A stretch of 64,000 nucleotides of DNA, from NCBI GenBank assembly GCA_002269645.1, contig NIVC01003775.1, positions 13,429 through 77,428 on the forward strand, given 5' to 3'. The notes under the pieces were generated by a model. It saw only the letters and a program-made list of their open reading frames with translations. It was not told the origin of the DNA and searched no databases. This document shows, in pieces, positions 1 through 64,000 of the stretch. Numbering within the stretch: position 1 is the first letter of the stretch; every line of letters starts with the position of its first letter. This DNA is from Macrostomum lignano (Eukaryota). Both the position numbers and the translations under genes were made by a program.

Positions 1-344
1 TAGATTCAAATATGAGTTTTATAGATATTTTTCAAATGGAAAATATTGATTTTAGTGTTTTTGTTTTTTTGCAAAAAAGATTTAGGCATATTAATAGTTA
101 GGAGGGTTTCCTATATGCCAGAATTTTCTGGTGTGCATTTGCCTTTCATTTGTCATTGGTATGTATATTTGGAATGCTTAAATCTTAAAGAGTTAAAAGG
201 CATACAAAAATTAATATAAAAAGCAATTTGAAAATAGGTGCAAGCATCTTCTAGTTTCTATAATGAAAGGTATAAAGGTAGAAAGGAAGAAAAAAGTGGT
301 TAAGAGGTAGTAAGAGTATAAACAAAAAATATTAATTAAACATA

Positions 345-506
345 TGTTACGTAAGGTGAACTTTTCTTTGTGCCACCCCATTTTTGATAAAAGTCTATAA
401 ATAGACCCGGTGCGCGCCACAGGGCGATACTTGTTTTTCTTGGTTTGGCTCAGTTAGGAGCCTTGGACAATCAATCTCATTCTTATTTATTTACAAGAAT
501 GCAACA
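345..506 (+). repeat. 5' LTR of Gmr1-type element
   Basis: TGTTAC...TGCAACA; about 6 substitutions and 3 single-base indels versus the 3' copy, counted by eye. Confidence 0.95.
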
Positions 507-520
507 TGGTGGCAGCGGTG
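507..520 (+). other. Primer-binding site, tRNA-Leu(AAG/TAG)-type
   Basis: TGGTGGCAGCGGTG immediately follows the 5' LTR and is complementary to the conserved tRNA-Leu 3' end ...CACCGCUGCCACCA. Confidence 0.75.
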
Positions 521-645
521 CGGGCTCAAAGCACCCGTACAACCTGCATTCCCAAGATGGGGCGCTCAGAGAAGGCTCCGAAGACAATGCTAAAGAAGCC
601 AGCGGAATCCAAGATTCAGCTACGCTGGAGAGTGCGAATCTAATG

Positions 646-1320
646 GAGACAATGAAGATGCTCCTGATGCACCATAGTTAGCAGCTACAAGAAATGACTT
701 GCGCGCAAGAAAGACAGTCAGCATTCTACCTGGAGCAACTAACTTGTCAGCAAGCGGAGTTCACGAAGCTCCTGGCCGAGTCTAAGCCATGACCACAAGC
801 AGCAGAGCCCAAGCTGTTTAAGCTGACGGACTCTGATGACATTGAGGCATTCCTGATAGCCTTCGAAAGGGCAGCGGCATCGTGTGGATGGCAAAAGTCA
901 GAGTGAACAATTTGGCTGGCACCGCTACTGATGGGCCTTGTGCAGAGCGCATTCCATAGTCTGACGACAGCAGCGAGCACGGACTATGACTTGGCAAAGG
1001 GGACCATCTTAGCGAGATACAACATTGGCGAGGACACCTACCGACAGCAATTTTGGTCTTTGCGGAAGGCGCCTGAAGAGACCTTCCAAGTGTTTGCAAT
1101 GAAGCTGGAAGACCTATTCGTCTGATGGATGACAGCTAGGCTGGACGAGGATCAGAGAGAGGAACTGATAAGTGGCAACTCCATCGTCAGGCAGAAAGTG
1201 CTTCTAGAGCAGTTTATGGACTCTTTGACAAGAGGACTCCAGGTGTGGATATGAGAGAGAAAACCGAAGGACAATCAAAGAGGCTGCAAAACTGGCCGAT
1301 GACTACACAATGGCAAGAAA
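646..1320 (+). pseudogene. gag with SCAN-like C-terminal region, interrupted by in-frame stops
   Basis: One frame reads KLFKLTDSDDIEAFLIAFER...W..LAPLL...TYRQQF...LLEQFMDSL..LQVWI*E.KP, then a frameshift before EAAKLADDY. Stops at 679, 790, 904, 1123 and 1252. Confidence 0.8.
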
Positions 1321-1449
1321 CAGCGACAAGGGTGGTGGAACACCAGGACACCTGAGCCAAGAGACCGCTGAGGGGGCGACAGCGTCCAATGCTATGGACA
1401 AACAAAGGACAATTCAGAGACTGCAAAGCCTAAAGCCTAAGATTAGCTG

Positions 1450-4400
1450 CTTAGCTGGCAAAGAACTGCAGTTCCTGATGGATACTGGAGCTGATCGAAC
1501 TACAATTCGGCATAGCTGTCTACCTGAAAACATTAATTGGACAGGACATCATGCACTATTGCGTTGTTTTGGTGGCGACCTACACCGTCTGCACCTAAAG
1601 GGCTACAATAGAACCACTGAGGTTTGTGTGGCTGACTCACTACCCGTAAGCGCACTTGTTGGACTGGATTTGATTAGCCAGCTCAAGTTGGAGGGTGGAG
1701 ACGCCCTGAGTACAGTGCTTGGAAGAGAGACGCGCGAGGGGGTTCATGGCCAACCCCTCTCAGCCAATGAGAGAGAAGGGGTAGGTGCGCCGCACCGCCT
1801 AATGCCCCAGTTAGAGGGGGATGAGAGGCTCTTCGCAGAGGGCATCGTGGCTAGCGGCCTTAACCAGATCAGCCAGCTGGCAAAACAAAATCAAGAATAA
1901 CTAGAGCCCAAGCGCGTAAACAACGGCAAGAGTACAACAAAACGAGACAAGAAACTGCAATGCACCCTATAACATTGGATTACGAGGCGGCCCTACAAGA
2001 CGACAAGGAGTTGCAAGCAGCGGTACAAACCAACGACTTGGTGAAGGAAAGCCACGGCAGACTGTTTTGGCATCAAGCAGCTGGAGAGGACCAACTGGTG
2101 CTTCCGAAGGCTCTGCATGCTATGGCGCTGTCCCAGGCCCACAAGAGTGCCAGGCCCACAAGAGTGCATTTGCTGGCCACTTGGGAACAAGGAAGACTTG
2201 TCAACAACTGGAACAGCGATTCTGGTGGCCAACGATGACAAAGGACATGAAGGACTTTGTAGCAATGTGCGACAACTGTTAGAAGACGGCTCGAGTCCCA
2301 GGCAATCACAAGGTACCACTAGTCCAAGTGCCTGGAATGGAGGCCTTTACCAAAGTTATCATCAATATCAGTAGACCATATACGAGGACTGCAAGTGGTC
2401 ACCAGTACATCCTGTCGATTATCAATGCGGCTACTTGATTCCCCAAAGGAGTCCTGCTGCAAAAGATCAACGCTAAGTCTGTAGCGAAGGCATTGGTGGA
2501 CTGCTTCATGAGGACTGGATTCCCAAGGGAGATCCAGAGCGATAAGGGTACTAACTTTTCATCAGCACTGCTGCAGGCCCTGTACTGGTGTACCAGGGTC
2601 AAGGGCATCCAGTTGATGCCGTACCATCTGCAAAGCCAGGTGTTGGTGGAGAGGTTCCACGGCACTCTCAAGAATATGTTGAGGAGACTACCAGCACGTG
2701 AGAAAAAGAAGTGGGACCAGTACCTACCATATCTGCTGTTCGCCATTTGGGAGGTGCCCAACGAAACAACTGGCTTCTTTCTATTCAAACTTTTGTATGG
2801 ATGCACTGTGCGGGGACCACTAGATCTACTGCGGCAGACCTGGGATGAGCAGCTCTCTGAAGAGAAGAAGGACATCATCTCGTTTGTGCTGGCCCAGAGA
2901 GACCAACTGCGGGCTGGCCAGGAAGCGGCACAGAACAGCGAAGAGCTAGCATGGAAGCGTCAGAAACTCTGTATGACCGGCAGTTGCGGGAACGAGAGTT
3001 GCAGCCTGGAGATCAGGTGCTATTGCTGCTGCCATCGTCATCCAAGAAGCTTCACGCTGAATGGCGTGGTACCTATGAAGCACTGGAAAGGTGCAGCAAT
3101 ATGAACTACTGGATCCGGATGGGCCCTGCATCAAACACATTTCATGTCAACCTGCTTAAGAAGTACAATTCATGGGAGACGGTTTTGATGCAGCTTCCAG
3201 CGGCAGCTACGAGTGCTCCTGAGTTGTCTGATCATCTGACACCTACCGAGAGGGATCATCTCCTAGAGCTGGTGCATGACTTTGCGGGCGTCTTCAGCGA
3301 GACCCCGGGGAGGACTGACCTAGTGGAGCACCATATCTAGACGACATCTGACCGCGTAGTGCGCATCTAGCCGCGACGGGAGCCGCAGGTGTATCGGCAG
3401 GTGCTCCAAGAGGAGATTCAACGCATGCTGGACCTCGGGGTGATTGAACCATCTGACAGTGACTACTGCTCCCTGGTCTGTCTGGTGGCCAAGAAGGACA
3501 GCTCAGTCCAGTTCACTGTCAACTTCAAGGCACTGAATGAGCTAGTGGCCTTTGACTCCTATCCAATGAAGAACATTGAAGACCTACTGGAGCAGGTCAC
3601 CAAGGCCAAGTTCATATCTAAGCTAGACTGCTGCAAGGGCTACTGGCAAATTCCACTGTACAAGGATTCAAAGCGATTGACAGCTTTTGCGGCTTGCGGC
3701 AAGCTGTATCAATTTACTGTGATGCCCATGGGCTTAAACTGCAGCAGCGCGACGTACTAGAGGCTCATGGACAAGCTGTTCCAAGGGCTGGACAACGCGG
3801 ACTCCTACATCAATGACATCGCCTTGTTAAGCGCAACATTCGAGCAGCATGTCAAGGACCTGAGGGAAGTATTTGGTCGCCTTAAGGCTACTGGTCTAAC
3901 GGTGCAGACCCGAAAGTGCTACCTGGGCGGCAACTCTGCTGACTACCTGGGTTTCAAGCTTGGCGGAGGCGAGATTGGTACAAGCGAGGACCGAGTGCAG
4001 ACAATCACGGCACTGGCTCAGCCCTGGACCAAGGCTCAGAGTGCTCAACCACTACCGTCAGTTTGTGCCCAATTACTCAGAAAAGGTGGCGGCCCTGACG
4101 GACCTCACGAAGAAGTCGGCACCTGATGACCTGATGGCGGCCTGGGGAGAGCAGCAGACACGAGCCTTCGAGGCAGTGAAATCTTTGCTGGCAAGCCAGC
4201 TAGTGCTGCGTGCACCGGACTATAGTTGGCAGTTTATCTTGGAGACTGACAGCTCGGAAACTGGGATCGGTGCAGTGCTAACGCAAGAATTCGGCGACGG
4301 CATCCATCCCATGCTCTTCGTATCTCGGCAGTTGACTTTGGCAGAGCGGAGCTACGCGACGATCGAGAAGGAGTGCCTTGCCATGCACTGGGCGGTCGAG

Positions 4401-4547
4401 AAGCTGTGGCACTACTTGTTCGGCCGCCGGTTTGTCATCAAGTCTGACCATAAGCCACTGCAGTACTTGCAGATAAACCACGCCAACCCACGACTCCAGC
4501 AGTGGGCCTTCTATCTGTCTGGCTATGACTACGAGATCCAGTACTAG
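1450..4547 (+). pseudogene. pol pseudogene: protease, integrase (~1990-3180), RT and RNase H (~3230-4547)
   Basis: Conserved motifs are spread across ORFs 1310-1900, 2067-2282, 2493-3104, 2951-3340, 3389-3760, 3767-4126 and 3960-4547. The RT catalytic YIDD appears as YIND. Confidence 0.9.
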
Positions 4548-4594
4548 CTAGGCGAAAGCAACACAGTGGCCAATGGTCTTAGCAGGATCTGGGC

Positions 4595-4675
4595 TAGTGA
4601 CCGACCAAGTGATTTAGTGACCGACCAAGTGATTTAGTGACTGACCAAGTGATTTAGAGACTGACTGAGCGATTT
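4595..4675. repeat. 20-bp tandem repeat in the element 3' UTR
   Basis: TAGTGACCGACCAAGTGATT x3 plus one degenerate copy. Confidence 0.85.
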
Positions 4676-4804
4676 AACTTTCATTCAAGTTATTAGTGGC
4701 CAAGTTTGCATTGTTTTTTTTTGTAAGACATATCCGAACTTTGCGTGACCCTGCGATTGCTTTTTGGCTTGCGATTTTTCTGGCTTTGATCTTTTGGTGG
4801 AGGG

Positions 4805-4965
4805 TGTTACGTATGGTGGACTTTTCTTTGTGCTACCCCATTTTTGATAAAAGTCTATAAATAGACCTGGTGCGCGCCACAGGGCGATACTTGTTTTCTT
4901 GGTTTTGGCTTAGTTGGAGCCTTGGACAATCAATCTCATTCTTATTTATCTACAAGAATGCAACA
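4805..4965 (+). repeat. 3' LTR of Gmr1-type element
   Basis: Direct repeat of 345-506, preceded by a polypurine tract. Confidence 0.95.
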
Positions 4966-5350
4966 ACATGTTAGTGCTTTTTCAAAGAATTTAGGTACTA
5001 GAACTTTAGGTAATTGCAAGCTTTTGTAGTGAAGTAATAGACATGACACTGGATCTGTCACCAAACCTTTTTGGTGACAGATCCATACTGTAGCAGCAAC
5101 ATAGATTGTATAGCTTCAGTTTTGTAAATATCATTTTATAAATTATAATTTCCTTGATTACATTGACTGAGGACATTGGAAGCAATTGTGAAAAGCAAAC
5201 CAAAATTGAAACAAATCAATGCAGATAAGTAACAAAGCCACAATAAATTATGGTCAAACAATATATATGGTAAAATAAAGCAAAAAAATCAAAGAACACA
5301 AATGTACAAAATTGCACCAAATCAGAATATGATCACATAACATTTGTACA

Positions 5351-5843
5351 CTATCCTATAGAATTGTTTGTTACATTATTTTTTGCTTGAATTTGATTCC
5401 TTTTTATTTTTTAAAGTCCAGAAATATGAAACAAGTGAACAAGTTAATAGTTTAACAAGGATACTGGCAGCAAAATTGTTTGTTATAGTCAATCACTACT
5501 CTAAGGCTAGCTATACCTCCACAGGTTGGCACAACAACTTGAGGCCATTGGTAAAGGTATATGCTAGATAAAATTACCCAGTCACACTATTACCCAATGT
5601 TAAAGTTGTTTGTGATATTCAAAATGGTTTGTTGCTGACTTGCTGTAATAGGTTGTTTAATTTATTGTGTTGATCATAGATTCATTAAAATGGGTGCCCT
5701 TGTTTTGTGATATGGCAATTGACTATAACAAACAATTTTGTTGCCAGTACATGTAAAACTGTTAATTTGTTCACTTGTTTCATACTTTTGGACTCTAAAA
5801 ATATAAAAGAATCAAATATAAGTGAAGAAATAAATAGGATAGC
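5351..5843. repeat. Old foldback / MITE-like inverted repeat
   Basis: 5391-5493 is the reverse complement of 5718-5817 at roughly 85% identity (ATTTGATTC...AAACAAGTGAACAA...ACTGGCA.CAAAATTGTTTGTTATAGTCA), with weaker similarity extending outward. Confidence 0.75.
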
Positions 5844-8800
5844 CCATTAGCATATTGTATAATTGTACTTGTACTTATTAATATGACTTATCAACAAGAT
5901 CATTATGATTCAATTTGCATTTGTCATTTATTGTACTCATATAATAATACTTTTTTAACAGACACAAAGTGAAAGAGGGAGATCATTACAATTTGTTTAT
6001 ATTAGAATGAGTATATCAACAATGTTGCCAAAAAGGTTGTCGCCATAAGCCCAAAATGATTTATTGCCAAAATGGTTTGTTGCAGACTTGCTAAAATGGA
6101 TTGTTACCAATTTATTGTGTTGACCATAGATTCATAGAAATAACCATGTGACTTTTTATGGCCTAATCCATACTCTATGGATGGATCTGTTTTATGGGAA
6201 AATTTTTTGCATGCAACAAGGTTCTAAGCAGTCTAGTACCACATGCACAGCATGTAGCAAGGAGTAAGAAAAGTTTTTTTAGCATGACTTGCATAACAGC
6301 ACCGCATTTAAAGTTTTTTGGCATTCCATTACTATTAGAGCTATGAACTTGCCATTAAAGCTTTACCTTACAAGAACTTTTTGGCTTTTCAAAACATTAT
6401 ATGGAACTTTTTAAAGTAATTATTCTATAGACTATAATAATGATAAAATAAACAATGTTTTTAGTACTAAAAGATTTTATGTTATTTTCAAGTCATTATA
6501 ATATATAAGTATTTCTATAAGTATTGTTTATCAGCTGTCTCTCATTAAAAAATGAATATTTCATTGGACATTGTTTCATAGAATCAGACTTGGAGCCTTT
6601 GTAACTGCCTTTTGCAGTCTAACCCCCTAGTCTATTGGCACACACTTGGTGAATTTGATCTAATCTTCTCATATGCAGCGTACAAAGCAAAAAAATTTGG
6701 CATGCAAGGTGCTTGGGACCATAGGGCATAATATATGGTCACTATAACAATATAATAATAATTGCTAATATTTATATATAAGCTTAAAAAATCTTGGTTT
6801 AGACCAGACTCTAGAAGGTTACATGTATACCAGAAAATTCTGGCATATAAATGACCCCTTTTAAAGTTGGTACAAATTCATGCAATTTTTTTGGCATACA
6901 AATTTTAGTACACAAAATTCATACCAATTTTTTGGCATACCAATTTTGGTGAATAAATTCATCCCATGCATAAAAATTATAATGTAAATTAATGTTTTTA
7001 CATAAAATAAAGGACAATTTGTATAGTCTAGAAAGTTGATGATAAACTTTTTGCTCCTTTAAAGTTAACAATAAATAAAATTAGTGTAAATAATTGTTAA
7101 GAACATAAATTTTACATTATAATTTCTGTAGGTTTAAGTTAAGGCAGTGTAGTATATTTCTTAGAAAATATGAAATTTAAATTTTGCCAAATAATATTAA
7201 CTTTGTTTAAATGTTGTGTGCACCATAATACTCTACAAAATTAAAGTTTGTTTTAAATATATATACAAATTAGTATAAATAGAAGCCCCAAAGCAGGTTA
7301 AGAAAGCATCTTCTCAAATGGTCCTTTGACTTCGTCTTCAAGCAAATTTAATAAGCAGTTGTTCAAAAAAAGACTTACTTATTTTCTAGAGTATTAAGCC
7401 CCTTATTGGGAGTATCAGAAACTGCTAAGAGCAAGAATTGCCTTAGGGCAGGAAAGCACTATAAAGTAGTAAGATCACCTTAAGGTAGGAAAATTGCTAA
7501 GGCTATGACTCTCTCTCTGATCCAGGGAATGCCAAGGACTGAGAAAACTTATAAGAGTAAATAAAGTAGACAGTGCCATTAAACTGCTCAGGCCAAAGAG
7601 TATAGTACATGTGCAGATGCTAGCAATAAGATAAATAGACGCTACTAATAAAAGTAGATAGAAAAGCAGATACACTACCAATAATAAGAGTACAAGTTTT
7701 CATGCAAAGGTACATTAATTAAATAGAAGGACAACTTTGGTGGCTAACCAGTGGGATTATTTATAAGGACAGAACTAAGCCCTATGTCAACTTTGGTAGA
7801 AGTGGTGGGATTTTGTATCATACAGGAACACTACTATGTCAAATTTAAGTTTGTTTGAAGTGAAAATTTTTGTAATATTTAAAAAGTTTTTCTATATGAA
7901 AGCCTTTTTTACGAAACTCTACTCATGAAAACCAAATGACCTTTTTAGAAGGATTTTTTGGTGTACATTTTAGGAATTTTTGTTTTTGGTGTACTGTCTA
8001 CACTGGCACACATTTAGCTAAGATAGGATTCTTGTTCTGGTGTATACTATTATATAATCTGGACCCTGCCTAGGGTTTAAAATATTTTTATCCATTGAAA
8101 TATATGTCAAAGTAGTCAAAAATGTAGTAAAATAATCTGTTGCCAATATAGCTGTTATTTAAGTGAAACTTACTAATTTTGTTGTCAATAAAATACTTTG
8201 ACTATAATAAGATATAGAAATGTAAAGAAATAGATTTTTAGGAAAAAGTGTTTTAAAATCTAGATTGCCTTGATAAATTAATGGGTTTAGATTTGCTGCA
8301 GTGTATATGCCTAGGCTATATTAATATTAGATTTTTACTCAAATCACAGGAAGACCATATTACTATTAGCATTATGATAATCAATTTAGATTAGACCAAA
8401 GGGACTAAGTATAGTTATATAGAACCTAAGAAGGCCAGAATATTACTCACCGTTGTTTCCAGCCATACTAATTAGTACAGAAACTTCGATTTGCGTGCGT
8501 TAGAGCTCAGATATCGAACAGCTGTCACAAACTGTTGCTAAGCTAATAACGAAAGAGCTGAAAATGGGACTTGAGTATCTATTTCTTTGAAAACGTTTTA
8601 AAAAATTATTTACTATTGCAACGAAAGCATTGAAACCTATTGTTTTTTTTTTAAATAAATGTAACCTATGTGCAAAATATAAACTCAAAAGGTATATTAG
8701 ACTAGCTGTAAGCAACTTTGATTTACTTCAATAACTCCGGATTAAATTTGCGAGGTTGATAATTGTCAACTGTTTTCTGCGGCTGAAAACTAATTTTTTT

Positions 8801-9840
8801 AAGTTGAGCTTGCAAAACGATTAAAAATAGTGATGATAAAGCCAAGCCAAACTGTTATTCAAGATGAAATGTTCAAAGTATAGAATCGACTAAGAGATCT
8901 TACATGCGTAGATAACATTTTCCATAGATGCACTAAATAATTCGATGAAATTTAATGCTCAACTACAAGGACCACTGAAGTCACTTCATTAAACTTTAAC
9001 TTAAGTTGTCCTTGCTCAACTATCGGTGGAGTTTCAGCTAAAGCTCACGGACAAACAGAAGCCACGCGTCGCAGCCCTCGCTGGTGGAAGGACCACTGGA
9101 GCTACCTCATGGAGTGTGCAGGCCAGATCGTACAGCAGGAGGGCATCCTATAGGAAGTTTGCAATCCGCTCCTCCACCTCCTTCGTGCTGAACATAATTA
9201 TACTTGGCCTTTCGAATTTAGAACCACGAGGTTACTCTTAACTCGTGTGATTCACAGCATTAAACTAGTCAAAACGATTTGCAAGAAAAAACTAAAGGGC
9301 ATCAAGCAAAGTAAAAATCAACTCAATTCACTCGAATTGCTTGAACTTTTTAAGAGTCGATCTCCATGAGTAATTTTGCCTTATCAAAGGAGCGCCTGCA
9401 GGATTGTGGTGAGCATTTAAAGTCCTCTCCCTCGTTGTTTATATTTCAAGGACCATGTGTACAGTGATCCTTGGTTTTAAGTCTCTCTACGCGAGTGCTA
9501 AGCCGGTGAATAAACAGTAGGCCCAGCCCACTGCGTAGGTCTCTAATTTTGCCATCTTTGTTTGAGTAAGTCTGGCCTTAGCCGGGGTAGACATGTACCT
9601 TTTATCTGGGCCGTGGAGCAATCTGATTGGCTGGGCCTATCCCTCCCTCGCGCTGGTTGGGGGGACGGCTTGCCTCTCTAAGCCGTGTGGTCGCTGTCTG
9701 CCCCACCCCGCTCCGCCTGTCATTCGGATATTTACATTATTTGCAGAGAGCCCTGCAGAGGTTGTTTTATTCTATAACTTTTCGCCCCGCCTCTCGACTT
9801 GCGGAAACGCGCCCGGCCATTTCACTCTGTGAACCTGCTC

Positions 9841-9970
9841 TGCAACTCATTGCGTCTACTACCCTCTGCGTGCTCTGCGACTCATTGCGTCTACTACCCT
9901 CTGCGTGCTCTGCGACTCATTGCGTCTACTACCCTCTGCGTGCCCTGTGACTTATTGCGTCTACCCTGCG
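9841..9970. repeat. 35-bp tandem repeat, about 3.5 copies
   Basis: TGC(A/G)ACTCATTGCGTCTACTACCCTCTGCGTGCTC. Confidence 0.9.
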
Positions 9971-10399
9971 ATTTTGCTCCTTGCTCTCTTTGTGACTGCG
10001 CTGTCTAGGGCATCATGAGCGGCAGCACCAGTCGCAGTTACAGAAATGCAGCAGATCGATTTTCCTTTATATCAATAATGCGAGTGCAGACCATGCAGTT
10101 GCCGGCCAGCTGATGCCAGCAGTGCTGCGAGCCTTTTAGGTTGAAGGGACAGTTCGACCTGCTAGAGTAACCAGTTTTTATTGGCAGTTGTTTGTATAGC
10201 ACGTAAAATTGTATTGCTTTCAAAGATTTTTAGGACTCAAAAAAGTACTTCAATCATAGCTTTTTTTACTCGAATCCATTCACTAGAAGCATGAAAATAG
10301 TTCGCACAAATCGATAGGTAATCAATATAGTCAATAATCTTTATAGGTTATCGTAGAATCTCAGAAAGTCACCGCGGCAAGCCACCCCAGACAGCCTAG

Positions 10400-11050
10400 C
10401 TAAACACAGTTGAAAGCACTGGATCCGTGCTTATTCCTCACGTAGACAATGCTGTCAATCACCTGGCCGCCTTTGTCAACGGACACCTGCTCCAGCATCA
10501 GGTGAGTGGCATTCGCCACCGTCATCCGCGTGTAGCCGTAGTCGTCGCTGCGGAAGGCGGACCAGGGCAGGCCGGCCGGGATGAACGGGTCCTCGCCTTC
10601 CACGCAACCAGCCGAGCCGGTGATCACGTGGACTGGCGCCGGCGGATTATCGTAGGGATTATCCGAGCTGGTGGTTGAGTTGCACACCTTCTGATTGTAG
10701 ACAGGCCACATTCGCTCGTAGGAGTGCTCGTGCGCGCCGAAAATCAGATCGACGCCGTACCTGTAGAACAGCTGCTCCACTCCCAGGATGTAGTCGCTGC
10801 CGAAAATGCGACTCCGCTGCTTGCTGCCCACCGGAAATCCGGTTCGAATCAGGTTGTCCGCATTCGTGCAGTGCTGGGGATCGTCGCTGTTTGAGCAGTA
10901 CATCGGCCGGTGGGCCATGGCGATGATCCACGGTCGGTTGGCTCGATTCTGATTGGCCCGCTGCAGATCCTCTTCCAGCCACTGGAACTGGTAGACTGCC
11001 TGCTTCCAGCCGTAGTCCAGGTAGTAGTAGAACTCCGAGCTGAATGAGAT
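10400..11050 (-). CDS. ACP7: Purple acid phosphatase (ACP7/PAPL-like), exon 2 (terminal)
   Basis: Acceptor cag|ATC TCA TTC, phase 0. ISFSSEFYY, WIIAMAHRPMYCS, FGAHEHSYER, PVHVITGSAG, DYGYTRM; stop TAG at 10400; AATAAA on minus at 10177-10182. Confidence 0.95.
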   Translation of the reverse strand: MSFSSEFYYYLDYGWKQAVYQFQWLEEDLQRANQNRANRPWIIAMAHRPMYCSNSDDPQHCTNADNLIRTGFPVGSKQRSRIFGSDYILGVEQLFYRYGVDLIFGAHEHSYERMWPVYNQKVCNSTTSSDNPYDNPPAPVHVITGSAGCVEGEDPFIPAGLPWSAFRSDDYGYTRMTVANATHLMLEQVSVDKGGQVIDSIVYVRNKHGSSAFNCV

Positions 11051-11847
11051 CTGCGGAGATAAGTTTTGTGTTACGATTATGTGTTGCCAGCGGCCCAAGC
11101 TCAATTCAGTCACAATAAATTGTGGCTAAATTAAAATCCCTCGGCTTTACTCTGCTCGTGCAATTAACGTCCTTGAGGGCCCAACCCCCAAGGCACAGTG
11201 AAGTGTACATGCCTAACGATAAATAAAGTTAGGGCTGCTGTACACTACTGTGTGAGTGTGTGCCTGCGTGTATGACTGCGTACGTATCCACGCGAGCTTG
11301 TGTGCCTGCTCAGGGGAGTCGGCGGAATGAGCAGTAAAAGGCTCGTTCACACTGCCATCAAATGAGACCAAATTGGTGTGATCACACCATTTGTACATCC
11401 AATTTGATTCGTTTGTACATTGGTGGTGTGATTTAGTGGCTCGTTAGCATCTATCTAACAGTCATCACTTTGTATAACACGCAACACATTCTCTTTCTGA
11501 ACAGGGGAGGTGAGATAATGTACGCCAGCATATCGAACAAGCAAGGTGACATTAATTATTGGTCTGAAAGATGAATCTGATTAAGATAATACTCTCAATA
11601 GGAGCTATAGTGTTACACACATGAAGAACCGTACCATAAGAGTATTTCATCAAGCACCTAGAAATAGCTAGAATTCGAGCCCCTGATTAAAATATTGTAC
11701 TTTAACACCTGACACCTGATCGAGGATGGCCTTTTGCCGGCTTAAGACATGAACCTCATGAATCAACCAACAAGGTGAAGTCGACGATTATAATCTTAAA
11801 TCCATACCATAATCAAGCAAGCTAAGCTTTAAACCGACTATCGTCAA

Positions 11848-11874
11848 AGGTCAAAGGTCAAAGGTCAGAGGTCA
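11848..11874 (+). promoter_or_regulatory. Four AGGTCA half-sites with 1-nt spacing (DR1-like), in the ACP7 intron
   Basis: AGGTCA at 11848, 11855, 11862 and 11869. The motif is seen directly; function is inferred. Confidence 0.4.
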
Positions 11875-11889
11875 CGCACATGCACTCAC

Positions 11890-12594
11890 CACATGCACGG
11901 GTCCATAGTCGAAGCTAAAAAAGCTGCCTTCCCCATCGCCGCCAGGCATGGAGAATCTTCGCCGATAGTTGCTGAAATTGTAGGCACTCTCGTGATTGCC
12001 CGGACAGGTCATGTACGGCACGTACGCCGCAATGGGCTCCACCTGACGCATGAACTCATCACCAACCAGGGCATTGTTGGTGTCCATGTTGTAGGCGAAA
12101 TCGCCAACGTGTAGCACCATGTCGAAGTCGCCGGATTGCGCCTCCTTCTGCAGGAAGGGAATCGACTTGCCGTTCGTGTTGCCCATGTCGCCATAGACAG
12201 CGAATCTGGCTGGCCAGTCGGAGCCAGACTTTGTAGCCGTGAACAGGAACACGTCCGACCAGCCCAGCTCGCTGCCCACCCGGTAGACGTACCGCTGTCC
12301 AGGCCTCAGACCGGACATCACGGCTCGGTGGATGTAGATCACCCGCTTCGCCGAACCACCGTCGACAAATTTCTCTTGGATGCCAGAGGCGGATCTGTCG
12401 AATCTGTTGGTGCCGTAGTCTACGGAGGTGCCGTTAGTGGGAGACTGGGTCACCCAGGTGACCACCATCTGGGTGGGGTCATTGGTGACAGACAGGTGCA
12501 CCTGCTCCGGCTGAGGTGACAGTTGGCCCGAGGTCAAACTGATGGCTAGGCCAAGCAGCAGCAACAGACGCTGGGAAATTGCTCTAACAAGCAT
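11890..12594 (-). CDS. ACP7: Purple acid phosphatase (ACP7/PAPL-like), exon 1
   Basis: Signal-peptide-like MLVRAISQRLLLLLGLAISLTSG, FN3-like QPEQVHLS...YVYRVGS, metal ligands GDMG, GDFAY, GNHE; donor GTG|gtgagt at 11889. Spliced product 451 aa. Confidence 0.95.
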
Positions 12595-13492
12595 TGATGT
12601 TGCTTTCGGCAGCCTTGTATCTTCTGAATTTGAAACTTCTGCTCTACCAGGACTGAGAAAGCAAGTCAGCTTACAGTATAGAGCAGCAACAAAATTTTAT
12701 GCAGTTGCCAGTTCCAAATTCTTACAAGTTCGAATAAAGGTCGATACGGTTGGTGCACACTCGCGCTGATATTTACGAGTACACACAGGGCAGTACTAAA
12801 TGGAAAGAGAGACAGAGGTCGCGACTTGCCTGTCACTAGCGATAATCAAGTCATGTGATCACACTGGCCTGTGCGAGCTACTTGTTAAGCACAGGTTAAT
12901 TGCTCTGCAGCAAGTGAACGCCGCCCAGTCATCCAACACCAGCTACAATACAATCTCGCACACAGATCTTAATAAGTTCAACGTCTACTGCCGATTGTTG
13001 GTGCAAAATCTCATGACAGTTAAATATTTAGTTTCGTTCAAGAACACCCAAATTTATACATATTACCAGGGCAGGGACAACTCGTTCAAAACAATGACTA
13101 TGACCAGTAAAGTAAAATAGGAACATCTCATTAAGACAAGGACACTTTCAGTAGTACGACGTATTCCAAGTTTTCTTCCAATTCTTTTTTCGCGCACTCC
13201 CGGTACTTGTCTGCTGGGTGGTGGCTTGGGTGGACTCAGTCTTAGCACCGTCCCTGATTCCACTTTTTCGGTTGGCGGTGTCCTAGTCCATAGGTTTGGG
13301 TTGGCAGATTCCCCTGGCCCAGACGTCAGGGTCCAATCTCGGGGTATCTCGGGCTATATGCCCCTGGTAGTGCCCCTCAGCGGCAGAGCCCCTCCCAGGG
13401 CTGATCCGCGGGTAGCTCCCGGCTTCCCACCCCCGTTTAACAACAAATCGGCACAGGGACGTCGAATTAGGATATGGACGAATGAATTGAGA

Positions 13493-13885
13493 CAGGGACT
13501 CCTAAACCAGGACCAGGACACCTGAATTAATAAAGAGACACCTAAATCAGGACAGGGACAACTAAATCAGGACAGGGACACCTAAATCAGCACAGGGATA
13601 CCTAAATCAGGACAGGGACACCTAAATGAGGATAGGGACACCTAAATCAGGACAGGGACACCTAAATCAGGACAGGTACACCTAAATTAATAGACACCTA
13701 AATCAGGACAGGGACACCTAAATCAGCACAGGGACACCTAAATCAGGACAGGGACACCTAAATCAGGACAGGTACACCTAAATTAATAAAGAGACACCTA
13801 AATCAGGACAGGGGCATTTAAATCAGTACAAAGACATCTACAGCAGAACAGAGACACCTAAACCAGGCCAGGGACACCTAAATCA
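13493..13885. repeat. 20-bp minisatellite
   Basis: AAATCAGGACAGGGACACCT units with occasional AATTAATA interruptions. Confidence 0.9.
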
Positions 13886-14356
13886 AGGGAAGCTTCAAAA
13901 AAACCAAAAGACAAAAGTTGACATCAAGAAAAATTAATCTGTAATGCAGTCAGTTAAAGTTGAAACATTTATAAAGTAACCCAACTTATACAGAAGAAAA
14001 TGCAGACTGATGCTATATATATTTTTTAAATTCAATATTTTCTGTTTGGAGACGACATTTAACCTTGTTGTCACTTGTAGAACATTATTCTACGCGAAAA
14101 TTTCTACGCACACTACTAACACGAGCATTACCGTTATGTGAGTAGTATATTAAGCTTGTGGATCAGTTATAATAGATAAACAAGAAATAAATACTGTATG
14201 CTTGTTTTAAACGACTTTTTATAAGACAGACAGGCTAAAAGTTGCGATGAGTTCGAAACCTACCAGAAGAAGTAGTAACTAACACATTTTATAGTATTAA
14301 TTTTATGTATGCAAACTCCCATTGTTGTTCAAACGCGTCGAAATGATAAGAGAGAT

Positions 14357-14492
14357 TAGGAAAGGACAGATAGAGAGACAGATAGGACAGACAGACAGAC
14401 AGGCAGAGATAGGCAGAAATACACAGACAGTAACACACACTGAAAGACAGACAGACACACACAGGCAGATAGACAGACAGACAGACAGACAC

Positions 14493-14537
<45 letters not shown>

Positions 14538-14624
14538 GACAGGCAGGCAGACAGACAGACAGACAGACAGACAGAGACAGACAGACAGACAGACAGTCAG
14601 ACACTAAGACAGACAGACAGAGGC

Positions 14625-14687
<63 letters not shown>

Positions 14688-14796
14688 GACAGGCAGGCAG
14701 ACAGACAGACAGACAGACAGACAGAGACAGACAGACAGACAGACAGTCAGACACTAAGACAGACAGACAGAGGCAGACAGACAGACAGACAGAGGC

Positions 14797-14845
<49 letters not shown>
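14357..14845. repeat. (GACA)n microsatellite with an internal ~150-bp duplication
   Basis: The GACA tract contains the CAGTCAGACACTAAGAC marker twice (~14596 and ~14746). Confidence 0.95.
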
Positions 14846-15229
14846 TGAGTAGAGGCTGCAGGGATAAAACACGGGAACCAATCAATTCCCAGTTCATATG
14901 TACAAGCAGCAGAGCCAAACGGGATCGCGTACGTCACAACCAGTATCTGTTGTGTTGAATGCCGCAATTGCAACAACAAACAAACCTGCTAAAAATTGTT
15001 TTTAATTTGACTGTTCAATTAATAAAAACCAAGCAGACGAAAATCGTGATTAGACATGAGTAATCCTGACTGTTAGTTGACATTAGCAACCAGATGTTGT
15101 CCCTAGACACGGGTTTATAGTTACACACTAATTTAAGAACAAAGAATCGCAGGTTTAAAAAACACAAATGATTTACAAAGTCGGTTTATTAAAACAAAAA
15201 GGTAGAGTTGAGTTCTATCAGAACAGCCA

Positions 15230-15565
15230 TCACTCGGCGATGGACTTGGCCCAGTCAACACCGTCGCTAGGGGGAGGCCGGGAGCTGAGCACCTGGCCAT
15301 CGCGGTGCACCCTGTCTACCTCGGCTCGCTGCTTCTCATCAGCCAGGCTGGTGTAGAAAATCTCATCCAGGCGAGCCTTCATGCCGCGTAGCTCCTCAGA
15401 TTCCCATGGCAACTGCTTCACCCGCAGCTGCCCGTCCGCCTCAGAGGGCGTCTCCTCATCCGATGAGGTGTAGTCGCGGTTGAGCACGGACTCAAATCGG
15501 GTTCGATCGCCGGCTTCAAGCCCGGGTTTCAGAGTCTCGTAGGCCTTCTGACGTCGGTTCAGTTT
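15230..15565 (-). CDS. C14orf93-like protein, terminal exon (acceptor at 15565; alternative at 15600)
   Basis: KLNRRQKAY...VLNRDYTSSDEE...VKQLPWESEEL..MKARLD...SSRPPP..VDWA follows the C-terminal pattern of C14orf93-like proteins (MS.EE...P.....L...LD...S.R.P). Stop at 15230; AATAAA on minus at 15185-15190. Confidence 0.7.
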   Translation of the reverse strand, partial: KLNRRQKAYETLKPGLEAGDRTRFESVLNRDYTSSDEETPSEADGQLRVKQLPWESEELRGMKARLDEIFYTSLADEKQRAEVDRVHRDGQVLSSRPPPSDGVDWAKSIAE

Positions 15566-15704
15566 CTGGGGATTCGGGTTTGGTAGCCAAGTGAAATTGA
15601 CTGCCGATATGTATCGAAAATATACTTTATTTAATCCTAGATTGCTAGGATTATTAGTTTAGGATTTGGGAACTTTTTGGGAGTCGAGAAACATAGAGTT
15701 AAAG

Positions 15705-16350
15705 GTTAGGATCTTAGATCTTTCCATTCGGGACTCAAGGGATATTGGGATCTGGGATCTTTCCATTCGGGACCCAAGGGATATTGGGATCTGGGATCTT
15801 TTTATTCGGGACTCAAGGGATATTGGGATCTGGGATCTTTCCATTCGGGACCCAAGGGATATTGGGATCTGGGATCTTTCCATTCGGGACTCAAGGGATA
15901 CTAGGATCTGGGATTCTTCCATTCGGGATTCAATGTGTATTAGGTAGGATCAGGGATTTTTTAATTCGGGACTCAAAGGATATTGGGATCTGGGATCTTT
16001 CCATTCGGGACCCAAGGGATATTGGGATCTGGGATCTTTTTATTCGGGACTCAAGGGATATTGGGATCTGAGATCTTTCCATTCGGGACTCAAGGGATAT
16101 TGGGATCTGGGATCTTTCCATTCGGGACCCAAGGGATATTGGGATCTGGGAAATTTCCATTCGGGACTCAAGAGATACTAGGATCTGGGATTCTTCCATT
16201 CGGGATTCAATGTGCATTAGGATTAGGGATTTTTTAATTCGGGACTCAAAGGATATTGGGATCTGGGATCTTTCCATTCGGGACCCAAGGGATATTGGGA
16301 TCTGGGATCTTTCCATTCGGGACTCAAGGGATACTAGGATCTGGGATTTG
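15705..16350. repeat. 40-bp intronic minisatellite (GGGATCT core)
   Basis: GGGATATTGGGATCTGGGATCTTTCCATTCGGGACTCAAG, with a higher-order repeat of about 280 bp. Confidence 0.95.
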
Positions 16351-16377
16351 AATTTTCAACCCAAGAATTTCGTCGAC

Positions 16378-16413
16378 TTTTTGAAGGAACTGGTAGAGCC
16401 TTGTCCAATAAAC
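16378..16413 (-). CDS. C14orf93-like protein, putative small exon 4 (3' boundary uncertain)
   Basis: Acceptor tttttaaatag|GTT, phase 0; VYWTRLYQFLQK. The only in-phase donor is a weak gtcgac. Confidence 0.4.
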
Positions 16414-16552
16414 CTATTTAAAAAGCTTGGTTCCGGGGCTTTTTACAAAATAGCATTATAAGCAATTTACACTACTTAATTTTATTATAAGTAGCATGAT
16501 AAAAATACGGGTTTAAATATAAAAAAGAACTAATAAGTAATTTTGCACTTAC

Positions 16553-16665
16553 AAACATAACTTTGAACAGGTGATCAAATTTGCCAGTGTCCGGTCGGTG
16601 CTTCTCGCGGTGCATCTTGCGCAAGGTGCCCAGATAATAGAGCTTGGTGTACTTCTCGGCCAGCT
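16553..16665 (-). CDS. C14orf93-like protein, exon 3
   Basis: tgcag|AG ... TTT|gtaagt; KLAEKYTKLYYLGTLRKMHREKHRPDTGKFDHLFKVMF; phase fits exon 2. Confidence 0.75.
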
Positions 16666-16752
16666 CTGCAATTACGGAGTGCCAAAATATACAATAAAAG
16701 TTTTCTATAATAAATTTAACCATAATTTAAATAACTAAACTCAAGCACTCAC

Positions 16753-16921
16753 TGGTCCACGAGTTCAGATTGGCTGGCGTAAAGTTGGTCATAGTGCGGG
16801 CCCTCTCAATCACCATGCGAGCCGCCTCGCGATTCACAGGCGCCGAGTAGGGCAGAGAGAAGTCAAATACGCTGCTGTTGCTCTCCTCTTTGAGCTCGCG
16901 GTAGGCCTTGCGAAGGATGCC
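16753..16921 (-). CDS. C14orf93-like protein, exon 2
   Basis: ccgcag|GGC ... ACC A|gtgagt; GILRKAYREL...FDFSLPYSAPVN..AARMVIERA aligns by eye with the FNGSES..SSWN region of C14orf93. Confidence 0.75.
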
Positions 16922-17029
16922 CTGCGGAGTAGGGTGGGAGTAGAGGTGGATTATTGATAGCGGAGTTCCAAGGTGAAAACTGAACAATTGTTATTTTTCA
17001 AAGTACAAAAAGTACAAAAAGATTATTGG

Positions 17030-18680
17030 TACCCTGGATCCTTGATATTTGGGATCTAGGATCTATGATATTTGGGATCTGGGATCTTAGATTTTTGGGA
17101 TCTGGGATCTCTGATTTTGGGATCTGGGATCCTTGATTTTTGGGATCTGGGATCTCTGATTTTGGGATCTGGGATCTTTGATTTTGGGATCTGGGATCTC
17201 TGATTTTGGGAACTGGGATCTCTGATCTTTGGGAACAGGGATCCTTGATTTTTGGAATCTTATCTGGGATCTTTGATTTTTGGGATCTGGGATCTTTGAT
17301 TTTTGGGATCTGGGATCCTTGATTTTTGGGATCTGGCATCTTTGATTTTTGGGATCTGGGATCCATGATATTTGGAATGTGGGATCATTGATATTTGGAA
17401 TATAGGATCTTTGATTTTTGGGATCTGATCTGGGATCTTCAATTTTTGGGATCTGGGATCTCATTTTTGGGATCTGGGATCGCTGATTTTGGAATCTGGG
17501 ATCTTTGATTTTTGGAATCTGGGATCCTTGATATTTGGGATCCGAGATCTTCGATTTTTTAGGATCTAGGATCTTTACTTTAGTTTTTAGGATCTGGAAT
17601 TATAGATTTTGGGATATCAAGGATCTGGGATCTTTGATTTTTTGGGATCTGGGATCTCTGATTTTTAGGATATGGGATCTCTGATTTTTGGGATCTGGGA
17701 TTTCTGATTTTTTGGATCTGAGATCTTTGATTTTTGGGGTCTGGGATCTCTGATTTTTTGGATCTGGTATCTCTGATCTTTGGGAACAGGGATCCTTGAT
17801 TTTTAGGATCTGGGATCTCTGATTTTTAGGATCTGGGATCTCTGATTTTTGGGATCTGGGATCTCTGATTTTTGGGATCTGGGATCTCTGATTTTTAGGA
17901 TCAGGGATCTCTGATTTTTGGGATCTGGGATCTCTGTTATTGGGAACTGGGATCTCTGATCTTTGGAATCTGGGATCCTTGATTTTTAGGATCTGGGATC
18001 TCTGATATTGGGAACTGGGATCTCTGACCTTTGGGAACAGGGATCCTTGATTTTTTGGGTCTGATCTGGGATCTTTGATTTTTGGGATCTGGGATCTTTG
18101 ATTTTTGGGATCTGGGATCCTTGATTTTTGGGATCTGGCATCTATGATATTTGGAATCTGGGATCATTGATATTTGGAATCTGGGATCCTTGATATTTGG
18201 GACCCGAGATCTTCGATCTTTTAGGATCTAGGATCTTTACTTTAGTTTTTAGGATCTGGAATTATAGATTTTGGAATATAAAGGATCTGGGATCTTTGAT
18301 TTTTGGGATCTGGGATTTCTGATTTTTGGGATCTGGGATCCTTGATATTTGGCATCTGGGATCTTTAATATTTGGGATCTGGGATCCTTGATTTTTGGGA
18401 TCTGGCATCTATGATATTTGGAATCTGGGATCATTGATATTTGGAATCTGGGATCCTTGATATTTGGGACCCGAGATCTTCGATCTTTTAGGATCTAGGA
18501 TCTTTACTTTAGTTTTTAGGATCTGGAATTATAGATTTTGGAATATAAAGGATCTGGGATCTTTGATTTTTGGGATCTGGGATTTCTGATTTTTGGGATC
18601 TGGGATCCTTGATATTTGGCATCTGGGATCTTTAATATTTGGAATCTGGGATCCCTGATTTTTGACATCTGGGATCGTTG
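17030..18680. repeat. 22-23-bp intronic minisatellite (GGGATCT core) with higher-order duplication
   Basis: TTGATTTTTGGGATCTGGGATCT units; a ~267-bp block is repeated near-perfectly at 18121 and 18388. Confidence 0.95.
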
Positions 18681-19606
18681 ATTTGGTAATTCAATATTAG
18701 AATTAAAAAGCCAATTTCGAAACCATTTTGAGCACAGGATCGCCCTATCTGCTAAAGTGAAATAAAATTCTTCTTAACCTTCTTTCACAACTTCTTTTCA
18801 TTCTATCAGAAATCCCTAACGTCAAATTCCAAATCTTAAAAAAGTGGGGATGTTTTGCCCCATCGTATCTCCTTCTTAGTTCCAGTTCGGCCTTTATTCC
18901 CCCATTATTCTCCACTCGTGCACTCGTGTTCCCCTCTCAATCCCAAGGCACAACTCGCTGAATAGGGAGGCACAGAAATGGGAGGATTTTCCTGCTTTCT
19001 CCTCTCTCTCTCTCTCTCTCTCTCAGTCTGTCTCTCTCTCATCCAGGCTGACGCGGGAACTGCAGAGGTCGTCTGCGCCATCTGCGGGGGGGATCTCTCT
19101 TTACCCTCTCCTCTCAAAGCCCCCAAACGCAGCGCAGAAACACCGCATCTCTCTTAGTCATCTCTTCCCGCTTCCCTGTCTTCTCTTCAGTCTCTCCCCC
19201 TCTATCCCTCTCTCCCTCCCCTCTCCCCCCCCCCCAGTTTGCAGTCTCGCTATCCGAGCAAGGAAAAGCCTTCATCTACCTCTCTTCCCTCTTGCAGCCT
19301 CAGTAGCCATCCTAGCCATAACCATTCGTTTGCTTCATTCATTTTTTCAGTTTAAGTCTTAATAAAATAAAATTATCTAAAATATCATTTCAACGTTTAG
19401 TATGGTATTTATATTTATACAAAGGCTGCTATTTGCCACTGCGATTGTTTAACTCCGGCCCGCGAAGCCTCTCTGTCCTTTGAAACTTTACGATAGGCTT
19501 GTGTCTCTCTTCTCTCTAATGTCCTGTCTCTTCTCTGCAGTGATGGCTCATCAAGCCGCCTTTTGCAAAACAAAGTTAACAAAAAAAAGTGGCTTGATTG
19601 AACCAT

Positions 19607-20295
19607 ACTAAAATGAGTACCAGAGGCGCTAAAATGAGTACCTAAGACGCTAAATGAGTACCTGAGACGCTAAAATGAGTACCTGAGACGCTAAATGAGT
19701 ACCTGAGACGCTAAATGAGTACCTGAGACGCTAAATGAGTACCTGGGGCGCTAAAATGAGTACCAGAGGCGCTAAAATGAGTACCTAAGACGCTAAATGA
19801 GTACCTGAGACGCTAAATGAGTACCTAAGACGCTAAACATGAGTACATAAGACGCCAAATGAGTACCTAAGGCGCCAAATGAGTACCTAAGACGCTAAAA
19901 ATGAGTACCAGAGGCGCTAAAATGAGTACCTAAGACGCTAAAAATGAGTACCAGAGGCGCTAAATGAGTACCTAAGACGCTAAATGAGTACCTGAGACGC
20001 TAAAGAGTATCTGAGGCGCTAAATGAGTACCCGAGGCGCTAAAATAAGTACCTAAGACGCTAACAATGAGTATCTGAGGCGCTAAAATGAGTACCAGAGG
20101 CGCTAAATGAGTATCTGAGACGCTAAATGAGTACCTGGGGCGCTAAAATGAGTACCTGAGACGCTAAAAATGAGTACCTGAGACGCTAAAAATGCTTACC
20201 TGAGGCGCTAAAATGAGTACCTAAGGCGCTAAAATGAGTACCTAAGGCGCTAAAATGAGTACCTGGGGCGCTAAAATGAGTATCTGAGGCGCCAA
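19607..20295. repeat. 20-22-bp intronic minisatellite
   Basis: GA(G/C)GCTAAA(A)TGAGTACCT(G/A)A, about 30 copies. Confidence 0.95.
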
Positions 20296-21139
20296 AGAAA
20301 CAAAAAATCAATACTAACAACGTCAATTGCCCGAAAATTCTATTTTTTGTATAGGAATTTTCTGCCAAGCATTCTTGGCTCTCTGTGACTCTGTCCTACC
20401 ACCAGCCCCACTGGTATATCTATGGTGACACCCCTGTGAAAGACCGTGTACATCTCTCAGCGCTAAATGAGCCATAACTTGTGAGGGCCTAGGCGACCAG
20501 AGCCCAACTAAAAAAAACCCATTCGATCTGGATCTGCCTCTCTTTCCTTCCCTGCCTCCCTCTCCCGTCTTTCTCTCCCTCCCTCTCTCTCTCCCCCTCT
20601 CTCCACTCCGCAGATCCTGCACACAACAGTCCCGCAACTGAGGCTTCGGCCTCTCTCCTGTTTCTCTCTCTAGCAATCTCTTTGACTTGTGCCTTAGGTC
20701 TGTGTGTGCGTCTCTCTCTCTCTGCCTCTCTCCCTCCTCTCCCTCTCTGCCTTCTATCCAACTCTTACAACCCTTCCCTGACCGATTCTGAAACCCTAGC
20801 CAGCCACACTGCCTTCTCCCTCATACACTCCTTCCCTCTCCCCCCCTCTCTCTCTCTCTGTCTCTCCACTCCACTCGTTTCCTATCTGTTTTAAATGAAT
20901 CTATAGTATCTATAAGCCTGTCTCTGTCTCTCCCTCCCTCTATCTCTGCTACAAGAGTCTCGCACTTGGTCTGGCTAGATCATCAGTGCATCTATCTTCT
21001 TATTTTAGACTCCTTCCTGCGTTGCTTCTAGTTTAGCCATGTACTGGTAAATAAATCTAGTAATGTCACGTTTGCAAAGATGTTAAAAATTGAAATTCAT
21101 TGGATCACAGGGACTTATGGAGTGAGGAATCGGGATTAA

Positions 21140-22360
21140 GGATCGGGATCTGGGATCAGCTAACTTTGGGACTAATAAATCAATCGGGATCTGGGATCAG
21201 CTGACTTTGGGACTAAATCTATGGGGATCTGGGATCAGCTGACTTTGGGACTAAAAAGTCTATCGGAATCTGAGATCAGCCGATTTTGGGACTAAATCTA
21301 TCGGGATCTGGGATCAGCTGACTTTGGGACTAAATCTATCGGGATCTGGGATCAGCTGACTTTGGGACTAAATCTATCGGGATCTGGGATCAGCTGACTT
21401 TGGGACTAATAAATCAATCGGGATCTGGGATCAGCTGACTTTGGGACTTATAAATCAATCGGGATCTGGGATCAGCTGACTTTGGGACTTATAAATCAAT
21501 CGGGATCTGGGATCAGCTGACTTTGGGACTTATAAATCAATCGGTATCTGGGATCAGCTGACTTTGGGACTAATAAATCAATCGGGATCTGGGATCAGCT
21601 GACTTTGGGACTAAATCTATGGGGATCTGGGATCAGCTGACTTTGGGACTAAATCTATCGGGATCTGGGATCAGCTGACTTTGGGACTAAATCTATCGGG
21701 ATCTGGGATCAGCTGACTTTGGGACTAATAAATCAATCGGGATCTGGGATCAGCTGACTTTGGGACTAAATCTATCGGGATCTGGGATCAGCTGACTTTG
21801 GGACTAATAAATCAATCGGGATCTGGGATCAGCTGACTTTGGGACTAAATCTATCGGGATCTGGGATCAGCTGACTTTGGGATTTATAAATCAATCGGGA
21901 TCTGGGATCAGCTGACTTTGGGACTAATAAATCAATCGGGATCTGGGATCAGCTGACTTTGGGACTAATAAATCAATCGGGATCTGGGATCAGCTGACTT
22001 TGGGACTAATAAATCTATCGGGATCTGGGATCAGCTGACTTTGGGACTAATAAATCTATCGGGATCTGGGATCAGCTGACTTTGGGACTAATAAATCTAT
22101 CGGGATCTGGGATCAGCTGACTTTGGGACTAATAAATCAATCGGGATCTGGGATCAGCTGACTTTGGGACTAAATCTATCGGGATCTGGGATCAGCTGAC
22201 TTTGGGACTAAATCTATCGGGATCTGGGATCAGCTGACTTTGGGACTAAATCTATCGGGATCTGGGATCAGCTGACTTTGGGACTAATAAATCAATCGGG
22301 ATCTGGGATCAGCTGACTTTGGGACTAAATCAATCGGGATCTGGGATCAGCTGACTTTAA
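21140..22360. repeat. 37-40-bp intronic minisatellite (GGGATCT core)
   Basis: ATCGGGATCTGGGATCAGCTGACTTTGGGACTAA(TAA)ATC(T/A), highly homogeneous and without unique spacers. Confidence 0.95.
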
Positions 22361-23469
22361 GACTAGATTTAAATCGTTGAATATTTAGCTTCAAAATCTA
22401 CAAAATCCTAAGAATGTGTCTCAAGCATTGTCGCTGGGTTACATTTCCCGCTATCATTAAATTACGCTGTTTTATCAGTCTAACTTCTCAGGATGGCAAT
22501 GGCAAATCTCTCACGCTAGGGGCCCGCAGTCCTCCCTTGCTTCTTTCTCTCTCTCTCTCACTGCAAGTCTAGCTGTGAGTGAGTCAGCCACTTTTTTTCT
22601 CATTCTAATTCTCACCCTGCGAAGTCGGCACACGGCTCACAGGGTGGTGGAGAAGCGCGGAGCTCTCCGTCTCCCCCCTCTCTCTCTGACCCCGCCCAAA
22701 TATCTGATAGCTAGCATAGACTCTCCGAGCCTCTCAGTCTGCTCTCTCCGTCTCTCTCCCCTGCGGGCCGCTCTCTCTCTCTACTCTCGTTCTATTGCAC
22801 GCTCAGTCCAGGCTGTGCATGCCTCTCTTCATATCTAGATCTTACACTGAGAGCCCCACTGCTCTGTCCCTGTCTCGTCTCCTCTCCCCCCCTCTCTCCG
22901 TCTCTCTTTCCTTCCCATTTAGACAGTTCTCTCATTCAATTCTAACTCAGATTGGCAATACGCATTAGAGCTTGTCTCCCTCGTCTTTCTCTCTTCTTCT
23001 CTAAGCCTTCTCTGTCGTCTCCTCTCTCTTCTCTCTCTCACCCCATTTTATCTGAGATATTGACGATTCTTGTCTGCTCTTCTTAGTGAGCTTTAGTGAC
23101 TGAGCCTCCAGCCTTCTCTCCCCTTTTTTACGCTGACAATGTCCAAGCCGAGTAAATATACGATCGATAATAGAATATAGATAAAGAGATGGGAATGTGA
23201 AGGCAAAGGTGTTGTATTAGAGTTCGAAAGATTTAGTAATCTAAAAATTGCGCAATAAATAGTTTTAAGAGGCTTTGCACAATGCGCCTGTCACCTATCA
23301 CACAGAGGGTGTTTAGTAGTGAAAAATTCCTCAGAGTAAAAGGAGTGACTTTCAATGACTTGCAATTGGCACAAATTGAAAGATAATTTGACCTTCTGTT
23401 TTGATTTTTCAGCCATGCTAAGAAGCGACATTCTAAGGGACGTCACGATAATGGGCACCATTCTAATGG

Positions 23470-23830
23470 GTGCCATGCTAAGGGTTTGCCATGCTGAGGG
23501 GGCGCCATGCTAAGTAGCGCCATGCTAAGTAGCGCCATGCTAAGTAGCGCCATTCTAAGTAGCGCCATTCTAAGTAGCGCCATTCTAAGTAGCGCCATTC
23601 TAAGTAGCGCTATGCTAAGTAGCGCCATGCTAGGGGCGCCATACTAGGGGGCGCCATGCTAGGGGGCGCCATTCTAAGTAGCGCCATGCTAAGTAGCGCC
23701 ATGCTAAGGGGCGCCATGCTAAGTAGCGTCGATGCAATGAGGGCGCCATGCAAAGGGGCGCCATGCCGAGGGTCGCCATGATAAAGGGTTCATTCTAAGG
23801 GGCGCCAGGATTAGGGGCGCCATACTAGTA
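23470..23830. repeat. 15-bp intronic minisatellite next to the exon 1 donor
   Basis: CTAAGTAGCGCCAT(G/T) units that decay into GGGGCGCCATG variants. Confidence 0.9.
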
Positions 23831-23885
23831 GGCGCCTAGATAAGGGGCGTCATGTGGGTAAAGCGCAAACCGCTACTGAGCTCAC

Positions 23886-24485
23886 CTTCCATTCAGTCGA
23901 CAGCTCATCCCCTGCCAAATCGCTACCACGTGACTTCTTCGTAGGCGGAATCGGCTGATAGGATGCTAGCATGGAGTTGCCAACACCGGCGCCAAGCAGG
24001 TCGCTCGTATCGGCGCTCATCTCGGCGCCACTGATGGCGCTGAACTCGTCTTCAATAAGGCCGCCACCATCATCATCCGAGGCGGCGTTGGCGGCGGCGG
24101 CTGCGGCGGCGGCTGCTGCAGCGGCGGCGGCAGCGGCGGCTTCCTTGAGCTCGGCTTTAGTGAGGCGCTGCTGGTGCTGCATGGAGGTCTGCGGCATCGC
24201 GGGCAGGCACGGAAGAGTTCGCGCCTGCGGCGGCGGGGGTGGCGGCGGTGCCGGCTGCTGCTGCTGGTCGGCTGTGTCAGCCAAGCGATGCAGCTGAGGG
24301 TCCATGACCTCCACCAGGTGGCTGTTCAGCTGGGAAACGATTCGAAATGCGGTCATGAGGTCACGGACGGGCATGCTGTCAACTAGCATGCTGGCATTGC
24401 TGATGGTGCACTCAAACAGGGTGATAGAGGAGAAAGATGGAGCACCCTGGCTGCCAGAGGGGTTGAGAACAGCTGCGGAGGCCAT
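23886..24485 (-). CDS. C14orf93-like protein, exon 1 (low-complexity N-terminus: polyQ, polyP, polyA)
   Basis: GC-rich ORF MASAAVLN...ELSTEWK with donor AAG|gtgagc, phase 0, matching exon 2. The link across the 7-kb intron is inferred from phase and strand. Confidence 0.65.
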
Positions 24486-25808
24486 TGTTTGCTTAGAGAG
24501 ATTGGATAGAGGCGCATCAATGTAGATTTAAGAATGTGTTAGCAATTATATAGTTGATGTCTTGATGTAAATTATTAGGGAAATAACTAATAGTTAAAGT
24601 ACTTTATGATAGAGGTTTACTAAGTTGTCTAGCACTTTTGATTAAAGACACCCTAGCACAATACTAATAACCATCATAATAGATATTATGCTGATTCAAT
24701 TCCAGAATTATAAACAAAAAATTCTAATATAATACTGCATGATACCCAGTTTAATTATTAGCAATATTGTTATATAGATAGTAATAAAATAGTTGTACCT
24801 ATTATATTGACTCCTAAGCATATATAAACACACATATTGTATTGTATATCAGATATGTATGTATTGATATGAAGACTCATAAGGTTTATAGTGGCCTTGA
24901 ATTTTTAATTGTTAAGCATATGGTTTATGTCTTAGAGAAAAGCTTTTTAAATATATTAAATAGTACAATAAAACCTTGCCTTAGCCTTAGTCAATTTTGA
25001 AGCTACTTTACCTTTAAATTGAAAAGATTTAAAATTCCTTTATAATTTAGTAAAAGGCATTCAAATAATGTTTCATGATTTATATACTATCCTATATTTT
25101 ATAGTTCTAATCAAGATATTCCTAAATTTTTCCATGGAATGCCTGAAAAATTCAAGTTTATACCAAAATTTGCATATATATATAATTTGTATGCCACAAT
25201 AAAATTACAAGACCAATGCCATTATAATATAGAGGGAACATTATATTTTTCTTTCTACAGGTGGCTGATATTGAGATTTTGTTCTAGATTAAAATTTAAG
25301 ACGATATGATAAGATTTGGGACAAGATGCTTCTAATATTTAGACTTCTTAAGATATGTTCTTAGCAGTCTTTATATGCTTCTATACAGCACTGCTGGATC
25401 CCTAGCTATTAGAAAATGGGTTCCAGTGCCAGAACTCTAGCCATTACCTTAAAAACAGTATTAGGAAATTGGTACTACAAATAAACTTATAACAATAAGG
25501 ACCAAAGGTTGTAATTTAAAAATTTAGCTAGGCCTAGACATAATTTATTAATTGCAAAATGCTGATAAAAAGAAATTTAAATTACAAACTAAATATTATC
25601 ATTTTAAAATAAAATTAAGGCTTTAGCAATGGCTAAAATATATACAAAAGGACATATTGATTTCCTTCCATTTTGTTAATCACTATTGTTTCGTGCATTT
25701 TAAAATGTAATTGGCATGCAAGATTAGAATTTGTCAAGTTTGTAAATTTTCATGAAACATTTGATAGGCCTACTAACATAACTATCCTCAATATTGATAT
25801 GCAAATGC

Positions 25809-25854
<46 letters not shown>
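25809..25854. repeat. (AAT)n microsatellite
   Basis: About 15 perfect units. Confidence 0.95.
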
Positions 25855-25855
<1 letters not shown>

Positions 25856-26697
25856 TACATCTAGGCTAATTTAAGTAGGCCTATTTAACTAAGTTTTATA
25901 CCCCTTGCCTCAGACTAGATCATACAGGTAGGCCTACGCCGCCTACCAAGTATCACACAATAGTAAAATGTAGAATTGGAATTATGGTTAATGGTTTCAA
26001 CTTTCAAAATAGGGACGATATGATATAGGCTAACAAAATTTATAAAGTTATAATTGCAAAAGATAAGAGTTGAATCGAATGTAACTTTTTAAAATCTAGT
26101 CAGAACGCTTGTTGGAGCCTGGCACGTGTCACAGTAAAAATAGAGAAATTTCACGCGAGCACGAGACGAAGACTGCTTTGATTTCAAATAGTTGCAAATT
26201 TTGTCTCCTAAGTAATAGAACAAATCAATGTTTGTATTAAAAAATATATAATTATTAAAAAGATTTTGACACCAATTTTCACATTTTCGTTATTTTAGTC
26301 ATTATTAAAATAGTCTATAGGATCTATTAACGGTTAATACTAATTACGACAAAAACATTGTTCGGACTCCTATAAATTGTCGTTTCAGTTGAGACAATTA
26401 TTTGTTATTTCTCAGGAAAACCATTTGAGTAAGCACAGACGCCAACACCAGGTGCTCTATGAAACACCAAGTGCCATTTAATTTAGGTACTCGATCCAAG
26501 CTACTGAAAGGGATATGGAGCCCGACGGCGATGAAAGTCGATAAGAAATTCATGGGTGTTTTTAAATTACGTCGCTGACATATGACGATGCGTTTTATAA
26601 AGTGGGTTAAACATCTTGAAAGGTTCCCATTTTCAAGTGACATTAAGAGGCGTCGGAAACGAACGGTCGGAGCTGACACACTTGAAAAGTCGTACAA

Positions 26698-27000
26698 CAG
26701 TAGGGGGGGGGGGGCGTCGCCAACGGGGGCGACAGCTAGGGGGGACATGCCAATGCTTTGTCCCCCCCGACCCACCTTGTGACCCGTTATGGAAATCAAT
26801 AATTTTGCTGCAGGGTGACAAAACATAGTACCTGCGGCGCTAAACTGAGTGCCTGCATGCGCGCGGCGCTAAAATGAGTGCTGACAACACCGATTCTGAA
26901 AATGTACATGTAAGAATTTCATTATGTACATGATGTACATGTATAATTATTGGTTTCGTCGCCTCCACCATAAAATCCATATATAATGGCGACGCCCCTG
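26698..27000. mobile_element. Non-autonomous hAT-type MITE (~303 bp)
   Basis: Termini CAG..GGGGCGTCGCC / GGCGACGCCCCTG; 8-bp flanks TCGTACAA / TCGTACAT (7 of 8); subterminal GGGGGGACATG...TGTCCCCCC. Confidence 0.75.
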
Positions 27001-29044
27001 TCGTACATAAGTTCCTATTATAACAATTTTGAACAGCCATGCAAGCTAGAAAGTACATGTAGCTGTTTAAACATCGCGCGCGAGCTCGCAAAAAATATTT
27101 TTCGTGTAAGTGTACAGGTACGTAACGTCTAATCCAGAAAGGTACGTAGTTATTAGCCGTTCAATAATCCTAGGTTTCTCAGACGAGCTAGCTGCTTAAT
27201 AAGATTTTGAGAAAAAGTTCATCGAGAAAGTTTACACTCTTGTTTTGAACGGCTTGTGTTTATGTCTGGAGCAGACGGGGATGGAGGCTTTCGAGTCTGA
27301 AATATCTCCGGGAAACGTGCTCTGCTTTCCAAGAGCTGCTTCTGCTAAATGTGCGCGTGATGTGACTTCAAAGGTAATCTGCAGCTGCTGATAATATAGC
27401 GAATCAAGTTCCTCTCACTTACAAGGTTGCGAGCAAAAACTGTTTTGTGTATCTCGTGCTGCAACTGGCGTGAGCGTGGAGCGTGTGGGCGTGATGGTTC
27501 AACACGAAGACTTGATGGAAGACCGTCGCGTATCGGACGACGTTGAGGCTGCAACTGTCGATAATTGGAGACGTAAATGCATGTAACTTTCTGCGTCCGC
27601 CGTGTTAATAAGAGAGGGAATTGAGTGAGGAATGAGAAGAGGGGAGAGAGTAGGGAGAGTAGAGAGCAGAGAGAAATGAGAATAGATAAAAGAGGATAAC
27701 GGAGAGATAAGAGAGCAGACGAGAGAGAAGAGAGGAGAGAGAAAAGAATAGATAGGGGAAGGAAGAGAGGAGAGAGGAGAGGAGAGAGAGAAGAGAGGAG
27801 AGACGAGGGAGGAGAGAGAAGAGAGGAAACAGAAGAGAAGATAGAAGTTTCACAGGATCCAAGGGATGTAGGGAGAGTCAGAGGCAGAGGCCAGAGTTTG
27901 CCAATACTAGCTTTTTTCAGAGTCAGACAGATATTTCCTGACATTCTTCGCAGAAACCCCAGCCTATAAGATCAATGTTTGCCTCAAATTCTAATTTACC
28001 ACGAATGCACTCCATTTTATGTTTACCTTTACCCTAACTATTAACAAGTTTTTGTTTGAGTATGACCTTAGATTTTAGAATTCATAGTTCCAGCCGGGGA
28101 TTGGAATTCCCCGGCTTCAAAATCCGCGAGCTTGAAACAGCTTTGTAAATATAAAATATACTGATCTGAGCCCAGCGCCCCACTCACTTTTCTTTCTTTC
28201 TGTTATTCAATGCAACTCTTATTTAGATTGGCTTATGTAGTATTTTCTTTAGAATAACAAACCCGAATTACCTGTGCATGTATCATAACTCCGAAACCGA
28301 AATAGTGCTGGACATTGCTAGAACTTTCGGAGTTATGATATTTCGGGGTTTATGATATGGCAACCGGCCCATCCTGCAGTAGAAATGCATCTTATAGTCC
28401 TCACCTGAGCATCCCGCGGGCCATCTCGTCCATCTCACCCCTACATGTAACCATCCCTGATCCCCCATCCCCTCCTGATAGAAAACTCTGCTAGTAGATC
28501 CCAATTCAAATGAGAGCAAGAAAAACCTCATTAATGTCATGCTAATTGATGTAGATCGAAATTTGCATTTTTTCAGGAAATTTCTTGCTTGGGTTGCTGA
28601 TTGCTACAAAAAATTCTCATGAGAGTTTTCCCTTAAGGCCATTAGTTGGATGAAAACAGCTTGATTAATATTTAAGCCCTCAACTAGAAGACAGGCTTCA
28701 CGGCATATAAAAGTACACTCTTGAGATAAAGAACTTTTGGACAAAATAGCGAGACTTAATTGCCCCATAGCTCCGCCTAATTACTGTCATCTCATCGTTT
28801 ATTTCAAAGCCCGCCCACCTGTCTGCAAACAGCAGCTTGACTTCAAACGTATTTGAGCTTTATTCCGATTTGCTGAGCTAATGAGCTTTCATGTACTATA
28901 AGCGCCTACGCATTTACGACGGCCCTGCATTCTATCCCAGTGCAAAAGGTAAGTATAGCCCTGTTATACCCAGAGCCCACGCTTAGGAGCTTATTAGTGC
29001 TTCGTAAAATACAATCCTCAAATTTACAATATTGTTTCTCACAC

Positions 29045-29280
29045 GCAACTCACTTCTCACACCCACCTCACTTCTCTCACACCCACCTCACTCCTCTCAC
29101 ACCCACCTCACTCCTCTCACACCACCTCACTCCTCACACCCACCTCACTCCTCTCACCCACCTCACTCCTCTCACACCACCTCACTCCTCTTACACCACC
29201 TCACTACTCACACCAACCTCACTCTTCTCACCCACCTCACCCTTCTCTCTAGCTCCTATCACCCACCTCACTCCTTACAC
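29045..29280. repeat. Degenerate CT/CA-rich minisatellite
   Basis: CTCACACC(C)ACCTCACTCCT units. Confidence 0.8.
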
Positions 29281-29994
29281 CCGCTTCACGCATAGAAGCG
29301 AGAAATTAGCACACACAAAGTGTTTAAAAAGCTGTGTCAAAAATTTTCGGTCAGTTCAAGCGAGTCAAGCGCATAATGCAATAAAATTCAGATGCGTGCA
29401 ATGCCATTAGTAGGGCTGCATCCATGAGGAAAAATCTATATTATTCACATATGCCGTGTCCAACAGCTAACTTCAGGCAAAAATCTAATTTCTTGACTAG
29501 AAAGCTAAATATAGGACGGGCCACTCTGGTCCTCAAATGCGTTACTACTCTAAGCGTGTTTGTTGTCAGCTACTCAATTTCCTCACCTAGCTTTGAGTGC
29601 GTGGGTGGCAACAAAGTGTCAATTAATATGAGTAGTCTGTCTACTTGAGTAGAGAACTCCATGGGATCCGTTGAGTCCGTCAAGGATTTTTAAAAGCAAG
29701 AATTCCGATTGCCAAAAAATACATTATTAAAACAGGATGAAGTCTTTCGTTTTTCTATTTTATGAGTTTAGTATTGTTGCCGACGGCATTTCGCCAGGTT
29801 GCCCGCAGCCACATTTTTAACGCATCTAATTTAAAATAATCAGTTTTGTACCAAAACATAATATACTTGTGGTTTTCTGTTTCCAATAATTTTGTTTCAA
29901 AATCAATACATTATGTACGTCAGTAATCAAACAAAATAGATCAATTATTATTAACAAGTTTAGAATATTTTTTAGGTTTTCTGTGATCTTCTTT

Positions 29995-31032
29995 ACATGA
30001 TTACCTGCAGTTTCCCGTGATCTTCCTGACATGATTACCTGCAGTTTCCCGTGATCTTCCTGACATGATTAACCTGCAGTTTCCCGTGATCTTCCTGACA
30101 TGATTACCTGCAGTTTCCCGTGATCTTCCTGACATGATCACCTGCAGTTTCCCGTGTGATCTTCCTGACATGATTACTTGGTTTCCCGTGATCTTCCTGA
30201 CATGATTAACCTGCAGTTTCCCGTGTGATCCTTTTGACATGATTACCCGCAGTTTCCCGTGATCTTCCTGACATGATTAACCTGCAGTTTCCCGTGTGAT
30301 CCTTCTGACATGATTACCTGCAGTTTCCCGTGATCTTCCTGACATGATTAACCTGCAGTTTCCCGTGTGATCCTTCTGACATTATTACCTGCAGTTTCCC
30401 GTGTGATCTTCCTGACATGATTACCTGCAGTTTCCCGTGATCTTCCTGACATGATTACCTGCTGTTTCCCGTGTGATCTTCCTGACATGATTACCTGCAG
30501 TTTCCCGTGTGATCTTCCTGACATGATTACCTGCAGTTTCCCGTGTGATCCTTCTGACATGATTAACCTGCAGTTTCCCGTGTGATCCTTCTGACATGAT
30601 TACCTGCAGTTTCCCGTGATCTTCCTGACATGATTACCTGCAGTTTCCCGTGTGATCTTCCTGACATGATTACCTGCAGTTTCCCGTGTGATCTTCCTAA
30701 AATGATTAACCTGCAGTTTCCCGTGTGATCTTCCTGACATGATTACCTGCAGTTTCCCGTGTGATCTTCCTGACATTATTACCTGCAGTTTCCCGTGTGA
30801 TCTTCCTGACATGATTACCTGCAGTTTCCCGTGTGATCTTCCTGACATGATTACCTGCAGTTTCCCGTGTGATCTTCCTGACATGATTACCTGCAGTTTC
30901 CCGTGTGATCTTCCTGACATTATTACCTGCAGTTTCCCGTGTGATCTTCCTGACATGATTACCTGCAGTTTCCCGTGTGATCTTCCTGACATGATTACCT
31001 GCAGTTTCCCGTGTGATCTTCCTGACATGATT
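29995..31032. repeat. 34-36-bp minisatellite
   Basis: GTGATCTTCCTGACATGATTACCTGCAGTTTCCC(GT), about 29 copies. Confidence 0.95.
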
Positions 31033-32514
31033 ACTTTATTTACAAACAGATGCAAACAGATGAAGATAGAATAAATTATGTCGCTGAAAAATTTCAAGCA
31101 CGAATTGCAAGCACAGCTGTGATCAATACAATTTGTAAGACAGAGGCTTTAGGCAATCATTTATTTATTTCGCAGGAATATATTTTCCACACTATAGCGA
31201 TAGCGACGCGTGCGACGCGTGCCAAAAGCCGTCTTGCCGGATTCTGCAAGCCCCAGTCTCTGAGGGAATTAAAAATTTTCGCTCATCATAATTCAGTGTG
31301 CATCCAGCCTGCTGTACATACTCAACAGACAAGCCTGCTGCTGAGATATGCTATCAAGCCCAGCCCTCTGGGGAGCAGGTTTCTGGGGTGGCTGTCTGAG
31401 TTGGTACTAAATAATACTGGTACGCCTGACTCTCTCCCTTCTCCCTTCCTCCCCCTCGCCCCCTCTCCACTCGGCTCAAACCCTGCCAGCGCGGGGTCGC
31501 TCTGTCAGATGGATCGATAAGGGGGGAGGGGGTTAGTGGACGAGCGAGCAGGAGAAGTGGAGAGGTCGGGTCTCAATGCAGGAATTGCCGGGCAAAAAAA
31601 TTCAAGACCCCGCGAGTCTGGTGCTGCGAAGCCAAGGACTGTTTGAAACTTAGCAGTCTGGACTGGAAATCCTTCAACTTTCTATTATCTTGATGTCAAT
31701 ACTAATAAATATTACCGTTGTATATAGAGAAAGATTAATTTTAATTCATATGGAAGATAAGCTTTTGCAACGCTTGTATTAACAAAAATATAATATTAAT
31801 GAGAGTTTAAAAAGTAAGACATTCCTTCAGAGGCACGCATGGGATCAAGAGGTTTCTCAGCTGTTTCTCTTCCCTTGGATTCATTATTTCAGAATGCTCC
31901 GCGGTCGCTAGGTGGCAAAGGTCTGGCTTTAGGAAGAGGAACTGGGCTTGGTTAGAAAGACGCGTGGGTGGAGACTTGAAGACGCGACGTCTCAGTCCAA
32001 GCTTTCTCTCTAGTCAGCTGCTACCCCTGAGGCGAATAAGTGAATGGGGAACTGCAGTGTGGGAAGGCGGGCGCGCAGACAGGCAGGTCGTGAGCTCCTT
32101 GCTGAGAGAGATTCTATGAAACAGAGAAATAGACGAATGAGAGACGGCCGGCTAAATATAGATAGAGTGGGCGAGTACAGTTTGAGCAGAGCCGGTCTGA
32201 GGCAGGTCTGAGGGGAGGTAAACAGCCGACAGAGAGGAGGGAGCAGGACAGGAAGGGGAGAGCGAATGCGGTTCACGGAACAGGCGTGGGTAGGGCAGAG
32301 GGATCGGGCAGGAGGGAGGGCTACTCTTCGCTTTTTATTAAAAAAACGGGCGTCCGGGACAGTTCTGAAGCAACAGCTCACGCTTCTCAGGGCTTCTCCG
32401 GGCTAGATAACTATTATTTAGGCGCGCCACTTCACCGGGAGATCAGATTTCGACGGAATCTAAGCCAAGGCCTATAGAGAGCTAGAAAAGAGTTCACCAA
32501 GTCAATCCAAGACT

Positions 32515-32875
32515 ATGGAAGGCCTGGCTGAAGTCAACGGTCACAATGAAGCGACGGAGCTGATGGAGCAGGAGGCTGCAATGGCTGCGGTGGCGGACGC
32601 GGCGGAGACGGAGGACTTAGGCGAGCTGGAGGAGGCCGTGGAGGCGGTTGAGTCCATGTCAAGCAACAGCCGGTACAGCGTGCTGTGCTTCGAGCAGGTG
32701 CAACTGCTTCACGAGTTCATGCAGCGCGAGATCTGCATTCAGGGCCGGGGGCCGTACCCCACTCTGAGGCTGACCCTGCGCGACCTGGTGTCCAGAGTTC
32801 GAGCCCGGATCGAAGCGGACGGTGTGGCTGTGCGAGATGTCCGGTTGAATGGCAGCAGTGCCAGCTTCATCATCG
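32515..32875 (+). CDS. TENT5: TENT5/FAM46 non-canonical poly(A) polymerase, exon 1
   Basis: RYSVLCFEQVQLL...I.IQGRGPYPTL...VRDVRLNGSSAS matches the FAM46 N-terminal NTase region; donor ATC G|gtgagt, phase 1. Confidence 0.93.
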
Positions 32876-33834
32876 GTGAGTCTGCATGGGAAGCTGCTCG
32901 TACTGCAAACTCGTGACAAACTCTCTTTGAAAAGTCACTCTATTTGATTATTTATTTACGGCTAAGTGATTAAAATAAATCACTATGCAGGATTCGGAAC
33001 GACTGCCTGTCAATCTGTACAATTGAGATTAGAAAACGATAACAGCATTAATTAATTTAGACCTATTTATAGCCCTATTTATGAGCTGGTTAATTAGTTA
33101 ATTGATCAGATGAGTTGCCGCAGCGAGTGGGCATCTAAATTTAGACACTAATTTATAAAAGATCTGGTAAAAGGTCTTCGGGTTGAGCAAGGAGTGAGAG
33201 AAAATGTCACGGAGTAGTGAGTAGTAGTGCGCATCTTAGTTCAACGCTGCTTCATGCGGCTCTCACAGGATGCAACCCCCTTCTCCATCATTGTTCCAGG
33301 CCTGTCCTATCTGTGCTGCCATCTCCCATTCCTCACTGCTTCCCCCTGATTGTGTTGTTAGCAACCAATGCAATGCTGTCAGTTACCTTGGCTTAAAGTG
33401 TAATTATATAAGCTCTATAGGCTTGCAGTACAGTGCAGAACACGCGAGCTCAAGGAGACAGATTCTGTTTCTTACAAAGAAATTCAATTATTAATGAGGC
33501 TGAAACCAGGCAGTGACGCAAGCAAGCAGACGGTTAGTTTCGTATCTGGGGATCAATTGGCCGCGTGGAAAATGATTATTGTAATTTTGTGGTTGCATAC
33601 CGAAAAAACTGTACAAATTTTAAGCTGGTTTTTGGTAAAGAATTTAATATTATATTTTTTAGCCTCAAATTGCAATTTCGTTTGACATTTTAAGCTTACT
33701 GCGCGAATGTCACACTCGAAGCACTTGTTTTTCGAGTCAGTGTGAGAGAAAAAATGTTTTAAAATGTAAAATTCTTTTAAAGCAGATTCAGATCGAGTTG
33801 AGCAGTTGGGTAAACCAAGCATTGGAGGGGGTGG

Positions 33835-35226
33835 CAGAGGAGGGTATGGGAAAGGAGGGTGTGGGAAAGGAGGGTGTGGGAAAGGAGGGTGTGGGAAAGG
33901 AGGGTGTGGGAAAGGAGGGTGTGGGAAAGGAGGGTGTGGGAAAGGAGGGTGTGGGAAAGGAGGGTGTGGGAGAGGAGGGTGTGGTAGAGAAGGGTGAGGG
34001 AGAGGAGGGTGTGGTAGAGGAGGGAGTGGTAGAGAAGGGTGTGGGAGAGAAGGGTGTGGTAGAGGAGGGTGTGGTAGAGAAGGGTGTGGGAGAGAAGGGT
34101 GTGGGAGAGAAGGGTGTGGTAGAGGAGGGTGTGGGAGAGAAGGGTGTGGTAGAGGAGGGTGTGGTAGAGAAGGGTGTGGGAGAGAAGGGTGTGGGAGAGA
34201 AGGGTGTGGGAGAGAAGGGTGTGGTAGAGAAGAGTGAGGGAGAGGAGAGTGCGGGAGAGGAGAGTGTGGTAGAGAAGGGTGAGGGAGAGAAGGGTGAGGG
34301 AGAGGAGAGTGCGGGAGAGGAGGGTGTGGTAGAGAAGGGTGAGGGAGAGAAGGGTGAGGGAGAGAAGGGTGTGGTAGAGAAGGGTGTGGGAGAGAAGGGT
34401 GTGGGAGAGAAGGGTGTGGGAGAGAAGGGTGTGGGAGAGAAGGGTGTGGTAGAGAAGGGTGTGGGAGAGAAGGGTGTGGTAGAGGAGGGTGTGGTAGAGA
34501 AGGGTGTGGGAGAGAAGGGTGTGGGAGAGAAGGGTGTGGGAGAGAAGGGTGTGGTAGAGAAGAGTGAGGGAGAGGAGAGTGCGGGAGAGGAGAGTGTGGT
34601 AGAGAAGGGTGAGGGAGAGAAGGGTGAGGGAGAGGAGAGTGCGGGAGAGGAGGGTGTGGTAGAGAAGGGTGAGGGAGAGAAGGGTGAGGGAGAGAAGGGT
34701 GAGGGAGAGGAGGGTGTGGTAGAGAAGGGTGAGGGAGAGAAGGGTGAGGGAGAGGAGGGTGTGGTAGAGAAGGGTGAGGGAGAGAAGGGTGAGGGAGAGG
34801 AGGGTGTGGTAGAGAAGGGTGAGGGAGAGAAGGGTGTGGGAGAGGAGAGTGCGGGAGAGGAGGGTGTGGTAGAGAAGGGTGAGGGAGAGAAGGGTGTGGG
34901 AGAGGAGGGTGCGGGAGAGGAGGGTGCGGGAGAGAAGGGTGTGGGAGAGAAGGGTGTGGGAGAGAAGGGTGTGGGAGAGAAGGGTGTGGGAGAGGAGGGT
35001 GTGGTAGAGGAGGGTGTGATAGAGAAGGGTGTGAGAGAGGAGGGTGTGGGAGAGAAGGGTGTGGGAGAGAAGGGTGTGGGAGAGAAGGGTGTGGGAGAGA
35101 AGGGTGTGGGAGAGAAGGGTGTGGGAGAGGATGGTGTGGTAGAGGAGGGTGTGATAGAGAAGGGTGTGGGAGAGGAGGGTGTGGGAGAGAAGGGTGTGGG
35201 AGAGGAGGGTGTGGTAGAGGAGGGTG
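33835..35226. repeat. 15-bp purine/G-rich minisatellite in the TENT5 intron
   Basis: GAGA(A/G)GGGTG(T/A)GG(G/T)A units, about 93 copies. Confidence 0.95.
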
Positions 35227-36270
35227 TACGCACGGTACTCAGAGCAGGATCTTGTGACACGGCAAAGCACTCAGGCAAAGCCCTTACTCCTCTTTCGCAT
35301 TTCCTACTCAGGTTTCGAGACTAAAAGCACCCCCACTATGCACTGATCCAATTCAGGGATTAATCAATACTCATGGTTTGCAAGCGCAACCCTGGTCTGT
35401 ACAGTTGGTAACTGAGAGCGTCCATTCATGCATTCGCCTGCTTCTACTATAGGAGCAGGATTTAGCAATGGCTATATTTAGATATGGGGCTGGGGTGGGT
35501 TGAAGTCAATTTTTGGGCTCACAGTTTAGTCTCAGCCAAAAAGTGCACTCACTTCATACTTCTAACTGGGCGAGGTGCTGGCTAAATGCGCCCCCCCCAA
35601 CTAGAAGCCTTTTTGGTAATAAATAGCCGGCAGTTCATATCCGCATGGATAAAAAATACAACTCGAGATAAAACTATAAAATAAATTTTCAGATTTGAGA
35701 TTATGCTATAGTTCAACACAAAACTGCAGACCGGCCCCAGTCTGCATTTTCTTTCCTGTTTCTAATAAAATTGTTGCAAAATTAATTGAGAATATTGAAA
35801 ATCTGGCAAAAATTTGTTAGATCTATATGCTACCTAAACTTTGAGCCCATTTGAGTTTAAGTGTGTCTGTTGCTGAAATTGCTTTGAGCGAATTTCTCTT
35901 TATAGATCTTTCCTTATCTTTACAGTGTCTACCTCCCACTCTAATCTCTCCCTCTTCTCTCCATCTAATCTGTCTCCCTACCATCTACTCTTCCTCCACA
36001 TCACTCTACTTTTTCTCCTTACTCCTCTACTCTCCCTCTCCACCTCTCTACCCTCCCTCTTCACCCCTCTACTCTCCCTCTCCGTACCCTCTACTCTCCC
36101 TCCACACCCTTCTACTCTTTCTCCTCACTCCTCCACTCTCCCTCTCTACTTCTCTACCCTCTCTCCCCACTCCTCTATTCTCCGTCTCCCCACCCCTCTA
36201 CTCTCATAGCAATAGTGATGCTTAATTGAGCACAGCTCACAGTACTGTCTGCACCTTTCCTCCTGCGCAG

Positions 36271-37676
36271 GCATGAACTCGGCCCAGTCCTACAACGACT
36301 TGGACCTTCTGTTCGGCGTTGACCTCAGCGCTCCGGACACCGTGGACAGAATCAAACTGTCCGTGCTGGACTGTCTTCATTCGTTTCTCCCCAGCGGCTC
36401 CGAGGAAATCCTGAAGCGCCGGCACTGCTCCGGCCCAGCCTGGGGCCGCTCAGACTCCAACATGATGGAGGGCTACGTGAGGAAGCTGGTGCGCATTCAG
36501 AGCACAGACAGCTGGTCGCTGATCAGCCTGGGCTACGCCAACTCCAGCCAGCCCGAGGGCCTCACCGTCGAGTTGAAATTCGTCGACAAGATGCGTCGCA
36601 AGTTCGAGTTCACGGTGGACAGCTTCCAGATCATCCTGGACTCGCTGTGCACCTTCTACAGCGTGAAGTCCGAGGAGCCACCAGCAATCAGCGAGCACTT
36701 CTACCCCACCGTCATTGCCGAATCCGTGAGCGGCAGCTTCGTGGAAGCCTACGGCCACCTCATGAAGAAGGAGATCAGCACGAGAAATCCGGAGGAGATT
36801 CGCGGTGGCGGCCTGCTGAAGTACTGCAAACTGCTGGTGGACGGCTTCCTGCCCGCCCAGGGTGTCGACGTTGTCAATCTGGAGAAGTACATGTGCTCCA
36901 GATTCTTCATCGACTTTCCGGACTTGAAGAAACAGCGCGCCAAGATGGAGTCGTACCTGGCGGCGCACTTTCCATCTGACAGGGACCTGGAGCAGCGGGT
37001 GCACTACCTGCAGATCCTCCACCAGGTTGTGAAGAGCTCAACAGTCTGTCTTATGCAGCAGGAGCGCCGATCCACCCTGTACCTCATCTCCGACATGATC
37101 GGCGAGATTTACATCGACATCGAGGCCAGAAATCACGTGATCGCTTTGGAACCGTTCAACTCCACAGACTGGGTGCTCGACCAGGTGTTCTACGGTACGC
37201 AGTACTTTCCAACCCACCTGACTCCGGTTGGATCGCCGCACGCTGCAGCCGCCGCGGCAGCCGCAGCCGCAGCCGAAGTTGGTGCAGCCGACTACTACGG
37301 CACGCCCGTGTACAGCGACGGCACCGGCCGGTTCTACAGCTGCATCTTGTCAACCAGCCAAGGACATTGTTCCGCCCTCCCGGCCGGTCATTTTCTGTCA
37401 ACCGGAGGCGATCCGAGGCTTCAGCAGCAGCAACAACAACAGGCGATGATGCCGCAGTCGTCATACTTTGCAATGCCGGCGCTGAGCCTGTCAGAGTCGG
37501 TCAGCAGCGGCTGCAGCAGCGGCGGCGGCTCCGAAAGTCAGCAGTCCTCAAATGCCTCCTCCGCGGTGGAGTTCCTCATGGAATTTCCGCAGCCGCAGAA
37601 GCAGGTGCAGATTCAGACACAGCAACAGCAACTGCCAGCCATCACAGTCACTAGCGACAGCGGTAGCAGTGACTGA
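36271..37676 (+). CDS. TENT5: TENT5/FAM46 non-canonical poly(A) polymerase, exon 2
   Basis: Acceptor tcctgcgcag|GC; YNDLDLLF, WSLISL, VELKFVD..RRKFEFTVDSFQIILDSL, TRNPEEIRGGGLLKYC, YMCSRFFIDF, STVCLM..ERR.TL. Spliced product 588 aa. Confidence 0.96.
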
Positions 37677-39734
37677 CTGAATCGGATCTACTAGCAGCAG
37701 ATAGAATCGAACGAACTTGATTTAGAACCGCTTCCATGTGGCTGAAATTGCCAGTCGCGTTCGGAATTTCGCATGGTATTTTAATTTAAAATCTGCTGAG
37801 CATGCGCCTCATCTGCAAAATTGAGCTGCGGGTCTCTCGCGGGCCTGTGCAGCGGCTGTCGTGTTTTTGTCATGCAATTATTTTCGCCTCTAATTATCTA
37901 CAGGACTATATTGAAATTTTGCCTGTCAAAACAAAAAAAAATTAAAACGCGTCGTGGTATCCGTGATGTGCACTTCTTTAGCTCCTATATGCCATCATTT
38001 TTCCGCATTTTTAACAAAAAATTAACAAAAAGCAGAGAAAAGTTTATGCGAATAACAGGGTAATTCTGCCGATGTAGAGAGTTCGATTTTCAGGTGTTTT
38101 TTCACCTTATTTGATTGCTATTTTGATCGGCAATAGACTGATATATTTATTGTTAATTGTTGTTAATACGTGAGCATTGTATACTGATAGCTTAGCCAAT
38201 GATTAATCAGTTGTCATTCTCAACAAAAAGACCGGTTCAAATAATTTGCGCAGTTTCTGGATCCGCTTGCAGTGTGGAAATCTGCTTTGTATACTCATAG
38301 CTTTCTCACATGTTGTGCTTCGTGTGTCAAATCTCTCCAAAGCATTATATTAATTGTTTTTCTGTCTATGGTAATTTAGATTCCTGTTTAACCCAGAGAT
38401 ATCGATATGTTATATTTGTGATAAACCTGCCAGTGAGTCTTCTGTCTACCCTTTTGTCTACTCCTCTACCCGATATAATCAAACCGAACTCACACCTGTC
38501 CGCCTGTGAATATTATTTATAGAAATTACTCGATAAAAAAGTCGCTATTTTTGCTAAATGTTTTTTTCGTCTCCAATTTTCAAAACATTTTTAACTCGAT
38601 AGTAGAGAGCTGCAACCCCCTGTTTATCCTGCGTGTCTCTCAGTGTTTTACAGCGCGCTTTAATTTTCATTATTTATTTGACGTCTCGTCCTGTGATAAC
38701 CAGACCAATTTTAGCTATATTTTTCGATAGCAACAAATCTAATACTAATGTACGAGCGTAACTGCCTTCCTCTCTGACCCAGAGTTCCCCGGGAGATCTT
38801 GGGAGTGCGTTCGGGTGCAAGCGCACTGATTGCAGACCGAACAGAGGGGAGCCGTTCGCTCAGGTGCAAAAAGACATTGCCTTGCTTCAGAAGAGGACCC
38901 CCCTTGGTGTTCCTCTTGGCCACGCCCGCCCTTTAGCTACTTACCTGCGCTCACAGAGTTAATCCCAGAAAATATTCAATTAGATTCAGTTTTATCAATT
39001 CCACAGTTTTGCCATGCAAACGGTCGGTGTTGTTAATTAATTAATTATTCCAAAAACTGGAATTCAAAATTATATAACCAATGCGTTTAACTTGGATGTC
39101 AATGTTTTTTGTGTCTTTGGTGGCCTAATTTATGCAAATCACATTATATATTGATATATAGTGTACAAAATAATATATACGCGTTACCTGTGTAAATCGT
39201 AAACCCAACACTTGAATTTCATTGTCTGTAAGTCTGTGTATTATCGGTTGTTTAAACAAAACTCGTTATTTATTAAATAAATGCATATGCTAACAGACAC
39301 CAACCATGTCCCAGCTACTCCGCTGTGCTGTGCATCTCGTTTGTCTTCGTTATAACAAGAAAAATTGTCGGAGTGAAAAGCAAAATTTTGTGTCTTTATT
39401 AATCTTTTGTTTGCCCCAAACCATCTCATGGGACAGCTGCCAGATCTATGGAGATGGCTCCGTCATCATCCTTCCAGCAGCGTTTTGTTAAAAAAGTACG
39501 GATTTTAGTGATGAACAGCGTCACTGTTTGTCATTCTCTCTTTCCGCCTCTGCACCTTGTATCCTCCATTTACATGTAGTATCTTGCTTTTGGACTTAAC
39601 ACACTTGGACTTCATAAGCTCTTGCTAAGTTAGCAAGCAGAGGCAAACGGTTTGACATTGTGCAGTTCCGAGCTCATAAATTATTAAGCTTGTGAAGTGA
39701 AGATTTTAGGCTTGTGAAGCTTCCAACTATGCAA

Positions 39735-39925
39735 CTTGTGGATTATCAATATTGTGGATTATCGAGCTTGTGGATTATCGAGCTTGTGGATTATCGAGCT
39801 TGTGGATTATCGAGCTTTTGGATTATCGAGCTTGTGGATTATCGAGCCTGTGGATTATCGAGCTTGTGGATTATCGAGCTTGTGGATTATCGAGCTTGTG
39901 GATTATCGAGGATTATCGAACTTGT
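39735..39925. repeat. 16-bp minisatellite
   Basis: TTGTGGATTATCGAGC, about 11 copies. Confidence 0.95.
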
Positions 39926-40515
39926 GGGACAGGTACCAGTTAGTTTGAGCTGCGCAGCATAAACGTAACAAGATAATTTTATTACAAAAAATTGAAGTTG
40001 ATGGTTATAAAATTGCCCCTACGGAGGATCGGGAGAGCCGTCAAATATTGGGGCCTGGAGAAACACCTGGGTGTGAACAGGTGGCATAATTAACAAAAAA
40101 ATCAAACCTAATCAGAAATGTAAATGTAATTAAATGTAAAATACGAGCGACTTCAGAATCCAAAATAACGAAGTTAGATCACAGTTTCGAGTCGAGATCG
40201 GTTCAGGTGTTTGTGAGCGGCTTCAGACTCTTCGAATAATTAATTGCAGTGCCGCTGCGCTCTCCGGTTCGACTGGAGCAGGCCGATCGCACAATGTCCC
40301 GGCTGTGAAATCAATTATTTAGACAATATTGAATTCTGGACAATAACAGAATACTTTCAAGCGCAATTCTGGCATTGAAACAGCGGAAGGATGTCCGGTT
40401 GTGGGGTTTCGGACACCCTGGGAAATTATTGGACACTTGGGTGGGGATAAGGGGAGGACGGACAGGGGTATCTGGGGGTATTGGTGAAATGAAAAGTGGA
40501 AAATTGAATTAAGAA

Positions 40516-40845
40516 ATGAGACACCTGGGCGAATAGGGAACACAGGGGAATTGAGACACCTGGGCGAACAGGGAACACAGGGGAATTGAGACACCTGGGC
40601 GAACAGGGAACGCAAGGGAATTGAGACACCTGGGCGAACAGGGAACACAGGGGAATTGAGACACCTGGGCGAACAGGGAACACAGGGGAATTGAGACACC
40701 TGGGCGAATAGGGAACACATGGGAATTGAGACACCTGGGCGAAAAGGGAACACAGGGGAATTGAGACACCTGGGCGAACAGGGAACACAGGGGAATTGAG
40801 ACACCTGGGCGAATAGGGAACGCAGGGGAATTGAGACACCTGGAG
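40516..40845. repeat. 35-bp minisatellite, GGGCGAA subtype
   Basis: GAGACACCTGGGCGAACAGGGAACACAGGGGAATT, about 9 copies. Confidence 0.95.
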
Positions 40846-41375
40846 GAACAGGGATCAAAATTATACACACAGCTAAATATATGCTTTACTAAGATTGCTA
40901 CAAGGTCCGGGCCTTGGTCCGGGCCCTGAGATAATTACGGGATTCCGCAATGGGCGGGGCGGAAGCTGCTCCGTGATAAATGATTTTCAAATCCCTCCCA
41001 AGCGAGACTGCCAGGGCACGGAGGTTCGAGTCTGAATGCCCCTCATTTCCTGTCGCCCCGCCGCTGAGTAGCAATATTCGGGCTGAGTCTCACTCAAATC
41101 ACCATTTCTAATAATAGCAACGCAAATTGAATTGAAAATCTGCCAAAGCTTCCCCGCGAAACTGCTTTAGCCTTTGGGAAATCATGCTTTGTAGATTATT
41201 TTGCTTTCACTGCGCCTGTTGCTGATTTTGTTTTGAGCAAATTTCTCGATACTGTTCTCTACAGTGTCTAACACATTTCCTCTCCCTTTCCCTACCTCTC
41301 TACTCTCTCTTCCCTCCCTCTACTCTCCCTCTCTCTCTACTCTCTCTGCCCTCCCTCTACTCTCTCTCCCCACCG

Positions 41376-41444
<69 letters not shown>

Positions 41445-41913
41445 CGACTCTACTCTCCCTTTCTCCACCCTCTACTCTCATTCCCTCGATCCCTCTACTA
41501 TCCCTTTCCCCACCCTCCACTATCTCTGTCCACACCCCTCTACTCTCCCTTTCTCCACCCTCTACTCCCCCTCTCCCCACCTCTCTACTCTCTCCCCCAC
41601 CTCTCTACTCTCCCTTTTCACTGTGATTGAACCCAAGCAATCACAGAGAGATCAGTTCCGCTCCCCAGTTCACTCTTGCATTAAATTTCCGGTGCAATCT
41701 GAGACCAAAAGACAAAAGCAAATCCGCTACAAGCCTGCCCCCAAAGCGCAAAATTAATTTTGCTAGTTGAAGCTTGCAGAGCAGTCTAGAAGTGGTGGTC
41801 TGGACTGAGCAAGGAGGCCTGGCACCACCGCAGTACACAATCAGGAAGTGGATCAGGTGAATTCAAACATAAAAGTGAGTATATTTAAGTAGACCTGTCT
41901 ATAGATTTCATAC

Positions 41914-41981
41914 ATAACGACTCTGAAAACGCATCGATAATATTTCGCGAGGCACTGGAGTACGGCAATGAAAATATTCTA
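41914..41981 (-). CDS. Putative orphan membrane protein, post-TM exon
   Basis: tttttaag|T ... TTA T|gtatga; (C)RIFSLPYSSASRNIIDAFSESL; phase-compatible with the TM exon. Confidence 0.4.
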
Positions 41982-42093
41982 CTTAAAAACACGAAAATAT
42001 TATATTGCGTTTACCCATTATTCAACTAACATGCACACTAGTCTACTTATAACTGCCAGTAAGTAGACAGTATAGCATATGAATTGCACTCAC

Positions 42094-42208
42094 CAGATTA
42101 GCACCAATGCAGCGCATGCGGTGGCTACAAACAGAACCACAGCTGCTCCCATCGGGATGGTCCACAGGGCGAGAACTGCCTCACTGTGGGCCTGATTGCT
42201 GGCGGCAC
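42094..42208 (-). CDS. Putative orphan membrane protein, transmembrane exon
   Basis: aagcag|GT ... ATC TG|gtgagt; AASNQAHSEAVLALWTIPMGAAVVLFVATACAALVLI contains a hydrophobic helix of about 23 aa. Confidence 0.6.
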
Positions 42209-42261
42209 CTGCTTGACAGCACGTGGGGGGGGGTTAAACACCTGCGTGGGATGGGAGAACA

Positions 42262-43035
42262 GGGAACACTGGGGGAATTTAGACACCTGGTGGCCAAACA
42301 GGGAACACAAGGGAATTGAGACACCTGGGCAAACAGGGAACACAAGGGAATTGAGACACCTGGGCAAACAGGGAACACAAGGGAATGGAGACACCTGGGC
42401 AAACAGGGAACACAAGGGAATTGAGACACCTGGGCAAACAGGGAACACAGGGGAATGGAGACACCTGGGCAAACAGGGAACACAAGGGAATGGAGACACC
42501 TGGGCAAACAGGGAACACAGGGGAATTGAGACACCTGGGCAAACAGGGAACACAGGGGAATTGAGACACCTGGGCAAACAGGGAACACAAGGGAATTGAG
42601 ACACCTGGGCAAACAGGGAACACAGGGGAATGGAGACACCTGGGCAAACAGGGAACACAGGGGAATCGAGACACCTGGGCAAACTGGCAAACTGAGAACA
42701 CAGGGGAATGGAGACACCTGGGCAAACAGGGAACACATGGGAATTGAGACACCTGGGCAAACAGGGAACACAGGGGAATCGAGACACCTGGGCAACCTGA
42801 GAACACAAGGGAATCGAGACACCTGGGCAAACAGGGAACACAGGGGAATCGAGACACCTGGGCAACCTGAGAACACAAGGGAATTGAGACACCTGGGCAA
42901 ACAGGGAACACAGGGGAATTGAGACACCTGGGCAAACAGGGGAACACAGGGGAATCGAGACACCTGGGCAAACAGGGAACACAGGGGAATCGAGACACCT
43001 GGGCAAACAGGGAACACAAGGGAATCGAGACACCT
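42262..43035. repeat. 35-bp intronic minisatellite, GGGCAAA subtype
   Basis: GAGACACCTGGGCAAACAGGGAACACA(A/G)GGGAAT(T/G/C), about 22 copies. Confidence 0.95.
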
Positions 43036-43063
43036 AGAACAGCTAAAAGATGCAATATCCTAC

Positions 43064-43253
43064 CTTGAGCAGAAGACCTCTGTCCACCAAAATATTGCTC
43101 CATCACATGAGCTTTGATTTTTGTTCGAACAGTAGAAATAATTTTCCCAGTGGAAAGAAAGTCAGCTTCGAGCGTGCCAGGCAGTTTCCCGCTCTCATAA
43201 CGCAGCCCCACAGTGCACAGATGCAGTACAAGAATTACGGAATTAGTTGCAGC
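43064..43253 (-). CDS. Putative orphan membrane protein, exon
   Basis: tttgtccctcctatag|GCT ... CAA G|gtagga; AATNSVILVLHLCTVGLRYESGKLPGTLEADFLSTGKIISTVRTKIKAHVMEQYFGGQRSSAQ. Confidence 0.6.
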
Positions 43254-43296
43254 CTATAGGAGGGACAAACAGAAAATCTTGCCAATCAAAATTCAC

Positions 43297-43412
43297 AAGG
43301 CAGCTGTTCCATAGCTGGGGATTGTGTAGAGTTAGTGAGGATTTCCTTGTCTGCTTGCATAGCATATTGAGCGATGTGCAGAGAATGTCAAGCCTATTCT
43401 TTCGAGGCGTCG
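43297..43412 (-). CDS. Putative orphan membrane protein, exon
   Basis: gtatag|CG ... CTT|gtgaat, followed by a 43-nt intron; TPRKNRLDILCTSLNMLCKQTRKSSLTLHNPQLWNSCL. Confidence 0.5.
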
Positions 43413-43524
43413 CTATACATGTACATGTATATATTAGGAAATGTAAATTGCATTTGAGCAATGGAGCTCTTTCAGATAAGGGTGGTGAATCTATGAAAGG
43501 AGTTGAGAGCGATTATAGTAGACG

Positions 43525-45905
43525 GGGTGAGAGTAAGATTGAGACTGATGGAGGGGTGAGAGTGAGATTGAGACTGATGGAAGGGTGAGAGTGAGATTGA
43601 GACTGATGGAGGGGTGAGAGTGAGATTGAGACTGATGGAGGGGTGAGAGTGAGATTGAGACTGATGGAGGGGTGAGAGTGAGATTGAGACTGGTGGAGGG
43701 GTGAGAGTGAGATTGAGACTGGTAGAGGGGTGAGAGTGAGATTGAGACTGGTGGAGGGGTGAGAGTGAGATTGAGACTGATGGAGGGGCGAGAGTGAGAT
43801 TGAGACTGGTGGAAGGGTGAGAGTGAGATTGAGACTGGTGGAAGGGTGAGAGTGAGATTGAGACTGGTGGAGGGGTGAGAGTGAGATTGAGACTGGTGGA
43901 GGGGTGAGAGTGAGATTGAGACTGATGGAGGGGCGAGAGTGAGATTGAGACTGATGGAGGGGTGAGAGTGAGATTGAGACTGGTGGAGGGGTGAGAGTGA
44001 GATTGAGACTGATGGAGGGGTGAGAGTGAGATTGAGACTGATGGAGGGGTGAGAGTGAGATTGAGACTGATGGAGGGGTGAGAGTGAGATTGAGACTGGT
44101 GGAGGGGTGAGAGTGAGATTGAGACTGGTGGAGGGGTGAGAGTGAGATTGAGACTGATGGAGGGGCGAGAGTGAGATTGAGACTGGTGGAAGGGTGAGAG
44201 TGAGATTGAGACTGGTGGAAGGGTGAGAGTGAGATTGAGACTGGTGGAGGGGTGAGAGTGAGATTGAGACTGGTGGAGGGGTGAGAGTGAGATTGAGACT
44301 GATGGAGGGGCGAGAGTGAGATTGAGACTGATGGAGGGGTGAGAGTGAGATTGAGACTGGTGGAGGGGTGAGAGTGAGATTGAGACTGATGGAGGGGTGA
44401 GAGTGAGATTGAGACTGGTGGAGGGGTGAGAGTAAGATTGAGACTGATGGAGGGGTGAGAGTGAGATTGAGACTGATGGAGGGGTGAGAGTGAGATTGAG
44501 ACTGATGGAGGGGTGAGAGTGAGATTGAGACTGGTGGAGGGGTGAGAGTGAGATTGAGACTGGTGGAGGGGTGAGAGTGAGATTGAGACTGATGGAGGGG
44601 CGAGAGTGAGATTGAGACTGGTGGAAGGGTGAGAGTGAGATTGAGACTGGTGGAAGGGTGAGAGTGAGATTGAGACTGGTGGAGGGGTGAGAGTGAGATT
44701 GAGACTGGTGGAGGGGTGAGAGTGAGATTGAGACTGATGGAGGGGCGAGAGTGAGATTGAGACTGATGGAGGGGTGAGAGTGAGATTGAGACTGGTGGAG
44801 GGGTGAGAGTGAGATTGAGACTGATGGAGGGGTGAGAGTGAGATTGAGACTGGTGGAGGGGTGAGAGTAAGATTGAGACTGATGGAGGGGTGAGAGTGAG
44901 ATTGAGACTGATGGAGGGGTGAGAGTGAGATTGAGACTGATGGAGGGGTGAGAGTGAGATTGAGACTGGTGGAGGGGTGAGAGTGAGATTGAGACTGATA
45001 GAGGGGTGAGAGTGAGATTGAGACTGATGGAGGGGTGAGAGTGAGATTGAGACTGGTGGAGGGGTGAGAGTGAGATTGAGACTGGTGGAAGGGTGAGAGT
45101 GAGATTGAGACTGGTGGAGGGGTGAGAGTGAGATTGAGACTGGTGGAGGGGTGAGAGTGAGATTGAGACTGGTGGAGGGGTGAGAGTGAGATTGAGACTG
45201 GTGGAGGGGTGAGAGTGAGATTGAGACTGGTGGAGGGGTGAGAGTGAGATTGAGACTGGTGGAGGGGTGAGAGTGAGATTGAGACTGGTGGAGGGGTGAG
45301 AGTGAGATTGAGACTGGTGGAGGGGTGAGAGTGAGATTGAGACTGGTGGAGGGGTGAGAGTGAGATTGAGACTGGTGGAAGGGTGAGAGTGAGATTGAGA
45401 CTGGTGGAGGGGTGAGAGTGAGATTGAGACTGGTGGAGGGGTGAGAGTGAGATTGAGACTGGTGGAGGGGTGAGAGTGAGATTGAGACTGGTGGAGGGGT
45501 GAGAGTGAGATTGAGACTGGTGGAGGGGTGAGAGTGAGATTGAGACTGGTGGAGGGGTGAGAGTGAGATTGAGACTGATAGAGGGGCGAGAGTGAGATTG
45601 AGACTGATGGAGGGGCGAGAGTGAGATTGAGTCAAAGAAAAAGGTGAGATTAAGTCGGTGATAAAAGGTGAGATTGAGTCGATGATAAAAGGTGAGATTG
45701 AGGGGATCATAAAAGGTGAGATTGAGGGGATCATAAAAGGTGAGATTGAGTGGATCATAAAAGGTAAGATTGAGTGGATCATAAAAGGTGAGATTGATTG
45801 GATCATGAAAGGTGAGATTGAGTGGATCATAAAAGGTGAGATTGAGTGGATCATAAAAAGTGAGATTGAGTGGATCATAAAAAGTGAGATTGAGTGGATC
45901 ATAAA
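43525..45905. repeat. 29-bp minisatellite (43525-45630) grading into a 24-bp variant (45631-45905)
   Basis: GAGAGTGAGATTGAGACTG(G/A)TGGAGGGGT, about 72 copies, then AAAAGGTGAGATTGAGTGGATCAT. Confidence 0.95.
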
Positions 45906-45943
45906 AGGTGTAGCAGTGAAGCTGCAGGTTAAAAAGAGATTAC

Positions 45944-46016
45944 ATAAGAGGCGGCTCCTTGAAGAGTGACTGACACAAGTCGTTTCCCAGGAGACGATGG
46001 TGAGACGTGAGTGCAT
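45944..46016 (-). CDS. Putative orphan membrane protein, tentative first exon
   Basis: ATG at 46016; donor TTA T|gtaatc, phase 1, compatible with the exon starting at 43412. Weak support. Confidence 0.25.
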
Positions 46017-46685
46017 GTTGAGAGAGCAAAGCAATATTGCAGTTAAATGCAGACTAATTTCCCAAAAGCAAACAGCGTGTGAGAGTGTGAACGAGAGAGT
46101 GAAAATTGCTTTTCACAAAAGAAGTAGCTCGTAACAAGCAATAGAAAACCAACCCAGAGGCTAAAAAAGGGATTGGAGAAACACTTGGCAGATCGGGCAG
46201 TCATTCATCAAATTCATGCAGCCTTTGACTTCAGCAATTGAAGGGCAGCGTATAACCGCGCTGGCAAACCGCCTCGCTTTTCTACTGGCTTGAGGATCAA
46301 AGGAAATGCGTAATTAGAAACCAGCGAACACACATGTGGTGCACAGCTAGCGTAATAGCCTCTCTACAATGGGAATTGAAGCAGCCAGTATACGAACTAT
46401 CTTCTAATTACGAGCGTACTTTAGTAGATAAATTAATTATAAAGATTAGAAACGAGAAAAGTAACTTTATTGCTAATATTAGCAATTAATTAGTCAATGC
46501 AACAACATCGCATAAAAAAGTTATATTATTTGTACATATTCCAGCTGCTACTTATGGAGACTACTAACAGTAGGCTTGCATGCAATTTACTTTAGAAAGT
46601 ACAAAAAGAAGATTAAAGGAACAAATATTATACAATAGTATTAACAAGGTGATACTTAAATTTTATTAATAGGACGTTTCTCTCC

Positions 46686-47462
46686 AGGTGGACTATCGGG
46701 GCGATTCTCTCTCAGTGGATTATCGGGGCGATTCTCCCACAATGGATTATCGAGGCGATTATCTCAGAGTGGATTATCGGGGCGATTATCTCACAGTGGA
46801 TTATCGGGGCGATTCTCTCTCAGTGGATTATCGGGGCGATTCTCCCACAATGGATTATCGAGGCGATTATCTCAGAGTGGATTATCGGGGCGATTATCTC
46901 ACAGTGGATTATCGGGCCGATTCACACACAGTGGATTATCGGGGCGATTCTCCCACAATGGATTATCGGGGCTATTCTCTCTCAGTGGATTATCGGGGCG
47001 ATTCTCTCACAGTGGACTATCGGGCGATTCTCTCTCGGTGGATTATCGGGGCGATTCTCTTTCAGTGGATTATCGGGGCGATTCTCTCAGTGGATTATCG
47101 GGACGATTCTCCCACAATGGATTATCGGGGCGATTCTCTCTCAGTGGATTATAGGGGCGATTCTCCCACAATGGATTATCGAGGCGATTCTCTTTCAGTG
47201 GATTATCGAAGCGAGTCCCTTACAGTGGATTATCGGGGACGGGGAGATTCTCTCACAGTGGACTATCTGGGCGATTCTCTTTCAGTGGATTATCGGGGCG
47301 ATTATCTCACAGTGGATTATCGGGCGATTATCTCACAGTGGATTATCGGGGCGATAATCTCACAGTGGATTATCGAGGCGATTCTCTTTCAGTGGATTAT
47401 CGGGGCGAGTCCCTTACAGTGGATTATCGGGGCGATTATCTCACAGTGGATTATCGGGGCGA
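46686..47462. repeat. ~27-bp minisatellite just downstream of the MED23 stop
   Basis: CAGTGGATTATCGGGGCGATTCTCTCT variants. Confidence 0.95.
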
Positions 47463-47509
47463 TTCTCCCTAAGTCACCGGGAGCCAGTCTTCAGACTGAG
47501 CTTTCAGAC

Positions 47510-47860
47510 TCAGTTTTCAGACTGAGCGGGAAAGTTGGGCGCATCGGCCGGTCCGTCAGGCTGGTGACCCGGCGCGATGGACCGTAGTCGGCTCTGCATG
47601 GACGGGCTCAACCGCTCGATGACACTGGAGGCGACTCGACGAACCCCGTCGCCGACAAACATGTACTTGATGTGATAGAAATAGTCAGCTAGGGCGTCCT
47701 GGTGCTCAAGACGGCCGGAGCAGGCGGCGTCCACCTCAGCCAGACAGTGGTAGAGCTCGGCCACCAGCTCGTTCTGCACCGAGTTGCAGGCCCGGAGCAG
47801 ATCGGCGAATAGGGGGCCGATGAGGTGGCAGGACAGCAGCAGCTGGGCCTCGCAGCGGAC
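47510..47860 (-). CDS. MED23: Mediator subunit 23, terminal exon
   Basis: cgcag|GTC; CEAQLLLSCHLIGP...DYFYHIKYMFVGD.V...L.PSMQSRLR matches MED23 TEFQLLYVYHLVGP...DFLYHMKYMFTGD...LKLRLR; stop at 47510. Confidence 0.92.
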   Translation of the reverse strand, partial: VRCEAQLLLSCHLIGPLFADLLRACNSVQNELVAELYHCLAEVDAACSGRLEHQDALADYFYHIKYMFVGDGVRRVASSVIERLSPSMQSRLRSIAPGHQPDGPADAPNFPAQSEN

Positions 47861-47894
47861 CTGCGGGTTTTTTGGTTGGAGATTGATGGCAGGT

Positions 47895-48730
47895 GAATAT
47901 GGGATTGTGGGATTATTGGGGTATGGGATATGGGATTCTGAGGGTATGGAATCTGGGATTTTGAGGTTATAGGATTCTTGGAGTACGGGATCTGGGATTC
48001 TGAGGTTATAGGAATCTTTGAGTACGGGATCTGGGATTCTGAGGTTATAGGAATCTTTGAGTACGGGATCTGGGATTCTGAGGGTATGGGATTCCTGGGG
48101 TACGGGATCTGGGATTCTGAGGGTATGGGATTCCTGGGGTACGGGATCTGGGATTCTGAGGGTATGGGATTCCTAGGGTACGGGATCTGGGATTCTGAGG
48201 GTATGGGATTCTTGGGGTACGGGATCTGGGATTCTGAGGGTCTGGGATTCCTGGGGTATGGAATCTGGGATTCTGAGGTTATGGGATTCTTGGGGTACAG
48301 GATCTGGGATTTTGAGGGTATGTGATTTTTGGGGTACGGGATCTGGGATTCTGAGGGTATGGGATTCTTGGGTACGGGATCTGGGATTCTGAGGGTATGG
48401 GATTCCAGGGGTACGGGATCTGGGATTCTGAGGGTATGGGATTCCTAGGGTACGGGATCTGGGATTCTGAGGGTATGGGATTCTTGGGGTACGGGATCTG
48501 GGATTCTGAGGGTATGGGATTCCTGGGGTACAGGATCTGGGATTCTGAGGGTCTGGGATTCTTGGGGTATGGAATCTGGGATTCTGAGGTTATGGGATTC
48601 TTGGGGTACAGGATCTGGGATTTTGAGGGTATGGGATTTTGGGGTACGAGATCTGGGATTCTGAGGGTATGGGATTCTTGGGGTACGGGATCTGGGATTC
48701 TGAGGGTATGGGATTCTTAGGGTACGGGGT
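47895..48730. repeat. 39-bp intronic minisatellite (five GGG tracts per unit)
   Basis: GGGTACGGGATCTGGGATTCTGAGGGTATGGGATTCCTG. Confidence 0.95.
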
Positions 48731-48794
48731 TTTTGATTCTGGGATTTAAATCATAGGATCTAACAGTTAAAAATATGACAGTTACGGGAGTCAC

Positions 48795-48990
48795 CTTAGC
48801 CCTAACACTGTGCCTGAAGAACACTGGCAGTTGGGCGACTCTGCCAGGTCCGGCGTGGCTGAGGTAGGCGAACCACAGGCAAACCTCTGGCCGGCTGGCC
48901 AACTCGTGTCCGAGAGCTTTGTGGGGCGCCGCTCCGGACAGCTGATCGTACAGAGCCAGCAATGGCTGCTGAACCAGGCGAGTTGTGAAC
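48795..48990 (-). CDS. MED23: Mediator subunit 23, exon
   Basis: catag|G ... AAG|gtgact; CLWFAYLSHAGPGRVAQLPVFFRHSV corresponds to AHAVWHHSSIGQLSLIPKFLTEV. Confidence 0.85.
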
Positions 48991-49084
48991 CTATGGGGTC
49001 GGGGCAGAGACAAAGAGAGACAATCTAATGAATGGAATTGTGACAAACTGAGGTACTTTTATACTACTTACAATGAACTACTAT

Positions 49085-49382
49085 TCCACCTCACAATGAC
49101 CTCATTTGACCCTTAATAGTCGTAGGCTACCATTCCACCTCACAATGGCATGACCTTATTTGACCCTAAAGAGTCGTAGGCTACTACTAATTAACTTCAC
49201 AATGACCTCAATTAACCCCAAGAGTCGTAGGCTACTTATCTACCTCAAAATGACCTCATTTGACCCCTAAGAGTCGCAGGCTATACTATTCCATCTTACA
49301 ATGACCTCATTTGACCCCAATAGTCGAAGGCTACCATTTAATCTCACAATTACCTCATTTGACCCTAAGAGTCGTAGGCTAC
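49085..49382. repeat. TGACCTCATTTGACCC minisatellite, left part (split by the Gypsy insertion)
   Basis: ~50-bp units AATGACCTCATTTGACCC..GAGTCGTAGGCTAC; the array resumes at 53671. Confidence 0.9.
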
Positions 49383-49595
49383 TGTTGATTTTGAAGGCAC
49401 AGACACTATAACACCAATTTTGATGTAGCCTTTAGCTAACTCGGTAATTTCTTAAGTGCTCCAGTTGAGCAGCTGTCACTATCACTTTTATTTATTGTGG
49501 CCTTAGAACGAGGCACCGCTCATTCAAGTTGTACTGTAATGCTAGTGGCGGTCATGCCATAGATAAAAGTCTATATCAAATTAATACATCTAACA
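49383..49595 (-). repeat. 3' LTR of Mag-like element
   Basis: TGTT...AACA, 213 bp, adjacent to the PPT. Confidence 0.95.
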
Positions 49596-49673
49596 CTCCT
49601 TCCCGATAGTTTCTGCAACTGTCCGAGTTCACTCCAGTTCACGCGCAATCCGGGCTTCCTAAAGTTGAGTAGT

Positions 49674-52019
49674 TCAATCTGTCGGGTGCCTTCCGCGTGC
49701 GCTGGCAGCGATGACCTCTTTCAGGTTGTCCAGGCTCTTCCGTCGGGTTACTTGTGTTCTGGTCAGCAACACCTTGCTGTGACCTCTCCTGAGGCTCGCT
49801 AGTTTCAACGGGAATCCTTGGTTTTGTTGCTCCAGATGATATCGGCTGTGTTTTCCGTCTTCCAATTGTACGCCCACAATTTTCTTACCTTCTCTAGCAA
49901 CGATTTCACCGGGCTTCCATTTCTCGGTTTCGTTCCTGTAGGTCTTTACCCACACCGGTTCTTTGGCCAAGGTCAACGTTGCCGTCCGAAGCAGATGTCC
50001 TCGCATTAACTCTGCAGGTGCCCTTCTTGTCGTGGAGTGACGGGAGTTCCTGTACTGTAGAAGGAAGCGGTCGACACTGGTTTGTAGATCGTCTTCGCCT
50101 CCTGATGCCGCCACATGGTTCTTCAGGTCTCTCACAAACCTTTCGGCAAGGCCGTTTGATCGTGGGTGGTACGGAGGCGTGAGCACGTGTCTGCATCCGT
50201 TTCCTTTGAGCCAGCCCTCCATCTCCACTGAAGTGAATTGTGGACCATTGTCAGTAACCAATGTTGCGGGAACACCTTCTTGCGAGAACGTTCTTTGGAA
50301 ACGTCGGATAGTCTCTGCCGATGTGGTTGACTGCGTAACATGTACTTCTGCCCATTTGCTGTAGGCATCGACTATTACGAGCAGGTACTTGTTGCCCTTA
50401 AACGGTCCAGCGTAGTCTGCGTGCACACGGCACCACTTTTCGCTTTCCTCTGGCCAAGATGCCCATTGGATTGATGCTCCATGGTCTTGATTTGTCTGGC
50501 AAGCGACGCATTGCTTGGTATGCCTAGTGACATCAGCGTCTATTCCTGGCCACCATACGCATTGTCTGGCAATGGATTTCATCTTGTCCGCGCCTATGTG
50601 GCCGTCGTGCAATAGTTGAAGAACTCTTTGTCGCTCCTCCTCCGGGATCAGCAGGCGTATTCCTCTGTAAAGAAGACCGTTCTCGATCACCAGTTCGTCA
50701 CGAGTTCGAGCGTATGTTGGTAGCTCCTTGATTCCTTGGGCTGTCCAGCCATGCTTGACGAGCGCAAACAGCCGTCGCATCTCCTGATCAAGCATTGAAG
50801 TGCGCCTAAGCCGCTGCTTGTCAACTGGTATATCGAGTAGACTGTCCTGAATCGAGTTGACGTCGAATTGCTCGCTCTCCGCGGCACTATTATTCAATCG
50901 AGATAGGGCATCGGCGACAGGGATCTCCTCGGAACGCTTACACTCGATGACGTAATCATACTCCATGAGTGTGATCGCCCATCGCTGTAGCCTAGCAGCA
51001 GCAACCATAGACAAGGCCTTTCCAGGGTTGAACAAAAATTTCAGTGGGTGATGGTCCGTCCTGAGCACGAACTTGCGTCCTAGCAGATATTTGTGGAGGC
51101 GTTTAACCGCCCAGACTATGGCTAGCGCCTCTCTTTCGATCTGTGCATAATTTCTCTCAGCCTGTGTCAACGTCTTGGAGATAAATAGAACAGGACCGGA
51201 CGACTGCTCCAACACGGCTCCCAGTCCCACCGGTGATGCATCAGTCGTAAGTATAATATTGTCAGCTGGATCGAATGACTTTAGAAGTCCGGCGTTGAGC
51301 AATCTTTCCTTGATTGTGTTAAAGGCCTTCTGTTCTTGCCTTCCCCAGGTCCATCGCACACCTGACCTGGTTAGATTGGTCAATGACTCTTTCAACGTAG
51401 CCAAGTTAGGAATGCATCGTCCATAGAAATCGACCATTCCCAAGAACGCCTGTAGTTGTTTGAGGTCGCTTGGCTCTTTCAATCCGGCAATGGCTTCCAC
51501 TTTCTCCTTTAGAGGGCGAATTCCATCAGCACTGATCTCGTAGCCCAAAAATCGTATTGACGACTTGTTTAGTACAGACTTGTCAGCATTTATGCAAAGT
51601 CCATTGTTTTCCAGGATCTTCATTACAGTGTTGAGCCTTTTGTCATGATCAGTCTGACCTTGGCCCCAGATGAGGATATCGTCCTGGTAGGATATCACGC
51701 CGTCGAGGTTTAGCAGGAGTTTATCCATATGTGACTGGAAGATAGCGGGTGCTTGTTTTACCCCAAAAGCCAGTGCGGTTGGACGAAACAGGCCAAAGGG
51801 TGTGCTCCAAGTTTGCATCTGACTTGTCTCGGCGTCGACTGATACCTGCAAGTATGCGTTTGTGAGATCTAGCGTGGAGAATTTCCGGGCTCGACCCAAT
51901 CTGGACATCACTTCATCAATTGATGGCGTCGTCGACACCATGTCTTCCAAGACTGGGTTCAGTGTTATCTTATAGTCGCCACAAATCCTGATACTACCAG
52001 ATTGCTTTCTGACACACAC
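49674..52019 (-). CDS. pol (RT-RNaseH-integrase) of Mag-like element
   Basis: Uninterrupted 781-aa ORF: RICGDYK, LDLTNAYLQ, YQDDI, TDASPVGLG, EREALA, TDHHPL, LHDGHIG..CVAC, ADYAGP, TDNGPQF, AERF. Confidence 0.92.
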   Translation of the reverse strand: MCVRKQSGSIRICGDYKITLNPVLEDMVSTTPSIDEVMSRLGRARKFSTLDLTNAYLQVSVDAETSQMQTWSTPFGLFRPTALAFGVKQAPAIFQSHMDKLLLNLDGVISYQDDILIWGQGQTDHDKRLNTVMKILENNGLCINADKSVLNKSSIRFLGYEISADGIRPLKEKVEAIAGLKEPSDLKQLQAFLGMVDFYGRCIPNLATLKESLTNLTRSGVRWTWGRQEQKAFNTIKERLLNAGLLKSFDPADNIILTTDASPVGLGAVLEQSSGPVLFISKTLTQAERNYAQIEREALAIVWAVKRLHKYLLGRKFVLRTDHHPLKFLFNPGKALSMVAAARLQRWAITLMEYDYVIECKRSEEIPVADALSRLNNSAAESEQFDVNSIQDSLLDIPVDKQRLRRTSMLDQEMRRLFALVKHGWTAQGIKELPTYARTRDELVIENGLLYRGIRLLIPEEERQRVLQLLHDGHIGADKMKSIARQCVWWPGIDADVTRHTKQCVACQTNQDHGASIQWASWPEESEKWCRVHADYAGPFKGNKYLLVIVDAYSKWAEVHVTQSTTSAETIRRFQRTFSQEGVPATLVTDNGPQFTSVEMEGWLKGNGCRHVLTPPYHPRSNGLAERFVRDLKNHVAASGGEDDLQTSVDRFLLQYRNSRHSTTRRAPAELMRGHLLRTATLTLAKEPVWVKTYRNETEKWKPGEIVAREGKKIVGVQLEDGKHSRYHLEQQNQGFPLKLASLRRGHSKVLLTRTQVTRRKSLDNLKEVIAASARGRHPTD

Positions 52020-52039
52020 TATAGGCGTGGCCCATTCGC

Positions 52040-53444
52040 TTAATTCTCTAACTGTCCTTCAGATTCCATTCTTCGTAGCTCATTCTTTACGTCTTCTTGA
52101 ATACCATAGGGAATCGGTCTTGGCTTGCAGAAAACAGGTTTTGCGCCTGGCCTGATCGATGGTGACACCTTCACGGTGTCGACTGGAGACATGCGACTTG
52201 ATTGCCGTTCTTCAGTAGTGTCAGCATTACCACCTTGGGTTATGGCGACATAAAGCTCCGGCTCCAGCTCTGCAATCCAGTCCAAACCATATATGGGCTC
52301 CACATCTCTGTGGTCAACGACAAACAATGGCAGGTTTGCTACTGCGCCGCCACGCTCTACTCTGACAGTAACTTCTAAAACACGCACCGGATCTCCTTGG
52401 TATGCTGTAAATCGTCGGGCTGTCGGTCTTAAATTGGATTTCAACGGAAGGCCTTGATACACCTTTAGCGATACAAATGATGAGACGGATCCCGTGTCCA
52501 TAATCATATGAAGATTGGCCCCATTGACCAGCAGAAGCCTTGTTATCCTGCGCCTGCTGGGCTCCTCACAGCTGCCATTTACGGAGAAGATGCTGTCCTG
52601 TGCTCCTACAGGTCCTGAAGAATCTTTCTGCGGTTCGATCGCTCTCACCTTGACAGTCTGTCTTGACCCTTGAGCAGGTCTTGATGGATTAGACTTACAC
52701 ACAGCTTTCAGGTGGCCAGTCTTTCCGCAATTCAGGCAGGTCTTAGAACGGTGCTGGCAGACGTCCTTGCGGTGTCCATCCTTGCCACAGCAGAAACATT
52801 TTGTTTGGTCGCGATGGCTTTTTGATTCCACTTGCCGTAACCGGCTGGCTGCCACGCTTTGCGATCGTTCTGTCGAGTCTCTGGCAAACGCGGTCGATCC
52901 GTCCTATTGACCGATAAGATTTCGCTGCTGCTCATCTGTTTTTCGCCTCGCCTGCGCTTGCGCTTGCCATGGACGTCACCCTCTCCCAGGTGAGGTCTGC
53001 AAGTTTTTCAGTTAGCAGTTTCCTCACAATGTCTTTGTTAGACAGACCAAACACAAACTGGTCGCGCAACCTGTTGTTTAGGTCCGTGAATTCACAGTTG
53101 TCCGCGGCTTGTCGAAGTCTCCTAGCATAGGCCGACGTGTCTTCTCCGCTTTCTTGCTTCATGTGGTGGAAAGCGTATCTATAGGCCAGTCCCGACTTCG
53201 ATGCTTTCGTTTCGTTTGTTAGTAGCGTCTTCAGCTGATCGAAGGTCTTTTCCTCTGGTTTTGCTGGCAGTACAGCGTCAGCCAAAAAGTTGAACGCCTT
53301 CTTCCCCAGTTGTGCTATAAACGCGTACTTCAGCACGTCGTCGTTCCACTTGTTAACTTTGGCTATAGCCTCGAATCGCTGTAGCCATCTGCTGACCTCG
53401 GCAGGCACGTCTGTCTCCAGGGGTTCGATTGGAATCGTCGCCAT
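52040..53444 (-). pseudogene. gag-protease of Mag-like element, with apparent frameshifts
   Basis: MATIPIEPL...WLQRFE...LRDQFVFGL, then CFCCGKDGH / CLNCGKTGHL and MDTGS. The frame changes near 52940, ~52830 and ~52035. Confidence 0.85.
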
Positions 53445-53455
53445 CCTCGTCACCA
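53441..53455 (-). other. Primer-binding site, tRNA-Ser(GCT)-type
   Basis: TGGTGACGAGGATGG versus expected TGGCGACGAGGATGG (14 of 15, with a G-T wobble). Confidence 0.7.
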
Positions 53456-53456
53456 G

Positions 53457-53670
53457 TGTTGATTCTGAAGGCACAGACACTATAACACCAATTTTGATGT
53501 AGCCTATAGCTAACTCGGTAATTTCTTAAGTGCTCCAGTTGAGCAGCTCTCACTATCACTTTTTATTTATTGTGGCCTTAGAACGAGGCACCGCTCATTC
53601 AAGTTGTACTGTAATGCTAGTGGCGGTCATGCCATAGATAAAAGTCTATATCAAATTAATACATCTAACA
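53457..53670 (-). repeat. 5' LTR of Mag-like element
   Basis: 214 bp, near-identical to 49383-49595. Confidence 0.95.
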
Positions 53671-54022
53671 GCTACCATTTCAAGTCATGACCTCATTTGA
53701 CCCCAAGAGTCATGGGCTACTGATCTACTTCACAATGACCTCATTTGACCCCAGGAGTCGTAGGCTATACTATTATTCCACCTCAAAATGACCTCATTAG
53801 ACCCCAAAAGTTGTAGTGACCTCATTTGACCCCAAAAGTTGTAGTGACCTCATTTGACCCCAAAAGTTGTAGTGACCTCATTTGACTCCAGGAGTGGCAG
53901 TGACCTCATTTGACCCCAAGAGTGGTAGTGACCTCATTTGACCCCAGGAGTGGCAGTGACCTCATTTGACCCCAGGAGTCATAGGCTACAATTCCACCTC
54001 ACAATGACCTCACTTGACCCCA
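53671..54022. repeat. TGACCTCATTTGACCC minisatellite, right part
   Basis: ~50-bp units, then ~29-bp units GTGACCTCATTTGACCCCA..AGT.GTA. Confidence 0.9.
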
Positions 54023-54044
54023 CTATCTATTCCAAAGCACCAAC

Positions 54045-54944
54045 CTGGCAGGCATCTGAGCCAGCAGCAGTCCAGCGCTTTGCCAATCCAATTTGTCAAC
54101 TTCGTCCTCATCAGCATCCTCAGACTCTTCGCCACCACCTTCGTCGTCTTCCTCGCCGTCGCCGCCATCGTCGGCATCAAGAAACGCGTCCTGCTCAGCC
54201 TCCAATCGGGCCCTCTTCGCTGCAGCGCCACCGTCATTCTGCCTATTGGAATGCGGCTTGGACTTCGACGACAGAATGAAGCCAGAGGACAACCCGGCAG
54301 TTCTTGGCGGCATCACCGGAGCCGGCAGGTCAACCGGGCACAGCAGCAGCTGCAAGGCGCAGCAGTTCACCGCATGGGAGCAGCTTGAAGGCCACTCGTG
54401 ACCGAACCAGTCCAGCTGAGGGAAGCCCCGCCGGCCGTGGCTGCTCAGGGCGAGCGACAGGCGGTTCAGCGCCGCCTCAGGCGGGCCGATGCAGCTGAGC
54501 CAATCGGAGGAGCTGGCCTGAGCAGCTGGGGCCGGCGGGCTGGGAGAAGCCAGCAGGGATTTGAAGAACGGCAGGCAGTCAGACGGCAGGTAGGCCCCAT
54601 CAGCGGCAGCCTCCATTCGAGGCGCTAAAAGTGCAGCGGCCAAGTAGAGCCGGAGAGGCGCTGGCGGGTCGTAAACAGACAGCAGGCTGATCAGACAGGT
54701 GCCAGGCGCTGGCATATGGCGCAGGAATGGCGCCAGAGTGGCGCTCAACAAGGCGCAAGAGTCTGGCGGCTGCAGTTGAACCAGCCTAGCAAGCGCCGTG
54801 TCCATCAGCAGGGCAACGCGGATGGCGGCATGGGAGTACAGACTGGCTGAGCTACTGCTGCCGCCTGGGGTGTCGTCATAGACTTGGCGCAGCTGTGACA
54901 CCAGCGCTGACAGGCTGCCGTTGGCGCCACCGCTTGGCGGGAAG
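54045..54944 (-). CDS. MED23: Mediator subunit 23, 900-nt exon
   Basis: cccgcag|C ... GCC AG|gttggt; LYSHAAIRVALLMDTALARLVQL and FPQLDWFGHEWPSSCSHAV correspond to YFGNVCLRFLPVFDIVIHRFLEL and FPNCDWRFNEFPNPAAHAL. Confidence 0.87.
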
Positions 54945-55134
54945 CTGCGGGCGGTTGGGAGCAGAAGGGGGGTTGAGCGGGTTGCAATCTGTCATCAAGT
55001 CAGCCTGAGTCTTTGATTTATGATAAGGTTACATGTTATTAGGCTAGGCTAATGACCTTATAGACTGCCAGGGTCAAATTGGCGTCATATTAGCATGCAA
55101 TCATTATCAGCTTAGAGATCTAATCAACTAGATA

Positions 55135-56640
55135 TGTTTAGGGTCATAAGGGTTGATTAGGGTCACGAGATATCAGATTAGGGTCACGAGATATCAGATT
55201 ACGGTCATGAGAAATCAGATTAGGGTCATGAGGTATCATTTAGGGTCATGAGGTATCATTTAGGTTCATGAGGTATTATTTAGGGTCATGAGGTATTATT
55301 TAGGGTCATGAGGTATCATTTAGGGTCATGAGGTATCATTTAGGGTCATGAGGCATCATTAGGGTCATTAGGTATCATTTAGGTTCATGAGGTATCATTT
55401 AGGTTCATGAGGTATCATTTAGGTTCATGAGGTATTATTTAGGGTCATGAGGTATCATTTAGGTTCATGAGGTACTTTTTAAGGTCATGAGGTATCATTT
55501 AGGGTCATGAGGTATCATTTAGGGTCATGAGGCATCATTTAGGGTCATTAGGTATCATTTAGGTTCATGAGGTATCATTTAGGTTCATGAGGTATCATTT
55601 AGGTTCATGAGGTATTATTTAGGGTCATGAGGTATCATTTAGGTTCATGAGGTACTTTTTAGGGTCATGAGGTATCATTTAGAGTCATGAAGCATCATTA
55701 AGGGTCATGAGGCATCATTTAGGGTCATGAGGCATTACTTAGGGTCATGAGGTATCATTTAGGTTCATGAGGTATTATTTAGGTTCATGAGGTATTATTT
55801 AGGGTCATGAGATATCATTTAGGTTCATGAGGTATCATTTAGGTTCATGAGGTATTATTTAGGTTCATGAGGTATTATTTAGGTTCATGAGGTATCATTT
55901 AGGGTCATGAGGTATCATTTAGGTTCATGAGGTATTATTTAGGGTCATGAGGTATCATTTGTTAAAGATGTTATAAGTAATCGTTTATCTTAAAATAGTC
56001 AACTTTATATTTATAGTAAGTGAATCCAAGTTTTCCTTCTAGAATTTTCTATAACAGACTTTTTAGTTATATCTATGGTTTTCGACTCCCTTACCTGTAC
56101 CACTAAGTTTTGTTTGAGCTACGCCAGTGCTAAATTCCATGTTAACCCTTTCTTTTGCTATCTTTCTCAAAACTCAATAAACGCCGATTCATTATAACTT
56201 AACAAGGCTTTCTTAATATCATTTAGGGTCATGAGGCATCATTTAGGGTCATTAGGTACCATTTAGGTTCTTGAGGTATCATTTAGGGTCATGAGGTATT
56301 ATTTAGGGTCATGAGGTATCATTCAAGGTCATGGGGTATCATTTAGGGTCATGAGGTATCATTTAGGGTCATGAGGTATCATTTAGGGTCATGGGGTATC
56401 ATTCAAGGTCATGGAGTATCATTTAGGGTCATGAGGTATCATTTAGGGTCATGAGGTATCATTTAGGCTTTTGAGGTATCATTTAGGGTCATGAGATATC
56501 ATTTAAGGTCATGAGGTATCATTTAAGGTTATGAGGTATTATTTAGGGTCATGAGGTATCATTTAGGGTCACGATGCATCATTTATGGTCATGAGGTATC
56601 ATTCAAGGTCATAAGGTAACATTTAGGGTCACGAGGTATC
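55135..56640. repeat. 20-bp intronic minisatellite interrupted by a unique insert
   Basis: ATTTAGG(G/T)TCATGAGGTAT(C/T) at 55135-55959 and 56218-56640. Confidence 0.95.
55960..56204 (+). mobile_element. Solo-LTR-like insert (245 bp)
   Basis: Begins TGTTAA, ends TTAACA, with AATAAA at 56176-56181. No clear TSD. Confidence 0.45.
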
Positions 56641-56709
56641 AGCTTAGCTGGATAAGCATCAGCTTGGTCATGAGCTATCTGAGCAAGCTCATGCCAGCAG
56701 TAAAGCTAC

Positions 56710-57257
56710 CTGTTGAGCACAGGCACGAGGCCAGCCATGGGGCTGTTAGGAGTGTCAGCCGACAGCAGATGCCGCAGAACTCGAAACGCAGCCAACTCCA
56801 GCCGACGCTCAGCAAAAGGCCGCATCAGCAGCACCAGCAGCAGCCGGTGCAACGGGAGCAGCCGGTGGGTGTACACCAGACTAGTCACGTGATGCAGAGC
56901 CGAAACCTCGGCATTGTCGGCCGCGCTAGCGACTTCCCTGGTGAGCAGGTCGCAGAAGATGCGCAGATGCGGCAGGGCGCCCTTTGGCCCGAGGCTCTCC
57001 TGGACTCGGGCGAACAGCTGGGCCGCTGGAAGGTCACCGCCACGCTCCCGCAGGCAGCTGAGCGCCACCCAGTACAGGCAGCCAGCTGAGGGGTCGCTTA
57101 GCTGGGCCTCATCGCACTGGCCCTCCTGCAGGATGCGCTGGCTCAGGCGGGTGGCCAGCTCGGCTGAGCCGGTCAGCTGATGCGACTGACGCTCAGCTGA
57201 GGGCACCGAGATTCTGTCCGGGCTGGCCAACAGGCGCGGCTGCATGGAGATCGGCAC
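56710..57257 (-). CDS. MED23: Mediator subunit 23, exon
   Basis: ccccag|GTG ... AAC AG|gtagct; VQESLGPKGALPHLRIFCDLL and LHRLLLVLLMR correspond to LERIGARALVAHVRTFADFL and LDRLILCLAMR. Confidence 0.87.
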
Positions 57258-57294
57258 CTGGGGTGGGTGGAGAATGAGGAATGTGAAGGTTCTG

Positions 57295-58005
57295 GGATTT
57301 GAGACTATGGGATATGGGATTTGAAGCTATGTGATATGGGATTTGAGGCTATGGGATATGGGATTTGAAGCTATGTGATATGGGATTTGGGGCTATGGGA
57401 TATGGGATTTGAGGCTATGGGATATGGGATTTGAGGCTATGGGATATGGGATTTGAGGCTATGGGATATGGGATTTGAAGCTATGTGATATGGGATTTGA
57501 GGCTATGGGATATGGGATTTGAAGCTATGTGATATGGGATTTGGGGCTATGGGATATGGGATTTGAGGCTATGGGATATGGGATTTGAGGCTATGGGATA
57601 TGGGATTTGAGGCTATGGGATATGGGATTTGAGGCTATGGGATATGGGATTTGAAGCTATGGGATATGGGATTTGAGGCTATGGGATATGGGATTTGAAG
57701 CTATGGGATAGGGGATTTGAGGCTATGTGATATGGGATTTGAGGCTATGGGATATGGGATTGAGGCTATGGGATATGGGATTTGAAGCTATGGGATATGG
57801 GATTGAGGCTATGGAAAATGGGATTGAGGCTATGGGATATGGGATTTGAGGCTATAGGATATGGGATTAGAGGCTATAGGATATAATATTTAAGGTTATG
57901 GGATATGGGATTAGAGGCTATAGGATATAAGATTTAAGGTTATGGGATATGGGATTTAAAGCTATGTGATATATGATTTTAGGTTATGGGATATGGGATT
58001 TGAGG
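57295..58005. repeat. 22-bp intronic minisatellite
   Basis: GGGATTTGA(G/A)GCTATG(G/T)GATAT. Confidence 0.95.
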
Positions 58006-58007
58006 CA

Positions 58008-58070
58008 TGTGTCCTTGAGCAAGACACTCTTAACTCTGCACTGCTTCAGTTCACCCAGCTGTAGAATGGG
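58008..58070 (+). mobile_element. CORE-SINE central domain fragment
   Basis: TGTGTCCTTGAGCAAGACACTCTTAACTCTGCACTGCTTCAGTTCACCCAGCTGTAGAATGGG aligns by eye with the MIR/CORE consensus TGTGACCTTGGGCAAGTCACTTAACCTCTCTGTGCCTCAGTTTCCTCATCTGTAAAATGGG. No tRNA head is visible. Confidence 0.7.
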
Positions 58071-58258
58071 TGCCATGGGTGCCCTAACCCCCCAGTCCTT
58101 AGACTGAACAGTCGTATGCAGCCTTCAGTTACGCCGCGCAATCGAAGTAATCAATTATACTGTGAATTATTACTGGGATTAAGCACAAAATGATTTACGA
58201 GTACTATTTGTTAGCAAGATATGAATACTTAGAGATGCTATAAAAGTTCATCTTGTAC

Positions 58259-58444
58259 CAGGCATGCAGCCGAGCATTTCTGAAACAGCGGCTGAACAAA
58301 GTCGGATAGCAGCAGGCCGTCAGGATCTGCTTGCTGGTGAATCAGCTGGTGATTGATCTGCAGCAGTAGGTATTTATTCAGCTCCTCCTGGTCGCTGCCG
58401 CAGATCCAAGCCACGTACAGCTTCTTCACGTGGTTGTTGGTGAC
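58259..58444 (-). CDS. MED23: Mediator subunit 23, exon
   Basis: ccccag|GTC ... CTG|gtacaa; 62 codons, phase 0 at both ends, fitting the neighbouring exons. Sequence is divergent. Confidence 0.75.
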
Positions 58445-58554
58445 CTGGGGGGGATTGTACTAATAAGTATAACTGCATTGTACCCATTGCCTACCTGCCT
58501 ACTAATGGTATTTACTAGTCTATCTACTACCCATTATACCCCTAATAGAACTAT

Positions 58555-59130
58555 AATTATCCCTAATCTACCCATGATATCTCTAATCTACCCATGATAT
58601 CTCTAATCTACCCATGATATCTCTAATCTATCCATGATATCTCTAATCTACCCATGATATCTCTAATCTACCCATGACATCCCTAATCTACCCATTATAT
58701 ACCTAATCTACCCATTATATACCTAATCTACTCATTATATCCCTAATCTACCCACTATATCCCCAATCTACCTATTATATCCCTAAGCTACACACTATAT
58801 ACCAAATCTACTCATTATATCCCTAAGCTACCCACTATATACCAAATCTACCCATTATATACCTAATCTACCCATTATATACCTAATCTACCCATTATAT
58901 ACCTAATCTACCCATTATATACCTAATCTTCCCATTATATCCCTAATCTACCCATTATATCCCTAATCTACCCTTTATATACCTAATCTACCCATCATAT
59001 CCCTAAGCTACCCATTATATCCCTAAGCTACCCATTATATCCCTAAGCTACCCATTATATCCCTAAGCTACCCATTATATACCTAATCTACCCATTATAT
59101 ACCAAATCTACCCATTATATACCTAATCTA
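58555..59130. repeat. 20-bp intronic minisatellite
   Basis: CCCATTATAT(A/C)CCTAA(T/G)CTA. Confidence 0.95.
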
Positions 59131-59147
59131 CCCAGCCCACAACCAAC

Positions 59148-59594
59148 CTGCAGAGCGGGAGTGAGCAAGGCTTGAGCCTGCCTATACAAGCACAGCTCAG
59201 TGTCCAGCCCCAGCCGGTTAGCCTTGGCCAGAGTGACCAGGTTCTGCAGCAACAGGTGCCTCTGCATGGGTTCAACGCTGTTCAAGTGATACGTGGCCAG
59301 CTCGAACACAAAGGCCAACACTCTGCTTCCACCAGTGTTGCCAGCCTTAGTGAAGGCCTCCGTGAGTACAGATTTAGGCTGCAAATTCAAATCGTGATGC
59401 ATGAGCACAGTGATCCTGGCGTACGTGTCCAGCACCACGGGACTGTCGGCATGGGTTGACAGCAGGTTGTACAGCAGACTGTTGATAGCCAGCAGTGACA
59501 TTGTGGCTAACTGGCGTAGGCTGGAGTAAGATGGAGCAATGGCGTCTGATTGTTTGAGCGCTTCTACCAGCTTGGAGTTGAGCGGGCTGACCAC
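59148..59594 (-). CDS. MED23: Mediator subunit 23, exon
   Basis: cgcag|GTG ... CAG|gttggt; VLDTYARITV, VFELATYHLNSVEPMQRHLLL correspond to LVETYSRLLV, LLEMFSYRMHHIQPHYRVQLL. Confidence 0.9.
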
Positions 59595-59789
59595 CTGCGG
59601 GTCATAGGGTCATGGTCTATGATTGTGCGATCATACACTTTTCGGAACTTTGGATGAATGATTTTGGAATCATGCGATATTAACATAGGGTCATGGAATA
59701 ACGGAGATCAGTAAGGGACTTCCAAAAATGCGATTGAGAATGAGAATAGGATCATGTGACCCTGCAGAATATAATTATGGGATCATAAG

Positions 59790-61000
59790 AGAATGTGATC
59801 ATAGTCATAGAGAATGGGATCATAGGGTCATAGAGAATGGAATCATATGGTCATAGAGAATGGAATCATAGGGTCACAGAGAATGGAATCATAGGGTCAT
59901 AGAGAATGGAATCATAGGGTCATAAAGAATGCGATCATAGGGTCATAGAGAATGGGATCATAGGGTCATAGAGAAGGGGATCATAGGGTCATAGAGAATG
60001 GAATCATAGGGTCATAGAGAATGGAATCATAGGGTCATAAAGAATGGGATCATAGGGTCATAGAGAATGGGATCATAGAGTCATAGAGAATGGGATCATA
60101 GTCATAGAGAATGGGATCATAGTCATAGAGAATGGGATCATAGTCATAGAGAATGGGATCATAGTCATAGAGAATGGGATCACATACATAAATATTTAAA
60201 TCATGGGATCATAGAGAATGGGATCATAGGGTCATAGAAAATGGGATCATAGAGTCATAGAGAACGGGATCAGAGTCACAGAGAACGGGATCAGAGTCAT
60301 AGAGAATGGAATCATAGGGTCATAGAGAATGTGATCATAGTCATAGAGAATGGAATCATAGCGTCATAGAGAATGGGATCATAGGGTCATAGAGAATGGA
60401 ATCATAGGGTCATAGGGAAGGGGATCAGAGTCATAGAGAATGGAATCATAGGGTCATAGAGAATGTGATCAGAGTCATAGAGAATGGAATCATAGGGTCA
60501 TAGAGAATGTGATCAGAGTCATAGAGAATGGAATCATAGGGTCATAGAGAATGTGATCAGAGTCATAGAGAATGGAATCATAGGGTCATAGAGAATGTGA
60601 TCAGAGTCATAGAGAATGGAATCATAGGGTCATAGAGAATGTGATCAGAGTCATAGAGAATGGAATCATAGGGTCATAGAGAATGTGATCAGAGTCATAG
60701 AGAATGGAATCATAGGGTCATAGAGAATGTGATCAGAGTCATAGAGAATGGAATCATAGGGTCATAGAGAATGTGATCAGAGTCATAGAGAATGGAATCA
60801 TAGGGTCATAGGGAAGGGGATCAGAGTCATAGATAATGGAATCATAGGGTCATAGAGAATGTGATCAGAGTCATAGAGAATGGAATCATAGGGTCATAGG
60901 GAAGGGGATCAGAGTCATAGAGAATGGAATCATAGGGTCATAGAGAATGGGATCAAAGTCATAGAGAATGGAATCATAGTCATAGGGAATATGATCATAG
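59790..61000. repeat. ~21-23-bp intronic minisatellite with dimeric higher-order units
   Basis: CATAGGGTCATAGAGAATGG(G/A)AT alternating with CAGAGTCATAGAGAATGTGAT. Confidence 0.95.
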
Positions 61001-61057
61001 TCACACGCACGTAATGGGATTAGGGGATCAATGGGAAAACATCCCAGCGCTACAAAC

Positions 61058-61440
61058 CTGAGGCTGACCCAGAGGCGCATAAGCATTATAAACGTAGGCG
61101 AACCAGCGAAACTCTTCGGGATCCAGCGGGACTTGATAGCTGGGAGACTGCGACATCTGCTGGAACTTCTCCATCAGCTCTGACATCATTGGCTGCATCG
61201 GAGGCGGCAGGGCTCGAGGCAGCCGCTCGTTGGGCGCGCTGGACTTCTGGGTGAGGCTGAACCAAACCAGCAGGGTGGTGTCAAAGGCTGGCGCCCCGCC
61301 TGGAAACAGCGCGTCAAGGATGCGCAGGATGGGAGCAAAATCTACGAGGGGATTTTTGTTTTGAGCGCCCAAGAAGTTGAACAGCATCCAAGCGATGTGC
61401 GGCGCCGAACGGCTGAGCGAATCTCGTCGATCTTGCAGGC
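61058..61440 (-). CDS. MED23: Mediator subunit 23, exon
   Basis: aaccag|GC ... CAG|gtttgt; HIAWMLFNFLG..NKNPLVDFAPILRILDALFP corresponds to HLMWVLLQFISG..QKNALADFLPVMKLFDLLYP. Confidence 0.9.
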
Positions 61441-61594
61441 CTGGTTTTGGTTGAAGGGAATTGAATATTAGCGAAATGTTTGCATTGCTACTCAGTCAGT
61501 AGAGTAGTCCAAGTATGTTGCAATATCTATCTGAGCCAGGTGAGTGTCTCAGTTGACGATATGCGAGATTAGGGAAAAATAGCTGGCATACTAA

Positions 61595-61897
61595 GGGATC
61601 TGGGAGGCTGACCCAGCAACTGAGGATCTGGGAGGCTGGTACAGCAACTGAGGATCTGGGAGACTGGTACAGCAACTGAGGATCTGGGAGGCTGACCCAG
61701 CAACTGAGGATCTGGGAGGCTGGTACAGCAACTGAGGATCTGGGAGGCTGGCCCAGCAACTGAGGATCTGGGAGGCTGACCCAGCAACTGAGGATCTGGG
61801 AGGCTGACCCAGCAACTGAGGATCTGGGAGGCTGGCCCAGCAACTGAGGATCTGGGAGGCTGACCCAGCAACTGAGGATCTGGGAGGCTGACCCAGA
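61595..61897. repeat. 28-bp intronic minisatellite
   Basis: CAGCAACTGAGGATCTGGGAGGCTG(ACC/GTA/GCC). Confidence 0.95.
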
Positions 61898-61912
61898 AAC
61901 TGAGCTCAATAC

Positions 61913-62377
61913 CTTCCAAAACTCCAAGGCACATCTCGGGAAAGCGCACGAGATGCAGCCGACAAAGATGGATGCTGTACAGTCCCAGATGACGCCACAT
62001 CATGTCTGCCCAAGCCATCTCGCTATCGGATTCGCAGGCCTCGGTCTCGTCGGCAGTCCACAGAATGGTGTCAATCAAGCATCGCTCCAGAAACAGGCAC
62101 CTGGATATCTTGCTAGCCCTTGGTGCCGTGTGCAGTGACAGAAGACTCAACAACAGGTCCATGCTGCCCTGCTGCGTGAGCACAGCCCTGATGAGGCTGG
62201 TATGCGGTCTCTGCAAGCACCTGGCATAGGGCAGGGGGCCCTTCAAATCCAGGGCGCCAGTCGAGGCCAGCAGATTCACGGGCACATTGGTGACGCTGCT
62301 GGGCTGCGGATGCTGCAGAATGGCCGGCGGCATGCAGTAGTTGCCAACACCGGCTATGGGAACGATTTGACGGATCA
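61913..62377 (-). CDS. MED23: Mediator subunit 23, exon
   Basis: ccccgcag|TG ... GAA G|gtattg; LKGPLPY...PHTSLIRAVLTQ..S.D, RCLFLE, MWRHL, FPEM correspond to LKGLLPY...PQTALLRYVLEQ..S.D, RCPVLE, LWQHL, FPHM. Confidence 0.9.
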
Positions 62378-62447
62378 CTGCGGGGCGGAGCAGGCGGGTG
62401 AGTCATCTGCTACTCTGATCCAGCAGGAATGATTAGCAGCACCTTAC

Positions 62448-62517
62448 CTCTGTGCGAGAACATGTTGGCAACGTTTTTGAAGCTATTGCGAAATGTTTCC
62501 AGTTTGGTCTTTAAAAT
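62448..62517 (-). CDS. MED23: Mediator subunit 23, most 5' exon found in the window (gene continues beyond)
   Basis: tttcctccctcag|ATT ... AGA G|gtaagg; KLETFRNSFKNVANMFS corresponds to KLVSDFVDTFRPTARINS; followed by a 70-nt intron. Confidence 0.75.
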
Positions 62518-62679
62518 CTGAGGGAGGAAAGTTATTGAGGATCTGCTGCTGGACTGATTGTGAATTTATCGATCATTCTGTATAAAATATAGACACCCGT
62601 ACGACTCTACTACGACTAGGACTACTACTACAACTTTTCTACTATTAGTCTACTACTGAAATACAGTGCCCAGTTGCCT

Positions 62680-62948
62680 GTGAACAGGGTCTGAGCAGAC
62701 AGTAGTCTGTAAACAGGGTCTGAGCAGACAGCAGTCTGTAAACAGGGTCTGAGCAGACAGCAGTCTGTAAACAGGGTCTGAGCAGACAGCAGTCTGTAAA
62801 CAGGGTCTGAGCAGACAGCAGTCTGTAAACAGGGTCTGAGCAGACAGCAGTCTGTGAACAGGGTCTGAGCAGACAGCAGTCTGTGAACAGGGTCTGAGCA
62901 GACAGCAGTCTGTGAACAGGGTCTGAGCAGACAGCAGTCAGTGAACAG
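62680..62948. repeat. 29-bp intronic minisatellite
   Basis: AACAGGGTCTGAGCAGACAGCAGTCTGT(A/G), about 9 copies. Confidence 0.95.
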
Positions 62949-63395
62949 ACGCCGCCAACTGCGACTCGTGACTTGTCTGGCTACATTAAAACAGTCTACC
63001 AGTACGACTCTACTAAGACTACGACTACTACGTCTGTGACCAGATGCCATGAACTGCTACTTGTGGCCGGTCTGGCCTACTCAAACTAATTTAATCTCGT
63101 ATGTGCATCAAATTATTTACACTTCGTTAATTAGTCAGAGTTCTCAGTGCTCTATAACAATTATTTATTTTTCTAAATAACTTATTTGTAGTATTTTTCA
63201 AGCTGGTTAGTCACATTTCTAAGCTGTAATGCCTTAACCAGTCAGAGTGCTTTAATTCCCTCTTTGTATTAGCTATATGTACGTGCATTTTTACACAACA
63301 CTGCTCAGTGCACCCAGCCAAAGCTGGTACATAAATAATAATGTTATGAGGAAATAACTTCACTACCAAAATAATTGCTACTTTATATACCCTCA

Positions 63396-63443
63396 AAATA
63401 AACCCTGACGAAGGCCATGATTTGGCCGAAATATCGGTTATTT
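63396..63443 (+). ncRNA. Minimal type I hammerhead ribozyme motif (Penelope-type)
   Basis: AACC-CTGACGA-A-GGCCA-tgatt-TGGCC-GAAA-TAT-C-GGTT: intact core CUGANGA and GAAA, 5-bp helix II, palindromic ATAT helix III, UC cleavage site at 63435, helix I AACC/GGTT extendable by TAAA/ATTT. Confidence 0.75.
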
Positions 63444-63805
63444 CAAAGTTTGACACCTGAAAACTTCAATCTTCCGTGTGCGTGGTTGCGGTTTCAGACT
63501 GTCTTATACTCGTAGATATCTCTATTTATCTATTTATCGATCTTTCGATCTATATATCCATCTATCTTTCTATCTATCTATGGATCAAATATACTTCATT
63601 AACTACTAAACGGCAGTGCCCAGTTGTCTGTGTCCAGGGACTGAGCAGACGGTGATCTGTGTCCAGACGCCGCCCTGATACTTGTGGCTTGCCAGGATAA
63701 ACAATTAATTACTGCATATGCATCAGTATGTAATTATTTACCCTTCTTTAACCAGTTTAAGTAAGGTCGTAGTGCTCTGTAACAATTTAATTTACTTTAA
63801 AAACA

Positions 63806-64000
63806 TTAGACACCAGTGAATGCGGCGGAAAGATCCTCCCAACGCTGCGCATTGAGGACAGAATTAACCTACGACCGACACCCACGTTCCTTGGCCTTCG
63901 CCTAGACGACCAACTGACTTCGCCAACCATATAGAGGCAGTGCGCAAAAGATGGCCACCAGGCGGCGTTGTCTGCAAAGTCTCGTTGGCAAATCCCAGGA
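63806..64000 (+). mobile_element. Non-LTR retrotransposon (LINE) RT C-terminal fragment, running off the window
   Basis: With two 1-nt frame corrections it reads PTPTFLGLRLDDQLT-FANHIEAVRK-MATRRRCLQSLVGK, the typical LINE FLG..LD..L.F..HI motif. Confidence 0.7.

What the first reader, a model, noticed from the sequence alone, without database searches (positions are those of the whole stretch)
63396..63443. Intact minimal hammerhead ribozyme in a MED23 intron, antisense to the gene
Seen: helix I (AAAT-A-AACC / GGTT-ATTT), core CUGACGA, one extra A, helix II GGCCA/UGGCC, GAAA, palindromic AUAU and a UC cleavage triplet. Established: Penelope-like retroelements carry such minimal type I hammerheads with a palindromic helix III that cleave as dimers, and an extra nucleotide between A9 and G10.1 is tolerated in a natural viroid hammerhead. 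No Penelope ORF or second copy is visible, so this may be a non-autonomous retrozyme-like or pLTR relic. It would not cut MED23 pre-mRNA but would cut antisense RNA.
Basis: partly seen in the sequence, partly recalled or inferred. Interest (0 to 1): 0.7.

Follow-up and report, generated by a model that had tools for sequence, protein, structure and literature searches.

The report
Penelope-type minimal hammerhead ribozyme relic
A complete 48-base minimal hammerhead ribozyme of the kind carried by Penelope-like retrotransposons lies, as a lone copy and antisense, in an intron of the flatworm Macrostomum lignano's MED23 gene; it is a real transposon-derived motif of a known kind and most likely has no function for the host.

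Summary
Window 63396-63443 (+) carries helix I, CUGACGA, one extra A, a 5-bp helix II, GAAA, the palindrome AUAU and C17. Chance is very unlikely: 80 Mb of composition-matched random sequence gave no match to a generic minimal-hammerhead descriptor. The extra A, the G10.1-C11.1 pair and the palindromic 15.2/16.2 positions are the published hallmarks of Penelope-like element (PLE) minimal hammerheads.

A covariance model built only from 33 metagenomic hammerheads of this subtype hits the window once, here, at 46.9 bits (E = 4.5e-11; next hit 13.1 bits). The closest sequence relatives among those hammerheads sit beside RT + GIY-YIG (PLE) reading frames on the same strand.

The window is Macrostomum lignano contig NIVC01003775.1. 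MED23 is on the minus strand and the motif lies in a 5' intron, antisense.

No PLE reading frame and no second hammerhead is in the window or in 73 kb of other M. lignano DNA. The contig ends 557 bases downstream, inside a decayed LINE-like fragment. A diverged partial second copy of the flanking unit is present, so a tandem partner beyond the contig end cannot be excluded.

Verdict: a new member of a known kind, probably an inert solitary relic. Interest is low to moderate.

The parts
63396..63443 (+). Complete minimal type I hammerhead ribozyme motif (PLE subtype)
   Evidence: Direct reading; descriptor scan; covariance model R1 hit at 63396-63444, 46.9 bits, E = 4.5e-11, model positions 1-48 of 48
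63396..63404 (+). Helix I 5' strand: AAAU, bulged A63400, AACC
   Evidence: Pairs with 63436-63443
63405..63411 (+). Catalytic core C3 U4 G5 A6 C7 G8 A9 (CUGACGA)
63412..63412 (+). Extra A between A9 and G10.1, a hallmark of PLE minimal hammerheads
   Evidence: PMC4209133
63413..63427 (+). Helix II: GGCCA / UGGCC with loop UGAUU; G10.1-C11.1 closes the stem. An AUG lies at 63417-63419.
63428..63435 (+). G12 A13 A14, the helix III palindrome A15.1 U15.2 A16.2 U16.1, and C17. The predicted cleavage is between 63435 and 63436.
   Evidence: The palindrome gives 4 A-U pairs only in a dimer.
63436..63443 (+). Helix I 3' strand: GGUU AUUU
63185..63531 (+). Segment X: AT-rich, non-coding, 347 bp, holding the hammerhead 88 nt from its 3' end. 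It is the candidate 3'-terminal (pLTR-like) fragment of a PLE or of a non-autonomous derivative. Its boundaries are inferred from the A/B repeat.
   Evidence: Alignment of the flanks; no Pfam hit in the plus-strand frames; no PLE similarity by tblastn
62564..63184 (+). Direct-repeat unit A, with an internally expanded 29-bp minisatellite at 62613-63006
63532..63808 (+). Direct-repeat unit B: a diverged second copy of unit A, 80% identical over ungapped columns. Both units start with ATTTATCGATC.
63507..63585 (.). (TATC/TCTA)n-like microsatellite spanning the X/B junction
   Evidence: PLEs have a microsatellite insertion bias (PMC8557442).
63813..64000 (+). Decayed, 5'-truncated LINE-like RT C-terminal fragment, running into the contig end
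   Evidence: Six-frame reading PTFLGLRLDDQLT / ANHIEAVRKR / KMATRRRCLQSLVGKS with two frameshifts. The assignment is by recalled pattern; Pfam found nothing. The window end is the contig end.
62450..62519 (-). First visible MED23 exon (…NVANMFSHR), AG acceptor at 62518-62519. The hammerhead lies in the intron upstream of it.
   Evidence: Direct reading; P0124 starts MFSHRVIRQIV
61905..62378 (-). MED23 exon (Pfam Med23 profile positions 224-359)

Best explanation
The motif is a genuine hammerhead ribozyme of the minimal, dimer-dependent subtype that Penelope-like retroelements (PLEs) carry near their 3' ends, in their pseudo-LTRs. It arrived in this 5' intron of Macrostomum lignano MED23 by retrotransposition of a heavily 5'-truncated PLE copy, or of a short non-autonomous PLE derivative, in the orientation opposite to the gene.

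Shown: the sequence has every conserved core base and the subtype's three hallmarks, and it is statistically and structurally indistinguishable from PLE-linked hammerheads found elsewhere.

Inferred: in an active element, two copies in one tandem transcript (or in two transcripts) pair through the AUAU palindrome to build helix III. Each active site then cuts after C17, probably helped by the element's own protein, and so trims unit-length RNA from read-through transcripts.

Here only one copy is visible and no PLE protein gene is nearby. The locus is therefore most likely a catalytically silent relic. It cannot touch MED23 pre-mRNA, which carries the complement, and could act only on a plus-strand (antisense) transcript that met a partner copy.
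For: - Motif anatomy is complete.
- Chance is very unlikely: 0 hits in 80 Mb of random sequence.
- A pattern that fixed only the core and helix II found at least 120 metagenome loci. In these the unenforced features are enriched: 15.2/16.2 are self-complementary in 85 of 120 (25% expected), and helix I has 3 or more pairs in 51 of 120. Helix I also shows several pair types across families.
- The closest sequence relatives (L072 and L091, 81% over 43 nt) belong to a hammerhead family whose members L072 and L081 are flanked on the same strand by reading frames with RVT_1 plus a C-terminal GIY-YIG domain.
- Model R1, built without the window, gives 46.9 bits and E = 4.5e-11 here. The next window hit scores 13.1 bits, and the training members score 43-67 bits.
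- The hammerhead lies near the 3' end of segment X, next to a microsatellite. This fits the 3'-terminal hammerhead position, the 5' truncation and the microsatellite target bias described for PLEs (PMC8557442).
Against: - No PLE reading frame is in the window.
- No other copy of the motif or of its flanks is in the window or in 73 kb of other M. lignano DNA. Membership of a multi-copy family in this genome is therefore not shown.
- I found no report of PLEs or hammerheads in M. lignano.
- Helix II has 5 bp, shorter than the 6-8 bp typical of the Schistosoma and Drosophila PLE families.
- The metagenome set was fetched with a pattern derived from this motif, so the core and helix II agreement with R1 is partly built in.
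- Nearest-neighbour energies do not favour the dimer: -19.4 kcal/mol against -23.8 for two monomers. In a 160-nt context another hairpin (CCGA/UCGG) competes with the hammerhead fold.
Confidence: 0.8

Rival explanations
1. The locus is a tandem, short non-autonomous element (a non-LTR retrozyme in the PLE-derived sense). Copy 1 would be 62564-63531 (unit A plus X with the hammerhead). Copy 2 would start at 63532 (unit B), is interrupted by a LINE insertion, and would carry its own hammerhead beyond the contig end. The two hammerheads could dimerise in one plus-strand transcript and release a linear or circular RNA of about 0.6-1 kb.
For: Units A and B are homologous, and both begin with ATTTATCGATC directly after the preceding sequence. 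The hammerhead sits 88 nt before the A+X / B junction. Retrozyme consensus lengths of 51-972 bp and relatedness to PLE pLTRs are reported (bioRxiv 10.64898/2026.07.22.740005). Of 100 metagenome loci searched, 11 carry a second hammerhead, in tandem or inverted. The contig ends in a repeat 557 bases downstream.
Against: A and B are only about 80% identical, with large indels, so any tandem is old or the two copies are not sisters. No second hammerhead can be seen. The unit is not found elsewhere in 137 kb of M. lignano DNA. A and B could equally be a local intron duplication into which X inserted.
Confidence: 0.2
2. It is a chance match to the hammerhead consensus in AT-rich intron DNA.
For: Minimal hammerheads are short, Rfam does not recognise this one, and it is a single copy in the DNA available.
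Against: There were 0 hits in 80 Mb of random sequence. I estimate about 0.03 chance occurrences of a motif with these features per whole genome (and my own calculation). Three features not required for a bare core match are all present. R1 gives E = 4.5e-11.
Confidence: 0.01
3. It is a host-retained intronic ribozyme with a regulatory role, comparable in idea to the conserved amniote intronic hammerheads HH9 and HH10, acting on an antisense transcript of the MED23 locus.
For: The core is fully intact, although the surrounding repeat units have diverged by about 20%. If the hammerhead is as old as they are, that hints at constraint.
Against: It is antisense to the only known gene here. Helix III is too weak to act alone. 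No conservation data could be obtained, because the homeologous loci fetched do not reach MED23. The intact state is also expected for a younger insertion.
Confidence: 0.03
4. It is a canonical type I hammerhead of a SINE-like or satellite element (Schistosoma Sm-alpha type, or classical metazoan retrozymes), not the PLE subtype.
For: Flatworms (Schistosoma) have thousands of such elements. Retrozyme-like repeats are reported in platyhelminths (PMC7229834).
Against: There is no closed loop 1 and there are no loop 1-loop 2 contacts. The extra base after A9 and the 4-nt palindrome with no loop 3 are the PLE-subtype pattern (PMC4209133). No tRNA-like or pol III module was found, and no short tandem array.
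Confidence: 0.04

Closest known systems
Minimal hammerheads (min-HHR) of Penelope-like elements (Cervera & de la Pena 2014, PMC4209133; Lunse, Weinberg & Breaker 2017, which I could not read here)
   Same: Type I topology with an open helix I of 4-5 bp. An unpaired nucleotide between A9 and G10.1. The G10.1-C11.1 pair. Helix III reduced to a palindrome (A15.1-U16.1 plus self-complementary 15.2/16.2). Occurs mostly as solitary genomic copies. Known in another flatworm, Schistosoma mansoni.
   Different: Helix II has 5 bp rather than 6-8. No PLE reading frame or pLTR pair is visible at this locus. The host species and lineage (Macrostomorpha) are not reported to carry them, as far as I could find.
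PLE-linked hammerheads in metagenome contigs OFEP01006006.1 (L072) and OFFA01001071.1 (L081), both fetched here
   Same: CUGANGA + A + GGCC...GGCC + GAAAUAU + H17, followed by a 5-bp helix I. L072 is 81% identical to the window motif over 43 nt. In both loci the hammerhead is on the same strand as an adjacent RT + GIY-YIG reading frame.
   Different: Helix II is 6 bp (GGCCGG/CCGGCC), H17 is A, helix I is CACC/GGUG, and N7 is G. There is no flank similarity. The source organisms are unknown.
Metazoan non-LTR retrozymes (Cervera & de la Pena 2020, PMC7229834; Li, Clavereau & Pollet 2026 preprint)
   Same: Non-coding, AT-rich unit with a type I hammerhead that needs a partner copy. A possible tandem arrangement (units A and B). 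Retrozymes are reported to derive from PLE pLTRs.
   Different: Classical retrozyme hammerheads are canonical: closed helix I and loop-loop contacts. They sit in clear arrays of 150-450 bp. Here only one hammerhead and 1.3 diverged units are visible.
Hammerhead with an extra A10 in chrysanthemum chlorotic mottle viroid (De la Pena & Flores 2001, as cited in PMC4209133)
   Same: One additional nucleotide between A9 and G10.1 is compatible with catalysis.
   Different: That is a type III viroid ribozyme with a stable helix III, unrelated in origin.
Amniote intronic hammerheads HH9 and HH10 (Rfam RF02275, RF02277)
   Same: Located in an intron of a protein-coding gene.
   Different: Those are in the sense orientation, act as single copies with full helices, and are conserved across species. 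This one is antisense, minimal and not recognised by those models.

Membership tests
Hammerhead ribozyme (catalytic motif) | Conserved core C3 U4 G5 A6 N7 G8 A9 / G12 A13 A14 / A15.1-U16.1 / H17 | tested here: met
   63405-63411 CUGACGA; 63428-63430 GAA; A63431 and U63434; C63435
Hammerhead ribozyme (catalytic motif) | Three helices around the core | tested here: inconclusive
   Helix I (4 + 4 bp) and helix II (5 bp) form in the minimum-energy fold. Helix III exists only as a 4-nt palindrome that needs a second copy. The modelled dimer is 4.4 kcal/mol less stable than two monomers.
Hammerhead ribozyme (catalytic motif) | Site-specific self-cleavage after H17 | not testable with these tools
   Needs in vitro transcription or RNA end mapping
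PLE minimal hammerhead (min-HHR) | Conserved unpaired nucleotide between A9 and G10.1 | tested here: met
   A63412; criterion from PMC4209133
PLE minimal hammerhead (min-HHR) | G10.1-C11.1 closing pair | tested here: met
   G63413-C63427
PLE minimal hammerhead (min-HHR) | Palindromic 15.2-16.2, with no loop 3 or a palindromic one | tested here: met
   U63432-A63433, giving the palindrome AUAU
PLE minimal hammerhead (min-HHR) | Short open helix I (4-5 bp) and long helix II (6-8 bp) | tested here: inconclusive
   Helix I fits (4 bp, with a further 4 after a bulge). Helix II has 5 bp, one short of the quoted range.
PLE minimal hammerhead (min-HHR) | Full-length match to a structure and sequence profile of PLE-linked hammerheads | tested here: met
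   R1 (33 metagenome sequences, window excluded): 46.9 bits, E = 4.5e-11, positions 1-48 of 48. This is within the 43-67 bit range of the training members. Caveat: the training set was fetched with a pattern taken from this motif's core and helix II.
PLE minimal hammerhead (min-HHR) | Lies in the pLTR of an element encoding RT + GIY-YIG | tested here: not met
   No such reading frame is in the window; tblastn with three PLE proteins gives best E = 0.31. The literature says most genomic copies are solitary, so this lowers 'part of an intact PLE', not 'PLE-derived'.
PLE minimal hammerhead (min-HHR) | Member of a multi-copy, covarying family in the same genome | tested here: inconclusive
   No further copy in the window plus 73 kb of other M. 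lignano loci. The rest of the 764-Mb genome could not be reached.
Metazoan non-LTR retrozyme | Head-to-tail tandem units, each with a hammerhead | tested here: inconclusive
   One full unit (62564-63531) and the first 277 bp of a diverged second unit (63532-63808), then a LINE-like fragment and the contig end
Metazoan non-LTR retrozyme | Canonical type I hammerhead with loop 1-loop 2 tertiary contacts | tested here: not met
   Helix I is open, with no loop 1
Rfam hammerhead families (RF00163, RF00008, RF02275-RF02277) | Score at or above the gathering threshold | tested here: not met
   No hit even at E<=10. Three clear phage hammerheads with an extra base after A9 also fail, so the test is insensitive to this class.

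The most novel reading that the evidence does not exclude
The locus is one end of a still-functional tandem pair of a short, PLE-derived, non-autonomous element in M. lignano. The second hammerhead would lie just beyond the contig end. Plus-strand transcription through both would yield self-cleaved, possibly circular, RNA antisense to the MED23 intron. That would be the first ribozyme-bearing mobile element described in a free-living regenerating flatworm model.
Probability: 0.1. Interest if true: 0.4.

Novelty: new member of a known kind. Interest (0 to 1): 0.25.

Why it matters
The finding adds a free-living macrostomid flatworm to the list of animals that carry Penelope-type minimal hammerheads. 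It also gives a concrete seed (model R1, and the 48-mer) for cataloguing these elements in a laboratory regeneration model. That model has transgenesis and RNA-seq resources, so dimer-dependent or protein-assisted cleavage and circular RNA formation could be tested in vivo.

For annotation it is a reminder that Rfam's hammerhead models miss this whole subtype. For MED23 itself it most likely means nothing.

Tried and rejected
- Rfam at the gathering threshold and at E<=10 gave no hammerhead. A control showed that the test is insensitive to this class.
- Reaching DNA beyond 64000 failed: the window ends at the contig end.
- Reaching the homeologous MED23 introns failed. A MED23 exon query found nothing, although the later hit P0124 contains that exon. 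P0124 has no contig on record. The TENT5 homeologue loci L003 and L004 stop about 8 kb short of MED23.
- An attempt to fetch more M. lignano DNA through the window's Gypsy pol reading frame found no gene on record.
- Searching for copies of 62530-63830 in the window and in L001-L004 found none.
- An exact-helix-I pattern in the metagenomes found no match.
- BLAST of the flanks against all fetched metagenome loci matched only the hammerhead itself.
- A tRNA or SINE-like module near the motif was not found.
- The idea that the hammerhead belongs to the downstream LINE-like fragment was rejected. That fragment is a 5'-truncated RT C-terminus that starts about 370 nt after the motif.
- Literature searches for hammerheads or Penelope elements in Macrostomum found nothing relevant.
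- Lunse et al. 2017 is not held in the library.

Full report
**Observation.** The 48 bases at 63396-63443 (+) read AAAUAAACC CUGACGA A GGCCA UGAUU UGGCC GAA AUAU C GGUUAUUU.
- Helix I is AACC/GGUU, extended by AAAU/AUUU after a bulged A.
- The C3-A9 core has N7 = C.
- One extra A precedes a 5-bp helix II closed by G10.1-C11.1.
- G12 A13 A14 follow, then a four-base palindrome that holds A15.1 and U16.1, then C17.
- The predicted scissile bond is 63435/63436.

The isolated 48-mer adopts helices I and II as its minimum-energy fold (-12.5 kcal/mol, z = -2.4).

**Is it more than chance?** A descriptor for generic minimal hammerheads required:
- helix I of at least 4 bp;
- CUGANGA;
- 0 or 1 extra base;
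- helix II of at least 4 bp;
- GAAA;
- a 2-6 nt palindrome ending in U;
- H17.

It finds this site and nothing else on either strand of the window. It found nothing in 80 million positions of first-order Markov sequence with the window's composition. My analytic estimate is about 3e-9 per position for that descriptor and about 2e-11 once the observed extras are required. That is roughly 4e-4 per window and 0.03 per genome. Chance is therefore very unlikely.

Rfam reports no hammerhead at the gathering threshold or at E<=10. Three clear phage hammerheads that I met later also have an extra base after A9, with a long helix III and a compensatory change in helix I between contigs. Rfam misses them in the same way, so the Rfam negative carries no weight.

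**Where this is.** The TENT5/FAM46 reading frame at 36273-37676 is 100% identical to Macrostomum lignano PAA49850.1. Its contig NIVC01003775.1 (GCA_002269645.1) is 77,428 bp. The coordinates place the window at 13429-77428, so the window ends where the contig ends.

MED23 is on the minus strand.
- Pfam Med23 matches three exons in N-to-C order from high to low coordinates.
- A UniRef M. lignano MED23 (P0124) aligns at 98-100% to eight exons between 62378 and 47525.
- P0124 begins MFSHR, which is encoded by a small exon at 62450-62519. That exon opens with an AG acceptor and is in frame from its first base.
- The first 223 positions of the Med23 profile are not matched by any exon in the window.

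The hammerhead therefore lies in a 5' intron, antisense. The intron status is inferred, because the upstream exons must lie beyond the contig end.

**What kind of hammerhead?** Cervera and de la Pena (PMC4209133) defined the minimal hammerheads of Penelope-like elements. They listed features that emerged without being built into their search:
- the G10.1-C11.1 pair;
- palindromic 15.2-16.2;
- a short helix I without a defined loop 1;
- mostly solitary copies attributed to truncated elements, including thousands in the flatworm Schistosoma mansoni.

The window motif meets all of these. Helix II, at 5 bp, is one pair shorter than the 6-8 bp quoted for the Schistosoma and Drosophila families.

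**Independent test with fetched sequences.** The features the pattern did not enforce are strongly enriched.
- The two N are self-complementary in 85 of 120, against 25% expected.
- Helix I has at least three consecutive pairs in 51 of 120, against a few per cent expected by my estimate.
- Helix I uses different pairs in different families: CACC/GGUG, AACC/GGUU, GCUC/GAGC and GCAC/GUGC.

Three loci carry long reading frames on the same strand as the hammerhead.
- L072: the hammerhead lies about 65 nt before a 1043-codon frame.
- L081: an 826-codon frame ends about 190 nt before the hammerhead.
- L108 has RVT_1.

L072 and L081 belong to a hammerhead family of the form ...GAAAUAUA GGUGA. Its members L072 and L091 are the closest in sequence to the window motif, 81% over 43 nt.

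I aligned 33 distinct metagenome hammerheads and did not include the window. I then built covariance model R1 with helices I and II and with the palindrome modelled as pairs. With filters off, R1 hits the window once, at 63396-63444 (+). The score is 46.9 bits, E = 4.5e-11, over model positions 1-48 of 48. The next hit scores 13.1 bits. Training members score 43-67 bits.

One caveat applies. The pattern came from this motif, so agreement in the core and helix II is partly built in. The pairing of helix I and the palindrome is not.

**Surroundings.** No PLE reading frame is present.
- Reading frames of at least 120 codons are Gypsy-type elements, host genes or translated minisatellites.
- The plus-strand frames of 62521-64000 have no Pfam match.
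- tblastn with the three metagenomic PLE proteins finds nothing in the window or in four M. lignano loci (best E = 0.31).

No second hammerhead was found in the window or in 73 kb from three other M. lignano contigs. None of those loci contains the flanking sequence.

The flanks are not featureless, however. A unit at 62564-63184 (A, swollen by a 29-bp minisatellite) recurs at 63532-63808 (B). The two are 80% identical over ungapped columns, and both start with ATTTATCGATC.

Between them lies X (63185-63531). It is AT-rich and non-coding, with the hammerhead 88 nt from its 3' end, and it abuts a (TATC)n-like microsatellite. After B comes what reads as a decayed, 5'-truncated LINE RT C-terminus that runs to the contig end. 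That assignment is by pattern only; Pfam found nothing for it.

Two readings fit.
- X is a heavily 5'-truncated PLE 3' end that inserted between older repeats. This agrees with the 3'-terminal position of PLE hammerheads, frequent 5' truncation and microsatellite target bias (PMC8557442).
- A+X and B+... are successive copies of a short non-autonomous element, whose second hammerhead would lie beyond the LINE-like fragment and the contig end. Partial tandems are typical of PLEs. Animal retrozymes of 51-972 bp have been traced to PLE pLTRs. Of 100 metagenome loci searched, 11 carry a second hammerhead, tandem or inverted.

**Likely mechanism and activity.** In the double-hammerhead arrangement, the AUAU of two copies pair to form helix III. 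Helix I then forms between the 5' strand of one copy and the 3' strand of the other, and each site cuts after C17.

For this sequence the modelled dimer (-19.4 kcal/mol) is less stable than two monomers (-23.8 kcal/mol). In a 160-nt context a competing CCGA/UCGG hairpin appears.

This agrees with the literature. There is no cleavage by single PLE minimal motifs and weak cleavage by dimers (PMC4209133). The Anolis Poseidon hammerhead cleaved only when the element's protein was added, and its mutation did not affect insertion in vitro (PMC11167929).

A lone copy without a nearby PLE protein gene is therefore most likely silent. It cannot act on MED23 pre-mRNA, which contains only its complement.

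**Verdict.**
- The extra A is diagnostic, not anomalous.
- The absence of a second copy is limited by the contig end, and a partial second unit exists.
- Catalytic activity of the lone copy is doubtful.

This is a new member of a known kind: a PLE-type minimal hammerhead in a species where I found none reported. Interest is low to moderate.

Noticed in passing
L005 2284-2313(-), L006 3799-3828(-), L007 3286-3315(-): Three IMG/VR viral contigs carry a type I hammerhead with an extra U between A9 and G10.1, a 9-10 bp helix III, and a compensatory change in helix I between contigs (CCUAU/AUAGG against CCUAC/GUAGG). Rfam reports no hammerhead for L005 at E<=10.
   Followed up: partly
L008-L127 (metagenome contigs; e.g. 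L010, L022, L023, L068, L092, L094, L096, L105): There are large families of minimal hammerheads with the extra A. One family (CACCACCC CUGAAGAAGGCCAGUGAUGGCCGAAAGCUC GGG) recurs on dozens of contigs of one assembly (JAAUYG01). Of 100 loci searched, 11 hold a second copy, either inverted within about 50-700 bp or in tandem 0.45-1.3 kb apart. The source organisms are unknown.
   Followed up: partly
window 63417-63515 (+): An AUG sits at the helix II / loop II boundary and opens a 32-codon frame (MIWPKYRLFQSLTPENFNLPCAWLRFQTVLYS) that runs to the end of segment X. In the Anolis Poseidon element the ORF start also lies at stem II, with the cut site 26 nt downstream (PMC11167929). This could be the vestige of a PLE ORF start, or a coincidence.
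   Followed up: no
window 49674-53480 (-): A Gypsy-type LTR retrotransposon (gag, protease, RT-RNase H-integrase in three consecutive frames) sits inside a MED23 intron, between the exons at 54038 and 48998. A second, more decayed LTR-element pol lies at 1310-4547 (+).
   Followed up: partly
window 58458-59237, 59758-61111, 61540-61960, 62613-63006, and many others (e.g. 14300-17500, 33800-35300, 40300-46000): Minisatellite arrays with units of 20-44 bp are unusually dense. They fill much of the introns and intergenic DNA and create long spurious reading frames.
   Followed up: no
window 63813-64000 (+): A decayed LINE-like RT C-terminal fragment with two frameshifts runs into the end of the contig. 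It probably explains why the assembly breaks here.
   Followed up: partly
window 32515-37676 (+); L003, L004: The TENT5/FAM46 gene has three near-identical copies on separate contigs (g1-g3). The flanks are 94-97% identical and the minisatellite lengths differ, as expected for the recent genome duplication in M. lignano.
   Followed up: partly
(tool behaviour): The protein search with the 152-aa MED23 exon returned nothing, although P0124, found later with other exons, contains that exon at 98.7% identity. Negative results of that search are not proof of absence.
   Followed up: no
window 63423-63439 (+): The 3' strand of helix II and the 3' strand of helix I can pair with each other (CCGA AAUA UCGG). 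In a 160-nt context this hairpin replaces the hammerhead fold in the minimum-energy structure.
   Followed up: partly
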